Shown: positions 1 through 64,000 of the stretch, piece after piece
Numbering within the stretch: position 1 is the stretch's first letter
Layout: every line of letters starts with the position of its first letter
Position numbers and translations under genes: made by a program
Virus record (IMG/VR): IMGVR_UViG_3300050015_000702
DNA from: a virus
Direction: 5' to 3' (one strand)
DNA length: 64,000 nt
Notes under the pieces: generated by a model
The model's database searches: none
Told to the model about the DNA's origin: nothing
The model's input: only the letters and a program-made list of their open reading frames with translations

Positions 1-1
1 T

Positions 2-355
2 AGAGGGATTTTAGATAAAGCTCTAAAATCTAGTAGATTGCTAAAACCCTTTGCCAATACCTCGCTAAAATATCAGGGAACATATGAATTAGATTTTTTA
101 GAAAAATATTATAATAGTTATCCAGATATTAAAAAAGGATTTTCTTTCAGATATAATTATAATGGCAAAAATAGAGTCTATCACTCTGATTTTTATATTC
201 CTTCTTTAAATTTAATTGTCGAAATAAAAAGTTCGTATATTTTAACACTTGATATAGAAATTGAAGAAAAAAAGAAAAGTGTTTTGAATAGCGGATATAA
301 CTATATAATGATACTTGATAAAAATTATGAAAAAATGATAAATTATGAAAAATAA
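2..355 (+). CDS. TnsA-like/PD-(D/E)xK homing endonuclease, 5' partial
   Basis: Frame is open from the window start. YQGTYELDFLEKY...YHSDFYIPSLNLIVEIKS matches the C-terminal nuclease domain of 40309..41118. Confidence 0.7.
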   Translation, partial: RGILDKALKSSRLLKPFANTSLKYQGTYELDFLEKYYNSYPDIKKGFSFRYNYNGKNRVYHSDFYIPSLNLIVEIKSSYILTLDIEIEEKKKSVLNSGYNYIMILDKNYEKMINYEK

Positions 356-1157
356 GGTAATTGTTGGTAAGAAAATATTATTCATAGGAGACATCCACGG
401 TAATTCAGAGTGGGAAGATCTTGTAAAAGAAGGTCTAAAATCTTTTTATGAAATTGTTTTTCTTGGCGATTATGTCGATAGTTTTCACGTTCGTCCAGTA
501 GAACAAATTCACAATTTAAATAATCTTGTTAATTTTTTAAGCAAGCAACGTAAGATTGGTGGCAAAGTTACTGCTCTTTTGGGAAATCATGATTATGCTT
601 ATATCTATAATTATCCAGGTATAAGTGGACATAATTTTATTCAAGGACCAGAATACCGTAAGATATTCACAGATAATCTTGATTTATTTCAAATGGCCTG
701 GGGATATGCTAGTGCCAATACTGGAAGATATACTCTTGCCAGTCATGCAGGATTAACTCAAACATTTTGGAGTCAGTTTATGTTACCGGAAATGAATAAT
801 CCAGAAAGTACGGTTGCTCAATTAATTGCTGCTGAAGAAAGAGGAAATGGAAGTGTCGATGGCGATCCATTTAAACCGGCTCGAAAATTGGCTATTCATG
901 AGAAGCTAAATTTTTTCAGGGATAAAAGCGACATTTTATGGAAAGTAGGATCTGATCGTGGTGGATGGGGAACTCCCGGACCACTATGGGGGGATTTCAG
1001 AGAATTGCTTGAAGATCCATACGAAGGAATTGATCAGGTTGTAGGGCATACACCCAAAATTTCTCCTTCGGTAGTTCCAAACCAGAATGGATGTTTTTAT
1101 GCTTGTATTGACAATTGGGGAAATAAAAAAACAGCTAGCTTGATCGTCTCTTTATAG
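345..1157 (+). CDS. calcineurin-like metallophosphoesterase
   Basis: GDIHG, GDYVD, GNHD, SHAG and GHT motifs. Confidence 0.9.
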   Translation: MKNKVIVGKKILFIGDIHGNSEWEDLVKEGLKSFYEIVFLGDYVDSFHVRPVEQIHNLNNLVNFLSKQRKIGGKVTALLGNHDYAYIYNYPGISGHNFIQGPEYRKIFTDNLDLFQMAWGYASANTGRYTLASHAGLTQTFWSQFMLPEMNNPESTVAQLIAAEERGNGSVDGDPFKPARKLAIHEKLNFFRDKSDILWKVGSDRGGWGTPGPLWGDFRELLEDPYEGIDQVVGHTPKISPSVVPNQNGCFYACIDNWGNKKTASLIVSL

Positions 1158-1165
1158 AATATATA
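1157..1165 (+). promoter_or_regulatory. putative late promoter GAATATATA
   Basis: Recurrent GA(A)TA[T/A]ATA motif, here 17 nt upstream of the ATG at 1183. Confidence 0.55.
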
Positions 1166-1182
1166 AAGAAAACGACCTACGC

Positions 1183-2220
1183 ATGAAAGTTATTATAAGT
1201 ATTGATGGCGGCGGAATACGAGGAATTGTAACCGCCGCCATTTTAGATTACATCGAAAGAAAGATACAAGAAATTCAGGGGGATAATAGAATAAGAATTG
1301 GTAATCTAGTTGACTTAGTGGCTGGAACCTCTACCGGATCTATTGTTGGAGCTCTAATGCTTATTCCATCTGAAACAAGTCCATGGGCAAAATATACCAT
1401 GAAAGAAATCATAGATTTGTATTTTAGTTTAGGAGAAACTGTTTTTAAATCTGACACTAAACATAATTTTAAAACTTTGTGGGGATTAATTGGTCCACAA
1501 TTCTCTGCAAGTAATATCGAGGATCCATTATTAACTCAATTTAATCATTACAAATTAAAGGACCTTATTAAACCTTGTTTATTTACTGGCTACGACATCG
1601 ACAAAAGAATAGTCAATATCTACACTAACTCGGATATAGATCGAAAATATGCTGAGTATTATGTAAAGGATATTGTAAGAGGATCTACTGCTATTCCATC
1701 AATTTTTCCACCAGCTTATTTTAAAGAAGGAATTGACATTAATACTATTGTCGATGGTGGAGTTTTTGCAGGGAATCCTTCCATGATTGCTTATATTGAA
1801 GCATTCAAAACACTTTTTGGAAAAGCAGATAATGTTGCAAATTTAGATCCTAATCAAGTTCTGATGATTTCTTTAGGAACTGGAATAGGAGTTAGAACCC
1901 CATATTCATTCAATACAGTTAAACGTTGGGGAAAAGCTCAATGGTTAATGCCGGTTCTAAATGTCCTAATGTCCGCAGCAACAGATATTACCGATTATGA
2001 AATGTCGATGATGTTTAAATCTGTTTTGAGAAATGATAACTATAAAAGAATAAATCCCCCTCTTACCCATAATGTTCAACCTTCTACCGATGCATCAAAA
2101 GAAAACATGTTGAATCTGCTGAAAGATGCCAACGATTACATCGAAGCAAATAAAGCATATCTCGATTTAATTGCACATGAAATTTGTGATCTTCACTACC
2201 TAATTAAGCTCGACGATTAA
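1183..2220 (+). CDS. patatin-like phospholipase
   Basis: DGGGIRG oxyanion loop, GTSTG nucleophile elbow and DGG catalytic Asp. Confidence 0.92.
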   Translation: MKVIISIDGGGIRGIVTAAILDYIERKIQEIQGDNRIRIGNLVDLVAGTSTGSIVGALMLIPSETSPWAKYTMKEIIDLYFSLGETVFKSDTKHNFKTLWGLIGPQFSASNIEDPLLTQFNHYKLKDLIKPCLFTGYDIDKRIVNIYTNSDIDRKYAEYYVKDIVRGSTAIPSIFPPAYFKEGIDINTIVDGGVFAGNPSMIAYIEAFKTLFGKADNVANLDPNQVLMISLGTGIGVRTPYSFNTVKRWGKAQWLMPVLNVLMSAATDITDYEMSMMFKSVLRNDNYKRINPPLTHNVQPSTDASKENMLNLLKDANDYIEANKAYLDLIAHEICDLHYLIKLDD

Positions 2221-2231
2221 GAAAATATACT

Positions 2232-2258
2232 AAACCCCAGCGAAAACTGGGGTTTTTT
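2232..2258 (+). terminator. rho-independent terminator
   Basis: AAACCCCAG-cgaaaa-CTGGGGTTT followed by a T run, just after the patatin stop. Confidence 0.85.
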
Positions 2259-2399
2259 GTTGTGGGCTTAACATTGAAGTAACATCATGAATTCGTATAA
2301 ACCCTTAAAATACATGCACTTTCTTAGATATTTTCAGTCATATTTTAATTAAATTTTAACTATTTTACGTTATACCCCTTATCCACAAGAATACTAAAC

Positions 2400-2412
2400 G
2401 TATATATAAATA
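2400..2412 (+). promoter_or_regulatory. late promoter of head operon (contains the T4 consensus TATAAATA)
   Basis: GTATATATAAATA; TATAAATA at 2405-2412 lies 16 nt before the protease ATG. Confidence 0.7.
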
Positions 2413-2428
2413 AAAAAATAGTATTCAG

Positions 2429-4795
2429 ATGAGTCAAAGAAACGTATTGATCCTTGAAAGATCGAGCCAAAACCTTCAAAAGATAAGTAAAGAAGGAAAA
2501 GTTGTCCTAGAAGGTGTCTTTGCCGAATTCGGAGTCGAAAACAGAAATGGACGTATTTACGAGGAAAAGGAATACCTTCCACATTTGGAATATCTAAAGA
2601 AAGATATTGCATCAGGTAACTTACTTGGCGAACTAGATCACCCAGAACGTTTTGAAGTAGCCTTAGGCAGTGTTTCTCACAGAATTTCCGAACTTTGGTA
2701 TGACCAATCCGCTAGACAAATTAAAGGTAGAATTGAGGTTCTCAATACACCTAAAGGCCAGATCGCTAAATCTCTTTTAGAAGCTGGTATCCCACTTTCA
2801 ATCTCTTCACGTGCCGCTGGTACGGTCAATGAAGACAAAACCGTTTCAATTCAGCAAATTTACACTTATGACTTAGTTGCTAAGCCAGGGTTTGAGAATG
2901 CCCAATTGTCAACCGTTAATGAAGGTGCTAAGGCACGTATTCAGAGTCAAATTTCTAAACTAAATGAGTCTTACAGTAAAGGTGCGTCTCATAACGTTGC
3001 CAAGACTGAATTTGGTATAGTCAATGAAAATATTACTATTGTCGATTTAACTGACAAATTTCCATCAGTTAAGTTGAGGGAAGAGGCAATTGCCCTTCAA
3101 AACCCAAACGTTAAAAATAAAAGCGAGTTTAAAATGGAAAATGTTAATGAAGATCAGGCTCTTCAGCAATGGACAGTATTCTTTAAAAACGAGCTTAGCA
3201 AAATGAACCAAAAGTTAACTTCAATTGAGAACACTATTCTTGAAGGAACTAATGAAGGTGTTGCCAAAGAAATTGGAATTATTAAGGAATACCTTGAAAA
3301 ACTAAGAGGCGTTCAAGAAAAATCTCTTAATTGGACAGGCGATATTGCTAAAGCAGTTAACAAAGTTGCTACCTATGCAGACACTCTTGCAGAAAAGAAC
3401 AACGTTCACTACAAACTTACAAAGAAAGTAGTTGAGACAGTTGATCACAATGCTAAGACTTTAAATGCAACCCAGGACTGGGTAGGTAACAATGCAAAGA
3501 TTCTTAATATTGTTGCAGAAACAGTAGACCACAATGCAGAAATGACAAACGGTCTAAATGAATGGAACGGCCAAATTTCTAAGGCAGTTAATGCACTCCA
3601 TGAATGGGGTGGCGAAAAAGCAAAAGCAATTAATGGAATTCACGAGTGGACTTCATCTATTGCAAAGAATGTAAACGAAATGGCAAACTGGTCAGAAGAC
3701 ATGTTCGGAAGAGCAGTTAGCAAAGAAGATGCGAAGACTCTTATTAAATATATCGAGTTGGTAGCTGAATCCAAAAAGGATCCTGAACTCAAGGCAAAAC
3801 TTGACGAAACACTATCTAAACATGGGATCACCGAAAAACCATTAACCGAATCTATGATCACAGGAATTAAAGGAATTAAAGGACTCGGTGTTATCACAGA
3901 CGTTACTAAAATTGGCAACGAAAAAGTAAACACCGATGCTGGCAAGAGTGCTGGCGTAACCTTCGATGGTAAAACTATCGTTGCGAAAATGAATAAATCT
4001 AAAGTTGGTTCTGGAAACAAACCAAAGGCTCTAAAGACGATCGAAGATCAGAAAATGGAACCAGGTAAAGTATCCGGAGCTAAAGTAAAAGGAATTATGG
4101 TTCTTGACAAAATCAGCGGAACCCTACATTCTGTAAAAGGAACCTCAACAGAAGGTAATCTCAAAACTTCAAAACAGAACATGAAGCTTGATACCAAACC
4201 TGCTGGAAAGGGATTTATAACCGAAAAACAGGAAACTCCAATTCTTACAAAGGCACCCGCCATTAAAGAAAGAGCTTCTAAACTCGATGAGAAACTAAGT
4301 GCAATCATTACCAATATCGAAAAAGAAAAGACTTTGATTGAAAACGCGAGGGCTCAATATCCATTTATCGCTCTCTTAGCTGAAAGTGATAAGAAAGATT
4401 TTGCTGCACTATCAGACTCCGACAAAAAGAAGGTAGCCGCAGAAGTTAGCAAAAATCCAACTGTTGATTCTGGAACAATTAAAGGACTATGGTCAGCTGC
4501 ATTAGTTGAAAACAAAGTTGAAGAACCATTATGGTTAGCACTTGCTCCAAAAGAGTACAAAGAGCTATACACAAAGGCTTCTCCCGTTATGCAGGAATCT
4601 ATTAAAGCTAGATCAGAATTCTATCCTCTAGAAACACAGTACCAAATCATCAATTTCTGGGAAACTTCTAAGATTGCCCCAAGAACATCAAGCCTCAATG
4701 AGGTCTTCGTTGCTCCAGGCGTTAAGGGAGAAGAACCAAAAATGGACCCATTCATCGCTCAAATCGGTGAAGAAATGAAAAGGTATCAGAGATAA
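2429..4795 (+). CDS. gp21: T4 gp21-like prohead protease fused to a long scaffold-like region
   Basis: NRNGRIY, GELDHP (His), ISSRAAG (Ser) and TYDLVAKPGF in the first ~165 aa. Coiled-coil-like C-terminus. Lies directly upstream of the major capsid gene. Confidence 0.9.
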   Translation: MSQRNVLILERSSQNLQKISKEGKVVLEGVFAEFGVENRNGRIYEEKEYLPHLEYLKKDIASGNLLGELDHPERFEVALGSVSHRISELWYDQSARQIKGRIEVLNTPKGQIAKSLLEAGIPLSISSRAAGTVNEDKTVSIQQIYTYDLVAKPGFENAQLSTVNEGAKARIQSQISKLNESYSKGASHNVAKTEFGIVNENITIVDLTDKFPSVKLREEAIALQNPNVKNKSEFKMENVNEDQALQQWTVFFKNELSKMNQKLTSIENTILEGTNEGVAKEIGIIKEYLEKLRGVQEKSLNWTGDIAKAVNKVATYADTLAEKNNVHYKLTKKVVETVDHNAKTLNATQDWVGNNAKILNIVAETVDHNAEMTNGLNEWNGQISKAVNALHEWGGEKAKAINGIHEWTSSIAKNVNEMANWSEDMFGRAVSKEDAKTLIKYIELVAESKKDPELKAKLDETLSKHGITEKPLTESMITGIKGIKGLGVITDVTKIGNEKVNTDAGKSAGVTFDGKTIVAKMNKSKVGSGNKPKALKTIEDQKMEPGKVSGAKVKGIMVLDKISGTLHSVKGTSTEGNLKTSKQNMKLDTKPAGKGFITEKQETPILTKAPAIKERASKLDEKLSAIITNIEKEKTLIENARAQYPFIALLAESDKKDFAALSDSDKKKVAAEVSKNPTVDSGTIKGLWSAALVENKVEEPLWLALAPKEYKELYTKASPVMQESIKARSEFYPLETQYQIINFWETSKIAPRTSSLNEVFVAPGVKGEEPKMDPFIAQIGEEMKRYQR

Positions 4796-4865
4796 TTGCG
4801 ACGCTATGTCCCTATTTCAATGAACCGTTAAAAAATAAATAAATAAAAATAAATAATTTTTCAAA

Positions 4866-6620
4866 ATGAAACAATTAAACGAACAACAAATCGTAGAAAA
4901 ATGGAGTCCTATGATTGAGTCTACAACCGGTCTTAAAGATAAGTCAAGACTTAATTGGATTTCTAAATACGCTCATTTTCACGCCTTAAACGAGGCTGAC
5001 ATGGGTGGTGTATCTGCACCATATGCAACTCTATTCAATGTTCCTGGCGTTGGTAATGCTCAGCCTGCTTCTCAGGCAGCTACAACTGGTAACCAGTTCT
5101 ATCAGCAAGGTACAAAGGGTTCAGGTGACAAATGGCCTGCACTTCTTCCAATGGCTCTTCAGGTTGCTGCAAGAACAGTTGGTTTCGACATCGTTAACGT
5201 AATTCCTATGGCTGGTCCAACTGGCGTAGTTTCTTACCTTGATTATGTATACGCTGGTGGAAAACAGCCTTATGGCGCTCCTCCTGCTCACGATCCAAAC
5301 TCAGCTAACCCTCCTTATTTCCAGGGAAGCAACGCAACCGGAAAATTTGAAGCTCCACTTGCATTCAAAATCCAGCTAAAAGCTGTTGATGCTTCTGCAG
5401 TTGTAGCCGGACTTTACAATGGTGAAGTTGTTACATTCCAGAATGGCGGACCTTCAATTCAGGTTACAGCTACTTATATTGGAAAATCACGTATTGATGG
5501 TTTTGCAATGTTTAAAACAGGCGCTTTCACAGGAACAACCAAGAACTTAGCAGAAGTATTTGATGGCTCAGCTATCATCGTTTCTGACACATCAGTTGGT
5601 GGTGTTGTTACTACTTACCCAACCTTAGTTTCTACTCTTGAAGATCAGATCCAGGGATTCACTGGCGCTGGCGAACAGGACAATAACGCATGGCAGGGAA
5701 CATTCGTATCAGGTACAACCCTTTACGAACCTATGGAAAGAGGCGTTGGTGAAATGCAGTACCCAAGGGCTTTAGGTCTTCAGGTATTCACCAAATTCGT
5801 TACCGTTGGAACTTACCAGGTATCAGTTTCTGTAACTCAGGAACAAATTCAGGACCTTAACAAACAGTGGGGTATTGATGTTATCGCAATGGTAGAAAAC
5901 GCTGGTATCAACGAAATCAGCCAGTCAATTAACAAACACATCCTTTCAAGATTATTCGGTCTAGGATGGAAGAACCACCTTAGAGCTTACAATGCTGAAG
6001 CTATTAACCTTAACTTCAGAGTAGACTCATCAGCTGACGGCGTAACTGCTGCTTATGCTTATCCAGATGGCGACACCACTTTCTCAACCGCAACAATGAT
6101 CATCCCAGGTTATAGAAGCTATGGCCCAGCTAACACTGGATCATTCGAAAACCAGGATACAGCTATCAAGAGAATTATGGCTCTTATACTAGCTGGTGGA
6201 AACGTTATTATGCAACGTGGTCGTAGAGGCCCAGCTAACTTTATCGTTACAAACATAAAGATTGCTACCGCTCTTCAGACAAACGCACAGTACACATTCT
6301 CCCCAATCGCTAACACATTCAACCAGAATAACGGATCTCTTTATCCACTCGGAACCATCGCAGGAATGACATTATATGTTGATCCTAACATGATGTACGA
6401 AGACACAAGAGTACTTATCGGAAGAAAAGGTGCTAGTGACGAACCAGGAACAGTATTCTGCCCATACTTAATGGCTGAATCAGTAAAACTCATCACCGAA
6501 GGAACAGGTGCTCCAAAGGTAATCATCAAATCAAGATACGCTCTTGTAGATGCAGGTTTCCATCCTGAGACCCAGTATCTCTGCTTGTACATCAAGACAA
6601 ACGCAGGTGCATTACTTTAA
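4866..6620 (+). CDS. gp23: major capsid protein, T4 gp23-like
   Basis: EKWSPMIE N-terminus, VIPMAGPTG, QEQIQDL, EISQSINK, GxIAGMTLYVDP, FCPY and KSRYAL motifs of the gp23 family. Confidence 0.92.
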   Translation: MKQLNEQQIVEKWSPMIESTTGLKDKSRLNWISKYAHFHALNEADMGGVSAPYATLFNVPGVGNAQPASQAATTGNQFYQQGTKGSGDKWPALLPMALQVAARTVGFDIVNVIPMAGPTGVVSYLDYVYAGGKQPYGAPPAHDPNSANPPYFQGSNATGKFEAPLAFKIQLKAVDASAVVAGLYNGEVVTFQNGGPSIQVTATYIGKSRIDGFAMFKTGAFTGTTKNLAEVFDGSAIIVSDTSVGGVVTTYPTLVSTLEDQIQGFTGAGEQDNNAWQGTFVSGTTLYEPMERGVGEMQYPRALGLQVFTKFVTVGTYQVSVSVTQEQIQDLNKQWGIDVIAMVENAGINEISQSINKHILSRLFGLGWKNHLRAYNAEAINLNFRVDSSADGVTAAYAYPDGDTTFSTATMIIPGYRSYGPANTGSFENQDTAIKRIMALILAGGNVIMQRGRRGPANFIVTNIKIATALQTNAQYTFSPIANTFNQNNGSLYPLGTIAGMTLYVDPNMMYEDTRVLIGRKGASDEPGTVFCPYLMAESVKLITEGTGAPKVIIKSRYALVDAGFHPETQYLCLYIKTNAGALL

Positions 6621-6648
6621 TAGTTAATCAGTTAGCTAGATAAAACAG

Positions 6649-6677
6649 AAAGGAGAGAATTAATTCTCTCCTTTTTT
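6649..6677. terminator. bidirectional terminator between the capsid gene and the convergent endonuclease
   Basis: Perfect palindrome AAAGGAGAGAATTAATTCTCTCCTTT with a T tail. Confidence 0.75.
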
Positions 6678-7331
6678 ATTGTTCCAAACATTCTGCATTT
6701 TATGACAAAATTCTGCATATTTTATTTGACCCTCATCGATACCATATTGCTCTATAAAGCATTCAATAGTATTCGTAGGTCCTTTTCTTTTTCTAGCTTC
6801 TTTAATACTTTCAATAAAAATATTATATCGTCTATTCCCCTCTTCTTCTCCCCATTTTTCAATATATGTTGATAATCTAGTTCTTCCAGTTCTTTTTTCT
6901 TTCATATCTCCAAGATACTTTTCATATTTTTTCATTCCAATTTCTTCCCCGTATCTTTTTATATAGTGATCCCGGTTAGATCTCCCTTTGAGAGAATTTC
7001 CAATTTTATCTTTTGTTTTTCGAGAATGAGAATAACCTTGAAGCGTACTTCCTCCTTCGGTCATATTATACCCAAATCCAAAGGATCCAAATTGATTTAC
7101 ATAAAAAATTTCTTTATCATCTAATTCTTTAGCCGGTATTTCGCTTTCCAATATTTTCCATTTAAAATTGGATTCCCCATACTTACGTAAAGCCTCATAA
7201 AATCTATTTGGCAAATTATATTTAAAAGCATTATCTAAATGTTTTTGTTTCCTTAACTTTAACGATACAACAGTCTGGCCAATATATTTTTTTCCATTCT
7301 GAAGATTTTCGGCACAATAAATTATTCCCAT
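6660..7331 (-). CDS. GIY-YIG homing endonuclease
   Basis: GIIY...KKYIGQT, ALRKYG, GYNMTEGG and NUMOD3-like HSRKTKDKIG. Confidence 0.88.
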   Translation of the reverse strand: MGIIYCAENLQNGKKYIGQTVVSLKLRKQKHLDNAFKYNLPNRFYEALRKYGESNFKWKILESEIPAKELDDKEIFYVNQFGSFGFGYNMTEGGSTLQGYSHSRKTKDKIGNSLKGRSNRDHYIKRYGEEIGMKKYEKYLGDMKEKRTGRTRLSTYIEKWGEEEGNRRYNIFIESIKEARKRKGPTNTIECFIEQYGIDEGQIKYAEFCHKMQNVWNNKKGEN

Positions 7332-7418
7332 AGTATCTTTATTTTATCCCAATACATTACTTATACTATTTATCAACAAAAAGTTTCAAAAATATTTTTT
7401 TACTACGGAAGTATTTCG

Positions 7419-7426
7419 TATATTTG
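7419..7426 (+). promoter_or_regulatory. Bacteroidota-type -7 promoter element (TAnnTTTG)
   Basis: TATATTTG 23 nt upstream of the ATG at 7450. The -33 region reads TTTT rather than TTTG. Confidence 0.5.
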
Positions 7427-7449
7427 TCTTGTAATCAAAAAAGAAAAAG

Positions 7450-7815
7450 ATGAAAGAGATTGAAAACAAAATCAAAGAATTTCTGAAATTATCAAAGGAA
7501 AAACCTGAAGATTGGGATCTCGTTACCGAACATATGCGTAAGCAGGATAAAATGATGGACGAACTTACCGAAATGTCAAGAGAAAAGAAAACTCTTCTTG
7601 GTCGTACCATAAAATTCAGTGTTGCTGATGGTCATGCAGTTTATGTCGTTACCAAAGTTGGTCCGACTTCAGTTAAACTTTCCTGGATTGATTATTGCGA
7701 CGGATATTGTGACAGACATTACGGAGAACGTGGTGGAAGTATGAAAATCCGCGAAGCTCAAGCTCACGCATCTTTTGAAGACATGCTGGATAATATGAGT
7801 AAATGTAAAAAATAA
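7450..7815 (+). CDS. hypothetical protein (probable early gene)
   Basis: 121-aa ORF with an A-rich leader, downstream of a host-type promoter. Confidence 0.75.
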   Translation: MKEIENKIKEFLKLSKEKPEDWDLVTEHMRKQDKMMDELTEMSREKKTLLGRTIKFSVADGHAVYVVTKVGPTSVKLSWIDYCDGYCDRHYGERGGSMKIREAQAHASFEDMLDNMSKCKK

Positions 7816-7964
7816 TGGACGAAAAATTAATTGAAGAAATCATTTTAAAGCTTGACGAATACGCAAGAGATTACGACAATTATGATTATGGCTTGCCTCT
7901 CCATGATGAACACATGGATAAAATGAAAGCCATAATTCAGGAAATCATAAAAAAAGGAGCTTAA
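7815..7964 (+). CDS. small hypothetical protein (49 aa, not in ORF track)
   Basis: TAATG stop/start overlap with the upstream gene. Reads MDEKLIEEIILKLDEYARDYDNYDYGLPLHDEHMDKMKAIIQEIIKKGA. Confidence 0.7.
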   Translation: MDEKLIEEIILKLDEYARDYDNYDYGLPLHDEHMDKMKAIIQEIIKKGA

Positions 7965-7975
7965 AGCTCCTTTTT
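7951..7975. terminator. bidirectional terminator at convergent gene ends
   Basis: AAAAAGGAGCT-TAA-AGCTCCTTTTT. Confidence 0.75.
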
Positions 7976-8644
7976 CCATTCAATTGGTTGTCCTACGAAA
8001 GTTTTGTCCGGATTTCTAACCTTAAATAACTTTTCATTGCCTGTTAATCTTAATTCCTTAAGATCTGCAATGTGAGCTATATGAGTATTAATTACTCTCG
8101 GCCAAATATATTTCCATAGGAATGGCTGGTCGGTATTAAAATATTTTCCTCTGGGCTTATAAACATCCTGGAAAGTAAGACTTTCAAGATATTCATTAAG
8201 CATATCATCATATTGAAATTTAATCTTATCAATAAATTTGGAGGTAGCTCCCCACATCCCTCCGCATATTGGAGCATTATGCATTGGATTGTCTCTCATG
8301 ATATGAAATTCTTTTCCGCTTTCTTCCCATTCTCTAACTGCATCAGCTTCTCTTGGATTTAATCTCGAATCTGCATCACGTACGATAAATCTTTCTATGG
8401 AATCATCCTTAAGGGGTTCAAATCTCCAGAATAGACCATAACATCCATCGGATTTATCCATGATGACCGTCTCAGCTCCCTCTTGTTCCATACGCTCAAC
8501 GATATTTTGAGGCACTGTTTCATCCATATAAAACCTACACGTCCAGCCTGGGTAATATTTAGGTGCTAGAACGAGATTCTCGTACGCGGCTTCAGCATAC
8601 TTGGGATTTTTGCCCCAAACTGAAAAAGAAATTATTTTATTCAT
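7961..8644 (-). CDS. putative glycosyltransferase-like protein (DxD)
   Basis: KIISFSVWG...FWRF...IVRDADSRL...RD.PxH...ICGGMWG...DQxFL pattern, typical of GT-A-like proteins in viral glycan clusters. Confidence 0.6.
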   Translation of the reverse strand: MNKIISFSVWGKNPKYAEAAYENLVLAPKYYPGWTCRFYMDETVPQNIVERMEQEGAETVIMDKSDGCYGLFWRFEPLKDDSIERFIVRDADSRLNPREADAVREWEESGKEFHIMRDNPMHNAPICGGMWGATSKFIDKIKFQYDDMLNEYLESLTFQDVYKPRGKYFNTDQPFLWKYIWPRVINTHIAHIADLKELRLTGNEKLFKVRNPDKTFVGQPIEWKKEL

Positions 8645-8826
8645 ACTCTAAATTCTAATATTATTTTTTGTTTGCATTTTAAACACTCTTTGTATTCTAT
8701 TCCATTTGTGGGATCCCGAACATAAGTCCAATCACATTCAGTTGCGCAAGGAAATATTTTGGGTTCCTCGGGAAAGTAATCACTCATTTCAGCAATTATT
8801 CCTACATTACCAACTAAAGTTATCAT
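8641..8826 (-). CDS. small Cys-rich hypothetical protein
   Basis: Overlapping stop/start with both neighbours; CxxC motif. Confidence 0.55.
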   Translation of the reverse strand: MITLVGNVGIIAEMSDYFPEEPKIFPCATECDWTYVRDPTNGIEYKECLKCKQKIILEFRV

Positions 8827-9608
8827 AGTTTTTTAAATTCTTCAATAATTCTTTTTTCCCAATAACTCATATAAAGCATCTCAGCATTGATTTCGATAGG
8901 TTTTTCTAATAAATCCGGAGTTATTTCATCCCAACTATTTACTTGTATGATGGGAAGATTGTAATTTTTATAAATTTGATGTCGGAGAGTAATGGGGATA
9001 CATCCTAAATATAGAGACTCCCATAATCTATGAGTATCTATTCCATTACCCCGGGGACATATAACAAACTTATTTTTAGACATATTAATGCAATAAGTTT
9101 CGAAACTAAGTCCAGATTCTTCAATAATTGGTAAATTATTTTTTTTAAGTATCGAACTAATTATACCCCGACTGGGATTTGTAGAAGAATTCCAATTACA
9201 ATATAATGTTAATTTTTTTTCTGATTTTTGTAATTCATTTAAATTTTCTTCTAACCATTTATGATTTGTAAATTTTCCTTTAGAACTTCCTATGTGATTT
9301 TCAAGTCCTATTGGAACAGAGATTAAATCGGGATTATTGTATATTGCATTTTCGGCAAACCATTTTTTAATGCTATTTGGTTTTAATGAAAATCTCATTA
9401 CATCTATGGGATAATCCGACATATGGGTTATCAAAATATATTTTTTTCCAAAAACCCCTAAATGATTAAATAATTGGGGGATAAAATCGGTTTTGCAATA
9501 AATTATAGCATTATTTCGTAACATTTCTGTTGAAAAAATGGAACGATCTAAATCAATAGCAAAATTTGAGATCTCAGAAAATTTATATCCGTTAATATAA
9601 TCCAGCAT
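8823..9608 (-). CDS. exostosin-like (GT47) glycosyltransferase-domain protein
   Basis: KFVICPRGNGIDTHRLWESLYLGCIPI signature. Confidence 0.75.
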   Translation of the reverse strand: MLDYINGYKFSEISNFAIDLDRSIFSTEMLRNNAIIYCKTDFIPQLFNHLGVFGKKYILITHMSDYPIDVMRFSLKPNSIKKWFAENAIYNNPDLISVPIGLENHIGSSKGKFTNHKWLEENLNELQKSEKKLTLYCNWNSSTNPSRGIISSILKKNNLPIIEESGLSFETYCINMSKNKFVICPRGNGIDTHRLWESLYLGCIPITLRHQIYKNYNLPIIQVNSWDEITPDLLEKPIEINAEMLYMSYWEKRIIEEFKKL

Positions 9609-9609
9609 C

Positions 9610-10296
9610 CTATAATATTTTCCAGTTTAATTTAAATTTAGGATTCGGGCTGTCGGATCTGGCATAAGAATGCAAAAATAGAGATTTTGTATCAATTTGC
9701 ATAGTATCAATAAGACATGAAAAGGAACTATCAATGACATGAACTTCAGCGGCTTTTTCTATTGTATAAATAAAATCAAATATTCCGATATTATTAAAGT
9801 CCGATGGATTAATGATTTTTATGTCTTTTCTAATATGCGAAAAATTTATTTCTCTTCCAGTTCTAAGATCATTATGGAGAAAAATATATTCTTGATTATC
9901 TTTCAATTTCAACTTATCATAATACGTTTCTTTTTCCCGACTCAAATCTCTTTCCATGTGAAATTTATTCCATCTATCCTCAATCGGAATACCTGCTGAA
10001 ATATAGAATCCCTCATCAAATGTTTTAAAAATACCAGTATGCAGTTTTTTAAACCATTCAGCCGTATGACCTATAATAAGATAATTCTTTAAAGGATTGA
10101 TCTGTATAAAAAAGCTTATATCATTATCCAGAGATATTACTCTTAAGTTTGATAAATCCCTAAACATTCTTATAACATTTTTGGATTTAGAAAATAAATA
10201 AACCCAATCATATTTAACAGCATTTGTTCTTACTATTGCATTGCAAATAATATGATCCCCCAATCCTAAATGATGATAAATGTATACGGAATTCAT
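9610..10296 (-). CDS. GT-B (GT9-like) glycosyltransferase
   Basis: HHLGLGDHII N-terminus and IEKAAEVHVIDSSF C-terminal motif. Confidence 0.55.
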   Translation of the reverse strand: MNSVYIYHHLGLGDHIICNAIVRTNAVKYDWVYLFSKSKNVIRMFRDLSNLRVISLDNDISFFIQINPLKNYLIIGHTAEWFKKLHTGIFKTFDEGFYISAGIPIEDRWNKFHMERDLSREKETYYDKLKLKDNQEYIFLHNDLRTGREINFSHIRKDIKIINPSDFNNIGIFDFIYTIEKAAEVHVIDSSFSCLIDTMQIDTKSLFLHSYARSDSPNPKFKLNWKIL

Positions 10297-10298
10297 AA

Positions 10299-10898
10299 TT
10301 ATAGTCTTTTTAATAGCACATCTCCAACAATTGTTGCGTATTTTTTATAAAAGGGGGAGAGGTATGATACAACTGCTTCAATACCTGTATTCGCTTCAAT
10401 ACAAAGATATTCTATATTAAAAATTCTCCAATCGATAGATTTTACAACATGTATTTCATGAGTTTCCACATCGATAGAACAAAAATCAGCATTTTTTATA
10501 TTATGCTTATTCAAAATTGTATCCAACCGAAATGTGGGAATTTTTATTACATTATAAGAACCCCCATGGCCTTCAATTTCGGATTGAGCTACGGTTTCTC
10601 GATTAAATCCGCTGGCCATTTCTCCATATCCTGATATGACAGTGAAATCTTTCTCTCCTTCCGCATCCGATATAGCACAATTTTCTGTTATACAATTCCT
10701 GTTCGATACCAATTTTTTAAAAACTTCCGGAATAGGTTCAACGCAAATCCCCGACCATTGCATTTCCTTTTCAAAAAAATATGAATTGCTATAGGTTACC
10801 CCATCATGAGCTCCTATATCAATAAAGATTCCAAATTTTTTATGGTTTAAAAGGTGATTTAATAATTGATCTTGCCCGTATTGCGAATAATATTTCAT
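10299..10898 (-). CDS. FkbM-family methyltransferase
   Basis: YSQYGQD, FIDIGAHDG..SNS, GICVEP and SIDVE. Confidence 0.88.
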   Translation of the reverse strand: MKYYSQYGQDQLLNHLLNHKKFGIFIDIGAHDGVTYSNSYFFEKEMQWSGICVEPIPEVFKKLVSNRNCITENCAISDAEGEKDFTVISGYGEMASGFNRETVAQSEIEGHGGSYNVIKIPTFRLDTILNKHNIKNADFCSIDVETHEIHVVKSIDWRIFNIEYLCIEANTGIEAVVSYLSPFYKKYATIVGDVLLKRL

Positions 10899-10899
10899 T

Positions 10900-11571
10900 T
10901 TAGATTCGGTTTTTAAAGTATTTTTTGGAAGGATGAACTCTTTCTAATTTATGTTCCCAAATATATGTAAATGGGTCATAAGCATAAGTTACAAACGGAT
11001 AATAGGTATATGATTTTAAAGTTTCTTTAGAAATCATATTATTATAACTATCATCTGTAGTGGTTTCAAATTTGGAAAGATATGAAATTATTTTGTTATA
11101 AGCAATATCTCGAATAAGCATTGAATGAGTACATTCAGTGAAAATAGTAGGCACAACATTTAAAAACTGAAGATTCGGAAGGGTGCTAAGACCTAATCTG
11201 GGTATTCCTGATAGATAAACATGTTCCCAATTATTTGGAAGGATATTAAATAAAATTTTGATTCTTTTTTCAAAATCTTCTGCTAAAACTACATCATCTT
11301 CTAAAACAATAAAATGGGGCCAATTATTTTCTTTAGCTATTTTTATAGTTTGAATATGAGACATTGTACAAGCAATCTCTCCGGGTTTAAAAGTATCCCC
11401 AAATCTATATCCTCCCTGTAAATGTATTTTTTTAGATTTTTCGAATTCCGATAATTTTTGCCCATCTATGGCATCCATTATAATAGCTTCAATATTAAGA
11501 GATTTTAATTGAGATTGAATATATTCTCTTCTCTCTTTTGCTCTTTCTAAACTTATAACAACGATATTCAT
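10900..11571 (-). CDS. glycosyltransferase family 25
   Basis: VISLERAKERR, AIDG, GEIACTMSH and VLEDD. Confidence 0.88.
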   Translation of the reverse strand: MNIVVISLERAKERREYIQSQLKSLNIEAIIMDAIDGQKLSEFEKSKKIHLQGGYRFGDTFKPGEIACTMSHIQTIKIAKENNWPHFIVLEDDVVLAEDFEKRIKILFNILPNNWEHVYLSGIPRLGLSTLPNLQFLNVVPTIFTECTHSMLIRDIAYNKIISYLSKFETTTDDSYNNMISKETLKSYTYYPFVTYAYDPFTYIWEHKLERVHPSKKYFKNRI

Positions 11572-11574
11572 ATC

Positions 11575-12122
11575 CTATTTTTCAAAATACCAGCATCCCC
11601 CCAAATAAGGTTTTGCTCCGAATGTAAAATACTCATCAACAGCTCTTCTAACCCCACAAGACGGTTCATTATAATCGTGACCAGCAATAACTCCTCCTTT
11701 TTTAACCTTTGGAAACCACATACGTAGATCTTTTTTAATTCCTTCGTATCTATGGCTTCCCCATCTAAAAAAAGAAAGTCAATACTTTCATCCTCAAATT
11801 TTGAAGCAAAATCAAAACTAAAACCCACAAAAGTCTCGATAAGAGATTTTACGGGTTCAATATTTTTAGTATATGTTTCTAATAGAGAATGATTTTTGAA
11901 ATCCCGGTCGTCATTATATCCATCTCCGAATCCATCGAAGGAATCAATTGTACAAAAGCGAATAGATTTATGAGACTCTTTGATTTTTTCTGCCATGAAT
12001 ACGGCAGATTTACCTTTCCAGGTTCCTATCTCGACAAATAAAGAATTTGAAGGAAATTTTTGAACCATGTTGCCATATAAGGCATCAAAAGTAAACATTC
12101 CTTCCAGGTTTTCCCAATACAT
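11575..12122 (-). pseudogene. class I SAM methyltransferase (Methyltransf_24-like), frameshifted
   Basis: VEIGTWKGKS...DFLFLDG in frame 0. The conserved tail SHRYEGIKKDLRMWFPKVKKGGVIAGHDY...CWYFEK* continues in another frame after the G4 run at 11759-11762. Confidence 0.8.
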
Positions 12123-12134
12123 AATTTTAAATTT

Positions 12135-12389
12135 TTAATCGTTAGTATCTTCAATTTCTTCTTTTCTATTTTCCCAACTTCCGTCGTCATTTTGATATAT
12201 TTTAGCTCCACATCGTGGGCAGGTTCCAAAGTGATCAAAGCCATTAGAATCCTGCCAAAGAGAATCCTTATGCCATTTTAATAGTGTACAAAAGAATTTA
12301 AGTTTTGATTTTTTCTCCCAGTAAAATAGAATTCCAAATACAGCCAAAAATATTAAGCCAACATAAATAAATACCTGCAAAATATCCAT
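12135..12389 (-). CDS. hypothetical membrane protein with CxxC
   Basis: N-terminal hydrophobic helix and CPRC motif. Confidence 0.65.
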   Translation of the reverse strand: MDILQVFIYVGLIFLAVFGILFYWEKKSKLKFFCTLLKWHKDSLWQDSNGFDHFGTCPRCGAKIYQNDDGSWENRKEEIEDTND

Positions 12390-12405
12390 GGAGAATGTTA
12401 TTTCT

Positions 12406-13059
12406 CTATTTATTCACAAATTTTTTGCATCTATCCCCGTGCCATCTAACATAATTTCCTGGGTTTGTTTCCATACCACAGTATTCGCAGATTTTCAAGA
12501 TTTTATTTATTGCATCCCAAGCCGGTTTGCCAAAATTTGGATTCTGATCACCTAAATGGGATTGGCTTATATTTTTCTTGTGCTTTTCTGATTTGGATTT
12601 TCCTTTTAAAGCTAAACTACTGTGTAGTTTCATATTTTTAGCTTTTTCGATTCCATATAGATCTTCAACTGATTTTCCTAAAATATTATTTCTAAGAATT
12701 TCTTTTGTTTCCTCAGATAAGGGCGAATTATTACCGCCAGATCTTATATTATATCCGCCCTTTATTGTATTATCTCTAGCAATATAAAAAGTTTCCCTTT
12801 TATTAAGGATTTCGGCTAATTCTTTTTTATCTTTAGATTTGTGCTCTTCAATTATTTCCCATTCAAAATTTTCAAAACCGTATTTTCTAATTGCATTTAA
12901 AAATTTGGTTTTTGTATTTTTATAGTATTTTGCAAATTTTTTATGACTTCTTTTTCTATCTTCTAGAGAATTAATGGATTGGCCATAATAAATTTTCTTA
13001 GAAATTAAGCAGGTAGATTTATAAATTATTCCTATTTGTTCACAATTTGAACTAACCAT
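12406..13059 (-). CDS. GIY-YIG homing endonuclease
   Basis: GIIY...IYYGQS, AIRKYG, GYNIRSGG, NUMOD3-like repeats and a C-terminal CxxC..H..C. Confidence 0.85.
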   Translation of the reverse strand: MVSSNCEQIGIIYKSTCLISKKIYYGQSINSLEDRKRSHKKFAKYYKNTKTKFLNAIRKYGFENFEWEIIEEHKSKDKKELAEILNKRETFYIARDNTIKGGYNIRSGGNNSPLSEETKEILRNNILGKSVEDLYGIEKAKNMKLHSSLALKGKSKSEKHKKNISQSHLGDQNPNFGKPAWDAINKILKICEYCGMETNPGNYVRWHGDRCKKFVNK

Positions 13060-13889
13060 TTTTCAAAATTAAGAAGATTGTTCTCTAGTTTTTCTTTTTG
13101 CTGGGTTGTAAATATTCCTTCTGTATATCTTGTCTGAAATATAACATCATCGAAATCACTTTGTTTAACTAATTCTATTAGTTCACTAGGTTTCCCGTGA
13201 ATGAAAGCGTCAGTATTAAAATCCTGAGTTATCTGAGGGTCTCCGAAATATATCGGTAAGGAACCAGCTAAGAAAGCATCCATCAATTTTTCCGTGGTAT
13301 ATCCGGGGTATGGAGTATTTTCAAAAACGATGGCAAATTTATGAGTATGCTGTTTGAAAAATTCATCCTTAGTATCTCTCCAATATTTTCCTATAGATAA
13401 TTTCTGCAATGAAAAATCATTACAAAGAACCTTACCATAGGAATGAACTCGTTTATACTCATTCAGTTGCTGGAAGAATCCATTTCGCATCATATTATTA
13501 GGATTCGAAACAGTAAAAGAACAAAATCTTTCAAAATCTTCTAGGTTTAGTCTCAGTCGGTTATACAAACGATCTTTTAGTTCGGGCTTATTTAAAATAT
13601 AAACCTGCCACAAAGGTAAGCGATAGTTTGTTTCACTATGAGGATCAAATGAAATGCTATAATTAGCACCAAACTGGCCGGGTCTCCAGTTTTCACCAAG
13701 ATATAAAACTCTTTTCTTACAAGGAATTGTTTTAGCTTCTTTCATCCCGCCAAAGATAGAATGAAAAACAATATCCGGATGATTTTTATCTAAAACTAAG
13801 GTAAAGTGTTTTGAAAGAATAGGGGAGATGAAGTTTTCATCATTCCACTCTGGCCAAAAGTCAGAGAACCAAATTTTTAAAGTATCCAT
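13032..13889 (-). CDS. alpha-1,3-fucosyltransferase-like (GT10)
   Basis: FCSFTVSNP, KFAIVFEN..YPGYTTEKLMDAF.AGSLPIYFG. Confidence 0.88.
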   Translation of the reverse strand: MDTLKIWFSDFWPEWNDENFISPILSKHFTLVLDKNHPDIVFHSIFGGMKEAKTIPCKKRVLYLGENWRPGQFGANYSISFDPHSETNYRLPLWQVYILNKPELKDRLYNRLRLNLEDFERFCSFTVSNPNNMMRNGFFQQLNEYKRVHSYGKVLCNDFSLQKLSIGKYWRDTKDEFFKQHTHKFAIVFENTPYPGYTTEKLMDAFLAGSLPIYFGDPQITQDFNTDAFIHGKPSELIELVKQSDFDDVIFQTRYTEGIFTTQQKEKLENNLLNFEKWLVQIVNK

Positions 13890-14620
13890 TATTCGTAGTC
13901 GTTTTCGTTTATACCTAACATAAAAATATTGCCTCCTTGACCGGGGGCTAAATCGTAGTTCTTATTTTCCCCTCTTATATTTGAAGTTAAAGATTTTGTG
14001 GGAATTACAAGTGGAGGACTTGCAATGTAGAAATTGAATCCTTCATGAGTCATCATGTGATGAGTAATAGAATCTGCAATCATGGGTTGTGCATCCGCAA
14101 TAGCAATATATCTTTCCATTGCTCTTCGATTCATCCCATAAGCTAAAATAGACCAGGAAGCAAATCCTTTTGTCCATCTTGCTTGAACTCTTATGTTTTG
14201 TGGTTCTAAATTTCCCATATAGGAATAAAGAAGCACCCCATCTTGATCTTTAGGGAGTGTATCAAAATACTTTTGAACCTTTGTATCCCAATCTTTATGG
14301 AATGCACAGTCATCTTCAAAAATAAAAATGCTAGAACAATCTTCCAGTAAAGCAGTTTTAATTACATGATAATGAGATTGCATTGCCCCAAATTCATTTG
14401 GAAATTTAGAATTGAAACGTACTTTTCTTCCGTCTGGACTATTATACTTCTGATTATAAGTTTCTAAAAGTCTAGCTGCATATCCAGGAACAACGGGATG
14501 AAAGAATTCAGCATCAATGTCATGCTTCTCAAATTGAGCAATCATATAGTCGAATTTGTCGCCTCGCTCTAAAAGATTGATGCAGACAACTTTATCATAT
14601 ATTGCGTTAATTGTTCTCAC
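13889..14620 (-). CDS. glycosyltransferase family 25-like
   Basis: CINLLERGDK, EFGAMQSH and IFEDD. Confidence 0.78.
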   Translation of the reverse strand: MRTINAIYDKVVCINLLERGDKFDYMIAQFEKHDIDAEFFHPVVPGYAARLLETYNQKYNSPDGRKVRFNSKFPNEFGAMQSHYHVIKTALLEDCSSIFIFEDDCAFHKDWDTKVQKYFDTLPKDQDGVLLYSYMGNLEPQNIRVQARWTKGFASWSILAYGMNRRAMERYIAIADAQPMIADSITHHMMTHEGFNFYIASPPLVIPTKSLTSNIRGENKNYDLAPGQGGNIFMLGINENDYE

Positions 14621-14948
14621 GGTTTAAAATTTTAATGATTTTTTCTTCAAGCCAAAAAATATAAGACGGATCATAGACTGTTCTAATGACCCAGTTATAA
14701 TACTTATTCCATCCCCTTTTATACCAGGATTTGCATTTAGATGTATAAGTTGGAGCAATGTGATTTTCAAATTGATAATCTCTTTGTAATGAATGCCCTC
14801 CAGCTTTTTCTTCCAACCATTGACCATATTCCGAAGTTGGATAATCTGTTTCATCCCAAATTTTTACTCTCCATTGATCAGGATCCCAAAACGGTAAGCT
14901 AGCGGTATCCATGTGAAATTTAATTCTTAAATCGCGTTCTGTTGTCAT
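14607..14948 (-). CDS. hypothetical protein
   Basis: 113-aa ORF coupled to its neighbours; two YxxWLEEK repeats. Confidence 0.65.
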   Translation of the reverse strand: MTTERDLRIKFHMDTASLPFWDPDQWRVKIWDETDYPTSEYGQWLEEKAGGHSLQRDYQFENHIAPTYTSKCKSWYKRGWNKYYNWVIRTVYDPSYIFWLEEKIIKILNRENN

Positions 14949-15187
14949 TTATTTTCGTTTAAAATAGTTCCTACTTTAGCTTTAGCTCTGTCTAAAATCT
15001 CGTAAGGACCTTCCGCAGAAGTATCCAGATATTCAAAAACTTGCTCTTCTGATACTAATTTATAAGATTCCGGGTCAACTACCAACTTAAAGCAGGTAAC
15101 CTTATAATCGTTATTTCCTGGGAAATAATCCATCTTAATTCTGTGTCCTCTAAACAATCTTTCCATGCTTATTATATTGAGTATCAT
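14945..15187 (-). CDS. hypothetical protein
   Basis: 80-aa ORF with ATGA overlap to the next gene. Confidence 0.65.
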   Translation of the reverse strand: MILNIISMERLFRGHRIKMDYFPGNNDYKVTCFKLVVDPESYKLVSEEQVFEYLDTSAEGPYEILDRAKAKVGTILNENK

Positions 15188-15200
15188 AAAATAGTTTCAC

Positions 15201-15223
15201 AAAAAAAGGGAAATAATTCCCTA
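15201..15223 (-). terminator. rho-independent terminator
   Basis: Minus strand AGGGAA-ttat-TTCCCT followed by a T run, at the stop of 15221..15709. Confidence 0.7.
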
Positions 15224-15709
15224 TTTTTCTTCTTCTGAGCGATTAGAATCACATTTATCTAATAATTCTGTGAATAACGTGTGAAATAATATGGGATCCT
15301 TAAAAATAGTTCTTGTAAATTCACCCCAAAACTTAAGTAGGTCATGAGTATCAATTTCATCACCATTTTCGGCCGTTTTTGTGATGATATTTTTGAAAAA
15401 AGATCGTGTAGTAGGGGTGTGAAGCCAATCGTTTTTTCCAGTTTTATAATCTTCTCCAAAAGACTCCTCTAGAGCCTCGCTAAGATTTTTATCAAAGAAT
15501 ATTTCTTTATTTCCTTGACGACTGGTATATGCATATTTATGGGCAATTTTTTGAATAGAATCTTTAACTTCCCATATTTCGTCATCTCCAATACCTTTTT
15601 CCTGTAGTTTAGTTTTGATAACTTCTACTTCCCCGATCCCTAAATGTTTTATCGGGTCTTCTGAACGTAAAAAACCCTGGTCGCCCAGGGATTCTTTAAC
15701 TATTTTCAT
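15221..15709 (-). CDS. hypothetical protein with N-terminal FER-like motif (single module)
   Basis: MKIVKESLGDQGFLRSEDPIKHLGIG matches the repeat found in 45785 and 52080. Confidence 0.75.
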   Translation of the reverse strand: MKIVKESLGDQGFLRSEDPIKHLGIGEVEVIKTKLQEKGIGDDEIWEVKDSIQKIAHKYAYTSRQGNKEIFFDKNLSEALEESFGEDYKTGKNDWLHTPTTRSFFKNIITKTAENGDEIDTHDLLKFWGEFTRTIFKDPILFHTLFTELLDKCDSNRSEEEK

Positions 15710-15712
15710 TTG

Positions 15713-16705
15713 TTAGGCTTTCATGAATTGATCAAGCTTTGCTCTCTTTGCCTGTCTCATTTTTTCTCGAGCGGCTAATTCAGTTTCCTTTTTCTTTTCG
15801 TCCTGAGCTTGTTTGAATTTAAGTATTTGTTCTTTCATAGATCCTTTGAATGCGTTCTCAAAGAAATCTTTAAATTGTTCAATAACGGTAGTGCTATCAG
15901 TTCTGAAAACTTCTTCTCTTTCTTCACCGCTCATATTGTAAACTACGAAACATTCGCTGGTTCCTTCTTCCTCTTTGAAATCCATTTCTGGATCCTCTGA
16001 TGTTTCTTCCCCAGTTTCTTTCCCGCCTTCAGGATCTTCTTCTGGATTTTCTTCAGGTATTTCTGGACTTTCTTCTCCATCAAGTGAAGGTTCTTCTATA
16101 GGATTTTCATCTGAAGGTTCTGGAGGAGCATCTTCTGCACCTATTTTTGGATCTTCATCCGAGGGTTCATCAAAATCAAGATTTAAATCATCAGCTTCAT
16201 TTAAACTCTCCTTAACTAAAGGTTTTTCTGTTTTCTCTTCCTCTTCATGTTCTTCTTCCTCTTCTTCAGGGGTTTCTTCAGTTTCTTCTTCGGCGGTTTC
16301 GGCAGATTCTTCACCAGGTTCACTAGTATCTCCGTCTTTATCAACGTCTTCAATTTCGGCATTAATTTCTTCATCACTGATAGCTTCATCCGGAAGCATT
16401 AAAACTGCAGCTACATAATCGCTATCGAACATTTTATAAACTTGTCCTTGTTCTTCGAAGCTTTCTTTAGCTTTTTTATTCTCTTCCCAGAATTCTTTAT
16501 ATTTGATGATCTTATCACCAGCAGCGGATTTAAACCTTTCAAGGTTGTCCTGAAGTTTTTTAACTACTTCTGCACCTTCTTTGGCGTCTTCGTCTTTCAT
16601 TTTTTGCTCATCTTTGGAGATCTTTTCGGCTCTTTTGCCTTCTAGCATTGAAAAGAATTGGAAATCCTGAAATTTACCTAAGGTTTCATGTAACATTTTT
16701 GCCAT
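15713..16705 (-). CDS. highly acidic hypothetical protein (probable head-associated)
   Basis: Start reassigned to MAKMLHE, just downstream of a GATATATA promoter. Glu/Pro-rich centre and LVKESLNEAD sites. Confidence 0.7.
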   Translation of the reverse strand: MAKMLHETLGKFQDFQFFSMLEGKRAEKISKDEQKMKDEDAKEGAEVVKKLQDNLERFKSAAGDKIIKYKEFWEENKKAKESFEEQGQVYKMFDSDYVAAVLMLPDEAISDEEINAEIEDVDKDGDTSEPGEESAETAEEETEETPEEEEEEHEEEEKTEKPLVKESLNEADDLNLDFDEPSDEDPKIGAEDAPPEPSDENPIEEPSLDGEESPEIPEENPEEDPEGGKETGEETSEDPEMDFKEEEGTSECFVVYNMSGEEREEVFRTDSTTVIEQFKDFFENAFKGSMKEQILKFKQAQDEKKKETELAAREKMRQAKRAKLDQFMKA

Positions 16706-16722
16706 GATCGTATCTTTTATTT

Positions 16723-16730
16723 TATATATC
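16723..16730 (-). promoter_or_regulatory. putative late promoter GATATATA
   Basis: Motif lies 17 nt before the ATG at 16705. Confidence 0.55.
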
Positions 16731-16794
16731 CAACCTAAAGCCCAATAGAACAACAAGTAAGTCTGAAACGTTTATGTGGCATGGGCCCAAAGAA

Positions 16795-17178
16795 TTATGA
16801 ATTTTGTAAATATTTAATTGCATTTTGTAAAATTTCAATATCATCTTTTGCATATCCTAACAAAGCATTACAGTTATTGCAAAGTAATCCCCTAACCTCA
16901 TTAGTTTGATGATCATGATCAATTGATAAACTTTTTTTAAATTCGATTTGATGTTTACCACATATTTTACAACAACCATTTTGAGAAGTAAACTTTTCAT
17001 TATACTCAACTATTGTAAGATTATATGATTTGCATCGGAGATTTAAAGAATATGTTTTGCCATTTTCGGTTTTTTTCCATTTTAATTTGGCTTTAGCATA
17101 TGCTTTTTTACCTTTTTCTGATTGTCGGTATTTTTTATTAATTTCTTTTTGTTTTTTCTTTTCTTCTTCCGATTTCAT
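16795..17178 (-). CDS. endonuclease VII-like HNH endonuclease
   Basis: QNGCCKICG...LSIDHDH...VRGLLCNNCN..LG..KDD..L.NAI.YL. Confidence 0.88.
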   Translation of the reverse strand: MKSEEEKKKQKEINKKYRQSEKGKKAYAKAKLKWKKTENGKTYSLNLRCKSYNLTIVEYNEKFTSQNGCCKICGKHQIEFKKSLSIDHDHQTNEVRGLLCNNCNALLGYAKDDIEILQNAIKYLQNS

Positions 17179-17236
17179 AAGTTTAATTTATAAAATATAT
17201 ATTTAGGAATAACATGAGCATGAGAACAAATTTGTA

Positions 17237-17244
17237 GATATATA
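17237..17244 (+). promoter_or_regulatory. putative late promoter GATATATA
   Basis: Motif lies 19 nt before the ATG at 17264. Confidence 0.55.
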
Positions 17245-17263
17245 TAAAAAAATGTCATAGATT

Positions 17264-18061
17264 ATGAAATTTACTCAATTTCTTGAGCTTGAAAAGCTTT
17301 CCGAGACTAAAAATACCCCAGTAAGAAAACTTATTGAAACTGCTGAAATAGCTACCCCGGGTCCTATTAATGAAGCAGATCCTGAACCCGGTGCCGAAGA
17401 TAAATTGGACACCAAAAAAGGAAACATCGTTACCAAAAAAGGCAGGATGAGAATGGCTTTAAACAAACAAGCCAAGAAAATGCAAGATGGACTTAATAAA
17501 GATCTAGGCGAAAAATTTATAAAGCCTCTTATTGATCAAAAAGTTAAGGTTTATCAAAAGATGGCTGAAGTTGGCAAAGGAAAACAGCCAAAAGATATTC
17601 TTAAAGCTTTACAGGGGGATCTTAAAAATGTTAAAGCTACCACTGACAAACAAATAGGTCTTATTGAAAAGACTGCTCAGGGAATTGTTGATAACTATGC
17701 TAAGAAAATTGAATCAGCTCTTCAGAAAAAGGGATTCAAAGAAACTTCTTTAGCGGATCTTCAGTCATACTGGACTCTTTTATCCGCTCAGGTTATGAAC
17801 AACGTACTTGCCAGGTTAGCTAAACTTGACGATGAAACAGTTGCTAAAACCATTCAGGATAAAGGAATTCTTAATGCTGCCAAGATAATAAATAAACAAA
17901 TTCTTAATAAAGGATTAGCTGGTGAACTTGCTAAGAAAGATGGCAAAATCAAGGAATTAAAAGCTCAGGTTAAAAAGAGCATTGATGCAGAAAAGAATGA
18001 ACCCGAAGAAAAACCCGCTGAAACACCAGCTGAAAAACCTGCAGAAGAAACCAAAGTATAA
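17264..18061 (+). CDS. hypothetical helical protein (probable internal head protein)
   Basis: Late promoter upstream, INE|A site, and similarity to 18078. Confidence 0.7.
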   Translation: MKFTQFLELEKLSETKNTPVRKLIETAEIATPGPINEADPEPGAEDKLDTKKGNIVTKKGRMRMALNKQAKKMQDGLNKDLGEKFIKPLIDQKVKVYQKMAEVGKGKQPKDILKALQGDLKNVKATTDKQIGLIEKTAQGIVDNYAKKIESALQKKGFKETSLADLQSYWTLLSAQVMNNVLARLAKLDDETVAKTIQDKGILNAAKIINKQILNKGLAGELAKKDGKIKELKAQVKKSIDAEKNEPEEKPAETPAEKPAEETKV

Positions 18062-18077
18062 CAAAATAAAGTAGCTA

Positions 18078-19577
18078 ATGACCACTTACCTATCAATAGT
18101 AATTGAAAAAGAATTGGATGATATTGTATTTGAAGAATATGGATACACTTATCATGAAGGATTTGAATTGAATGAAGCTAAGGATGACGATGGAAAATAT
18201 GAAACCCCAGTTAACAGGGGTTTATCTTTCCCAGCCAGAGCTATTCGTTACAAAAAAGCCAAGAACATCATGGCTAGATATGCTAAGAAGATTATAAAGA
18301 AATCGGAAGGCATCATTGAAAAATTCGAATCTGAATTAAATAAGTCTATTGTCCAGATTAAGAAAAGAGGACTTGAGCTTACAAAACAACTTGAAAAAGC
18401 TAGAGCAGCTGGGAATGAAACAGAGGAAAAAGCAGCGATCAACCAACAAAAGAAATTCAAATCGGATGTTGAGTTAAACCAAGCAGCAAGAATTCAAAAT
18501 CTAAATCAATCAGTCGATAATCTTATTGGTGCTTACACTAATGGTATTAATAAAAGAATAGACGAACCCGGATATGTTCTTAAAGTAGAACTATCAGATA
18601 AAGGTAAAGCCGATCTTAAATTCTTCTGGGAAGAACATGTAGCTCTTATCCGTCAGCAAATTTATGAGAAACTCATTAAAATTATCAATCATAAGAATGT
18701 CAAGGGCCTCGAAACTCTTATTGCTAAATTGGAAGTAGAGATTGAAGATGCTGAAGACAAAAGAATGGTAGTTCGAAGATCCCGTCAAGGAATTTATCGA
18801 GATGATAAAAAAGAAGCTCTGCAAAAACAAAGGGACCAGATGAGGGGAGGTAAAAATAAAGTTGAAGGCGGGTTAGAAGAACCCGAACAACATAAACCCG
18901 AAACTGAAGGACCTAAGAATATTCAAGTAGCGGGGGAGCATGTTTTATCTGATGAAGATTTTGATAAACTCTATAAATTTTTAGATGAAGATTTGCCGGA
19001 AGGAATCCAAAAAGAGAATGAACCTTATCGAGTTTCATACAAGGATAAAGAAATATTACATTCTTATGATGCTTACCTTCAAATAAAGAAAGATACCAAA
19101 GAAATAATGGTAGCTCTTTATAAAATTGATCAGGTTCCGGAAGACGATGAAGCTCTAAAGGAATTTGCTATTGACGATATGGAACAAGCAGAAAATTTTG
19201 TGGATGCAGTAGAAGCAGGAGAAGAAGCTAGGGGATTTGAAGAGAAAGATGTCAAAGCTGAAAAGTATGCTGAAGTTATCTCAGATTATCTTGAAATTCT
19301 ATTCAAAACCAAGAAAAAACGTATTGTAGATTCATTTTCTTATGGATTCTATAATGATTTCAAAGGAGCTCAAAGAATTCAAGACTTTTCTCATTATATG
19401 GCATCAGAAATATTGGATAACCCTAAACATTATGCCAAATTTTTAAAACTTCTTCAGAATGAAAGCTTTACGGATCAGCAATTGATTCTTCTTATGCTTA
19501 AATTCAAGGAGGGATATGAAAAGAGCTTAAAAGAAAGCTTCTTCTCGCTAAGAGATTATGTTAAACATCATTTATAA
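18078..19577 (+). CDS. hypothetical coiled-coil protein (paralog of 17264)
   Basis: LNE|A site; ADLKFFW here vs ADLQSYW in 17264. Confidence 0.7.
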   Translation: MTTYLSIVIEKELDDIVFEEYGYTYHEGFELNEAKDDDGKYETPVNRGLSFPARAIRYKKAKNIMARYAKKIIKKSEGIIEKFESELNKSIVQIKKRGLELTKQLEKARAAGNETEEKAAINQQKKFKSDVELNQAARIQNLNQSVDNLIGAYTNGINKRIDEPGYVLKVELSDKGKADLKFFWEEHVALIRQQIYEKLIKIINHKNVKGLETLIAKLEVEIEDAEDKRMVVRRSRQGIYRDDKKEALQKQRDQMRGGKNKVEGGLEEPEQHKPETEGPKNIQVAGEHVLSDEDFDKLYKFLDEDLPEGIQKENEPYRVSYKDKEILHSYDAYLQIKKDTKEIMVALYKIDQVPEDDEALKEFAIDDMEQAENFVDAVEAGEEARGFEEKDVKAEKYAEVISDYLEILFKTKKKRIVDSFSYGFYNDFKGAQRIQDFSHYMASEILDNPKHYAKFLKLLQNESFTDQQLILLMLKFKEGYEKSLKESFFSLRDYVKHHL

Positions 19578-19580
19578 GAT

Positions 19581-20288
19581 ATGGACGAAAACAAAATACC
19601 CAAATTAGAAGATTTTAAAAATTCTGCTATCAAAGAAGATTTTTATAATCCTTTTACAGAAGACGAAGAATTAGCAGCAAAGAAACCTAAACATGTTGCT
19701 GACTATGGCGGAGCTTTTCAACCAAGGAAAGAAACATTTAACCTAGGCCGTGTTGAATACTCAAAACGCCCTGGAGGAGATTATACTATGCTTGGAAAAA
19801 CCCAGTTCGCCAAAGGTGAAATTGTTGAGGTTTGTCCCGTGATATTAGTTTCCGATTTAGCTAAAACTATTGACAGGTTAAAGGATATTATCTTTGAACT
19901 TGACAAAGCTAAAAATCAGTGGGGTTTAATCTTAGGATACGGATCTTTATACAGACATTCGCAAACTCCTAACCTTACTTATGGCTATAACCCTAAAAAC
20001 AAACAAATGTATTTCACCACGAATCGTTATATCAAACTTGGTGAGGAACTTACAATAGATTACGGAACAGACTACTGGGCAGAAAGAACTAATTTCAATA
20101 CGATGGCTGAAATTCCGAATGTAAATAAAGATACTACCCCTGTAGCTAAACCTGAAAATGAAAGCATGGTTCAACCAAACTCTGCAGACATTGACCAGAA
20201 AAAATCAGGAGTAATGTTCAATGATCCTAATAGTAAACAAAATCCTGCTCGTACCGGCGTTGCAATGCAAGGGGTTGGGCAATCATAA
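19581..20288 (+). CDS. SET-domain protein
   Basis: KGEIVEVCPV, LGYGSLYRHSQTPN, IKLGEELTIDYGTDYW (NH of the SET motif appears as RH). Confidence 0.85.
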   Translation: MDENKIPKLEDFKNSAIKEDFYNPFTEDEELAAKKPKHVADYGGAFQPRKETFNLGRVEYSKRPGGDYTMLGKTQFAKGEIVEVCPVILVSDLAKTIDRLKDIIFELDKAKNQWGLILGYGSLYRHSQTPNLTYGYNPKNKQMYFTTNRYIKLGEELTIDYGTDYWAERTNFNTMAEIPNVNKDTTPVAKPENESMVQPNSADIDQKKSGVMFNDPNSKQNPARTGVAMQGVGQS

Positions 20289-20299
20289 ACCTAAAAACC

Positions 20300-20683
20300 A
20301 TGACATATATTGATCTTCTAAGAATTTCTTTATTAGAAAAAGACGGCGAAATAAAAACAGATGAAGGTGAAGTAAAATCCACCTGCGTTTGTAAATCCAC
20401 GGCTGTATTTCGTTTTAATGAATATGTTGAAACCACATTTCCTGGAGCTAATGATGAGGAAAGAGAAGCAATTCTTAGCGGAGTTTCGGATAAGATCCTA
20501 CATGATTTGATGGAACAAACATCAGCAGAATATAATCATGTTGGAATTTGGCTAACTATATCGGGAGTTGTGATTGAAAATAGCATAGATCTTCCGGGTT
20601 TAAAAGCTATTGAAGAATTCGCACCAGATACAGAGATTGTTCCAATCTACGAATTTATAAAAATGACTTTGAAGCAACCATGA
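20300..20683 (+). CDS. hypothetical protein
   Basis: 127-aa ORF in the operon. Confidence 0.65.
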   Translation: MTYIDLLRISLLEKDGEIKTDEGEVKSTCVCKSTAVFRFNEYVETTFPGANDEEREAILSGVSDKILHDLMEQTSAEYNHVGIWLTISGVVIENSIDLPGLKAIEEFAPDTEIVPIYEFIKMTLKQP

Positions 20684-21018
20684 GCGATATTGGGCAATTC
20701 GATGAATTGTATCTTATAAATCCAGAAGGAGAGCTTGTTAAAATGGGTGATAATGAACATCACCTAGAATATTTGCTGAGTTATTTTCCAGATGAAGAAA
20801 ATTATGATGAAGAATTCTGGGATTTTGTTTTTGAAGAAGGATGGATTCGTATTGAACTCAAAAAGAATCATCGTGATGGCTGGGATTTATCTTTGAACGG
20901 CGAAAGCTTATCCAAGATGAAAAAAGCTGTCAGAGATAATTTTCTAAGTAGAGTAAAACATGGAGAAAACAAGGTTCACATTGTATGGGGAAAAAATGCA
21001 TACCCATGGATGGGCTAA
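20680..21018 (+). CDS. hypothetical protein (possibly 3' truncated by the endonuclease)
   Basis: ATGA overlap with the upstream gene; GWIRI motif. Confidence 0.6.
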   Translation: MSDIGQFDELYLINPEGELVKMGDNEHHLEYLLSYFPDEENYDEEFWDFVFEEGWIRIELKKNHRDGWDLSLNGESLSKMKKAVRDNFLSRVKHGENKVHIVWGKNAYPWMG

Positions 21019-21568
21019 TTATGGTAAATCAATAAAAGGCAAAACAAGTGTAGAGATTTTCGGAAAAGAAAAATCCGATAAAATAAAAGAAAAATTATCT
21101 TTTGCTTCTTCTGGAGAAAATAATCCAATGTATGGGAAACCCTCTCCAATGGGCTCTGGTAATGGATGGTCCGGATGGTACAAAGGATGGTATTTTAGAA
21201 GTTTGCATGAACTTTCTTATATGATAAATGTTATCGAAAGATTTAAATTAATTTGGAAAAGTGCAGAGAAAAAAGAATTAAAAATATTTTATCATGATTT
21301 TAACGGAATTAACAAAACTTATCTTGCTGATTTTCTTATAAATGAAAAATATTTAGTAGAGATTAAACCTAAATCATTACATAGTTCGAAAATAGTTCAA
21401 TTAAAAAAAGAAGCAGCTTTAAAGTTTTGTGAAAATAATCACATGGTTTATAAATTATTGGACTCCCCTATTTTAACAAAACAAAAAATTATTGAATTAT
21501 ATAAAACTAATCAAATTGAGTTTATAGAAAGATATAAATCAAGAGTTATAGATTATTTACAAATATAA
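20960..21568 (+). CDS. TnsA-like homing endonuclease with NUMOD-like repeat (possibly 5' truncated)
   Basis: SGENNPMYGKPSPMGSGNGWSGWYKGWYFRSLHEL...TYLADF...LVEIKP. Confidence 0.75.
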   Translation: MEKTRFTLYGEKMHTHGWANYGKSIKGKTSVEIFGKEKSDKIKEKLSFASSGENNPMYGKPSPMGSGNGWSGWYKGWYFRSLHELSYMINVIERFKLIWKSAEKKELKIFYHDFNGINKTYLADFLINEKYLVEIKPKSLHSSKIVQLKKEAALKFCENNHMVYKLLDSPILTKQKIIELYKTNQIEFIERYKSRVIDYLQI

Positions 21569-21587
21569 ACATTTAATACACAATACG

Positions 21588-22526
21588 ATGATTGTGATAG
21601 AAGGGCCGGATTGCGCAGGTAAAAGTACACTGGTAGATCACATACGAAAGCATTCAAAAATAGGATTAGTTAAACCTTTCTATCCAAAACAGAACCAGCT
21701 TAGCTATTACATTCATTCCCCGGCTTATTATGCTAATTTTTATCTTGAACGGTATTATATTAGCGAGCTTGTTTATCCAGAATTTAAACCAGGTAGAGCA
21801 AAAATGGAGCCTTGGCATCAATATCTTATTGAAGCTGGGTTAATGCCGTTTGCTCCTGTAATACTTTATGTTCGCCCAACTAAGGAAACTATACTTGAAA
21901 ACATGAAACGTCGAGGAGATGATTATGTTAACTTGGATGAAGTAGACTTAATGATTGAGACTTATGATAAAGTTGTAAAAAGATCCTATCTTCCTAGATT
22001 TGCTTTTGACTACAAAAAAACAAATTCTCCTTCAGAAATTATAGACTGGTTAGATTTTCTAGAAAACTATCATGAGGTTCTTCAAGATTCATCTCAGCCT
22101 TTACAAAAATTTCTTTCAACAGGTAATGGATCTGCAAGACCAATTATGTTTATTGGCGATATGCCAAGTGACAAATCAATTGGTAATGGATACATTAGAG
22201 CTTTTGCCAGTTATACAGGATCTTCGGAATTTTTCCATAAGTGTTTATTTAATGCTGGATATTATCCCGAAGCTCAAATGCCTTACTTTACAAATTGGAA
22301 CAAGTGTGAAAATAACGATCTCTTAAATATGAGAGCATTGGAAGAAGAACTTAAACTTGTAAATCCATGTGCTATTGTTTGTTTAGGAGAAAAGATTCGT
22401 AAAAAAGTTGGACAAGGGGAAACTATCTTCCATCCATCCTATATAAAGAGGTTTGGGAAAGAATTGGAATACGGAAATTATATCAAACAATTAAAAGTCA
22501 TTAAAAATCAAAATAAATCTAAATGA
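21588..22526 (+). CDS. dNMP (thymidylate-type) kinase fused to a uracil-DNA-glycosylase-fold domain
   Basis: N-terminal IEGPDCAGKST P-loop, ERYYISELVY and RGDDY. C-terminal IMFIGDMP...YFTN..KC...EELKLVNP.AIVCLG...HPSY resembles family-4 UDG. Confidence 0.75.
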   Translation: MIVIEGPDCAGKSTLVDHIRKHSKIGLVKPFYPKQNQLSYYIHSPAYYANFYLERYYISELVYPEFKPGRAKMEPWHQYLIEAGLMPFAPVILYVRPTKETILENMKRRGDDYVNLDEVDLMIETYDKVVKRSYLPRFAFDYKKTNSPSEIIDWLDFLENYHEVLQDSSQPLQKFLSTGNGSARPIMFIGDMPSDKSIGNGYIRAFASYTGSSEFFHKCLFNAGYYPEAQMPYFTNWNKCENNDLLNMRALEEELKLVNPCAIVCLGEKIRKKVGQGETIFHPSYIKRFGKELEYGNYIKQLKVIKNQNKSK

Positions 22527-23293
22527 ACACACGCGATGAACTTAGAAGAGCTTTTGAAACTCTAAAAAATAAAGGAGAAGTTGCAATCTCGGAAAAATGG
22601 CAAGCTACAACTCCACCAGATGCTCTTTTTGAAATTATCAACTATAGCTTTAAAATAACCAAGATGCCTGAAAGCTCAGATGAGCTTAAAAGGGAAACAA
22701 AATGCGATTATCCTTGGTCAGAAAATCATTTTCAAGAAAGAATAGCGGGAGAACCAACAAATCCGGGTTATGAATATTTAAATTGGCCTTATTATACTCC
22801 TGAAAAACACAATGGGGTTTTCAGAGCAGAAGGAGAAAATTATTTTTCTCACACTTATCAAGAAAGATTTTGGCCAGATAAAACCCTTATAGGAACTGGT
22901 AAGATGGGATACCATTTAGGTGATTTCAATGATTTAATTACCAGAATAAAAAACGATCCAGGTGGAAGACAAGCTTTCTATGCTATTTGGCACCCACAGG
23001 ATTCTGCAGAGAATGGAGTTCGTCTACCATGCACAATCGGTTATCATTTCTTAATCCGTAATGGCAAACTCAATATGTCCTATCTTATCAGAAGTTGCGA
23101 TATTCGTCGTCACTTTAGAAACGATATGTACATGAGCATCAGACTTGGTCAGTATGTTAGAGATCAGGTTAAAGAAAAAGTGGATCCAAATTTAAAGATG
23201 GGAGAATTCTTCTGCTGGTTAGGTAGTTTACACTGCTGGAATGGAGAAAAAGCCATGTTGGATGCAGATATTGCAAAATTTGATAGCTTCTAA
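22523..23293 (+). CDS. thymidylate synthase superfamily protein, dCMP-type (hydroxymethylase-like)
   Basis: RQA..IW, RLPCT (catalytic Cys), RSCDIRRHFRND and GSLH. Asp sits at the position that is Asn in dUMP-specific ThyA. Confidence 0.8.
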   Translation: MNTRDELRRAFETLKNKGEVAISEKWQATTPPDALFEIINYSFKITKMPESSDELKRETKCDYPWSENHFQERIAGEPTNPGYEYLNWPYYTPEKHNGVFRAEGENYFSHTYQERFWPDKTLIGTGKMGYHLGDFNDLITRIKNDPGGRQAFYAIWHPQDSAENGVRLPCTIGYHFLIRNGKLNMSYLIRSCDIRRHFRNDMYMSIRLGQYVRDQVKEKVDPNLKMGEFFCWLGSLHCWNGEKAMLDADIAKFDSF

Positions 23294-23294
23294 T

Positions 23295-23504
23295 ATGAAA
23301 GCCCCTAATTTACACGGGATTGAACACGATTTAATCGATTTATCCATCGCAGTTGTAGGTAATGCCGAAATTGGATATACCCTATTCATAAAAGAATATC
23401 CAGAACTAATTGTAGAAGGACATACGAAAACTGAGGGGATGATAAATCTAATGGCCGGATTTCATGATTTAATGAAAAATCATATTATACAATTTGCAGA
23501 ATGA
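23295..23504 (+). CDS. HicB-like small protein
   Basis: GYTLFIKEYPELIVEGHTKTEGMINL resembles the HicB N-terminal fold pattern. Start reassigned to ATG 23295. Confidence 0.5.
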   Translation: MKAPNLHGIEHDLIDLSIAVVGNAEIGYTLFIKEYPELIVEGHTKTEGMINLMAGFHDLMKNHIIQFAE

Positions 23505-23680
23505 ACAGATTAAGTAAAGAAGATTGGATTCTATATTGGGAACAAAGTAACGAGCACACTTGCTGCGATGTTTGCGATAAAGTAGAGGATACAATCCATT
23601 TTAGCATATTAGGAAATGTTTATGTCCTTTGTAAAGATTGCGTAAAAGAATTAAACGACACCATAAATAGTAAAGAATAA
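23501..23680 (+). CDS. small zinc-finger protein (59 aa, not in ORF track)
   Basis: ATGA and TAATG overlaps with both neighbours; CDVC...CKDC. Confidence 0.7.
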   Translation: MNRLSKEDWILYWEQSNEHTCCDVCDKVEDTIHFSILGNVYVLCKDCVKELNDTINSKE

Positions 23681-24939
23681 TGGCAGAATCAAAACATTTA
23701 AACACAGTTGAACCAGGACATATCGTCCAAGATCGACCCGGGATTCCCTCAGATTATCACTGTACTTGTGAATACTGTCAAAAATTCATGGGTGAAATCT
23801 ATAACACTGAACATGACAAATATTACAGCAATCGTATTCGTAAGGGATACTATGTTGATAAGGCTGGAGATCATCTTGATGTCGGTCATGTTATTGGTTA
23901 CAAATGGGCTATACAAAATCTTTGCCCTCCCGGAGGATATGTTTTGGATCCTACCGCAGGAACTGGAACTGCTGTTGTTGAAGCCATTACAAGTGGAAGA
24001 AATGGAATTGGAATTGAACTTGAATACCCAGAGGTTGGGGAAAGAAATATCAGAGAACAGTGGGCAAAAGCAAGAGTTCCGGATCCTGAAATAAGCTCTT
24101 ATTTTCGTCAAGGAGATGCTACAAAACTAGATAAATATTTTGCTGAATGGTCATTTAGTAACCCCGTTTTTAAAGGTCCTTTCTTGGATCTTATAGTAAA
24201 TGGAACCCCTTACCCAAAACTATCTGGAAAAAGTTCAGATGCACCCGAAAGGAAAAATCTTCACACAAAAGTTGATACCAGTTTTGATTACATGCATGAA
24301 GATAATATTGGACTTACGAAAGGGGATGCTTATTGGAAGCTCGTAGAGACGATATATTCAAAATCTATTGCTTATCTTAAGCCCGGAGGATACTTCGTCA
24401 TCATTATAAAAGACCTAGTACAAAATAAAAAACCATATCTTCTTCACAAGTATATTACGGATGTGGTTTTGGCCAGCAATCCTGATATGGAATATCATGG
24501 GTTCTTCTTACACAAACATTGTCCAACCACAATGTTTATCAATACTTATCAAAAGAGATTTCCTGGTCTCCCAATTCCTCTTTATCAAACAGGTATTGTA
24601 CTCAGGAAAAAAGGAAATTATCCCCACACTGATGGATTTCCTGTTGAAGAATCCAAAACTATTCGACAGATCCCAACCCCCGAAGAAATAGCAACCGATA
24701 AAATAAAGAAGGATGTTGAAAAAATAGTTGATAAAAAAGCTAAAATAGCACTCGATTTATCTCAATTTAAATCAGCTGGAATGGGTCCAGAATACGAGGG
24801 GCCTAAAAAGAAAAATAAAAAAAATTTCATGGAGGAATATGATAGGGGATTTCAGGATGGTTATACGAGCGCATGTTCAGATATTAAAGAACAAATATGG
24901 CAATTAAATAAAGATAATGGTAATCGGGAGGAAATTTAA
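23680..24939 (+). CDS. DNA amino-methyltransferase (N6-A/N4-C class)-like with low-complexity tail
   Basis: VLDPTAGTGT SAM-binding motif, GIGIEL, GDA, DLIVNGTPY (motif IV-like) and LKPGG. Confidence 0.75.
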   Translation: MAESKHLNTVEPGHIVQDRPGIPSDYHCTCEYCQKFMGEIYNTEHDKYYSNRIRKGYYVDKAGDHLDVGHVIGYKWAIQNLCPPGGYVLDPTAGTGTAVVEAITSGRNGIGIELEYPEVGERNIREQWAKARVPDPEISSYFRQGDATKLDKYFAEWSFSNPVFKGPFLDLIVNGTPYPKLSGKSSDAPERKNLHTKVDTSFDYMHEDNIGLTKGDAYWKLVETIYSKSIAYLKPGGYFVIIIKDLVQNKKPYLLHKYITDVVLASNPDMEYHGFFLHKHCPTTMFINTYQKRFPGLPIPLYQTGIVLRKKGNYPHTDGFPVEESKTIRQIPTPEEIATDKIKKDVEKIVDKKAKIALDLSQFKSAGMGPEYEGPKKKNKKNFMEEYDRGFQDGYTSACSDIKEQIWQLNKDNGNREEI

Positions 24940-25137
24940 ATGGGACACGTAGAAAAACTTTATTCGGAAGGAACTAAGCGACCTAAGGTAGCACCAGCTC
25001 CTCAACCAATTCCACCTAAGGATTATGAGGAACATTCTAATTTAGCTTATCATGCAGGATATGTAGCAGGCACGAAAGATACTGCTGAAAAATTCTTGAA
25101 ATATTTCGAAGATAAAAAAACGATTAAAAATGAATAA
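24940..25137 (+). CDS. hypothetical protein
   Basis: Tightly packed ORF. Confidence 0.6.
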   Translation: MGHVEKLYSEGTKRPKVAPAPQPIPPKDYEEHSNLAYHAGYVAGTKDTAEKFLKYFEDKKTIKNE

Positions 25138-25387
25138 AGTTACTGAAAGATATTTCACAACTCCAGAACAAGGAATTGAAATAATTACAGATGCAATAAA
25201 TGCTGGATGGCATCATGTAAATGGAGCAACATTAAAGGAACTCAAGAAGGATATAAAAGCCGTCATGAAAGTAAATGGAACTGAACAGTTTTTCAAATAC
25301 GTTTATGGGGTTGAAGAAGATTCCGATACAATGACATTTTCAGTCTTTGTAAAATTTGATAAAGTTTATAGTATAGCAATTAAATAA
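25130..25387 (+). CDS. hypothetical protein (paralog of 25387)
   Basis: YFTTPEQGIEII...AGW..VNG...TFSVF here vs YFDTLDDGIQLI...AGY..ING...TFCVF in 25387. Confidence 0.7.
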   Translation: MNKVTERYFTTPEQGIEIITDAINAGWHHVNGATLKELKKDIKAVMKVNGTEQFFKYVYGVEEDSDTMTFSVFVKFDKVYSIAIK

Positions 25388-25659
25388 TGGAACAGACTTT
25401 TGTAATTTCAGTACCAAATGATCCTAAAAACAAAAAGTACTTTGATACTTTAGATGATGGGATTCAACTCATTTTTGAATATATTTCTGCAGGATATAAA
25501 GAAATCAATGGAAATAAAACTACCGAAGTTATTGCAGATTTGAAAACTCTTTTCAATCCTAATCGTAAAAGATTGGAAGGGTATAAATTAAGAATGGGTA
25601 TTCATTTTGATCCTGAATACAAAACCTTTTGTGTATTTACAGAAACTATCAAATTATGA
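25387..25659 (+). CDS. hypothetical protein (paralog of 25130)
   Basis: TAATG overlap; same motifs as 25130. Confidence 0.7.
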   Translation: MEQTFVISVPNDPKNKKYFDTLDDGIQLIFEYISAGYKEINGNKTTEVIADLKTLFNPNRKRLEGYKLRMGIHFDPEYKTFCVFTETIKL

Positions 25660-26009
25660 GAAATTTAACTAATACAGAGCTTTCAGAATGTTTAAATGAG
25701 GCGTGCGTTCTATTAACTTTGGATTTTAATCAGGGAAAGGAATATGGTAACTTTGAAAAACTTCCCAATGAATCCATTAATAAAATAAAAAAATACTCTC
25801 TTGAACATTTTGAAGTTTTTGGAAATCCCGAAGTAACCTTTAGGATTACTACAAAATTATTTAATAGTGTAAAATTTTGTAACTCAGATCCAAGGGTAAA
25901 AGGTCCAAAAATAATAAAAGCTTTAATTTTAAATAAGATGTCCGGCGTAACTTTAGCAATATCCAAAGAAGGACAAGAATTTTATAAAATTTTTAAAGAA
26001 CTTATATAA
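25656..26009 (+). CDS. hypothetical protein
   Basis: Start reassigned to ATG 25656 (ATGA overlap). Confidence 0.6.
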   Translation: MRNLTNTELSECLNEACVLLTLDFNQGKEYGNFEKLPNESINKIKKYSLEHFEVFGNPEVTFRITTKLFNSVKFCNSDPRVKGPKIIKALILNKMSGVTLAISKEGQEFYKIFKELI

Positions 26010-26016
26010 TATAATC

Positions 26017-26415
26017 ATGGGAAAAATTAAAAATTTAAAATTGAGTCTTGCAGAAGTTAGACTTGAAAAACTTCAGCATGTAAAAAATCATGATTTTGAA
26101 AAAGCTTGTGCAGCTAGAGATCGAGAAAAGGATCTTTTAGATCAGATTGAAGCAGCTAGAAAAAACAAAACTAAAAAATTCTTAACAAAAGTCAAGAGGT
26201 CAGAGATCGAAGAGATTATTTTGGGTTCTCAATTTAGCATAAATACCCCCGAAAATAGATCATTACTCGGAGCATCCCTTTCTAAAGCTTTGGGATTTTC
26301 AATGGAGGATATTACCACAAATGAATTAGTTGATGATGGATTTGTGTGCTTTAGAGGATATGACCCTATTTCTAAAAAAGTAATTTCTATCACTATTGCT
26401 CCAACCACAATATAA
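26017..26415 (+). CDS. UvrB/UvrC (UVR) motif-containing protein
   Basis: LEKLQHVKNHDFEKACAARDREKDL matches the UVR pattern xDFExAAxxRD. Confidence 0.6.
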   Translation: MGKIKNLKLSLAEVRLEKLQHVKNHDFEKACAARDREKDLLDQIEAARKNKTKKFLTKVKRSEIEEIILGSQFSINTPENRSLLGASLSKALGFSMEDITTNELVDDGFVCFRGYDPISKKVISITIAPTTI

Positions 26416-26708
26416 TGGGAAGCAGATATACAAAAAGTATTCCTGAAAAAGTATGGTTTCAGGAACTTCGAGAGCGAGGATGGATTGCAGGTCCTTTTGT
26501 TGCAAAGCCCAAAGGACCTGGAAAATATCTAGCATTTAGATTGATACCAGATGAAGAATACATGAAATTTGTTATTCCCGTCGGAGAACTTACTGAAGAA
26601 CAAGCCATAGAACGATTGAAAGAATTGCGTAAGTTATATGCTGAAGATTTGGATATGCCAGACGCAGAAATATATTTAAAACCAAACAATGAGAACGATA
26701 ACGCTTGA
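26415..26708 (+). CDS. hypothetical protein
   Basis: TAATG overlap with the upstream gene. Confidence 0.6.
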   Translation: MGSRYTKSIPEKVWFQELRERGWIAGPFVAKPKGPGKYLAFRLIPDEEYMKFVIPVGELTEEQAIERLKELRKLYAEDLDMPDAEIYLKPNNENDNA

Positions 26709-26925
26709 GGAATTAGCAGCTACTCTAACCACAATGGCTACTAAATTTCCCTATGAAATAAATGAGCTATCTATAATTTATGATGGCGAAAATCTTGAAA
26801 CGAAGATTCATCCTATTATTGGAGTAGAAAATATTGAGATCAATTTTACCGTTGAAAAAACTGAAGAAGATAAAGTTCCTCCTCCGCCTCCTCCACCCCC
26901 TCCTAGATTATTAAAAGAAGAATAA
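26689..26925 (+). CDS. hypothetical protein with poly-proline tail
   Basis: 78 aa with nine consecutive Pro residues. Confidence 0.6.
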   Translation: MRTITLEELAATLTTMATKFPYEINELSIIYDGENLETKIHPIIGVENIEINFTVEKTEEDKVPPPPPPPPPRLLKEE

Positions 26926-26956
26926 CCACAATAACCACCAAAACCAACCAAACCAA

Positions 26957-28327
26957 ATGTGCGGAATAATTGTCACTGCAGCACCTCAAAAGGTTGACTG
27001 TATTAAACATAGAGGAATTCAATTTACCTCAGTAACAAAAGACGCTTGGACTTACGGTCATCACCGTCTTCCCATCCAAACTCTTGAAGATGATAAATGG
27101 TACCAACCCATTCACTTAGCTGATGGAGGATTACTATTATTCAATGGAGAGATATTTAACTTCAATGAGATAAATGAAACCCAGTTTGATAACGATACAG
27201 AGTATTTAAAAGCACTTTTTGATTACGAAGATCATTGGTACCGTCTTATCCCCGAAATTAATCTTTGGGATGGATTCTGGTCAATTGTAATTATCCGAAA
27301 TGAAAAAGTTACTGCTTTTACAGATCCTCTTGGGAAAAAACAACTCTATTATAATAAAAGAGGCGAGATCTGCAGCGAGGTTAAGGGATTAACTAATTAT
27401 GGACTTGTTGATCAAAGATTTATAAGTACCGTTAATAAATGGGGTTACAATACAGATGACAGAACTCTATGGGTAGATGTTAAGAGAATTATGCCCAACT
27501 GCATTTATATGTGGGATCAGAAAACCCCAAATAATAAAGAAATTATAGCCGATTACTTTGATTGGAACTACAATGTCAAAAGCAAATCTTCATTCCACGA
27601 TCTTATAGAACAATCTGTTAGAAGGAGATTACTCACCAAAAAATATAAAGTTTCTACACTGTTCTCGGCTGGTTTGGATAGTACAATTATACTTTATTTC
27701 CTCAAGAAATTTGGTGCAGATGTAAACATCTATTCAATCAACAATGAAGAAGATGGGGTCTTTGTTCAATCCGTAGAGAACCTATGGGGATTAAATATTA
27801 ACTATCTCGATGTTAAACCTGAAGAACTTCCTTTAGTCGATCGTATGAGAATTTACGACATCCAGGATTCAATGATTGATCTCGGATCAGTAATTCCGCA
27901 ATACTATTTGTTCAAAGACATCAAGGACAAAATCGTTTTAACTGGCGATGGGGCTGATGAACTATTTGGAGGTTATAGAAGAATAAGCGAATATGATTCT
28001 CAGAAGAGTGATGTATTCCAGGAACTCCCATTCTATCACATGGTTCGAATTGACCGTATGAGCATGAATTTCACCATCGAATGCAGAAACCCATTCTTGG
28101 GTCATGACGTAGTCAGAGCAGCTCTACAATTACCTTTATCAGAAAGAACTCACAAGAAAATATTAAAAGATGAATTCAAAGGATATATCCCGGATAATAT
28201 AATCGAAAGAAAGAAAAACCCTTTGAAAATCAACGCTATAAGAACTAATGAAGTAGCTTATCGAAGAGAAACCATTGAAGACTATCTCAAATGGACTAAA
28301 CTTAATCCACCTAAAGACCGCTTTTAA
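26957..28327 (+). CDS. asnB: asparagine synthetase B-like glutamine amidotransferase
   Basis: MCGI (Ntn Cys2), HRG, FNGEIFN, SAGLDS PP-loop, LTGDGADELFGGY and ECRNPFL. Confidence 0.9.
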   Translation: MCGIIVTAAPQKVDCIKHRGIQFTSVTKDAWTYGHHRLPIQTLEDDKWYQPIHLADGGLLLFNGEIFNFNEINETQFDNDTEYLKALFDYEDHWYRLIPEINLWDGFWSIVIIRNEKVTAFTDPLGKKQLYYNKRGEICSEVKGLTNYGLVDQRFISTVNKWGYNTDDRTLWVDVKRIMPNCIYMWDQKTPNNKEIIADYFDWNYNVKSKSSFHDLIEQSVRRRLLTKKYKVSTLFSAGLDSTIILYFLKKFGADVNIYSINNEEDGVFVQSVENLWGLNINYLDVKPEELPLVDRMRIYDIQDSMIDLGSVIPQYYLFKDIKDKIVLTGDGADELFGGYRRISEYDSQKSDVFQELPFYHMVRIDRMSMNFTIECRNPFLGHDVVRAALQLPLSERTHKKILKDEFKGYIPDNIIERKKNPLKINAIRTNEVAYRRETIEDYLKWTKLNPPKDRF

Positions 28328-28362
28328 ATGAAAGAATTAACATCATCACAATCTTTAATCTG

Positions 28363-28794
28363 ATGGAAACAACAAAAGATACTAGACTTCAGTTTGGTTT
28401 TGAAGCTGAAGACTTTTGCCGAAAACATTTTGATAGACTCAAAATTAAAGTAATGAGAACAAGGGATCGAGCAGATTGGGATCCTTATTTGGATAGAAGG
28501 ATAGGAGATTTAATTATAGAGGACTATAAATTTGTTTTTATTGATGTTAAAAGGGGAGGGATTTCGGAGGATTCCTTAAATCATTTTAAGGGTCAATATT
28601 ATTTTGTTTATAATGGAAATTTAACTGAATTATTTATTTTTAAACCCGAAGATATAAAAAACAATTCAGCTATTTCTAAAGAACGTTTGTCTTCGGGAGA
28701 TTGGGGTATAAAACATTATATGCTCATAAAACACGTTCCCTATATGGAATTAGACGAATTTATTGCAAAACTTCATTCAAGAACATTAGTATAA
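28363..28794 (+). CDS. PD-(D/E)xK-like nuclease
   Basis: GFEAE...GDLII...FIDVKR. Confidence 0.55.
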   Translation: METTKDTRLQFGFEAEDFCRKHFDRLKIKVMRTRDRADWDPYLDRRIGDLIIEDYKFVFIDVKRGGISEDSLNHFKGQYYFVYNGNLTELFIFKPEDIKNNSAISKERLSSGDWGIKHYMLIKHVPYMELDEFIAKLHSRTLV

Positions 28795-28799
28795 GAATC

Positions 28800-28994
28800 A
28801 TGGAAACAAAATTATATAGAAGTCGTCATGGAGTCATAGGCGGAGTTTGTGCCGGACTTGCTAAATATTGGAACTGTGATGAAGCTATCGTCAGAGTTGT
28901 TACTCTTTTAGGAGCACTATTAACAGTATTTCCATTCACTTTAATCTACATTATTTCTTGGATAGTAATACCCAAAGAACCTAAAGAAAAATAA
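28800..28994 (+). CDS. pspC: PspC-domain membrane protein
   Basis: KLYRSR..VIGGVCAGLAKY...IVRV...IYIISWIVIP. Start reassigned to ATG 28800. Confidence 0.88.
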   Translation: METKLYRSRHGVIGGVCAGLAKYWNCDEAIVRVVTLLGALLTVFPFTLIYIISWIVIPKEPKEK

Positions 28995-28996
28995 TC

Positions 28997-29374
28997 ATGG
29001 ATACAAAAACACCAGATTGGACACATAGAGATTGCAAAATTTCAGATATAAGAAAACTTTATGAGATGTATATCTTTACATTGGAATCAGCAAATACAAT
29101 GATTCCAGAAGGTGGATATAGAACCCCGCTTCTTGTAAAGAATAATATATTCGAAGAAAGACTTAAAACTTACTTTCTTAAAGATGCTCACCGAGTAACA
29201 AGGGAAGAAATCCTTGGAGTTAAGTGGAACTTATTCATTACTCAAGGCTATTACATTAAGATTGTCAAAGGGGAAACCACTAGATACCCAATGGATAAAG
29301 AAAAGTATTATGTTTCTTATTTAGAAATTGCAGGTCCTCTTGGAACTTTTCCCGACCGAATTCATGATATATAG
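28997..29374 (+). CDS. hypothetical protein
   Basis: 125-aa ORF whose stop codon lies inside the downstream promoter cassette. Confidence 0.7.
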   Translation: MDTKTPDWTHRDCKISDIRKLYEMYIFTLESANTMIPEGGYRTPLLVKNNIFEERLKTYFLKDAHRVTREEILGVKWNLFITQGYYIKIVKGETTRYPMDKEKYYVSYLEIAGPLGTFPDRIHDI

Positions 29375-29380
29375 AATAAA
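29366..29380 (+). promoter_or_regulatory. late promoter cassette GATATATAGAATAAA
   Basis: Identical 15-mer at 33956 and 35526; each copy precedes a Seg-like endonuclease. Confidence 0.65.
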
Positions 29381-29385
29381 ACTAT

Positions 29386-30006
29386 ATGTCGGAAAAAATT
29401 CACTATGTTTATTTAACTACTAATATAATTTCAGGAAAACAATATGTTGGGGATCATACAATAAATTCCAAAGAAAAAAGATATTATATTGGTAGCGGGG
29501 AAGCATTTTTGGATGCTGTTAAAAGTTATGGAGAATCAAATTTTTTCAAAGAAATACTAGAATGGTTTGAAACAAGAAAGGATTCACACAATGCAGAAAC
29601 TTTCTATATAAAAAAGTTTAATACTTTAGTTCCAAATGGATATAATATTAGTCCCACGGGAGGATTAAATGTTCAGGGATGTTTTTCAGAGGAATCTAAA
29701 AAGAAAATGTCTATTCATAACGTTGGGATGAAAGGAAAACATCATTCGGAAAAATCAAAAGAAAAAATAAGAAAAGGAAATAAGGATTTAAAAAGATCCG
29801 TAGAAACAAAAGAAAAAATTCAAAAAGCTACAGAAGGAGAAAACCACCCAAATTGGGGAAAACACTTATCCCAAAAAACAAAAGATAAAATTAAAGACGG
29901 TAATCTCAATAAAACCCACCCAAAAGAATTTGGGGAAAAAATTGGTAAAGCACTTAAAGGAAGAGAACCCTGGAATAAAGGATTAAAATATTCACGAATA
30001 AACTAA
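29386..30006 (+). CDS. Seg-like GIY-YIG homing endonuclease with NUMOD3 repeats
   Basis: YVYLTTN..SGKQYVG, YIGSG, GYNISPTGG and KHHSEKSKEKI. Confidence 0.88.
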   Translation: MSEKIHYVYLTTNIISGKQYVGDHTINSKEKRYYIGSGEAFLDAVKSYGESNFFKEILEWFETRKDSHNAETFYIKKFNTLVPNGYNISPTGGLNVQGCFSEESKKKMSIHNVGMKGKHHSEKSKEKIRKGNKDLKRSVETKEKIQKATEGENHPNWGKHLSQKTKDKIKDGNLNKTHPKEFGEKIGKALKGREPWNKGLKYSRIN

Positions 30007-30011
30007 AAAAC

Positions 30012-30206
30012 ATGAAAACACAAGCAGAATTAGAAAATCAAAATGTTAAAAGTAACATGAACAAAAGAATTGAAATGTTTACGAATGACATTAAATCAAA
30101 AGAAATATTGTTTGAAACGACTGGAGAACAAAGATATAAATCAGCAGCAAACAATCTTCGAGCTAGACGTGGCGAATTGGAATTTGTATCAGAAGTATGG
30201 TTTTAA
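30012..30206 (+). CDS. hypothetical protein
   Basis: 64-aa ORF with A-rich leader. Confidence 0.6.
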   Translation: MKTQAELENQNVKSNMNKRIEMFTNDIKSKEILFETTGEQRYKSAANNLRARRGELEFVSEVWF

Positions 30207-30219
30207 ATAATAAATCAAA

Positions 30220-30558
30220 ATGGACGACAAAGTTAAAGCAATGGTTGGAGCAGCAGCTCAGCAACCCGGAGTAAGAATTACTCCTGAGATTATCAGAGCA
30301 TCAAAAAATATAACCTGCGAATGCGGCGGAATGCTTTTCAGTGAAAAAGTATTTTTCAAAGTTCTTTCCCCATTACTTTCACAAAGTGGAAAAGCTGAAA
30401 TGATCCCAATGCCTGTATTCGTATGTGAAAAATGTGGTAAAGTCCCTCAGATATTTGATTCGCAGAATGTTTTACCCGATGAGATTAAAACAACTCCAGT
30501 TCCAAGACCTGAAGAACAAACCAAACAAGTTCCTTTTTCAGTTTCCAAAAACGAATAA
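30220..30558 (+). CDS. zinc-ribbon hypothetical protein
   Basis: CECGG...CEKCG. Confidence 0.7.
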   Translation: MDDKVKAMVGAAAQQPGVRITPEIIRASKNITCECGGMLFSEKVFFKVLSPLLSQSGKAEMIPMPVFVCEKCGKVPQIFDSQNVLPDEIKTTPVPRPEEQTKQVPFSVSKNE

Positions 30559-30569
30559 AATTAAACACA

Positions 30570-30854
30570 ATGGACGAAAAAAAACAAGAAGGTGAAACTA
30601 CTCAAGCTATTTTAGCAAGAATAGATGAAGATTTTCAGCAAGAATTAGTGGATTATCAAAAATTGGTAATTTCAATTCGAAATAAGGTAGATAAGCTCAA
30701 AATTCAGGATCCGGAAAAATCGGATAATGAACCTGATCAAATTGAAAAAAGTACTGATGAGTACACTATTCGATTCAAAAGAAAATTAAAATGTTTTTCA
30801 GGATTGAATTATCAATTAGGAATTATATTAGAGAGATTAGAGGAAATTATATAA
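30570..30854 (+). CDS. hypothetical protein
   Basis: 94-aa helical ORF. Confidence 0.6.
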   Translation: MDEKKQEGETTQAILARIDEDFQQELVDYQKLVISIRNKVDKLKIQDPEKSDNEPDQIEKSTDEYTIRFKRKLKCFSGLNYQLGIILERLEEII

Positions 30855-30857
30855 AAC

Positions 30858-30885
30858 AAAAGCCAAGGTTTATCTTGGCTTTTTT
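30858..30885. terminator. bidirectional terminator
   Basis: AAAAGCCAAG-gtttat-CTTGGCTTTT at convergent gene ends. Confidence 0.75.
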
Positions 30886-31493
30886 GCATTTTGGTTTCCC
30901 TGCAAAGCTACAGAATTGGATTTTCCAATTTGATATTTAGATTCTGAGGAATGATATTTTCCTATTCGATAAGTATTTCCGATTTTGGATTCCCGCATTA
31001 ATTTTTTGGATTCTTCTGAATGATGTTTTCCAAGACGGCTTGAAGATCTTCCCATAAGAGATTTACTCATTAAACTTTTTGCCTGTTCGGAGATCTTATG
31101 ACCCTTATGCGGATGGGGTTTTCCGAGTTTAGCTGCACTCATTAATTTTTTTGTTTCTTCAGACTTGGGTTTTCTGAGATTTGCTTTACTTGACTCCTTT
31201 AATATTTCAACAGAAGAATATCCACCTTTTTTACTTATATTATATCCGCCTTGAGAAACATGAGTTTTATATAATTTAATATAATTCTCTTGAGCATTAT
31301 ATGCTTCTTTTTTAGATGGAAAGAACTCTAAAATTTCTTTTTTAAAATTATCTTTTCCATATTCTTTGATTTTCTTTTTTAATAGATTTCCACTTCCTAA
31401 ATAATTATCATTTTTTGAATCAAAACAAGTTCGATCCCCAATATATTGATGACCATTTTTTAAATTTGTTGTAATATAAACATAAAATTCCAT
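30870..31493 (-). CDS. Seg-like GIY-YIG homing endonuclease
   Basis: YVYITTN..NGHQYIG, YLGSG, GYNISKKGG and NUMOD3 repeats. Confidence 0.88.
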   Translation of the reverse strand: MEFYVYITTNLKNGHQYIGDRTCFDSKNDNYLGSGNLLKKKIKEYGKDNFKKEILEFFPSKKEAYNAQENYIKLYKTHVSQGGYNISKKGGYSSVEILKESSKANLRKPKSEETKKLMSAAKLGKPHPHKGHKISEQAKSLMSKSLMGRSSSRLGKHHSEESKKLMRESKIGNTYRIGKYHSSESKYQIGKSNSVALQGNQNAKKPR

Positions 31494-31550
31494 AGAACTT
31501 TTTATTTTTTTCGGATATAATGAATGTTAACCAATTAAAAATTATATATC

Positions 31551-31763
31551 ATGACAGACGAACGCTCTTTTTACAAAGCCATTATCAAAATCGATTTCGA
31601 AGACGCAAAAGGAAGACTCAAATCAAGAAAAGAACCCTATATCGTTGAGGCAATAAGCCCGACAGATGTTGAAGCTAAATTAGCTAAGCATATGGAAGGA
31701 AGTGTTGAAGATTACACTGTTTCTTCAATAGTTGTTACAAATATCATTGATATTATTCGATAA
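31551..31763 (+). CDS. DUF4494-like protein
   Basis: FYKAII..D...G..K..KEPYIVEAIS.TDVEAK pattern, recognised from Bacteroidota DUF4494 proteins. Confidence 0.55.
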   Translation: MTDERSFYKAIIKIDFEDAKGRLKSRKEPYIVEAISPTDVEAKLAKHMEGSVEDYTVSSIVVTNIIDIIR

Positions 31764-31784
31764 TTTTCATAAAATCCTTGCCCT

Positions 31785-31830
31785 CATTAATTTTAGTTAG
31801 ATAAATAAAATATACTAACTAAAATTAATG
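31785..31830 (+). promoter_or_regulatory. 16-bp hairpin around a late promoter, occluding the leader of 31833
   Basis: Perfect inverted repeat CATTAATTTTAGTTAG / CTAACTAAAATTAATG with GATAAATA at 31800-31807. Confidence 0.7.
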
Positions 31831-31832
31831 TT

Positions 31833-32174
31833 ATGGGAATGGGTTACAATAGATCGAAATTTGTCTTTTCAGAGACGTTTAATAACCAATCTGGGAAAAC
31901 ATCAGGATCCGGATTTATTGGAGTAATATTATCACTTATTGCGGGAGCAGGAATAGTAGCAGGAACATTTGGATACTTTTTCAATTTGCCCAATACTCTT
32001 GAATTTCTAGGGGTGATGCTAAAATTAGTAGCTGCCGCAACAATATTACTTGGGGTTAGAAGATTATCTGGAGACTTCAATAGTAAAAATTTAGCCGATG
32101 CAGACGCAACAATTACTGATACAGCAACCAAAGCAGAATCGGCTGATAATGGAAAAGAGGGACAAACAACTTAA
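31833..32174 (+). CDS. two-TM membrane protein, candidate holin
   Basis: Two hydrophobic helices, a charged C-tail and a late-control hairpin upstream. Confidence 0.5.
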   Translation: MGMGYNRSKFVFSETFNNQSGKTSGSGFIGVILSLIAGAGIVAGTFGYFFNLPNTLEFLGVMLKLVAAATILLGVRRLSGDFNSKNLADADATITDTATKAESADNGKEGQTT

Positions 32175-32176
32175 AT

Positions 32177-32503
32177 ATGCCATTTAATCACGATTTTTCA
32201 GACATACAGAATCTTCGATCGGCTGAACTTCATGTTGAGGGATGGGTTGACCCAATTTTCGTGGAATATGGTTTAGGAATGCATCAAGGAACTCCTTCTT
32301 ATTTCTGGAGAGTAAAGGGGACAAAGCACACATTTGTTATTCCAGTTTTGAGAATGAACTTTATAAGCTCGGGGGATTATGAAACACACTTTAAAGACGC
32401 TCTTCGACAATTTTGTACAGACTATCTTGAATGGAAAGAAGAAGGATTTACCACAGAATGGAGTCAAGAGTATCGAACCCAATTCTCCCGCTTCATCGCT
32501 TAG
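32177..32503 (+). CDS. hypothetical protein
   Basis: 108-aa ORF. Confidence 0.7.
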   Translation: MPFNHDFSDIQNLRSAELHVEGWVDPIFVEYGLGMHQGTPSYFWRVKGTKHTFVIPVLRMNFISSGDYETHFKDALRQFCTDYLEWKEEGFTTEWSQEYRTQFSRFIA

Positions 32504-32551
32504 CGTTGAGGTAAAGGAAGTTAAAATAAAAAAAATTAAAATAGAGGAATA

Positions 32552-33409
32552 ATGGCAGAAGGAACAAGGTACTTTCAATTTCTAGCAGGACCCCGAAGAG
32601 GAGAGGTTTTAGTATTAGATAGAATCGAAAGTGAAGACGGAGATATTTACATTAAGTTTAAGGATGAGTCCCGAATTAATGAAAATCTTGTAGCACAAAT
32701 TAACCAGAAAGTTGTTACAGAAAAAATGATGGCAGAAATTGACCATCCCTCAAACTGTTGGAGATTTGTTGAAAAACCAGATGAGGATTCAAAACCAAGA
32801 TTGGAGAAAGATGCACAGACCGGGGAGGTTTATGAAATACCCTCAGTTGATGATTTTGTTCATGCAGACTTAACTGGCGAAACTGGTGTTGTAAACCCCA
32901 GAAAAAAGAAAAGAGCTATTGAGTTAATCCCTCCAAGAACCACCCCACCAAACCATTCCGTATTTGGTCAAATAAAGTCGTCTACAGTGACTCCTTCACA
33001 TGTTATAGATAATCCTGTACAAAATACGAAAGTTCAGCAGACACAAGCTAACGCACAGCCTCAAACAAATTCAAATGATCCTGTATGGCTGATGTGTAAC
33101 AGTTCGAAAAAATTCGATACTCCTGTTAATTTAACACTTACAATTTCCTTACCAAAGAAGAGTTTTTACAATGTAGCTAAAGAATCTTTCGAAAGTGGAG
33201 GTGAAAAAGTTGTAGAATATATAATTCAGAACCTGGACAATCAAAAGATCAAAGATGCACTTAAAATTGCTCTTATGGAAGCTTATGATGATTCTCCAGC
33301 TCCAATCAAAAAAGTATTACCCGAAGGTATGTTTATTCCTGAAACTGTTGAAGAACCCGAAATTAGTGGTCCTGTTGCAGTAGAAGGAACATTTCAAGAA
33401 GTAAAATAA
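32552..33409 (+). CDS. hypothetical protein
   Basis: 285-aa ORF with GAGG upstream. Confidence 0.75.
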   Translation: MAEGTRYFQFLAGPRRGEVLVLDRIESEDGDIYIKFKDESRINENLVAQINQKVVTEKMMAEIDHPSNCWRFVEKPDEDSKPRLEKDAQTGEVYEIPSVDDFVHADLTGETGVVNPRKKKRAIELIPPRTTPPNHSVFGQIKSSTVTPSHVIDNPVQNTKVQQTQANAQPQTNSNDPVWLMCNSSKKFDTPVNLTLTISLPKKSFYNVAKESFESGGEKVVEYIIQNLDNQKIKDALKIALMEAYDDSPAPIKKVLPEGMFIPETVEEPEISGPVAVEGTFQEVK

Positions 33410-33414
33410 TTGCT

Positions 33415-33957
33415 ATGGCAATGGAAGAAAAACAAATAGAAAAGAAAATTGTAAAACAAGGAGACTACGAAGACGTAATTGAAATCGATGGCCACTTTTA
33501 TTTACTAGATAAGAAAGATAAAATTTGTATTCTTCCTTACACTATTTCAGCTGAAGGATTACTCGATCAGATCAGAGTTATTCAGGATTGGAACTTTATT
33601 GAAGAAGAAGAGGTACTCACTCTTATAAATGGTTACATCTTTACCGATGATCCAACTGACTTGGTAGCTGCTAACCGTATTTTATTTGAAGTTACCGGAG
33701 TAAATATTACCCAGGCAACGGAATGGATGTATTTGGGTGCTGTTTATAGCAACTTAACTTCCGACTCCCCTATTAAATTATATGCTGTCGACATTACCAA
33801 TATCAAAATACAGGAAGATGTAGAGCAAACTGATAAGAGGAAAAAATTCAAAATTATGAGTTCCTCCAGTGTTATCAGAACTGACGAAGTATTATTCTTG
33901 GCAGCTTACTTCAGACTCTTCAATTATTTCTACGTAAAGAGCCTTGAGAAAAAATGA
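33415..33957 (+). CDS. Nudix-fold-like protein (degenerate box)
   Basis: GYIFTDDPTDLVAANRILFEVTG resembles a decayed Nudix box; YLG...LYAVDIT. Confidence 0.5.
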   Translation: MAMEEKQIEKKIVKQGDYEDVIEIDGHFYLLDKKDKICILPYTISAEGLLDQIRVIQDWNFIEEEEVLTLINGYIFTDDPTDLVAANRILFEVTGVNITQATEWMYLGAVYSNLTSDSPIKLYAVDITNIKIQEDVEQTDKRKKFKIMSSSSVIRTDEVLFLAAYFRLFNYFYVKSLEKK

Positions 33958-33976
33958 TATATAGAATAAAATCTGT

Positions 33977-34648
33977 ATGTTATTAAGATATCCGTATAAA
34001 TACAATTTTATCTACTTAACTAAAAATCGTCTCAATGATCATTATTATGTTGGATTTCATGCTACGAATAATTTAGATGATGGCTATTTAGGGAGTGGAA
34101 TATTGCTCAACAAAAAAATAAATGAATACGGAGTTGAAAATTTCTACAAGGAAATTTTAGAGCATATTGATCCTTCAGAATGGAGAGAAAAAGAAAAATA
34201 TTGGATTGAAACTAAAAAATCACATGTTCAATTTGGAAAAGGATACAATTTAACTTTTGGAGGGGATGGTTCTTCGGGATGCCCAAAATCTGACGAAACA
34301 AAACAAAAAATTAGTAACACATTCCAGAAAAATGGATCAAAGAAAAAAGAAAAGCATCACATGTGGGGAAAACATTTAAACCCAATACATAAAAATGCTT
34401 TAATTACTTCTAGAATCGGAAAAAAAACAGTTTATTCTGAAGATTCAAAAAAACAAATGTCTACTAGTGCAAGGAATAGAAAAACCCCAGGAAATTTTAA
34501 ACCTATAAATGAGAAAGATCAAGAATACATTTTAAAAAGATATTGCAAAGAACATATAACTCATTCCAGAATATCAATTGAAATAAATATGCACAAAGAC
34601 CGAATAAAAAGATTTTTAATCAACAAAAACGTATATGGATCCAGATAA
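33977..34648 (+). CDS. Seg-like GIY-YIG homing endonuclease
   Basis: FIYLTKN..N..YYVGFH...DDGYLGSG and GYNLTFGG. Confidence 0.88.
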
Positions 34649-34934
34649 AGAATACAACAATCACTTTAGATTATTAACGGAATCGGATATTCAAGCTCTT
34701 AAAGATATTCAAGGTCTCAAAGATCCTCATATTTTTGATTTACGCACACCTAAAAATCCTGATGGAAGATCCATTGATGGGTTTCCTGTTAGATTATCAG
34801 CCTTAAAAAACATTGAAACTTATTATATTAACGAGGAAGATTTTGCTAAGTTAAAGTTTACCGTCAGACTCATCTCCAAAGAAGAGTTCGATAAATATTC
34901 AACAGATGGCAGAACATTCCCTTATCTTTGGTAA
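34635..34934 (+). CDS. hypothetical protein
   Basis: 99-aa ORF. Confidence 0.6.
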
Positions 34935-34935
34935 A

Positions 34936-35229
34936 ATGGAACTATTAAAAGAAAAAACCGAAACCGAAAAAAGACTCGACACAATTGCTGATCAGCAATT
35001 AAAAGATCTTAGCGAATTTCTTCAAAAAAATAAAGATAGCAAAGCAAAGATCATTCTTGAAATCAATGGTAATCAGGTAACTTGCATCTTTGAACTTGGT
35101 CAAGTTAATGAATTAGCCGAAAAATTCAATATCGATATTTTTCCAATGATGATTAATCAGCTTCTCAGAGAACATGTACAAGGTTCAAAAGAAGCAGAAA
35201 CTATTTCAGAGAAACCTACTACAATCTAA
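34936..35229 (+). CDS. hypothetical protein
   Basis: Start reassigned to ATG 34936, just after the upstream stop. Confidence 0.6.
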   Translation: MELLKEKTETEKRLDTIADQQLKDLSEFLQKNKDSKAKIILEINGNQVTCIFELGQVNELAEKFNIDIFPMMINQLLREHVQGSKEAETISEKPTTI

Positions 35230-35240
35230 AACTTAAATAC

Positions 35241-35525
35241 ATGAACAGAAGAGAAAGACGCGCAATGGAAAAGAAGTTAGGTATATCCAAATACCGTAAT
35301 TCTTTACCTCTAGGAAAAAAGATGGAAATCATTCGTGAAAACATCATCGAAGGAAAAAAAACTCAGACTAAGAAAAAAGAAGAAGTCCGCGTTGAACAAA
35401 ACAAAGCCGAAATATCGGATTTAAATAAAAAAGTTGCTGACCGAGCTATTCAATTAATGCTTGGGCCAACTGGAATTGATTTATATTCTGCAACTGAACA
35501 AGCAAAAAAAGAGTTTGGGGCCTAA
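35241..35525 (+). CDS. hypothetical basic protein (MNRRERR N-terminus)
   Basis: 94-aa ORF. Confidence 0.7.
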   Translation: MNRRERRAMEKKLGISKYRNSLPLGKKMEIIRENIIEGKKTQTKKKEEVRVEQNKAEISDLNKKVADRAIQLMLGPTGIDLYSATEQAKKEFGA

Positions 35526-35545
35526 GATATATAGAATAAAACTAT

Positions 35546-36220
35546 ATGTCAGAAAAATCTCACTATGTTTATCTAACTACAAACTTAATTACCGGTAAAC
35601 AATATGTTGGTGACCATACAATAAACCCAAAAGAAAAAAGGTATTATATTGGTAGTGGTAAACCATATTTTGAATCAGCAAAAAAGAAATATGGTACCCA
35701 TAATTTTTTTAAAGAAATTTTGGAATGGTTTCCAACCAGAGAAGAAGCATATGAAGCTCAAGAAAAATATATTATACAATTTAATACTTTAAGTCCTTCT
35801 GGATATAATATAAGTCCAAAAGGAGGATATGGGGTAAATGAATCATTTTTAGGAGAAGAAACAAAAGAAAAATTAAGGAAAATAAATACTGGCAAAAAAT
35901 GGGGTCCCATGTCTGCCGAAACAAAAAAATTAATTGGGGAAGCCAATAAAATCTCTTTAAAAGGCAGAACTTTATCGGAGGAACACAAAAAACATATGCA
36001 AAAACCAAAATCCGAAGAGGCAAAAAAAAATATGGGGGGACGAATTCCATGGAATAAAAATAAAATAACAGGGCCTCTATCAGATGATGTTAAAAAAAAT
36101 ATGAGCAATGGGAAAAAGGGATGCAAACCATGGAATACGGGGAAGACTTGGACTGAAGAACAAAAGAAAAATTTATATAATCGGGTTCCATGGAATAAGG
36201 GGTTAATTTTAACAAAATAA
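35546..36220 (+). CDS. Seg-like GIY-YIG homing endonuclease
   Basis: N-terminus nearly identical to 29386 and 63128; PWNK repeats. Confidence 0.88.
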   Translation: MSEKSHYVYLTTNLITGKQYVGDHTINPKEKRYYIGSGKPYFESAKKKYGTHNFFKEILEWFPTREEAYEAQEKYIIQFNTLSPSGYNISPKGGYGVNESFLGEETKEKLRKINTGKKWGPMSAETKKLIGEANKISLKGRTLSEEHKKHMQKPKSEEAKKNMGGRIPWNKNKITGPLSDDVKKNMSNGKKGCKPWNTGKTWTEEQKKNLYNRVPWNKGLILTK

Positions 36221-36222
36221 AT

Positions 36223-36822
36223 ATGAAGTTCTACATAACAGTCGAAGGTGTTCAAAAACTTAAAAGGTCTTTTCTTAATCTCAACCACCTAATGAATCAT
36301 TATGTTTATTTAACGACTAATTTAGTTAATGGTAAACAATATATTGGGGATCATATTATTAATTTCCAAGAAAAAAAGTTTTATATTGGAAGTGGTAAAC
36401 CATATTTTAAAGATGCTGTAAAGAAATATGGTGAATGCAATTTTTTCAAAGAAATATTGGAATGGTTTGAAACTAAAAAAGAAGCTTTTGATGCTCAAGA
36501 AAAATACATTAGCTATTTTTGTACTTTAGTTCCAAATGGATATAATATAAGCCCCACCGGAGGATTAGGCGTCAGAGGATGCCATAGTGATGAAACAAAA
36601 GATAAAATAGGAAAATCCGGTCAAGGAGTACCTAGACCTCATTCAAAAAATCATAATCTAAAAATCGGGTTAGGTAATAAAGGAAAAACTCATACAGAAA
36701 AACAAAATGAGGATATGAGACAAAAGAGACTCGGAAAATCCTATTCGCAGCAATCTAAAGATAAAATGGGGTTATCTCATAAAGGCCTTCATTATAATAA
36801 AAAACCAAAAATAGAAATATGA
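36223..36822 (+). CDS. Seg-like GIY-YIG homing endonuclease fused in frame to a duplicated 20-codon start of the downstream gene
   Basis: MKFYITVEGVQKLKRSFLNL, then MNHYVYLTTN from ATG 36292. Confidence 0.85.
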   Translation: MKFYITVEGVQKLKRSFLNLNHLMNHYVYLTTNLVNGKQYIGDHIINFQEKKFYIGSGKPYFKDAVKKYGECNFFKEILEWFETKKEAFDAQEKYISYFCTLVPNGYNISPTGGLGVRGCHSDETKDKIGKSGQGVPRPHSKNHNLKIGLGNKGKTHTEKQNEDMRQKRLGKSYSQQSKDKMGLSHKGLHYNKKPKIEI

Positions 36823-37253
36823 AGTTTTATATAACAGTTGAGGGTATTCAAAAACTTAAAAGGTCTTTTCTCAATTTAAAGTTATATTCAGTAATAAACG
36901 TACCAGAAATTTTATCGGATCTTGGATATACTTATTCCACTATCGATGACTATGGTGCTTTTATTGTTAATCAGAGAATAATGAGCTTGATAACCAATTA
37001 TGTGAAGTCCAAAAGGATTAGGGGGATTATTTATTCTAATCCTAACCTTAGCGGTGCAATTATAGGTAATCTTTTTGATGAATTAGAAGATGTAGAAAAA
37101 ATTTCAGATATTGTTGTACTGGATGACTACAATATTCCTAAACTTCAACGATATTATCCCTATTTTAGAGAGATCATTTTCTTCCCGTCAGTCAAGAAAA
37201 TACGATTAATAGAATGTAAACCCATTATTAAAGAAATAAATTGGAAAGTCTAG
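36819..37253 (+). CDS. hypothetical protein
   Basis: 144 aa; its first 20 aa are duplicated at 36223. Confidence 0.75.
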   Translation: MKFYITVEGIQKLKRSFLNLKLYSVINVPEILSDLGYTYSTIDDYGAFIVNQRIMSLITNYVKSKRIRGIIYSNPNLSGAIIGNLFDELEDVEKISDIVVLDDYNIPKLQRYYPYFREIIFFPSVKKIRLIECKPIIKEINWKV

Positions 37254-37273
37254 CCTTTAGGTTAGACTTTTTT
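37245..37273 (+). terminator. rho-independent terminator
   Basis: AAAGTCTAGCC-ttta-GGTTAGACTTT followed by TTT. Confidence 0.75.
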
Positions 37274-37280
37274 TATGGGT

Positions 37281-37289
37281 GAATATATA
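37281..37289 (+). promoter_or_regulatory. putative late promoter of the tail/baseplate operon
   Basis: GAATATATA 15 nt before the ATG at 37305. Confidence 0.6.
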
Positions 37290-37304
37290 AAATAAAAGTA
37301 TCTC

Positions 37305-39695
37305 ATGGCTGACAATATAAGCAGTGCTAACAATCTTGACCAGAAAATTTCGGCAGCTCTTGACCAAATTACTTCTTCACCAAGCGCAATATTAAATTAT
37401 TGTGTTCTTTTGCCAGATTATAATGCAAAAATCATCGGAATCTATAATTCCATAGTTCCCCTGGGTTCGACTATTGGTACCAGTACTGGTCTAATTAGTT
37501 TTGAGACTGCTGCAAGAGTTTGGAAAGGAGCATTGGATGAAGCTAAAGTTGCTTTGGAGGATTCTTTGAGAAAGGACGATGTTCTTGCTGCTCAATCTCA
37601 GGCCACAAAAAATGTTACTTTAACTTCTAATGATGGAACTAATGATCAGGGAGCAGGTTCTGTAGCTCCTTTTGATAGAAGAATGCAAAGAATCTATCAG
37701 GGTTCTGATGGAAAAGATAGCGTCATAACTCCTTATGATACTCGTTTTGCCTCGGTAGCAACAACAGGATATTTAGTATCTGATAAAAAAGTAGAAGAGT
37801 CCAGTGTCGAAAACAAAAACGATATATTGGATAATCTGAAGAAAAAAAGAAATGAAATGTCGAAAGATGTTTTCTTTATGGGGGTTCCCTCCCTTATCAA
37901 TACTTATGCTATGACCCGTCTTTATGGAACGGATGGCGGGGATTATCTTATAAATGCAAAAGGAAGAAGGAAATGGTATGAAGTCGATCAAACTTCTAAT
38001 GATCAGCTAGGATTCACTTTAACACCTACAACAACTTCTCTTATATCTTGGGGAAATGGAGATCCTTATGGACGAACCCCTTATCATTTTACGGATTTTG
38101 TATTCTCAAAATTCTGGAATAGAGTTCCAAATAACCGTCTTATTACATTAAGAAGATTTGCTGCTCCTATCTTAGATAACATGAAATTCCCAGGAATGGA
38201 TGGAAACATTGCTACTGGGGATGCTACTACAAAAGCTCCTTCATCAGGGGGAACTGGATCTACTGCTACAAGTTTAGATACAGAAGCTACAGATAATGGT
38301 TCAGGTAAAAGAGTATCTTTTCCACCAATGGCTACAGCAGTTACGTACTTTGGAGATGAAACTGATAATAAATTAAGTGAGATTCTAAAATTCAGCGCAG
38401 GTTTAAACTGGGGTGAAGTTCAGGCAAACGTTTATGAAGTAAACACTCAGTCAAATCCCGATGTTGAACATGGTCCAGCAGGTATGTTTGGTTCATTAAC
38501 TTCACTATCTAAGATGTTAAACGTAGCAACGGGGAACTTTAATAACAGTGCTATTTTAAATCAGGGTAACCTACCACCAGACCCATATGCAAATGGTCCT
38601 TATGAAAATAGAGTTATCGGTCCTGTAAACAGAATCGATACTGTTAAGAAAAGAGAGGCTGGTCTAAAATTTGAAAACCCAATAGAGATAACTTTTGAAT
38701 ATGTGGCTAGACCAATTGGCGGGGTGAATACTAAAGCAGTTCTGTTAGACATATTATCTAACTTCCTTGTAATTGGAACAGCGTCAGCTATGTTCTGGGG
38801 AGGTCAACATAGATTTATGGCTCAACCACAACGTTATCCATTTATTGGAGGAAATAAAGGTATTCAACAATGGTATAGCGGTCAACCCCTAGAATGGGCT
38901 AAAACTTCAGTAACCGAATTTGCTGGTAATTTAACCTCTGCTGGAAAAGGAATTGGGGATTTTGCTAAAAACTTCTTCAATACTTTACTCGGAAAGGGAG
39001 GTGGTGCAAGTGGCTTTGGAGGAATTATGGATCTTTTAAGCGGTAATAATGTTGCTGGTAATTCTATTAAAGCTATTGCAGCTGAGAAATCAAAAGATCA
39101 AATCCCCTACCTAACAGGACTTCGTTCTCTTTTAATTGGTGAGCCTGTTGGAGAATGGCATGTTACAATAGGAAATCCTCTTAACCCAATTGCAATGATT
39201 GGGAACCTTATTTGTACCAAGATAGAAGTTGAGTTTGGCGATGAATTAGGCCCTGATGACTTTCCCCTTGATATTAAAGTTAAAGTTTCACTTGATCATG
39301 GAATGCCAAGAGATAGAGACGCAATCGAATCCATCTTTAACCGAGGTATGGGTAGAATTTATGATCTTTCAGATGATATGACTGGTAGCGCTGACTTTGA
39401 AACTCGAGTTGATAAAGTTACCGGTAACCAAAGTAAAACCGGAACTCAACCATATTTTGCAGGGGGAACAAATATTGCTACTTCTGGCCAAACTGGCGGA
39501 AATGTTGGGAAATCGGCTGTTTCCACTAATAAATTAGGAGGAGCCGTTAGTGTTTGGAATAGAGAAAAATTTGCATCAGTTTCTACAACACAGAACTTAG
39601 ATTTTATTTCTAAGGATCCTAATGGAAACCAAGCAATACTAAATAGGAGTGCCTTCAGAGCTGCTGAATGGATTTCACTAAAATCACTTAAGTAA
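37305..39695 (+). CDS. virion structural protein (probable baseplate/tail-tube-associated)
   Basis: 796 aa, Gly/Ser/Thr-rich; first gene of the late operon, directly before the gp53-like gene. Confidence 0.55.
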   Translation: MADNISSANNLDQKISAALDQITSSPSAILNYCVLLPDYNAKIIGIYNSIVPLGSTIGTSTGLISFETAARVWKGALDEAKVALEDSLRKDDVLAAQSQATKNVTLTSNDGTNDQGAGSVAPFDRRMQRIYQGSDGKDSVITPYDTRFASVATTGYLVSDKKVEESSVENKNDILDNLKKKRNEMSKDVFFMGVPSLINTYAMTRLYGTDGGDYLINAKGRRKWYEVDQTSNDQLGFTLTPTTTSLISWGNGDPYGRTPYHFTDFVFSKFWNRVPNNRLITLRRFAAPILDNMKFPGMDGNIATGDATTKAPSSGGTGSTATSLDTEATDNGSGKRVSFPPMATAVTYFGDETDNKLSEILKFSAGLNWGEVQANVYEVNTQSNPDVEHGPAGMFGSLTSLSKMLNVATGNFNNSAILNQGNLPPDPYANGPYENRVIGPVNRIDTVKKREAGLKFENPIEITFEYVARPIGGVNTKAVLLDILSNFLVIGTASAMFWGGQHRFMAQPQRYPFIGGNKGIQQWYSGQPLEWAKTSVTEFAGNLTSAGKGIGDFAKNFFNTLLGKGGGASGFGGIMDLLSGNNVAGNSIKAIAAEKSKDQIPYLTGLRSLLIGEPVGEWHVTIGNPLNPIAMIGNLICTKIEVEFGDELGPDDFPLDIKVKVSLDHGMPRDRDAIESIFNRGMGRIYDLSDDMTGSADFETRVDKVTGNQSKTGTQPYFAGGTNIATSGQTGGNVGKSAVSTNKLGGAVSVWNREKFASVSTTQNLDFISKDPNGNQAILNRSAFRAAEWISLKSLK

Positions 39696-39696
39696 A

Positions 39697-40341
39697 ATGT
39701 TTTTAAATAGCTTAGATAGAAAACCCCTTTTCCAAAAGGATGATGGTAATATAATCAGAGACTTAAGTCAATCTATGTTTGATTTTAAGACATCTAATTA
39801 TCTTTCATATCAAGCATATAGAGTTCCCATGGAATATCAGATGCGATGCGATTTAATCTCGCAGGCGGTTTATAACAATACGATTTATGCAGAATATATT
39901 CTGAAGTTTAATGGCATCTCGAATCCTTTCACCATCTCAAATGGAGATATAATTCTTGTACCTGACTTAAACTCTGCTAAACAAAATGTAAAACAAGAAC
40001 AAGAAGCTGCTGGAGATACAGCAGAAAGTAAGATTAGAAAATCCTACAAATATATTGACCCCACTAAAGCTCCAACTGCAGATCCAACTGCTATTAAATT
40101 TGATGCAAGAAATTTACAAAATAACCCTGGCGGAACTGCGGCAGCAAATGGCCAGGGATTAAACGAATTATCATTTGAAGAAGCCTTGCCACCTAATATT
40201 GCACCAGAAGGTCAGAATCAGGTAACTTATCGAAATGGAAGAGTTTACTTTGGAGAAGGAATTGGTCAAAGTGCTTGTTTACAAAATGGAATGTCTTCCG
40301 GAGAATTTTTAACTGCCATCATCAAAAGCAGAAATGTTTAA
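39697..40341 (+). CDS. gp53: baseplate wedge subunit, T4 gp53-like (LysM-like)
   Basis: RCDLISQAVY....YAEYILKFNGISNPF....GDIILVP. Confidence 0.75.
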   Translation: MFLNSLDRKPLFQKDDGNIIRDLSQSMFDFKTSNYLSYQAYRVPMEYQMRCDLISQAVYNNTIYAEYILKFNGISNPFTISNGDIILVPDLNSAKQNVKQEQEAAGDTAESKIRKSYKYIDPTKAPTADPTAIKFDARNLQNNPGGTAAANGQGLNELSFEEALPPNIAPEGQNQVTYRNGRVYFGEGIGQSACLQNGMSSGEFLTAIIKSRNV

Positions 40342-41118
40342 AATATTTTGAAGTTTATCATAATTTTTATCAATAACTAATATGTAGTTAAAGCCATTAG
40401 CGATAGTGGCTTTTTCTTTTTCTTTTATTTTTTCTATATCTCTTTGATAAAGATATGAATTTTTTATTTCTATTATCAAATTAAGAGAAGGAATTAGAAA
40501 ATCCGGATAATAAATTTTGTTTTTTCCTTTATATTGATACCTAATTGTTGGGCCATTAATTATGTTTGGAAATATTTTCTGATATTTTTCAAGAAAATCC
40601 AATTCATAAGAACCCCTATAATTTATGCCTTTATATTCTTTAGACCAAAATGCTTTTTTCTGTGCAGATTCAAATAGCTGCTTATTTTGCATAGGATATT
40701 CGCATCCTAAATTTTTTAAAATAGTATTTCTTACTTTTTTATTAATGTCTCTATTATATAAAGTGCAGGTACACCCCCATATATCTAAATTTGTTTTTTT
40801 AGCTTTTTCAGGATTAACGTAATTTTCATCCCCGTATTTTTCTATCTTAGTATTTTTCTTAATTTTGGTTAATTTTTTATTATTGGCTGCACATTTGGTA
40901 CTACAAAATATCCGATATTCTCCTTTATGAAAATCTGTTTCATTTCCGCAGGTCTGACAAATCCCATCCCCGGCTTCCTTTCTCCATTTATCACAATATT
41001 CTTTTATGCTCTGATGATTTTTATTTATATGTCTCACCAAATTTTCTTTTTGAACAAAAAGCTGATTACACTCTTCACAAATGAAAAGCCCCTCTTGATT
41101 TTTTCTAAAATGTTTCAT
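40309..41118 (-). CDS. zinc-finger plus TnsA-like PD-(D/E)xK homing endonuclease
   Basis: C2H2 finger, CQTCG..FCSTKC, EKYG repeats, YRGSYELDFL...YYPDF...IIEIK. Confidence 0.82.
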   Translation of the reverse strand: MKHFRKNQEGLFICEECNQLFVQKENLVRHINKNHQSIKEYCDKWRKEAGDGICQTCGNETDFHKGEYRIFCSTKCAANNKKLTKIKKNTKIEKYGDENYVNPEKAKKTNLDIWGCTCTLYNRDINKKVRNTILKNLGCEYPMQNKQLFESAQKKAFWSKEYKGINYRGSYELDFLEKYQKIFPNIINGPTIRYQYKGKNKIYYPDFLIPSLNLIIEIKNSYLYQRDIEKIKEKEKATIANGFNYILVIDKNYDKLQNILNISAFDDGS

Positions 41119-41153
41119 ATTTTAACCTTTTTATTTTAAGGGAATATATAATA

Positions 41154-41212
41154 AAAGTGGGACAGTTAGTTTAACCTTCTAATTGCTTTACGCCAATAAA
41201 GCTAACCACTTT
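41154..41212. other. putative structured cis element (three-way junction) between divergent late promoters
   Basis: Outer stem AAAGTGG/CCACTTT encloses the hairpins TTAG-tttaacctt-CTAA and GCTTTA-cgccaa-TAAAGC. Confidence 0.45.
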
Positions 41213-41234
41213 AAATATATATTCATTTTTAATT

Positions 41235-42863
41235 ATGGCAGATTATACATTTGTACCACCTAATAAAACTACTCCACCAGCATCAACAAATCCAAATTCT
41301 TCTGGAGAGACATATAGAATTAGACAAACAATTAAGCCCACAATTGTATTGGATGAATTGTCTCTAAAGAAAAGAGAAGATCCAGATAGTAAACAAACTC
41401 GTCAGCTTGAAGATTTTACTTCAATGGAGTTCCCACTAATCAAGATTAACGATTACATGGTAGGGGTAGAAGAAATTGATTATTTTAAAATCGATACAAA
41501 TGATTCGCTTCCAAGAATTACATTAACTCTTAGCTTTCAAAATGATTTATTCATGACAAAGAATCTTCCAAAAGATGGAGATATGATTTCTATTGCTATC
41601 ATGAATAAAAGTAATTTGTTAAACCCGATAAGAAATGATTATATTATTACGGGGGTATCTCCTCTTAAGAAAAGTACGACCATAAAACATGCTCTTACAG
41701 TAACTTTCTTTGGAGATTTATTTATACCCGGATTTAATAACTATAAAGGAAACGTAGCTTTCAATATGACTTCAATGGAAGCATTAAAATCCATTGCTAG
41801 AGAACTTGGTCTTGGATTCTCCTCAAATGAAGAATTTACAGACGACCATCAAATTTGGATTATTACTACAGCTTTTGATAAGACTATTGAAGAAATAGTT
41901 TCAAGGTCATGGAAAGATGAAAATAGCTTCTTTGATTGGTGGATTGATATTTACTACACTCTTAACTTTGTAAATGTTCAGAAACAATTACTATCCCAGG
42001 AGAATGAAGTGGATTCTGCTGCTCTTTTAAATAATAGCAATACAGAATATGTATGGGGGAGTAACAAAAGCACCACAGTTGAAACGCCAAAGGTATTTTC
42101 AAATTATGCGGGATATAGAAATACCAGTTTCTATATTACCGATTGGAGACCTATTAATAAATCTTCTCAAATTACTTTTGACTACGGAACTTCTATTCAA
42201 GCGACCTTCTTTGAATCTAATGACGTTCTTTATAGAGATCCGAATAAAACAAAATATTGGAGTTTTAAAGTAGAACCCGCTTATGATCCTCAGAAAATAA
42301 ATTCGCACATACTCTTACGAGGTCGTGCGAAATGGGATCCTTCCATTAACTCAAATGAACCGGCAAAAGCTAATTATGATTTCTTGCAACTTTACAATGT
42401 TTCTCCTTGGCTTGGAATTCAATATACAATTTCTAATCCAAATGAAGATAATAGCAAATGGACAGGAAATCATCACAGAAATTATTTAAGAGCTCAAGTT
42501 CAAAATATTTTGAACCTAGTAGAATTGGATAAGCTAAATGTGGAAATAAATGTACAGGGAACTAACCTCAACATTATAAAAGGAGATAAATTGCCAATTG
42601 TTTTAGTTCAAAAAGATAGAGTAGAGAATCTTATTGTTGATCCTAGTTTTCAATTAAGCGAAGCTTTGGAATTTTTCTATACGGGATGGTTCTATGTGAA
42701 AGGATTTACCCTTTCGTGGATTAGAGGCATGTCCCCATTATTCTCTAACTTCTCTCAAAGCTTTTTACTTACGAGAAGAGAATGGCCTGCTCCCGTTCCT
42801 GTAGACCCTGTTAAACCTACCCCAAACGTTCCACCCCCACCTGAAAATAACATCATAATATAA
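41235..42863 (+). CDS. baseplate hub protein (gp27/VgrG-like)
   Basis: Position between the gp53- and gp5-like genes; size, and a C-terminal GxNLNIIKGD...YTGWFYVKG...LTRREW pattern. Confidence 0.55.
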   Translation: MADYTFVPPNKTTPPASTNPNSSGETYRIRQTIKPTIVLDELSLKKREDPDSKQTRQLEDFTSMEFPLIKINDYMVGVEEIDYFKIDTNDSLPRITLTLSFQNDLFMTKNLPKDGDMISIAIMNKSNLLNPIRNDYIITGVSPLKKSTTIKHALTVTFFGDLFIPGFNNYKGNVAFNMTSMEALKSIARELGLGFSSNEEFTDDHQIWIITTAFDKTIEEIVSRSWKDENSFFDWWIDIYYTLNFVNVQKQLLSQENEVDSAALLNNSNTEYVWGSNKSTTVETPKVFSNYAGYRNTSFYITDWRPINKSSQITFDYGTSIQATFFESNDVLYRDPNKTKYWSFKVEPAYDPQKINSHILLRGRAKWDPSINSNEPAKANYDFLQLYNVSPWLGIQYTISNPNEDNSKWTGNHHRNYLRAQVQNILNLVELDKLNVEINVQGTNLNIIKGDKLPIVLVQKDRVENLIVDPSFQLSEALEFFYTGWFYVKGFTLSWIRGMSPLFSNFSQSFLLTRREWPAPVPVDPVKPTPNVPPPPENNIII

Positions 42864-44707
42864 TGGCAAATATTTTTAAAGATTTTAAAGTACCTGGTCA
42901 CATATTAAATGTCCCTGGTATATTTCTAGATCCTACAAAAGGGATTACGAAAACATTTGATGAGCCAACCTATCTAACTTTTAGAGTGGAGTTTCTTCCT
43001 ATGAATACAAATATGGAATCCACAAACTATGATAGGATGCCAATGCCATTATTTAGTTTATCAGATGAAGATATTGATGTTCGTAACAATTATTCTGCTA
43101 TAAGTTATTTAAAAGATTCAAACGAAGTTGGCCGTGCTCAAATGATGGCTAGTTTTATCAATGGCTGGAATATAGTTCAAAATAATTTTCAGTGGTATTT
43201 TCAGGGAATTTCTAATTTAAATGATTTATTTGCTGTAGATCCTAAGAGAGGCATTCGTATAAGCACAGAGGGAAAAGTTACCATGTCAATGCTTGAAGGT
43301 CTTGACTGGAGAATTACTCACTTACTTAATCTTTACAGAAAAATTGCTTGGGACGATGTTTATCAAAGATGGATGCTTCCTGATATGATGAGATATTTTG
43401 CAATGAATATTTACATCACAGAATTCCGTTCATTCCATCAATCTTCATATACCGAACAGGCAGCTTTAGGTTCCGGCCCTGAATTAAGCGGTGAAATGGT
43501 TTTAAAAGTCATGGGAGATGTAATGCCTACTTGGGTTTTACATTGTGAAAGATGCGAATTTGATATTACTTCTCTAAACTCCTGGATTACTGATTTGAAA
43601 GTTAACGAAGAAACTATGACTGAAGTTACTTTCGATATTAAAGTTGGCCAGTTAACTGATGAGTATGTAAACCCTATTTTGGACTATTGGTATTGGGATC
43701 AGGATTTAAATGGTCAGAACAGAACAGCTGATGATCCATCCGGAGTTCTTAGAACTTCATATAAAAATAGACAAATTCAATTTTTAAATCAGGAAACAGT
43801 AGCTGGCGGGCCTCATACAGAAAATCATCCATTTATCGAAACTGGTGGTTCTGGAGCTTCAAATATATCAAATGCTCAAAAAGCTATGCAGGGTCCTTCA
43901 GCAGATCTTAATCCAGTAGATCCTGTTGGTTCTGGAGCTTCAAATATATCAAATGCTCAAAAAGCTATGCAGGGTCCTTCAGCAGATCTTAATCCAGTAG
44001 ATCCTGTTCAACCATCTACTTGGTTAGGAAATACTTTGACATTAGGAAAAGCATTAGTTAAAAACTTGGTGAATACTCAGGTTAATAAAGCCCAGGTTAC
44101 CAAGATTCCTGGATTAGGATTCTCATTTAATGAAGCTTTATCTGCAATTCAGAGTAAAAACATATTTGCAGTCTTTGCTCTTGCAAGGGAAGCAATTACT
44201 CAATCAGTTGCTAAAACAACTCCTTCGCAGGAACTTGATCATAAAATTATAGAACAAGGATTAAAAGCATTTCTTAGGGGAATTGCTCATTCACAAGCTA
44301 CGACTCCTCCAACTCAAGAACTTGTTAAAGCTGCAGAACAGATTCTCAATGATCGAGGTCAATGGCAAAAACTTATGGATTACTCATTAGCTACCGATTT
44401 GGTTTCAAGAGAAACAGGGGAAGTAAATATAACAAATGCTCTAAAGAATCCTAATACTGAGAGGGATATTGCCAAAATTGAAACAGGAGGATTTCTATCC
44501 TTTGCAACCGATGCAAATGGAAACACATTAGTTGGGAGTCCTATAATTGAAGCTATTCCTTCTAGTTTAGCAACATCAGGTCATATTAATGTTGGACCAA
44601 AACCATCTGTGGTACCAAGTGAAGCAACAGTAGGGGCATTACAAGGAAATACTCATCTATCATCTGCACCAAAAAGTGAAGCAACAATAGGAACTATACA
44701 AAAATGA
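42863..44707 (+). CDS. virion structural protein (tail/baseplate)
   Basis: 614 aa in the baseplate operon; DEPTYLTF and WYFQGI motifs. Confidence 0.55.
   Translation: MANIFKDFKVPGHILNVPGIFLDPTKGITKTFDEPTYLTFRVEFLPMNTNMESTNYDRMPMPLFSLSDEDIDVRNNYSAISYLKDSNEVGRAQMMASFINGWNIVQNNFQWYFQGISNLNDLFAVDPKRGIRISTEGKVTMSMLEGLDWRITHLLNLYRKIAWDDVYQRWMLPDMMRYFAMNIYITEFRSFHQSSYTEQAALGSGPELSGEMVLKVMGDVMPTWVLHCERCEFDITSLNSWITDLKVNEETMTEVTFDIKVGQLTDEYVNPILDYWYWDQDLNGQNRTADDPSGVLRTSYKNRQIQFLNQETVAGGPHTENHPFIETGGSGASNISNAQKAMQGPSADLNPVDPVGSGASNISNAQKAMQGPSADLNPVDPVQPSTWLGNTLTLGKALVKNLVNTQVNKAQVTKIPGLGFSFNEALSAIQSKNIFAVFALAREAITQSVAKTTPSQELDHKIIEQGLKAFLRGIAHSQATTPPTQELVKAAEQILNDRGQWQKLMDYSLATDLVSRETGEVNITNALKNPNTERDIAKIETGGFLSFATDANGNTLVGSPIIEAIPSSLATSGHINVGPKPSVVPSEATVGALQGNTHLSSAPKSEATIGTIQK
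43847..44008 (+). repeat. perfect 81-bp tandem duplication (27 aa x2)
   Basis: GSGASNISNAQKAMQGPSADLNPVDPV occurs twice, identical at the DNA level. Confidence 0.95.
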
Positions 44708-45015
44708 GAGCCGAATTCATATTTGAAAAAGTAAATTTTGAACGAGGAAACGAATACGATCCTCTTCGAACTCTTAATATTGGTCATAAGAAAACTGAGA
44801 AAGAGCTAGAAGCAATGTATAAAAAAGTTTTACACTTTAATCTTGGCGTTGAAAGAAAAAGTTTCTCCAATGAAATTAGTGCTGCCATTCCAGAAAGATT
44901 ATTAGCAAGCTGTGGTTGGGGAAATGCTTTTAAATGCTTTGAGGAAATGTGGCCAGAAGAAATAGATAAATTCGATAGAATTCTTACAAAATATTACAAC
45001 AAATTTAAAGAGTAA
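44704..45015 (+). CDS. FER-motif single-module protein
   Basis: IFEKVNFERGNEYDPLRTLNIG N-terminus. Confidence 0.75.
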   Translation: MRAEFIFEKVNFERGNEYDPLRTLNIGHKKTEKELEAMYKKVLHFNLGVERKSFSNEISAAIPERLLASCGWGNAFKCFEEMWPEEIDKFDRILTKYYNKFKE

Positions 45016-45785
45016 TGGAAAGTCTACACTTACAAATGAAAGATCTACATGATAATGACTGGTTAGGCATTATCGAAAACAATGTGGATACACTTTTTTC
45101 AGGACGAGCACAAGTAAGAGTATTTAGGTTATTTGATAACTTAAATTCTAAGGATCTTCCATGGGCTGTTCCAATTAACTCCACTATATTTGCTGGAGAT
45201 GGAGCAGGGTCAATTTCGACTCCAAAAATTGGTCAGATTGTAAGGGTTCAGTTTAATAACGGGGACTTATATTCTCCAGAATACACAACTATTCAAAATA
45301 TTGATACTCAGCTTATAGATGAGATCAAAAATGATTACGATGGAACCCACGTTCTACTTTATGACCCCGATGAAGAATTAAACGTTATTTATCAGCGTCA
45401 AAGAGGATTTCAAATGTTTTATCGTGGCAGTTTTATTCAGATCTCTCCAGATAATATGATTACGATTCAGCATGCTAATCATGAATCCCTAATCCAGCTA
45501 AACGGAGATAAGATGAGTATTGTTACCAAGAATGAAATTGCTATCTCTGCCGCAGCTAAAGTAGAAGTTACAGCTGATGAAGTAAAGGCAGCAGGTAACC
45601 AAGTAACTAAGCTAGGACCTGGGCCTTATAACCATGCTGTAATGGCAGAAATATTATTTCCTTTGTTACAAACTATGGCAACAGCAATTGATGCTAAAAT
45701 GCCTCAAACACCAGGAGTCAATGTTGGCTTAGTAAAAGCAGCTCAACAAGCAGCTACCTCAACTAACGTATTAATTTCGCAGTAA
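45015..45785 (+). CDS. gp5: baseplate central spike, gp5 N-terminal OB-fold-like
   Basis: GIIENNVD....GRAQVRVF...LPWA...PKIGQIVRVQF.NGD...PEY followed by beta-strand-rich repeats. No lysozyme domain is visible. Confidence 0.75.
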   Translation: MESLHLQMKDLHDNDWLGIIENNVDTLFSGRAQVRVFRLFDNLNSKDLPWAVPINSTIFAGDGAGSISTPKIGQIVRVQFNNGDLYSPEYTTIQNIDTQLIDEIKNDYDGTHVLLYDPDEELNVIYQRQRGFQMFYRGSFIQISPDNMITIQHANHESLIQLNGDKMSIVTKNEIAISAAAKVEVTADEVKAAGNQVTKLGPGPYNHAVMAEILFPLLQTMATAIDAKMPQTPGVNVGLVKAAQQAATSTNVLISQ

Positions 45786-46912
45786 TGAAAATAGTTAGAG
45801 AATCTCTAGATTTTGAAAGAAGTCAGAACCCGATAGACGCTTTGAATATTGGCATAAAAAAGAAGATCTATAGCCAATTAAGATCTTTTGTGGATAATGA
45901 AATGATTGGGGGAACAGGATTAGGGGATCCAAGATTTATGTATAGTTTTTATCCATCAGGTGAGGATTCTTTTTGTTTTTATGGCGAGGGAGGAAAAAAC
46001 TATATTAATGGCTTGATTAAAAAATATGGTTTGGATCAGTATTTCGATGGTAAAGGCCAAATTGAGGAAAAAACCTCTAATAGATACACGATTAGATTTA
46101 AAGTAAAAAAAGAATTACAACATATATTTGAAGAAATCCCTACCTCTTTTCATTTTATAAAAATGGAAGAGAGTTTGGACTTCGAAAGACACAAAGAACC
46201 ATTTGATGCATTGAGTCTTGGAATATACGACAAAGTTAAAAAAGGATTAAATTGTCTTAGATTATCCCCAGGAATTGGTTCAATTAGTATCATGAGTAAC
46301 AAAGATGAAGTCTGGTTGAGTATCGATGACTATAATGGCAACGGAAGATTCACGGATTATCTTTACCAATGTCTTAGCCCAAATTATTTTGAAGGTGAAG
46401 TAGAACATAGGGATATTATGAAAAGAGGGGGAAGTTGGAGAAGTAAATTCATAGTCTATGTTAGTTCACCGTATTGGGATGCTTTCAAAGCAGCTTTTGA
46501 TCCAAATGGAGGTATAAGGGAATCTGTTAATTTTGAACGTACAGGAGAACCTCTTAAAAAACTTGGAATAGGAAGATCTACTCCAGGTGTTGGACAATTT
46601 GCTCCTGCTTATTTAGAAGGAAGAGGACTTTGCAATGTATTAAAAGTTGAAAAGTATAAAGATCTTACCCCCGAAGAAAAAGATTCTTTAGCCATTTGGT
46701 ATGGCTCTTCCTTGATGCGAAATGAAAAAGACAAAACGAATCCAAATCAATTATGGGTAGAAATTATGCCAGAATTAAAACGTAAAAGTGTAACTGAAGT
46801 TGAAGAAGAGTGGATGGATGTTGATCGATTTGAAATATTGAAGAAAAAAGGCAGATGGATGGATCCGCAATGGAGGAAATCATACAAGAATCCTTATGAG
46901 CCTAAAAAGTAA
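45785..46912 (+). CDS. three-module FER-motif polyprotein
   Basis: VRESLDFERSQNPIDALNIG, MEESLDFERHKEPFDALSLG and IRESVNFERTGEPLKKLGIG. Confidence 0.8.
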   Translation: MKIVRESLDFERSQNPIDALNIGIKKKIYSQLRSFVDNEMIGGTGLGDPRFMYSFYPSGEDSFCFYGEGGKNYINGLIKKYGLDQYFDGKGQIEEKTSNRYTIRFKVKKELQHIFEEIPTSFHFIKMEESLDFERHKEPFDALSLGIYDKVKKGLNCLRLSPGIGSISIMSNKDEVWLSIDDYNGNGRFTDYLYQCLSPNYFEGEVEHRDIMKRGGSWRSKFIVYVSSPYWDAFKAAFDPNGGIRESVNFERTGEPLKKLGIGRSTPGVGQFAPAYLEGRGLCNVLKVEKYKDLTPEEKDSLAIWYGSSLMRNEKDKTNPNQLWVEIMPELKRKSVTEVEEEWMDVDRFEILKKKGRWMDPQWRKSYKNPYEPKK

Positions 46913-49900
46913 ATTAATAGCTGCTGCACTGGGCGTACTCAATGCAGAGATAACGAAATTCAAAAACCTTTTAAAAAAGCCGAATCTTCTTATCGCTCTT
47001 AAGCTTGCGGCTTTAGCTGCCGTAACTCCATTACTCATATATCTTCAGAAATTACTTCAGAAAAAAATTCAGGGGCTTTTAAGTAAAAGTTCTGATCCTG
47101 CACTTGCTTATATCCAAGACCCCAATAATATTACCGATGATGATGTAAATAACTATGTTCAGCATAGTCCAGATCTACAGCAATTCATTCATTATGTTGA
47201 TCAGGACTTTGGTAATTCTCTAACTTCGGATATTCTATTACAATGTGAAGACCCAAGTGCATACGATAATCAAGCAAATGCTCTTATGGCCTTACTCGGA
47301 GATCAGAATCTTACTGAGGACGATTTTATGAGAGTTGCAGATGAGCAAAGTGATTTGGATCTTAAAGTCGAAACATCCAGAATTGCTACAGATCTAGCAG
47401 GCCTTATTTCTAAAATAAATGGTATTCTTCCATGGGCATTTATGGCGTATATGATTATTCTAAAAGTTAAAGAATTTTTAACTCAGAATGATTACCCGTC
47501 ACCATATCGAGGAAAATATATCCAGCGTCTCATTAGAACGCTGACTGCCGTTCTTAAGGCAAGAATTCGTCAAGAAGGTCAAGCAGCAAGTAAAATCATT
47601 CCGGGAGCAGTAGGTTTAGCAAAGGATGAATTGAATCAAATCAATACAATGCTAAATACCCTCAAAAAACTGGACACAATAATTGTTGGATCCTTACTGG
47701 CAACATTTGTGTATCTTCGTAACCGACATATTCTTCAACAAGCAGCCTTGAAATCATTTGCAGAAACAGCTGGGGCTCAATCCTGTATTCCAACACCAAG
47801 AATGTTAACTGATGCTGAAACAACTCCGGATCCAAGTGCATATACACAAACAACACCAACTCTAGCTCAATTAGAAACCTGTCTTACAAGTCCGGACACA
47901 AATATTGTGCCGCATACTCCTATTGAAGATAAGCTACTTAATTTATCTTGTGAAGTTGTATTGAATCCAGATGTTAGCATTAACCAGGTATCTGGAGAAG
48001 ATACTGCGACAAAAGCTTTATTTGAAAATAAGACATTAAAGCCATTCAAAATATTGGTAAGCGCCAACGATACTTTGGATGTTCATAAACCATTTGCCGT
48101 ATTTGATGGCAACAACATCTATCCGCCACTCAATGGAGTTGTTGAGAAAATTGATGTGAATAAAATATACACTATGGATATTGTTGAACCAGCAAATAAT
48201 GATATTGGTGAAAAAATATCCAAACTTCAAGACAAATATGCGGAACAAGTAGATATTAAAGGATTTATTAGAGAATTTTATATTCCAAGCTTCTATCCTG
48301 TTATGCTTAAAGATGCACCAGGCATAGATCCTAGTATAAATGCCGAACAATTAAAAAAGGTCATTTATAAAACAGGAGGAGTAATTACCCGCTGGAATGG
48401 AATAATGACTTCATATAAAGCTCAAATAAAAGATTGGCAAAAAAGAACTAATACGATAGCAGGCAAGGATAATGTGAAAACTAAATGTGACCAGGAAAAT
48501 GTTGAGGGGATCAAAACAGAATTGGATAATAGTGATGATACGTTATTTAGTAATTTGAATAGTGATGCAGGAAATGGAATTGCCCAGGCTAGAGTAACAG
48601 CAGCAGATCCTAAAGAACTTGTAATGATTGAATTTTATTTCACATTATTACAGGATTTGATTGCATATTATGACCAGACAAGTCAAACTGTGGTTACTTT
48701 TATAAAACAAATACAGGATTTTTTAACCAATAGATATTTCTTAGATCAATATAGCTTACAAAAGATTAAAGATAAAGTAAATTCATATTGCAAGGAGTTA
48801 GCACAGGGGATGAACTTCACAACGAAAAACACGCCAGACTTCTATGCAGTAATGAAAACAAAATATGATGCAGCGACTAATTCTCAACCGAATCAAAAAT
48901 CCCAGGCTGCAAAAGACTATTTGACTTCTCTAACTACCAAGAATACAAAATTATCTTCTACCCAAATAGATGCCGAGATTAATCTTATTCTATTTTTGTT
49001 TAATTTCTCGTTAACTATTCAGGATCTTTTAAAAACAGGGTTTGCTCCAAAGATAACAAGACTACAGGAAACTCAGAATGAAGGTATTTGGATTGAAGGA
49101 TATTTCAATAATTTATGGAAGAGATATAAAGCTTTACCGGGTGAAATAGATCAAGCTACAGCTGATTTAGATGCCCTTAACCAAGTTTTCGAATCATATT
49201 CGATCATCAACATTGACAATGAGGAATATCGTTGGTACACACTTGATACAGATCCGTGCGAAGCTCCTGATGAATCAGATCCATATTTAAGTCCTAAAAC
49301 TAAAATGAGATATAGCGATAAGAAGTATTGGCTTAGATATTGTGCTTTTGCTACCCTTGCAAGCGTTGTAAATCCTGCAACAGCTTGGTCAACAGGATTT
49401 CCGCCACCAATTGGACCTATTCCTTTCCCGACTGTTTATATTCCCATTAAAGCATTCCAAGCTAAATGGGGGATGATTGTATTGGGTTTAACTATTACAG
49501 GAATATATCCATTCCCTTGGATTCTATTTGTAAACTGGTCAACTCAGAATCATATTCCTCTTGCTGATCCAGTAACACTTATTCAGAATGAAGTTGATGT
49601 TTTGAAGAAAGAAATTACAAAACAAATTCAAAACTTCAAAAAGATTACACTAAAGAATTATCTAAAGAAGCTTAAAGTAGACGTAGATAATGCGAAAGCT
49701 GTAGTAGACGAATTAGTAATTGAAAAAAGAAATCACAAAGCAGCAAAACCTAAAAGAGACCGAACTGTTAAACCGTACATTGATATTCCACGTTATACAG
49801 ATGCATTAGCAAAATGGAATACGAATGGTGCTGCTATAGATGAGAGAACTTTGGATGCCAAAAGGAAACAAATGGTTGCTGAAACCAAATATAAAATCGT

Positions 49901-50426
49901 ACAGGATGCTATCAGTGGTGCTCCAGTTAAAGATCATCCAGATCCTACTATTAAATCCATGGAGAAAGCAGAACAAACGATTAATAGTCAGTTCGACAAA
50001 TTAGACGTTATAATTCAGAAAGTAGATGACGTTTTGGCACCTTTACCCATAAATACTAAGCCAGAAACAGCGAACTTTGCTTTTACAATTAAGAATCCAA
50101 AGCCAGTTATTAACTTTGCCAAAGATATTGATCAAACTATTGCTCAAGGCCCCTTAGATAAAATCATTGCCAATTTTGAATTGAACAATGCAGACTTTAT
50201 GAATACGAATTATGGCAGTGTATTAAGTAAGAGCGTAGTCAATTACAAATCTTATAAAGCTACCTTATCTGCTTCCATGACAACATTAATTCAAAAAGAT
50301 CCATTCCCAAAATATGAGAACTTAAAACCGACTAATTTACCATACATGGCATTCTTACTTAAATCATGGGCACCGAAAGGAGCGCAGACGTATGGTTTTC
50401 CTGGCGGGAATCCACTACCTCTTTAG
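46896..50426 (+). CDS. large hypothetical virion protein with hydrophobic segments
   Basis: 1176 aa in the late operon; several hydrophobic helices and coiled coils. Confidence 0.7.
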   Translation: MSLKSKLIAAALGVLNAEITKFKNLLKKPNLLIALKLAALAAVTPLLIYLQKLLQKKIQGLLSKSSDPALAYIQDPNNITDDDVNNYVQHSPDLQQFIHYVDQDFGNSLTSDILLQCEDPSAYDNQANALMALLGDQNLTEDDFMRVADEQSDLDLKVETSRIATDLAGLISKINGILPWAFMAYMIILKVKEFLTQNDYPSPYRGKYIQRLIRTLTAVLKARIRQEGQAASKIIPGAVGLAKDELNQINTMLNTLKKLDTIIVGSLLATFVYLRNRHILQQAALKSFAETAGAQSCIPTPRMLTDAETTPDPSAYTQTTPTLAQLETCLTSPDTNIVPHTPIEDKLLNLSCEVVLNPDVSINQVSGEDTATKALFENKTLKPFKILVSANDTLDVHKPFAVFDGNNIYPPLNGVVEKIDVNKIYTMDIVEPANNDIGEKISKLQDKYAEQVDIKGFIREFYIPSFYPVMLKDAPGIDPSINAEQLKKVIYKTGGVITRWNGIMTSYKAQIKDWQKRTNTIAGKDNVKTKCDQENVEGIKTELDNSDDTLFSNLNSDAGNGIAQARVTAADPKELVMIEFYFTLLQDLIAYYDQTSQTVVTFIKQIQDFLTNRYFLDQYSLQKIKDKVNSYCKELAQGMNFTTKNTPDFYAVMKTKYDAATNSQPNQKSQAAKDYLTSLTTKNTKLSSTQIDAEINLILFLFNFSLTIQDLLKTGFAPKITRLQETQNEGIWIEGYFNNLWKRYKALPGEIDQATADLDALNQVFESYSIINIDNEEYRWYTLDTDPCEAPDESDPYLSPKTKMRYSDKKYWLRYCAFATLASVVNPATAWSTGFPPPIGPIPFPTVYIPIKAFQAKWGMIVLGLTITGIYPFPWILFVNWSTQNHIPLADPVTLIQNEVDVLKKEITKQIQNFKKITLKNYLKKLKVDVDNAKAVVDELVIEKRNHKAAKPKRDRTVKPYIDIPRYTDALAKWNTNGAAIDERTLDAKRKQMVAETKYKIVQDAISGAPVKDHPDPTIKSMEKAEQTINSQFDKLDVIIQKVDDVLAPLPINTKPETANFAFTIKNPKPVINFAKDIDQTIAQGPLDKIIANFELNNADFMNTNYGSVLSKSVVNYKSYKATLSASMTTLIQKDPFPKYENLKPTNLPYMAFLLKSWAPKGAQTYGFPGGNPLPL

Positions 50427-51216
50427 CTTTTTTCTCTGCCCAGTATTTTCGTATTCCATTTATTAGATTTTGTTTCACATCTGGACGCTGCATAGCATTT
50501 CGAGTTAGAATTTTTATGTTATCTCTTTCATTCTGATTCTCAAATCTTTTTTGAAGTTTCTTTTTAATTTTTTCTTTTGTCTCTAAGCTTTTTTCGCCAA
50601 GTCCTTTTCCCCTTCTATTTTCAGATATTTTATTTTTTATTATTATAGCTTCTTTTTCTCCATGCCTTTCTTCGAAAGTCTTATCTAAATATAAATCTTT
50701 TAAAAACTCCTTATTTTCTAAAGTCATTTTTTTACCAAATCTAGGATGTAATTCTCCTTCTTTTCCATACATTGGATTATTCTCTCCGATATTAGCTAAT
50801 CGGTAATTTTCTCTAGATTCTAAAGATTTGGGTTTTCCTTTTAATTTTTTTCGAATTATTTCTTTTGTAGCTTCCGTATGATGATAAAATTTAACACCTT
50901 GACCCCCTTCCGTCATATTATACCCAAATTCTTTTCCAAATTTGCTTATGCATGTTTTGTTTGTTTCAATCCAATATATTTCTCTTTCATTTAATTTATT
51001 AATTAAATCAATTCTTTCTGCAAATTCATAAGCTTCCACAGTCTCCCATAAAATCTGATCCTTATATTTTTTTAAAGCATTATGAAAAATAGTATTATCG
51101 TTCGAACTTCTAGAAGAATAATGTCTTTTAACCCTTTTTTCTAAACTACCGATAGATTGCCCATAATATTTTTTATTTGATGGACTTGTTGCACAATAAA
51201 TAATCCCCTTATACAT
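50359..51216 (-). CDS. GIY-YIG homing endonuclease
   Basis: GIIY...KKYYGQS, ALKKY, GYNMTEGG and GENNPMYGK; GATATATA promoter at 51230-51237. Confidence 0.88.
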   Translation of the reverse strand: MYKGIIYCATSPSNKKYYGQSIGSLEKRVKRHYSSRSSNDNTIFHNALKKYKDQILWETVEAYEFAERIDLINKLNEREIYWIETNKTCISKFGKEFGYNMTEGGQGVKFYHHTEATKEIIRKKLKGKPKSLESRENYRLANIGENNPMYGKEGELHPRFGKKMTLENKEFLKDLYLDKTFEERHGEKEAIIIKNKISENRRGKGLGEKSLETKEKIKKKLQKRFENQNERDNIKILTRNAMQRPDVKQNLINGIRKYWAEKKAKEVVDSRQENHTSALLSVPMI

Positions 51217-51308
51217 AATTTATTTATTTTATATATCAAAAACATCTTTTGGATTTTCAGCTTTTCCCCCTCCTTCAGAATTTCCGGGATTTACGCCATT
51301 ACCCGTCG

Positions 51309-51316
51309 GATAAATA
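51309..51316 (+). promoter_or_regulatory. putative late promoter GATAAATA
   Basis: 16 nt before the ATG at 51333; would also drive the 52080 polyprotein. Confidence 0.55.
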
Positions 51317-51332
51317 AATAAAACTTCCAACT

Positions 51333-52073
51333 ATGATGAATTTCCATTTTTACCCAGAAAAACTTGTTTGCGAATCTCTTGAAGAATTATACGGAGAAAA
51401 CGAAATAGAATATTCGAGTGGCGAACAAGCTGCTATATCAAGAGGCAATGATGTTATAACCAAGCCACAATTAGCTGCCATGTATTTAGCTGCGAAAGAT
51501 GCTATGGGAAGGTCGGAAGATACTCAAGGAAGAGGAGATAGCGGGTTGACACGTAATGCACTAAAAATGGGCAAAGAAACTATCACAGACTGGCAAAAAC
51601 TATCTGCTCCAAGACTAGGAGATGTATTAGATCTTAAACCTCGTACAGTTAGCTACACATTGTCGAAATTCAGACTTTTATTACAAAATAATCGTGAAGG
51701 AGTCTTTGGTAATGATTTATATGATAAGATAATTAATGCGTTTGATGAATTTGAAAAAATGTCGCCAGCAGATGTATATTCATTAGCTTCGGAAGCTGTA
51801 AACTTGGATGCAACTACTGAAAGATCCGACAAATGGGCTGAGGATACATCCGATCAAGGTAGAAAAACAAGAGAAAAAATACAGAAAAGAAATGCTAAAA
51901 TTATTCAAGCTACCTATGATTTATACAATCAGCTTAGGGGAGTTTTGGGTGAAAAAGCACCAAAAGCAGTTGTTAATAAACTTTCAACAGAATATAAAAT
52001 ATTCCCGGAAGATCTTCGCACGATAATTAAGCAGGGTCTAAAGAATGATCAGAATTTAGCCAGAAAATTCTAA
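51333..52073 (+). CDS. hypothetical helical protein with N-terminal LVCE|S site
   Basis: 246 aa under a late promoter. Confidence 0.7.
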   Translation: MMNFHFYPEKLVCESLEELYGENEIEYSSGEQAAISRGNDVITKPQLAAMYLAAKDAMGRSEDTQGRGDSGLTRNALKMGKETITDWQKLSAPRLGDVLDLKPRTVSYTLSKFRLLLQNNREGVFGNDLYDKIINAFDEFEKMSPADVYSLASEAVNLDATTERSDKWAEDTSDQGRKTREKIQKRNAKIIQATYDLYNQLRGVLGEKAPKAVVNKLSTEYKIFPEDLRTIIKQGLKNDQNLARKF

Positions 52074-52079
52074 GTAAGC

Positions 52080-55000
52080 ATGAAAGCCCTTACAATATCA
52101 GAGAAGTTGAACTTCGAACGAACCGGTGCCCCCATTAAAAAAATGGGTATCGGCACACAAGTCGAAGATCAAAAGATTCTGGACGAAACCGATTGGGCTA
52201 TTGATCTAGAAAAACATGCTTTTCTATACGATATTGTTGTCTTGATAAGAGATTATAGAGGATACCCCATTCTTGTTTTAAAGAATAAGAGTCAGGGATC
52301 ATGGCAATTTCGTGCCATTTCAAGAGTTGGGGTTTTTGGGGATTATCAGCCAACACCAGAACAAGCTTTAATTAATCTGAAAAGAAGTATTGATAAAGAA
52401 ATACAAAAGGAAAATGATTCATGGAAAGAGTGGGAAAAGAATAAAGACAAAATGCGAGGAAAACCGCTAAAAGAAGATATAAATTTTGAACGAGGAGGAG
52501 AATCTCTAGACAAACTAAGAATTGGTAAGAAATATCAATGGGATATGACTAGCGAAGAACTAGCTATCCATATCATAGAAGACATTGAAGAAAAAGTAAA
52601 ACCCGTTATGGCTAAAATAGAATTAGCTGTAAAAAAAGCTGGATTTCGTTCTTTATCTGAATATAATAATTATGTTTTGGATCAATATGATAAGACGGAT
52701 TCGACTCCATCCACAATTCATGCATCTAAAGAAATAGATATTGCTGAAAAGGAACTTGAAGATCTTATTAAAATAGAAGTAGCAAAATATCCATTTAAAG
52801 AAGGTATTAATAATATTGGATTTGTTATAGGGGATTTGTTCAGTCTAATGCTTGAAGGCGGAGCTTTTATGACTCATGTTGATATAATTAAAGGATATTT
52901 GGACAAAACATATCTTAAAGAATCTCAAAACTTTGAAAGAGGCCAAGAACCTATTAAATCTCTTCAAATTGGTCAAATGGCTCTACGAATAAACAAATTT
53001 AAACAATTGGAAAAAGCACTAGAGGAACAATTTCCTGGATTTCTGAGAGAGCCTATAGTGGACGATGATAATTATATTAGAAAAAGTATACAAGTATCTC
53101 CGTATGTTCAAGGAGGTAGTGCCAAAGGAATAGTTAATCAGTGGTTGAGAAAGAATTTGCCCGAATTCCGAATTTCCAGATTGCAGGATGTTGGATACAT
53201 TAAACACGATGTTTATTCTATGGAGATTGAATGGAAATATGACAATCTTGAGGAATCTATTAACTTTGAAAGAGGGCAAGAACCCATTAAATCAATGGGG
53301 ATTGGTCAAACTTATTTAGATAAAAAACTTATACAAGAAATTGATTGGGGCTTGGCAGATAATTTTATGGAGGTTTATCGTCTAGGAACTTTTATAAGAA
53401 ATTATAAGGGATTTCCAATTTTAATTATTATTTCGGACGCTGTTGGCGGTATTATGGCCGTTACTTCAGATCCTGGCTTAAGAAGCGATTGGAAAAAAGC
53501 TGAAACAGAAGCTCTTCAAAGTATTAAAGGAAAAATAAATGCTCGTGATCAAAGAGAAAAAAGATTGATTAAACATAATACAATGAAGGAATCCGTTAAC
53601 TTTGAAAGAGGCGGGGATCCTATACGTTCTATGGATATTGGAATGTTCCATTTTGACGTTGAATTCTCGGGGGATATTGAGAATATGGAAGATGATGAAA
53701 GAGCTATAGCCAAGAGATGGAATTACAATGGAGTTAAAATTACTCACATTGAAGGTGAAGCCGATGAAGATAGTTCAGAATTGTATATCAATTTATCAGA
53801 CGGAGATTACATTGAATTTACACAGAAATCATGGACAGGTCCTTCTCATGATCCAAATAAAACAAATTATGCTAAAATATCTGTCAAAAATTCAGGTGTT
53901 AAAGATTTAAATGTATTTGATGAATGGTTAGAAGAACTTTCAGCTGGCTCAATTATTAGAGCTACCATGAGAATGTATGAAGATATTAAGGATGGCAAAA
54001 TGAAGACCCAAAACGAGTCTTTAGATTTTGAACGTCACGAAGATCCTTTTAAAGCTCTAAAGATTGGTAGAGAAGCTCAAGCTGAAAGTTTTAAAAAATT
54101 TATTGAAGACTATTTAAAATGGAATGGGGCTGAAATCATCATAAATGAAGATGGAAGCTTTACTTATTATTGTTATCCTGGCCAATCTGTAAGAAGAGAG
54201 ATTTTAGAAGCTATTCATGAATATGGGGAAGCCGGAAAATACAAAGTTAAAGCTATAGATCTTACATCTAGAGGAGATCCAGATGGAGAAGAACGTCACG
54301 AATATCTTATTAGTCCTAAAGCATCCAAAGCTAGAAAAGTAAACGAAAACGTTTATTTTCAGAGGGAAGGGGATCCATTGGATACTTTGCAAATTGGAGA
54401 TATTAAAGGAAGAAAAATTCAGCATGACAAAGAATTACTTTTCTCAACACTTCATGACATGGCGGATAAATTCGGGACAGGGATAGTTGAGGTTGTAACA
54501 AATAAAAAATCTACACAACTAGCTCCCGATGCTCAAATACTTCAAGCACAGTTCAAATCAAATAGTAAAATTACTTATGGTGCTTTTCTAGTATTTGAAG
54601 CTGGATTAGAAATTCCTCATTATGTGTATTATTTTAGAGAGGGAGAAGATGAAATAAAAACCTGGTGCAAAGATATAACAGCGGTCATTAATGAACTAGA
54701 AATGAAAGTAATCAGATTGGAATCTGTTACTGAAGCCGCTAATTTTACTCGAGTAGGAACCCCGCAAAAACAAATGTCAGTGGGTCAAACAGCAATTGAT
54801 AAAAACATCATAGACAATACTCCCTGGAATATCAATGAACTTGTTCCTAACTGGAGAGACGAATATCGTATTATAGAAGTTATTAGGGATTATAAAGGAG
54901 AGCCTATTTTGGTTTTGGAAAATCACAAGGCCGGAAATTTTTTGGCTATAGCTATAAGTCGTAGGTCTTTTCATCACGGGGACCCAAAAACAGCTTTAGC

Positions 55001-55397
55001 TGAACTAAAAGAATTCATTGATGAAGATCAAGAAGAGAATCTATTCGAAGCAGTACATTTTAATCGTGAAGGAACCCCACTTGAAAAAATGGATATCGGT
55101 AGTGAGGATCAAAGAGAAATTTCTAAGATGGATCGTTTTGCAAAAGAATTTAGCTTTGAAAAATCCGGTTTATCTGGAACAGAATATACTCCCGAAGATG
55201 GATACATTCCTATTCAAAAATGGATTGGTCCAAAAGGTCAATGGATTGTACTTGAAAAACAATTAGACGATAAACATACTCTTAAATATTGGGTAGCTTG
55301 GAAAGGATGGGAATGGGGAAAAGACAATGGTCTAGCAAGAAGTTTTACAGATAGTAGCAAGAATTGGGAATTTTATTTTAATTATCCTTTAGCCTAA
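52080..55397 (+). CDS. nine-module FER-motif polyprotein (putative protease-processed capsid cargo)
   Basis: Nine copies of xxE|Sx[ND]FERxxxPxxx[LM]xIG, separated by ~100-150-aa modules. Confidence 0.8.
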   Translation: MKALTISEKLNFERTGAPIKKMGIGTQVEDQKILDETDWAIDLEKHAFLYDIVVLIRDYRGYPILVLKNKSQGSWQFRAISRVGVFGDYQPTPEQALINLKRSIDKEIQKENDSWKEWEKNKDKMRGKPLKEDINFERGGESLDKLRIGKKYQWDMTSEELAIHIIEDIEEKVKPVMAKIELAVKKAGFRSLSEYNNYVLDQYDKTDSTPSTIHASKEIDIAEKELEDLIKIEVAKYPFKEGINNIGFVIGDLFSLMLEGGAFMTHVDIIKGYLDKTYLKESQNFERGQEPIKSLQIGQMALRINKFKQLEKALEEQFPGFLREPIVDDDNYIRKSIQVSPYVQGGSAKGIVNQWLRKNLPEFRISRLQDVGYIKHDVYSMEIEWKYDNLEESINFERGQEPIKSMGIGQTYLDKKLIQEIDWGLADNFMEVYRLGTFIRNYKGFPILIIISDAVGGIMAVTSDPGLRSDWKKAETEALQSIKGKINARDQREKRLIKHNTMKESVNFERGGDPIRSMDIGMFHFDVEFSGDIENMEDDERAIAKRWNYNGVKITHIEGEADEDSSELYINLSDGDYIEFTQKSWTGPSHDPNKTNYAKISVKNSGVKDLNVFDEWLEELSAGSIIRATMRMYEDIKDGKMKTQNESLDFERHEDPFKALKIGREAQAESFKKFIEDYLKWNGAEIIINEDGSFTYYCYPGQSVRREILEAIHEYGEAGKYKVKAIDLTSRGDPDGEERHEYLISPKASKARKVNENVYFQREGDPLDTLQIGDIKGRKIQHDKELLFSTLHDMADKFGTGIVEVVTNKKSTQLAPDAQILQAQFKSNSKITYGAFLVFEAGLEIPHYVYYFREGEDEIKTWCKDITAVINELEMKVIRLESVTEAANFTRVGTPQKQMSVGQTAIDKNIIDNTPWNINELVPNWRDEYRIIEVIRDYKGEPILVLENHKAGNFLAIAISRRSFHHGDPKTALAELKEFIDEDQEENLFEAVHFNREGTPLEKMDIGSEDQREISKMDRFAKEFSFEKSGLSGTEYTPEDGYIPIQKWIGPKGQWIVLEKQLDDKHTLKYWVAWKGWEWGKDNGLARSFTDSSKNWEFYFNYPLA

Positions 55398-55727
55398 CCA
55401 ATCTAGCAATGGCATTCTTTTCCATTTTTGAACCTGCGGAACCCAAACATATAAATAATTTTCATCTACAGACAGATGCGTCCTCGAATCAATTGGAAGA
55501 CTTTCTGGACTCAAGTCCGGAACTAAATCCTGACCCGAATATTTTACTGCTGTAACATTTCTTTTTGCAGCATCTTCATCAAGTTTTAATTGAATCTCGT
55601 TACCCAATCTTTCAACAGTAATGACGTATGGTTTTCTCCAGTCGACACTATCTACCTGTATAACAGTATTTCCAACTGAAATTGTGGGGCAACCCTTATC
55701 TTCTCTAAAAAAACGTTCAAGTGACAT
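55389..55727 (-). CDS. hypothetical protein with tail-fibre-like C-terminal motif
   Basis: DENYLYVWV....WKRMPL resembles the DxNYxYVC..WKR motif at tail-fibre ends. Confidence 0.55.
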   Translation of the reverse strand: MSLERFFREDKGCPTISVGNTVIQVDSVDWRKPYVITVERLGNEIQLKLDEDAAKRNVTAVKYSGQDLVPDLSPESLPIDSRTHLSVDENYLYVWVPQVQKWKRMPLLDWLG

Positions 55728-55729
55728 GA

Positions 55730-57250
55730 TTAATTTGTTGCAACTGAAATAGATCTAGCTAAAAGAGCAGTTTTGGCAGTTAAGCCATCTCCAGTTGGAG
55801 CGGCATTACCAGTACCTGTAAGATTAATATTTCCATATTGAGGCCAGGAGGATACATTGGTACTTATATCAATTAAAAGTTGATTCACAACAGATTCTGT
55901 AAGTAAATTACTATCTAGATATAAAGCTCGTAATCTATACCACTCTGGGTGATACGTAAATGAAGTAAGTTTATTATTTGAGAGCTGAATTTGATAAATC
56001 ATTGTATTCTCCGGTTTTAATGGGGATGAAGTTATAAGATTATTAACAGCTATTAAATATTGCAAATTTGTAAGTTCAGCAGGAATATCCAAAGAAGTTA
56101 AACTATTCTCCGAAATAGTCAAATAGTATAATGGAGTCCATTCTGGCTTAACTGTAAAAGAGGATAAAGAAGCATCGTTTAATCCCAAATACGATAAATG
56201 GGTATACGCAGCAGGAACATCTACCATTCCTAGTTTATTGCTACCAAGATCCAAATTACTCATATTTGTCCATTCCGAGCGTAATTCCACAGATGTTAAA
56301 AAATTAGATGCTAAATACAATACGGTTAAATTTACCCATTCTGGATAAGAATTAAAAGAAGTTAGTGAGTTATAATATAAATACAGCTGAGTTAAATTTG
56401 CCCACGTTGAAGGGCAGGGAATCGTGTTTAATGTAGTATAATATATTTGAAGTGTATTCATTTGGATCCATTCTGGAGGGAGATAAAGTGTAGATATATC
56501 ATTAGAACCCAATGATAAATTTAGCATCTTTGATAATTCTGGTTTTCCAATAAAAGAATGTAACCCACATCCATCTAAAGCTAAATATTGTAAATTTACC
56601 CATTCTGGAAGAGTAGGATCAGTTCCGATAGGAGAATAATATAATTCCAGAGTATTTAGATTTATCCACTCTGGTTTTAATACAGGAGCAGTTAACTCAT
56701 AATTATATCCTAACCCCAAATAAGCTAAATTAGTCCATTCAGATTTTCCATCAAAAGAAGTTAAGTGGCAGCCATCCAAATTAAGATGAGATAAAGGCCA
56801 TTCGCTTTTAGTTGGAAAAGAGGTCAAAGGGCTCCAAGTAATATCCACATATTGCAAATTAGTAAATCCGTCTCCAATATCAATTGATTCCACTTGGGCA
56901 CTATTAAAAGCAATTTGGTTTAAATTAGTTCCATTTCGAAGGATTGCATATCTCATAGGATAGCCAGCGTTATCTAAATATGTTATTTGAGATATATCTT
57001 GAATAGTCCACTTATCCGGAGGCGTTCCTGAATAATCATGATACGGATAAGAAGAAGGTGCTACATTTTCAATAGTTCCATCTCCCCAGTTTACGTTTAA
57101 ATTTGAAGACCCAACAAAATTGAATCCAGCACTGGAATATCCATTTACCGTTCCAAATTCATTTGGCCAAGAAATAGGCGCAGGACCTCCATGATGAACA
57201 AAACTATGTCCTCGTTTCACAAATTGGTCTGTACGTTTTACAATTGACAT
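55730..57250 (-). CDS. leucine-rich repeat protein with PKD-like N-terminus (probable virion/receptor-binding)
   Basis: About 16 repeats of ~22 aa (PEWxNLxxLxLxxNxLTS) and VNWGDGT. Start reassigned to ATG 57250 (TAATG overlap). Confidence 0.8.
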   Translation of the reverse strand: MSIVKRTDQFVKRGHSFVHHGGPAPISWPNEFGTVNGYSSAGFNFVGSSNLNVNWGDGTIENVAPSSYPYHDYSGTPPDKWTIQDISQITYLDNAGYPMRYAILRNGTNLNQIAFNSAQVESIDIGDGFTNLQYVDITWSPLTSFPTKSEWPLSHLNLDGCHLTSFDGKSEWTNLAYLGLGYNYELTAPVLKPEWINLNTLELYYSPIGTDPTLPEWVNLQYLALDGCGLHSFIGKPELSKMLNLSLGSNDISTLYLPPEWIQMNTLQIYYTTLNTIPCPSTWANLTQLYLYYNSLTSFNSYPEWVNLTVLYLASNFLTSVELRSEWTNMSNLDLGSNKLGMVDVPAAYTHLSYLGLNDASLSSFTVKPEWTPLYYLTISENSLTSLDIPAELTNLQYLIAVNNLITSSPLKPENTMIYQIQLSNNKLTSFTYHPEWYRLRALYLDSNLLTESVVNQLLIDISTNVSSWPQYGNINLTGTGNAAPTGDGLTAKTALLARSISVATN

Positions 57251-60200
57251 TATTGAACAGTTAAAAGTCCTTCCCAAACCTGGGATTTTATATTGCCGTA
57301 TTTATCATAAGCCTCAAGCTGAACATCAAAGACCCCAGCTTTATTAAAGATGAATGGAACTACTTTATTATAAACTTTGAAAATCATTCTCTTATCATCT
57401 GTATTTCTAACCGTCCAAATATTTCTCTGTTCAAGCATATAATCTGAAGGATCATACATCGAGCTAAAGATAACTAGCGTGCTGATGTCGACACTTATTG
57501 CTTGGGTGAATGGATAATAAGGTTTAGTAAGTAAGTTATCCGTAGACGGATCGTACCACTGTGCTATCGCGTAATCTTGATCAAACAATAGGTTTACAAA
57601 AACAAATGTGTTGTCTAAGTAGTATTCTGTGTGATGAGGATCATTCATGTAAAGATCGAAATTGTTATCGACCTCAGATGCTGTGGAAATATCTATCTGA
57701 AAATCCGCAAATGAAGAGAATGCATGTTTAGCAGATAAAGTGTATCTTGGATTTCCAATAACGAATTGTGGCAGGTTTCCTTGGAAAGTATGACGATAAG
57801 CACTAACATCTATAACTCTAAATGAACTTCCCCATCGGTATCCTGTTGAAAGATCATCAATAATAACCCCCACTAATTGATGGTCACTTCCATCAAGGAA
57901 TTCAGCAGCTGTAAATTGATAAGCTGAAATATCCAATGACATGGATTTTGTAGCAATATTATTAGAAGCATTGCTACAGAATCTTTCTGTATCATTTAAG
58001 ATATAAACTTCGGTGGAAGCTTCTTGTCCGATAAAATTAGGGGGAATCTGGTTTAAGGTTACAAATATTTCGCCAAACATTCCAAGAGAAGAAGGATCAG
58101 TAGTAATTAAAGCACTAACTTCTTGTAAGAATGAAAGAGAATGTTTGTCCCATTGAACCAATACGACGTTATCTCCATTATAGAATTTCTCAAAGTTCTG
58201 ATTAATAACTAAAGTAGAACCATCCAAGTTATAGCATTGCTCTGTTAAGTTATAAAAACGAGTAATATCCCCTGTATTTGGAACATCAATAAAATAAGAT
58301 AAAGAAGGAACGCTAATATATGGTATTCCTTGTAAATCATATTCTAAAGATAATCCTTCAAGAGGAATTTGACGATCAAATAATGGATAAAGGTTTTGAC
58401 TAATTAAAGTGCTCGCTTCATCTGGAGTTATAAAAGTACTTACATTCTGAATGGTTAAGAAATTATTCGTTGACATATCCAAATAGGAAAGTATTGTTGG
58501 AAATTTTTGCCAAACAGAATATGGTGTTTTTATATTATTGTTGAACAGGTTGTTTTGACTATCCCATCCATAAATCTCAATAGTATATGGTCCTGTGTGA
58601 TGAACATCAAGTTGGTAAACTCCATTATCAATTACCTTAGAAGAAGGTTCTTGATTCTTCATGGAATTCCAATAATATGCTGAAGGATCATAAATAGCTA
58701 AAGACATTCTAGGAGAATGATAAACAACATTATAAACTATCTGCTGCTCATTTAAGGATGTATCATAATTAAAGTTAATATAGTTTTCAATATCAATTAC
58801 TTCTCCCTTACTTCCCAGCATGCTAGAATCCATTGCAATTTTTCCATCAAGAATATCTAGAAAGTATTTCTTCGGAAAGTGAATAACATCGGAAGAAGCA
58901 TCGGTAAATTTATAGTTCTCCATTATTAAAAGAGGAACTTTATAAAATTTATCTACAGCATAAACTAGTTGAGAACTAACATCGGGAACAAAGGTCAAAT
59001 AGTCGTATGATTTCCACATGTGAACACCAGCCGAGTTATCCATCCAGTATCCTCCAATACATGGGTCGGAATAAATGCGGTATTCAATTGATTCAGTCCA
59101 GACATCGCTTTCGGTACTTCTTAAATAAGCTTTTTCTAGAATAATATCTAGCTTGGTTGAAACATCATAAAATATGGACGAAGAATCTAATATATTCAAA
59201 TAACGAATTTCATTTTCGATAATTAGAAGAGGATTCGTAACTAGATTATTTTGAATAGCTCCAGCATCAGTTTTAGAAACAGAAGCTTTCCATTGAATAT
59301 CATAAAGATCTTTTAAAGGAGTATTTGCAGAGTTGCCTACAAATATAGTCGATGGATCGTAATAAGATAACTTTGAAGCATCTGCAGGAGAGTAAGCTCC
59401 ATTGGAAGGATCCCAGTAATAAGAAACAAGATCCTGAAAACGAAGTGGCAAATTTTTGGGCGCTGTAATATGCAATTCTTTAAGAGTTAATAGCATACTA
59501 GCATCCCCGTAAACTAATTCGGAATCAGGATTGACTGTCATAGGACTTAAAGACTGAGTAAAATTAGCTACAGTTCCGTAGTTTTGGGTTGAATAAACTA
59601 TGCTTTTATATCTTTCAAAATAAACTCCTTCTCCGGTTATGTCAGTAATTCTGGCATTAACTCCGATGACCCATCTTTCGAGCCATTGTTTAAGCGAGTA
59701 TAATTTTACGAATATTTCATCGAGGTTATACGTGTAACAATTCTCGGTAATCGGTGTTCCATAATCATCGACTTGACCCGTCTCTCGTGTAATACAATAA
59801 ACCAGCGATAATTGATTTAACTTTTTAAGGTTTCTTCTTTCATCTGGAGTAAAGTACATGATAGTTTTTGTTCTATCGGCAGCTTCATAAGGAACAGTTA
59901 AAGATAATTTTGTGCCATCTTTAACATTGCTGAACCATTCTTTCACTTTAATATCTTCATATCCTAACCATTTGATCGCATTGATAAGAGCTTTATATGT
60001 GCCTATAAACGGCATAATCTTATCATGTTCAAGAATGATATGTTTTCCTTTTTGATTTAGTAATTGCCAATCCGGGAGATCTTCATTTATATCAGCTTCC
60101 TTAAATAATCTATGATTAGCTTTTGGTGAGGGTAGACCAAAATCTGTTATAAGCGTATCAAAACGTTCATCAGGTCCAATTGATTCGGCATTGCAAAGTA

Positions 60201-60933
60201 TTTCATAAAGTAGATAACGTTGTTCCCCTACTAAATGATAAACTCTTAGTTTTCTTTCAAAAACTCCTTCATCTTCAGCACGAAACCCAATATTAGCTAT
60301 TAATGGAAAATTTTCTAAATAAACGCTCACATCAACAACCACTTCGTCAGACCACTGAACAAGTTGAGTGGTCTCATCTACGGTAAATAGTTTTATTTCG
60401 GGGTCTCCGGCAGGATCCATAGAAAATATAAGAGTGGGATTTACAGTATCGTATGGACGAATCCATTTACTTCCATCTTTTTGTAAAAAGGATAAGTGTT
60501 CTGTTTCTACTAAACCCTGCGAAACAGGATCTAAAAATATAGCTGAAGTAAAAGTTACTGAAGGATATGTAAAAGCAGTACTAATATCCAAATTAGCTCC
60601 ACCTATAGCCAAAGAATTATGGCAAGATGGATTGCAAACATAAACGTATGTAAAATTAATAGAAGCTTCCTGTGAAGTTAAAATCCCCGGATCTGTTCCA
60701 AATGTATAGGATAGACTTACCTGAGTAGCAGCATCATATTCCCAGCCTGAATTCGTAATTTTAACTCCATCAGAACCATAAATAATCAAAGAACTAGGAT
60801 CGGTTATAGCATATCCTGAAGCTCCAATAGCATTCTGAGCTGTAGAAACAAATTGAAGATTTAAATATGAGTCAGCAAATAGGTTTAATGAGCTTCCTTT
60901 TTTATCGTAAACTTTCCAATTTTGGGTCTTCAT
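57250..60933 (-). CDS. large baseplate wedge protein (gp7-like)
   Basis: GTYKALINAIKWLGY motif, position downstream of the gp6-like gene, and a C-terminal PKD-like strand pattern. Confidence 0.6.
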   Translation of the reverse strand: MKTQNWKVYDKKGSSLNLFADSYLNLQFVSTAQNAIGASGYAITDPSSLIIYGSDGVKITNSGWEYDAATQVSLSYTFGTDPGILTSQEASINFTYVYVCNPSCHNSLAIGGANLDISTAFTYPSVTFTSAIFLDPVSQGLVETEHLSFLQKDGSKWIRPYDTVNPTLIFSMDPAGDPEIKLFTVDETTQLVQWSDEVVVDVSVYLENFPLIANIGFRAEDEGVFERKLRVYHLVGEQRYLLYEILCNAESIGPDERFDTLITDFGLPSPKANHRLFKEADINEDLPDWQLLNQKGKHIILEHDKIMPFIGTYKALINAIKWLGYEDIKVKEWFSNVKDGTKLSLTVPYEAADRTKTIMYFTPDERRNLKKLNQLSLVYCITRETGQVDDYGTPITENCYTYNLDEIFVKLYSLKQWLERWVIGVNARITDITGEGVYFERYKSIVYSTQNYGTVANFTQSLSPMTVNPDSELVYGDASMLLTLKELHITAPKNLPLRFQDLVSYYWDPSNGAYSPADASKLSYYDPSTIFVGNSANTPLKDLYDIQWKASVSKTDAGAIQNNLVTNPLLIIENEIRYLNILDSSSIFYDVSTKLDIILEKAYLRSTESDVWTESIEYRIYSDPCIGGYWMDNSAGVHMWKSYDYLTFVPDVSSQLVYAVDKFYKVPLLIMENYKFTDASSDVIHFPKKYFLDILDGKIAMDSSMLGSKGEVIDIENYINFNYDTSLNEQQIVYNVVYHSPRMSLAIYDPSAYYWNSMKNQEPSSKVIDNGVYQLDVHHTGPYTIEIYGWDSQNNLFNNNIKTPYSVWQKFPTILSYLDMSTNNFLTIQNVSTFITPDEASTLISQNLYPLFDRQIPLEGLSLEYDLQGIPYISVPSLSYFIDVPNTGDITRFYNLTEQCYNLDGSTLVINQNFEKFYNGDNVVLVQWDKHSLSFLQEVSALITTDPSSLGMFGEIFVTLNQIPPNFIGQEASTEVYILNDTERFCSNASNNIATKSMSLDISAYQFTAAEFLDGSDHQLVGVIIDDLSTGYRWGSSFRVIDVSAYRHTFQGNLPQFVIGNPRYTLSAKHAFSSFADFQIDISTASEVDNNFDLYMNDPHHTEYYLDNTFVFVNLLFDQDYAIAQWYDPSTDNLLTKPYYPFTQAISVDISTLVIFSSMYDPSDYMLEQRNIWTVRNTDDKRMIFKVYNKVVPFIFNKAGVFDVQLEAYDKYGNIKSQVWEGLLTVQ

Positions 60934-60939
60934 ATTTAG

Positions 60940-61236
60940 TTAATTAATGTTCGTAGTATTTTTATCATGAGCAATGCTGAATGTCTTTTTGATAGACTTG
61001 ACGTTTTCCAATATAAAGTTTATCATAGCTTCAATTTGTGCTAATAAAGGCTGCTGAAGCGGGTTAGCCCATAATTCGGCTGAAGTCATTCTCTTTAGTA
61101 TTTTTCCTCGATAATCATATCCCAGATTTAAATAGCTGTCATTTAAATGACGAGCTGAATCCAAATATGATGGACGAACTAAATGTTTCTGAGAATTGCT
61201 ACTAATAGCGTTCTGTTTTTGTATTGCGTTTGCCAT
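60940..61236 (-). CDS. hypothetical baseplate-associated protein
   Basis: 98-aa ORF in the baseplate operon. Confidence 0.6.
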   Translation of the reverse strand: MANAIQKQNAISSNSQKHLVRPSYLDSARHLNDSYLNLGYDYRGKILKRMTSAELWANPLQQPLLAQIEAMINFILENVKSIKKTFSIAHDKNTTNIN

Positions 61237-61244
61237 TGGTCAAA

Positions 61245-63143
61245 TTATATTGAACTTACTATGGTTTTGTTACTGTTTGAATTGAAATCAACTGGGGTAA
61301 TTCCTCTAAGCTGTATATTTACCGATGATAAACGGTCTTTTACAATGGAGTCATCATAGTAAATTCCATTTGAACTTTCAAATCCGCCACGAATGAGTGG
61401 ATACAGATCGCTTACAGGAACCTGATTACCAAATGCATCATTTACATATCTTACTAGGATAATATCCCCATAATCGTCAATTCCATAACCATTTCCATAA
61501 ATTGAGAAATTATCTTTAGAAGCATCAAACCAAACTGTTACAGAGTCAACACCATCAATAAGTTCTATAATTCTAACTAGATCTGATTGAGGAATTCTAT
61601 CCCTTCTAGTATTTTTTAAGAAGTAATCCGAAGTTTTGGAAACAATAGTTTCTCTGATATTGTTTAAATCGAATCCCTCATAGATGATAAGGGAAACATT
61701 TATAACAAATCTTGGGTATTTTATCTGCATGATAGCATTGTCGACCGTAATAATTCTTTGTCCACTTTCTTCTATAAGGTCCAATATTCCCAATTTTTCG
61801 TTATCTGTTAAAATAAAGGAGTCCAAACTACAGGTATAATAATTCTGATTTGCTGGGATACGTTTGTTTACATCTGGAACTAAATAGAGATATACTGTGT
61901 TGTCATCCTTCTTTTGTTCGGTAATAGCAGCTTGCCAAAAATAAACTTGTTGTTGAGCTGCATCAACTTGCGGTTTTAAAGCTATTGCTTGAGCCGATCC
62001 GGTTCCAACAGTAGATGCCAAATTTCTATATTGTTCACTTAAATTTTCATATGTTGTCTGAGCCTGATTGTATTTGTCAGCAGCATATCTGTCTTCAAAT
62101 GTAGCAAATCCAGGTACAGCATCCACAATAGTAAACATATTAAGCTTACGTAGGAAATAAATGTAATTAGTTGAATTTGCTAAAACAAAACTTCTTGAAG
62201 TGTGGGGTGCTAATAATCTTGTAAGGTAAAGGGGTTCTTCTTGAGTTCCAAATAAAACATCTTTCTGAATAACGACCTTTAGAATTTTATTGAGATCGAT
62301 CTCTTGACTATTTAAAGCATAACCTCGAGTTTCAAATTTCCAGTTTGTAAGTTGTTTTGCCTCGGCAGTTCTAATGTTACCAGTTTCCCCATCAGTTAAA
62401 AGGTATTCAACCAAAATGGTAGATCCTAAACGAGGAACTGCACCATTATATCCATTACCAAAGAAAATATCAATACCTCCAGTTTGACCTGTTTTAACCA
62501 TAACAGCTTGTTCATCAATAATCATGTCGAGAATACTGTCTCTGGTGGTCCATTTAACTCCATCAACATAAATATTCACAAAATAGTTATCGATGATAGA
62601 TCCTTTTTTAGCTTGGAAGTTAAAACTTTGTAAAGCATCTCCAGTACCAGAAGCTTGCTGATATTCAAGTTTACCTTGAACAATATTTACATCAACAAAG
62701 TTACTAATTGAAGTTAGGTCCAGCCTAACTTCTTGCCCCGGAAGAATAATGGTATAAGTTAAACCATTAATTGTAGAAGTTACTCTAGTATAATTTGGAA
62801 TAACTACTGTGTTGCCGTAAATATCAATTTTAGTTCCATTATAGATTAGACGAAGAGTTCCTCGTGCGGCCACTCCCCTAGAAGGATTATGCCCTGTAAG
62901 ACTCGCCAGACCCTTTACACTGTTGGGCCTTGTTGCAGTATTAATGTTAAGTTCCGTAATAGAATCCTCAACATAGTAAAGAATCATACGACCCAAACTT
63001 AAAACAACCTGAAGAATCTGCCCCATTGGAGAAGCCATCGTAAACGCCTGGCCTACATCATCATAAGATTGTTTTACAAAGTTAATCGCATCTTGAAATA
63101 ATTCAGTTAACCTAATTCTTGAAGTAGTTATGATGTCTGCCAT
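61245..63143 (-). CDS. gp6: baseplate wedge subunit, T4 gp6-like
   Basis: SPMGQIL, ELNINTA...SVKGLA.LTGH, IFFGNG..G.VP..GS.I.VEYL.TDGE.GN. Confidence 0.8.
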   Translation of the reverse strand: MADIITTSRIRLTELFQDAINFVKQSYDDVGQAFTMASPMGQILQVVLSLGRMILYYVEDSITELNINTATRPNSVKGLASLTGHNPSRGVAARGTLRLIYNGTKIDIYGNTVVIPNYTRVTSTINGLTYTIILPGQEVRLDLTSISNFVDVNIVQGKLEYQQASGTGDALQSFNFQAKKGSIIDNYFVNIYVDGVKWTTRDSILDMIIDEQAVMVKTGQTGGIDIFFGNGYNGAVPRLGSTILVEYLLTDGETGNIRTAEAKQLTNWKFETRGYALNSQEIDLNKILKVVIQKDVLFGTQEEPLYLTRLLAPHTSRSFVLANSTNYIYFLRKLNMFTIVDAVPGFATFEDRYAADKYNQAQTTYENLSEQYRNLASTVGTGSAQAIALKPQVDAAQQQVYFWQAAITEQKKDDNTVYLYLVPDVNKRIPANQNYYTCSLDSFILTDNEKLGILDLIEESGQRIITVDNAIMQIKYPRFVINVSLIIYEGFDLNNIRETIVSKTSDYFLKNTRRDRIPQSDLVRIIELIDGVDSVTVWFDASKDNFSIYGNGYGIDDYGDIILVRYVNDAFGNQVPVSDLYPLIRGGFESSNGIYYDDSIVKDRLSSVNIQLRGITPVDFNSNSNKTIVSSI

Positions 63144-63793
63144 TGGATTGTTTTTATTTTATTACGTTCTAGAGCTTTTTTTCGAATAGCTTCTTTGGAT
63201 TCTTCGGAATGATGTCTATTAATCCACGGATGGGAAGTATCCACCCATCTTTGTTTCATTTTTTCTGGATCCTGGGTTTTGCCAAACATACTATTTTTGT
63301 CTCCAGTCATTTGTTGTCCATTCAAAGAAATAATTTTTCTAACTTCCTTTGTTTTTTCCGAATCGGAGGACCAAAATGCTAATAAGGAGTTGCTGATTCT
63401 ATCTTTTTTTTCTTGAGCCATTTTTTCTCCTTTATTAGTTGGGCTTTTTCCTAATCTAGCATTTCTCATTTTCATTTTGGTTTCTTCAGAGCAACATCCG
63501 ATAACACCGATTCCCCCTTTGGGGCTTAGATTATATCCATTAGGAGCTAGAGTATTAAATTGTATAATATATTTTTCTTGAGCCTCATATGCTTCTTTTC
63601 TTGTTGGAAACCACTCTAAAATTTCCTTGAAAAAATTTTGAACTCCATATTTTTTTCGAGAAAAACAAAAATATTTGCCGCTTCCGATATAATATCTTTT
63701 TTCTTTCGGATTTATCATGTGATCACCGACATACTGTTTACCATTAATTAAATTAGTGGTTAAATAAACATAATATTTCATATTTGTTTCCAT
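63128..63793 (-). CDS. Seg-like GIY-YIG homing endonuclease
   Basis: YVYLTTNLINGKQYVGDH.INPKEKRYYIGSG, nearly identical to 35546. Confidence 0.88.
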   Translation of the reverse strand: METNMKYYVYLTTNLINGKQYVGDHMINPKEKRYYIGSGKYFCFSRKKYGVQNFFKEILEWFPTRKEAYEAQEKYIIQFNTLAPNGYNLSPKGGIGVIGCCSEETKMKMRNARLGKSPTNKGEKMAQEKKDRISNSLLAFWSSDSEKTKEVRKIISLNGQQMTGDKNSMFGKTQDPEKMKQRWVDTSHPWINRHHSEESKEAIRKKALERNKIKTIQWQTS

Positions 63794-63795
63794 AA

Positions 63796-63999
63796 TTAAC
63801 GAACGAGCACCCCAATTACTTTTTGGTCGTCAATGTAAATATCAATGACACAATAGTCGAATCCATCCGCATGACCAAAGGATACGGTAGGTTTAATTTT
63901 ATATTGACTTGCTTCTGCAATATATTGGGTAATCTGTTTGGAAATTTTTTCTTCAAGATCAATATTGTTGATCCTTGTTTCAAAAATCATATCCTCAAT
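63796..63999 (-). CDS. gp25-like baseplate protein, 5' partial
   Basis: Frame is open to the window end. EDMIFE...LEEKISKQITQYI pattern; lies upstream of the gp6-like gene. Confidence 0.55.
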   Translation of the reverse strand: MEDMIFETRINNIDLEEKISKQITQYIAEASQYKIKPTVSFGHADGFDYCVIDIYIDDQKVIGVLVR

Positions 64000-64000
64000 T

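Follow-up and report, generated by a model that had tools for sequence, protein, structure and literature searches.

We found that an uncultured giant phage from peat encodes nine small modules in one gene, P0001 (ORF 52080..55397, + strand), which is open over 1105 aa. Each module opens with the same repeated peptide, headed by a capsid-protease-type site, and it is therefore likely that the chain is divided inside the capsid and that its parts reach the host together with the DNA. Specifically, we propose, with a probability of about 0.55, that P0001 consists of nine autonomous domains with cut-and-keep tags, that a gp21-type protease cuts it in the prohead, and that the pieces accompany the DNA and are probably ejected. 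Cleavage, packaging, ejection or injection, and the roles of the modules are what we infer from this arrangement. Below, "the window" is the whole 64,000-nt stretch of DNA that was analysed.

Nine tagged modules in one gene

The pattern F-x-R-x3-[PS]-x3-[LM]-x-[IV]-G matches P0001 nine times at a spacing of 105-149 aa, and an x-x-E begins 18 nt 5' of the tag Phe in nine of nine cases. A preliminary description of this DNA had reported nine copies of a motif of about 19 aa. The recurrence and the exact positions of x-x-E are as it gave them, but the fuller motif spans 20 residues, with the consensus [LIVM]-[K/N]-E-S-x-N-F-E-R-G-x-D-P-K-x-[S/A]-M-x-I-G. A profile HMM built solely from copies on other genomes gives scores of 22-40 bits (E 1e-11 to 7e-6) to all but one of the nine.

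All nine tags lie on the + strand and match the pattern; a slash marks the predicted cut. Tag 1 (52095..52154, ISE/KLNFERTGAPIKKMGIG; Phe at nt 52113, aa 12; 24.2 bits) is N-terminal, its cut lying behind the 8-aa leader MKALTISE. It is followed by tag 2 (52467..52526, LKE/DINFERGGESLDKLRIG; Phe at nt 52485, aa 136; 22.5 bits), tag 3 (52914..52973, LKE/SQNFERGQEPIKSLQIG; Phe at nt 52932, aa 285; 34.1 bits), tag 4 (53247..53306, LEE/SINFERGQEPIKSMGIG; Phe at nt 53265, aa 396; 38.8 bits) and tag 5 (53583..53642, MKE/SVNFERGGDPIRSMDIG; Phe at nt 53601, aa 508; 39.8 bits), which heads the module best conserved among P0001 orthologs. Tag 6 (54009..54068, QNE/SLDFERHEDPFKALKIG; Phe at nt 54027, aa 650; 24.7 bits), tag 7 (54339..54398, VNE/NVYFQREGDPLDTLQIG; Phe at nt 54357, aa 760; 23.9 bits) and tag 9 (55041..55100, LFE/AVHFNREGTPLEKMDIG; Phe at nt 55059, aa 994; 22.0 bits) are also found by both methods. 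Tag 8 (54726..54785, VTE/AANFTRVGTPQKQMSVG; Phe at nt 54744, aa 889) is a degenerate copy that scores only 3.0 bits. If the chain were cut after every tag Glu, the predicted products would be the leader and pieces of 124, 149, 111, 112, 142, 110, 129, 105 and 115 aa.

The segments between tags had been described as mostly unrelated to one another, and BLASTP agrees: it detects similarity among modules 1, 4 and 8 alone (E 1e-9 to 1e-14), leaving seven unrelated body families among the nine modules. P0001 has no match in PHROGs, NCBIfam or PDB sequences and, in Pfam, nothing at E <= 1 beyond one sub-threshold chance match. The Pfam search found no peptidase domain, zincin-like metallopeptidase or other processing domain of its own, and no module is recognisable as an enzymatic or DNA-binding conflict domain. 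The motif was not found in the papers searched, in keeping with the earlier statement that no described family of such an architecture was known to its author.

Tagged modules in a clade of large phages

We located related loci by a degenerate DNA pattern of the tag. The tag is confined to a single clade of uncultured phages with genomes of roughly 400 kb. Their capsid protein shares 47% identity with that of the Lak megaphages, in which the tag is absent. Genomes of the clade carry roughly 100 tags each, on more than 100 unrelated module families, and the tagged modules occur as single genes or in arrays of up to 11. Among 249 modules we counted 103 body families, and the same families occur both alone and at differing array positions. 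Orthologous, syntenic slots hold nine, six or three modules, so module number varies across relatives while the tag is kept, a point that the preliminary description had proposed to check. About 95% of the module families are orphans. In searches with 105 module representatives, ankyrin, GNAT, 2H phosphoesterase, LRR and a few others were matched by one member each; a few modules carry LRR, ankyrin or endosialidase beta-barrel domains.

The tag pattern gave only four matches in 596 Gb of cellular genomes, all on small MAG contigs. A tblastn search of 50,697 phage records with P0001 and a 34-aa tag segment returned no real match, the short query having little power. A DUF7487 protein beside the orthologs was considered and rejected as tag-related: it belongs to a homing-endonuclease-like family unrelated to the tag.

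A protease-type site followed by a conserved peptide

What marks the head of each module as a probable cut site? We analysed about 600 tag copies, including 99 internal and 69 N-terminal copies from IMG/VR loci and 401 internal copies from 161 cluster representatives. Glu at position -4 from the tag Phe, which the search pattern did not demand, is present in 93% of the 99 and 92% of the 69 IMG/VR copies and in 97% of the 401. A hydrophobic residue (L/I/V/M) occupies position -6 in 76-84% of copies, and position -3 is Ser/Ala/Asn. The prohead proteases of T4, phiKZ and SPN3US have short-motif specificities in which Glu is C-terminal (PMC9026906). The hydrophobic-x-Glu of the tag, followed by Ser/Ala/Asn, fits this described specificity as a sequence pattern, as had been suggested for a gp21-type enzyme. 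About 10% of N-terminal copies open directly with M-N-F-E-R-G, without x-x-E, and the predicted mature N-terminus thus lies two to four residues before the Phe in every class. Counting against cleavage, [LIVM]-x-E is a low-information motif that is present inside modules as well.

Nothing is conserved upstream of -6 in internal copies, and N-terminal leaders are 5-8 aa long or absent. Between -12 and -7, internal copies show no conservation and an abundance of K, G, P, N and D, as a linker would. The 17 conserved residues (S-x-N-F-E-R-G-x-D-P-K-x-S-M-x-I-G) all lie downstream of the predicted cut and would stay on the products; the peptide is therefore not a removable propeptide. To our knowledge, this placement on the P' side is unlike every characterised capsid targeting sequence, and for that reason the retention and addressing roles that we give the peptide are guesses. 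Instead of an address, the peptide might just as well be an exosite or recognition element for the protease.

The tag also contains a nearly invariant Asp-Pro bond, at which the chain might cleave itself as acid- or calcium-triggered Asp-Pro self-processing modules do. We consider this very improbable. The Pro is kept in 96-98% of copies and follows Asp in 69-75%, but in about 25% Asp is replaced by Glu, Asn or Thr. Moreover, known self-processing modules are folded domains of more than 100 aa, not a flexible peptide of 20 aa, and self-cleavage would leave the conserved Glu at -4 unexplained.

A candidate processing enzyme in the same phage

The gp21 homolog reported at 2429 proved sound. ORF 2429..4795 (+) encodes a candidate processing enzyme, a gp21-type prohead serine protease with an S77 domain at aa ~5-160, fused to a scaffold-like extension of about 600 aa that is rich in [VIL]-N-E sites. 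It matches Peptidase_S77 (E 2.5e-15), phrog_207 (E 4e-40) and T4 gp21 (5JBL, E 2.6e-5). Where the T4 gp21 crystal chain has Ala at two mutated catalytic positions, the aligned residues of the phage enzyme are His and Ser. Among the large proteins of the window, the density of [LIVM][NK]E[small] is highest in the protease extension and in P0001, each with 5 observed against about 1.3 expected.

The gp23-type major capsid protein (4866..6620, +) carries L-N-E/A at aa 41-44, at the boundary of its N-terminal extension, a site shared by the capsid proteins of Lak megaphages; we take it to resemble that of T4 gp23. In the Lak megaphages, whose capsid protein is of this type and bears such an L-N-E site, the tag is nevertheless absent; the protease type by itself does not require it. 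In tag-bearing fragments, S77 occurs about once per genome equivalent (3 matches in 2.9 equivalents), and an HK97-type S78 protease was found in 0 of 24 such fragments. The co-occurrence of tag and S77 cannot be separated from common ancestry in one clade.

Predicted structure of the chain

AlphaFold models of P0001 reach a pTM of 0.35-0.39, with module pLDDT up to 97 and tags at 43-79 that form one helical turn only. P0001 is predicted to consist of separate folded beads on flexible, low-confidence tags, with no fixed geometry between modules. The preliminary description had set a single solenoid against its own proposal of concatenated, independent small domains. We rejected the solenoid on the pTM of 0.35, the differing secondary structure of the modules and the low-confidence junctions; the beads, the single-gene counterparts of modules and the variation between nine, six and three all speak for the array. 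A helix-hairpin-helix reading of "GIG" was likewise unsupported, the tag leading into a helix or a strand depending on the module. With Foldseek (the whole model against PDB and BFVD, and a three-module model) and VIA-align (48,161 chains), every match was generic or at noise level, and the ESM Atlas gave no usable match. Module 6 resembles the common ferredoxin-like alpha/beta arrangement (Z about 7).

These models bear on whether the chain is cut at all. The motif might instead be a conserved linker or anchor, for example one that binds a repeating capsid or sheath lattice, and P0001 an uncleaved multidomain protein that serves as multivalent decoration or a structural string. Conserved N-terminal anchors with variable distal domains are common in phage fibres and decoration proteins, and the few LRR, ankyrin and endosialidase beta-barrel modules would suit such a role. 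However, the same modules exist as single genes of 100-150 aa, and the number and order of modules in arrays vary freely, which fits independent units better than a fixed string. The predicted flexibility of the tags and the match of the Glu/hydrophobic pattern to a protease site also argue against an intact string, which we regard as rather unlikely.

Genomic setting and the possible site of loading

A looser tag pattern applied to the six frames of the 64-kb window revealed only four further true copies and one chance-like match. Three of the copies (at nt 45794, 46163 and 46514) lie in a second, three-module gene (45785..46912, +) that adjoins a gp5-like baseplate hub gene. The fourth, the N-terminal variant MKIVKESLGDQGFLRSEDPIKHLGIG, heads a single-module gene (15221..15709, - strand) in a non-structural neighbourhood, beside a glucosyltransferase and a homing endonuclease. 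The tag HMM adds a single-module gene (44704..45015, +) whose tag is split by an insertion (10.3 + 4.7 bits), giving 14 copies in four genes.

P0001 itself is surrounded by the gp5-like hub, baseplate wedge and large tail protein genes, in a slot between a 1140-1176-aa protein and the wedge genes that is syntenic in two relatives. Its position among baseplate rather than head genes counts against the head-cargo reading. Tails assemble apart from heads. MIX-type markers, short conserved N-terminal motifs on polymorphic type VI secretion effectors, serve for loading onto a contractile machine. The tag might similarly dock modules on the spike, hub or tube lumen of the tail, with no part for the head protease; the conserved slot and the two further tag genes that flank the hub gene would suit this. 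MIX-type markers, however, are bacterial, with no protease site and no polyproteins, and their likeness to the tag is one of analogy only. Loading onto the tail also leaves unexplained why Glu occurs in 93-97% of copies, two positions after a hydrophobic residue, why some copies start directly with M-N-F-E-R-G and why arrays would be tolerated, and tag genes are scattered in non-structural regions too (the gene at 15221; three separate tag-gene clusters in the genome G001). We judge it quite unlikely.

The same scatter raises another alternative, that the tagged proteins act inside the cell and never enter the virion, the tag being read by a phage chaperone, a localisation factor or a different protease and any processing being cytoplasmic. 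Many tag genes do lie outside structural regions, and the modules are orphans without homology to virion proteins. Against this stand the fit of the site logic to the sole protease family found in tag-bearing fragments and the 14-mer that the operon shares with the capsid gene. On balance we think an intracellular role unlikely.

That 14-mer, ATAAATAAATAAAA (51310..51323, +), is promoter-like and accords with the late-promoter motif that the preliminary description had placed in the operon at 51309. Its only exact copy elsewhere in the window is at 4835, upstream of the capsid gene, and the copy at 2402, upstream of the protease gene, has one mismatch. The promoter-like match depends on these three sites, a number attained in 5 of 100 shuffles. 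The canonical T4 late promoter TATAAATA showed no enrichment in the window. A 246-aa gene with no assigned function (51333..52073, +) ends 6 nt before P0001; it is adjacent and 74% identical in one relative and absent in another.

Relation to known systems

The closest known systems are the T4 internal proteins with a capsid targeting sequence (CTS) and the polyvalent proteins. T4 IPI, IPII, IPIII and Alt travel in the phage head and counter host defences on injection (PMC3012670, PMC9026906, PMC5694885). Like them, the tag system places a short conserved N-terminal peptide on otherwise unrelated, fast-evolving small proteins, with a site ending in Glu and a gp21-family (S77) protease encoded by the same phage, although cutting here is predicted. 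In T4, however, the 10-20 conserved residues precede the cut and are removed, whereas here only [LIVM]-x-E precedes it and 17 residues follow. Moreover, T4 tags a handful of proteins, one gene each, compared with roughly 100 tags per genome and arrays of up to 11 in the tag clade. P0001 has no sequence similarity to the T4 CTS or to the IP/Alt families in Pfam, PHROG, NCBIfam or PDB.

Polyvalent proteins were proposed by Iyer, Burroughs, Anand, de Souza and Aravind in 2017 to be delivered with the DNA and split into units (PMC5512222). They share with P0001 many unrelated domains per polypeptide and a gene near late or virion genes. Unlike P0001, they consist for the most part of enzymatic domains that can be recognised, and a zincin-like metallopeptidase within the chain has been proposed to cut them. 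In descriptions of these proteins no peptide recurs at the junctions, whereas the module borders of P0001 carry one repeated tag, presumably read in trans.

There is also a likeness to phiKZ gp93/95/97 and SPN3US gp53/gp54, paralogs inside the head whose N-termini are conserved and which bear several sites with C-terminal Glu. Cuts by S80 proteases in the inner-body and ejection proteins of these phages are confirmed by mass spectrometry. In contrast to the tag system, their propeptides exceed 100 residues and are removed, the motif is S/A/G-x-E, the genes are separate, and they show no sequence relation to the FERG tag.

Proposed mechanism and implications

How might such a chain be delivered? 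In the head-cargo reading that we prefer, each domain would open with a flexible cut-and-keep tag of 20 residues, the first three of which, [LIVM]-x-E, would be the site for the phage's own gp21-type prohead protease. The chain would be synthesised late, alongside the head proteins, and would enter the assembling prohead, where the tag may bind a core, scaffold or protease component. Cutting after each tag Glu would then yield the 8-aa leader and nine pieces of 105-149 aa, with the next 17 tag residues remaining at each new N-terminus. The pieces would ride in the head with the DNA and probably be ejected into the host. For the clade as a whole, we suggest more tentatively, and at somewhat below even odds, that the tag is a retained, portable address by which these ~400-kb phages load roughly 100 fast-exchanged small proteins into the capsid, with the prohead protease cutting arrays at the same peptide.

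If our reading is true, what huge uncultured phages carry in their capsids besides DNA could be read directly from metagenomes through a sequence tag, and the cargo would here comprise over 100 orphan families that take up about a tenth of the coding capacity. This cargo-loading grammar would be distinct from the removable CTS of T4 and would predict virion cargo in uncultured megaphages, and the tag would serve as a new peptide handle by which foreign proteins could be packaged in phage heads. The counter-defence idea developed for T4 internal proteins would extend to polyproteins. Finally, gene fusion and fission at a defined junction would be a route of cargo evolution, reshuffling at the tag a kit of stoichiometrically co-packaged proteins for injection.

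Results

The putative polyprotein P0001 is encoded by an ORF at 52080..55397 (+), open for 1105 residues. It carries nine matches to a simple core-motif pattern, with the motif Phe at residues 12, 136, 285, 396, 508, 650, 760, 889 and 994 and a spacing of 105-149 residues. The preliminary description had located nine copies here, and the pattern search found every x-x-E triplet to begin exactly where it had been placed. It had also given the motif as ~19 residues; the repeat is present, but that account was too short, and the consensus of the tag heading each module is longer and more informative. A looser pattern, run over six frames of the 64-kb window, found extra copies only in the ORFs at 45785..46912 (three) and 15221..15709(-) (one), plus one chance-like match. 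When a tag profile built solely from copies in other genomes was run on the window, eight of the nine P0001 copies scored 22-40 bits, the eighth copy (54726) proved degenerate, and a copy interrupted by an insertion was detected in ORF 44704..45015. The window thus totals 14 tags across four genes.

A degenerate DNA pattern for N-F-E-R-G-x-D-P...I-G matched 71 loci in IMG/VR, many clustered per contig, and a full HMMER search of P0001 against 1.84 billion cluster representatives returned 197 clusters (E <= 0.001). From non-redundant instances (199 in IMG/VR loci and 520 in cluster representatives) we drew the consensus [LIVM]-[K/N]-E-S-[LIV]-N-F-E-R-G-x-D-P-K-x-[S/A]-M-x-I-G. The motif strings were not found in the literature searched.

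Although the search patterns left position -4 relative to the Phe free, Glu occupies it in 92-93% of copies in IMG/VR loci and in 97% of internal copies in the representatives. In 76-84% of tag copies position -6 holds L/I/V/M, and Ser predominates at -3; further upstream than -6, conservation is lost in internal copies, which there have only an excess of K, G, P, N and D, as in a linker. Two forms of N-terminal copy occur: the majority have a 5-8-residue leader (for example M-K-I-V-R-E), and about one in ten begins M-N-F-E-R-G directly, without the Glu site. The predicted free N-terminus therefore falls 2-4 residues before Phe in every class, as expected of a cut after Glu. Such constancy would be hard to explain if Glu were merely part of a binding surface. 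We consider it distinctly unlikely that P0001 is an uncleaved decoration or anchor string. The consensus also holds an Asp-Pro pair, and self-cleavage there, which would leave the position of Glu aside, is very improbable.

BLASTP bears out the early impression that the segments between copies are mostly unrelated: modules 1, 4 and 8 alone are related, the other six showing no relation among themselves or to the three that ORF 45785 encodes. The DNA of tags 3 and 4 (52912-53310) shares 80% identity across 66 nt, and a 14-mer, AACTTTGAAAGAGG, is common to several tags; such microhomology could promote recombination at the tags and so drive the gain and loss of modules. Across tag-bearing ORFs, 249 modules form 103 BLAST families, and one family may appear both as a single N-terminally tagged gene and at varied array positions. 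By this sequence comparison, modules are independent, exchangeable units. The longest array among cluster representatives has 11 modules (P0082, 1511 aa). Whether module number varies among related phages while the tag is kept had been put forward as a check, and it does: in one shared slot, flanked by a 1140-1176-residue protein on one side and the 112-aa/1223-aa/wedge genes on the other, nine modules stand in the window, six in a second phage and three in a third. After these three come a GIY-YIG homing endonuclease and small ORFs whose tags are degenerate. Neither Pfam nor PHROG has a match for about 95% of module families; the exceptions, single cases, resemble ankyrin, GNAT acetyltransferase, 2H phosphoesterase/RNA-ligase, LRR, methyltransferase and endosialidase beta-barrel proteins.

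In L077, a locus from another phage, a GIY-YIG gene (10999-11589) lies directly after the three-module ortholog, at the point where the window polyprotein goes on. ORFs downstream of this split ortholog (11586-12743) bear decayed tags, one internal (G-G-G-G-F-Q-R-G-N-S-E-I-F-K-H-L-G-I-G) and one truncated (M-K-I-V-R-E-Y-L-F-G-F-E-R-S-E-D-P-L), which suggests that tags erode once a module leaves the system. The window itself has at least three homing-endonuclease-like genes (12406-13059(-), 40309-41118(-) and 50359-51216(-); two GIY-YIG, one zinc-finger/DUF7487), that at 50359 overlapping the end of the 1176-aa gene.

An AlphaFold2 model of whole P0001 (alignment of 69 rows) reached pTM 0.35. 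Where the alignment was usable, modules were confident (pLDDT 84-97, 73-97 and 80-94 for modules 1, 2 and 9) and differed in secondary structure; all junctions fell below 50-69, with a single helical turn at P-x-x-x. Modelled separately, modules 4-6 gave pTM 0.39, with modules 4 and 6 above 90 and the three tags at 43-79. Within the limits of prediction, both models refute the single solenoid built around the motif that had been named beforehand as telling against a modular array; they predict separate confident modules joined by low-confidence junctions. The models fit a short linear motif ordered only upon a partner. Fold searches turned up nothing informative.

Only 6 nt separate the P0001 gene from the 246-aa gene at 51333, and the two presumably form one transcript. 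The exact 14-mer ATAAATAAATAAAA has two copies in the window, one ~10 nt ahead of the start of gene 51333 and the other 18 nt ahead of the capsid gene's start; a one-mismatch copy precedes the protease gene, and in other contigs several tag genes follow related GATAAATAAA(G/T)AAAA elements. The proposed late-promoter motif is thus a promoter-like element shared with the capsid gene upstream region. Enrichment of the canonical T4 late box TATAAATA was not seen in the window. A second, distinct promoter-like element, GATATATA(G/A)AATAAAA, is found 8-12 nt ahead of several start codons (~29360, ~33950, ~35520, ~37280 and ~51230(-)). Other T4-type genes encode a gp23-type capsid protein, a gp5-like hub and a gp6-like wedge. 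P0001 is placed amid baseplate genes, as cargo loaded into tail or baseplate might be, and this is a weak point of the prohead reading given below; we regard tail or baseplate loading as quite improbable. A 515-aa leucine-rich-repeat protein gene (55730-57277(-)), between the polyprotein gene and a large baseplate/tail protein gene, is missing from that slot in both relatives examined.

The T4-type core includes a 788-residue protein with an N-terminal gp21-type (S77) prohead protease. Its domain aligns to T4 gp21 (5JBL), upholding the reported homolog; at two positions where the crystal, a catalytic mutant, has Ala, the window's protease has His and Ser. Residues 39-47 of the capsid protein read ...H-A-L-N-E|A-D-M-G-G, with L-N-E at the corresponding site of Lak capsid proteins; T4 gp23 is cut at L-T-E|A-E-I-G-G. 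The protease, encoded at 2429-4795 and present in relatives in versions of 786-849 aa, continues into a C-terminal extension of ~600 residues, in which E-T-V-D-H-N-A units recur and [VIL]-N-E sites are numerous. This extension resembles an integral scaffold, one that the attached protease domain would cut up. Directly upstream of the protease and capsid genes lie two genes seldom expected beside head genes, for a calcineurin-like phosphoesterase (345..1157) and for a patatin-like phospholipase (1183..2220). Among large window proteins, [LIVM][NK]E[small] density is highest in the protease extension and P0001 (5 sites each vs ~1.3 expected), modest support for the prohead protease as tag reader. 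As to co-occurrence with a gp21-like protease, also put forward as a check, S77 was found three times among 24 tag-bearing fragments from IMG/VR, which CheckV rates at 3-34% complete and which add up to 2.9 genome equivalents; this co-occurrence is inseparable from common descent. HK97-type S78 protease is absent from these fragments. A non-virion role with a different reader is unlikely; the prohead protease is the likely reader.

Discussion

The proteases of T4, phiKZ and SPN3US recognise a short motif in head proteins and cleave on the C-terminal side of its Glu; at the N-termini of T4 internal proteins are capsid targeting sequences, 10-20 residues long, which are taken off by the protease (PMC9026906, PMC5694885, PMC3012670). 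That T4 system is the closest in mode of action; however, the tag system shows no homology to it and lacks its defining feature, a removable upstream targeting peptide. Polyvalent proteins (PMC5512222) are alike in concept, but P0001 has no embedded peptidase or recognisable domains, and its repeated junction tag is undescribed for them.

We favour, at a probability of roughly 0.55, a polyprotein that would be made late and enter the prohead, where the gp21-type protease would cleave behind every tag Glu and nine tagged products, each 105-149 residues long, would stay for delivery. Because the conserved residues are on the P' side of the cut, they may act as an address, as a protease exosite or in something used after ejection.

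Window DNA is present in peat metagenome runs. The best named relatives of its capsid protein (4866-6620) are Prevotella Lak megaphages (46-47% identity), which are recoded; in-frame stops upstream of the capsid gene in three Lak loci under table 11 are in line with this, whereas the window has long ORFs under the standard code. Cellular genomes (596 Gb) gave four tag-pattern matches, every one on small MAG contigs, and the profile found zero tags in three complete Lak genomes. It found 38 copies in a 133-kb fragment (estimated 33% complete) and 19 in a 66-kb fragment (16%), counts that suggest roughly 100 tags per roughly 400-kb genome, a rough figure that leans on CheckV. This distribution points to the tag as a clade-specific invention.
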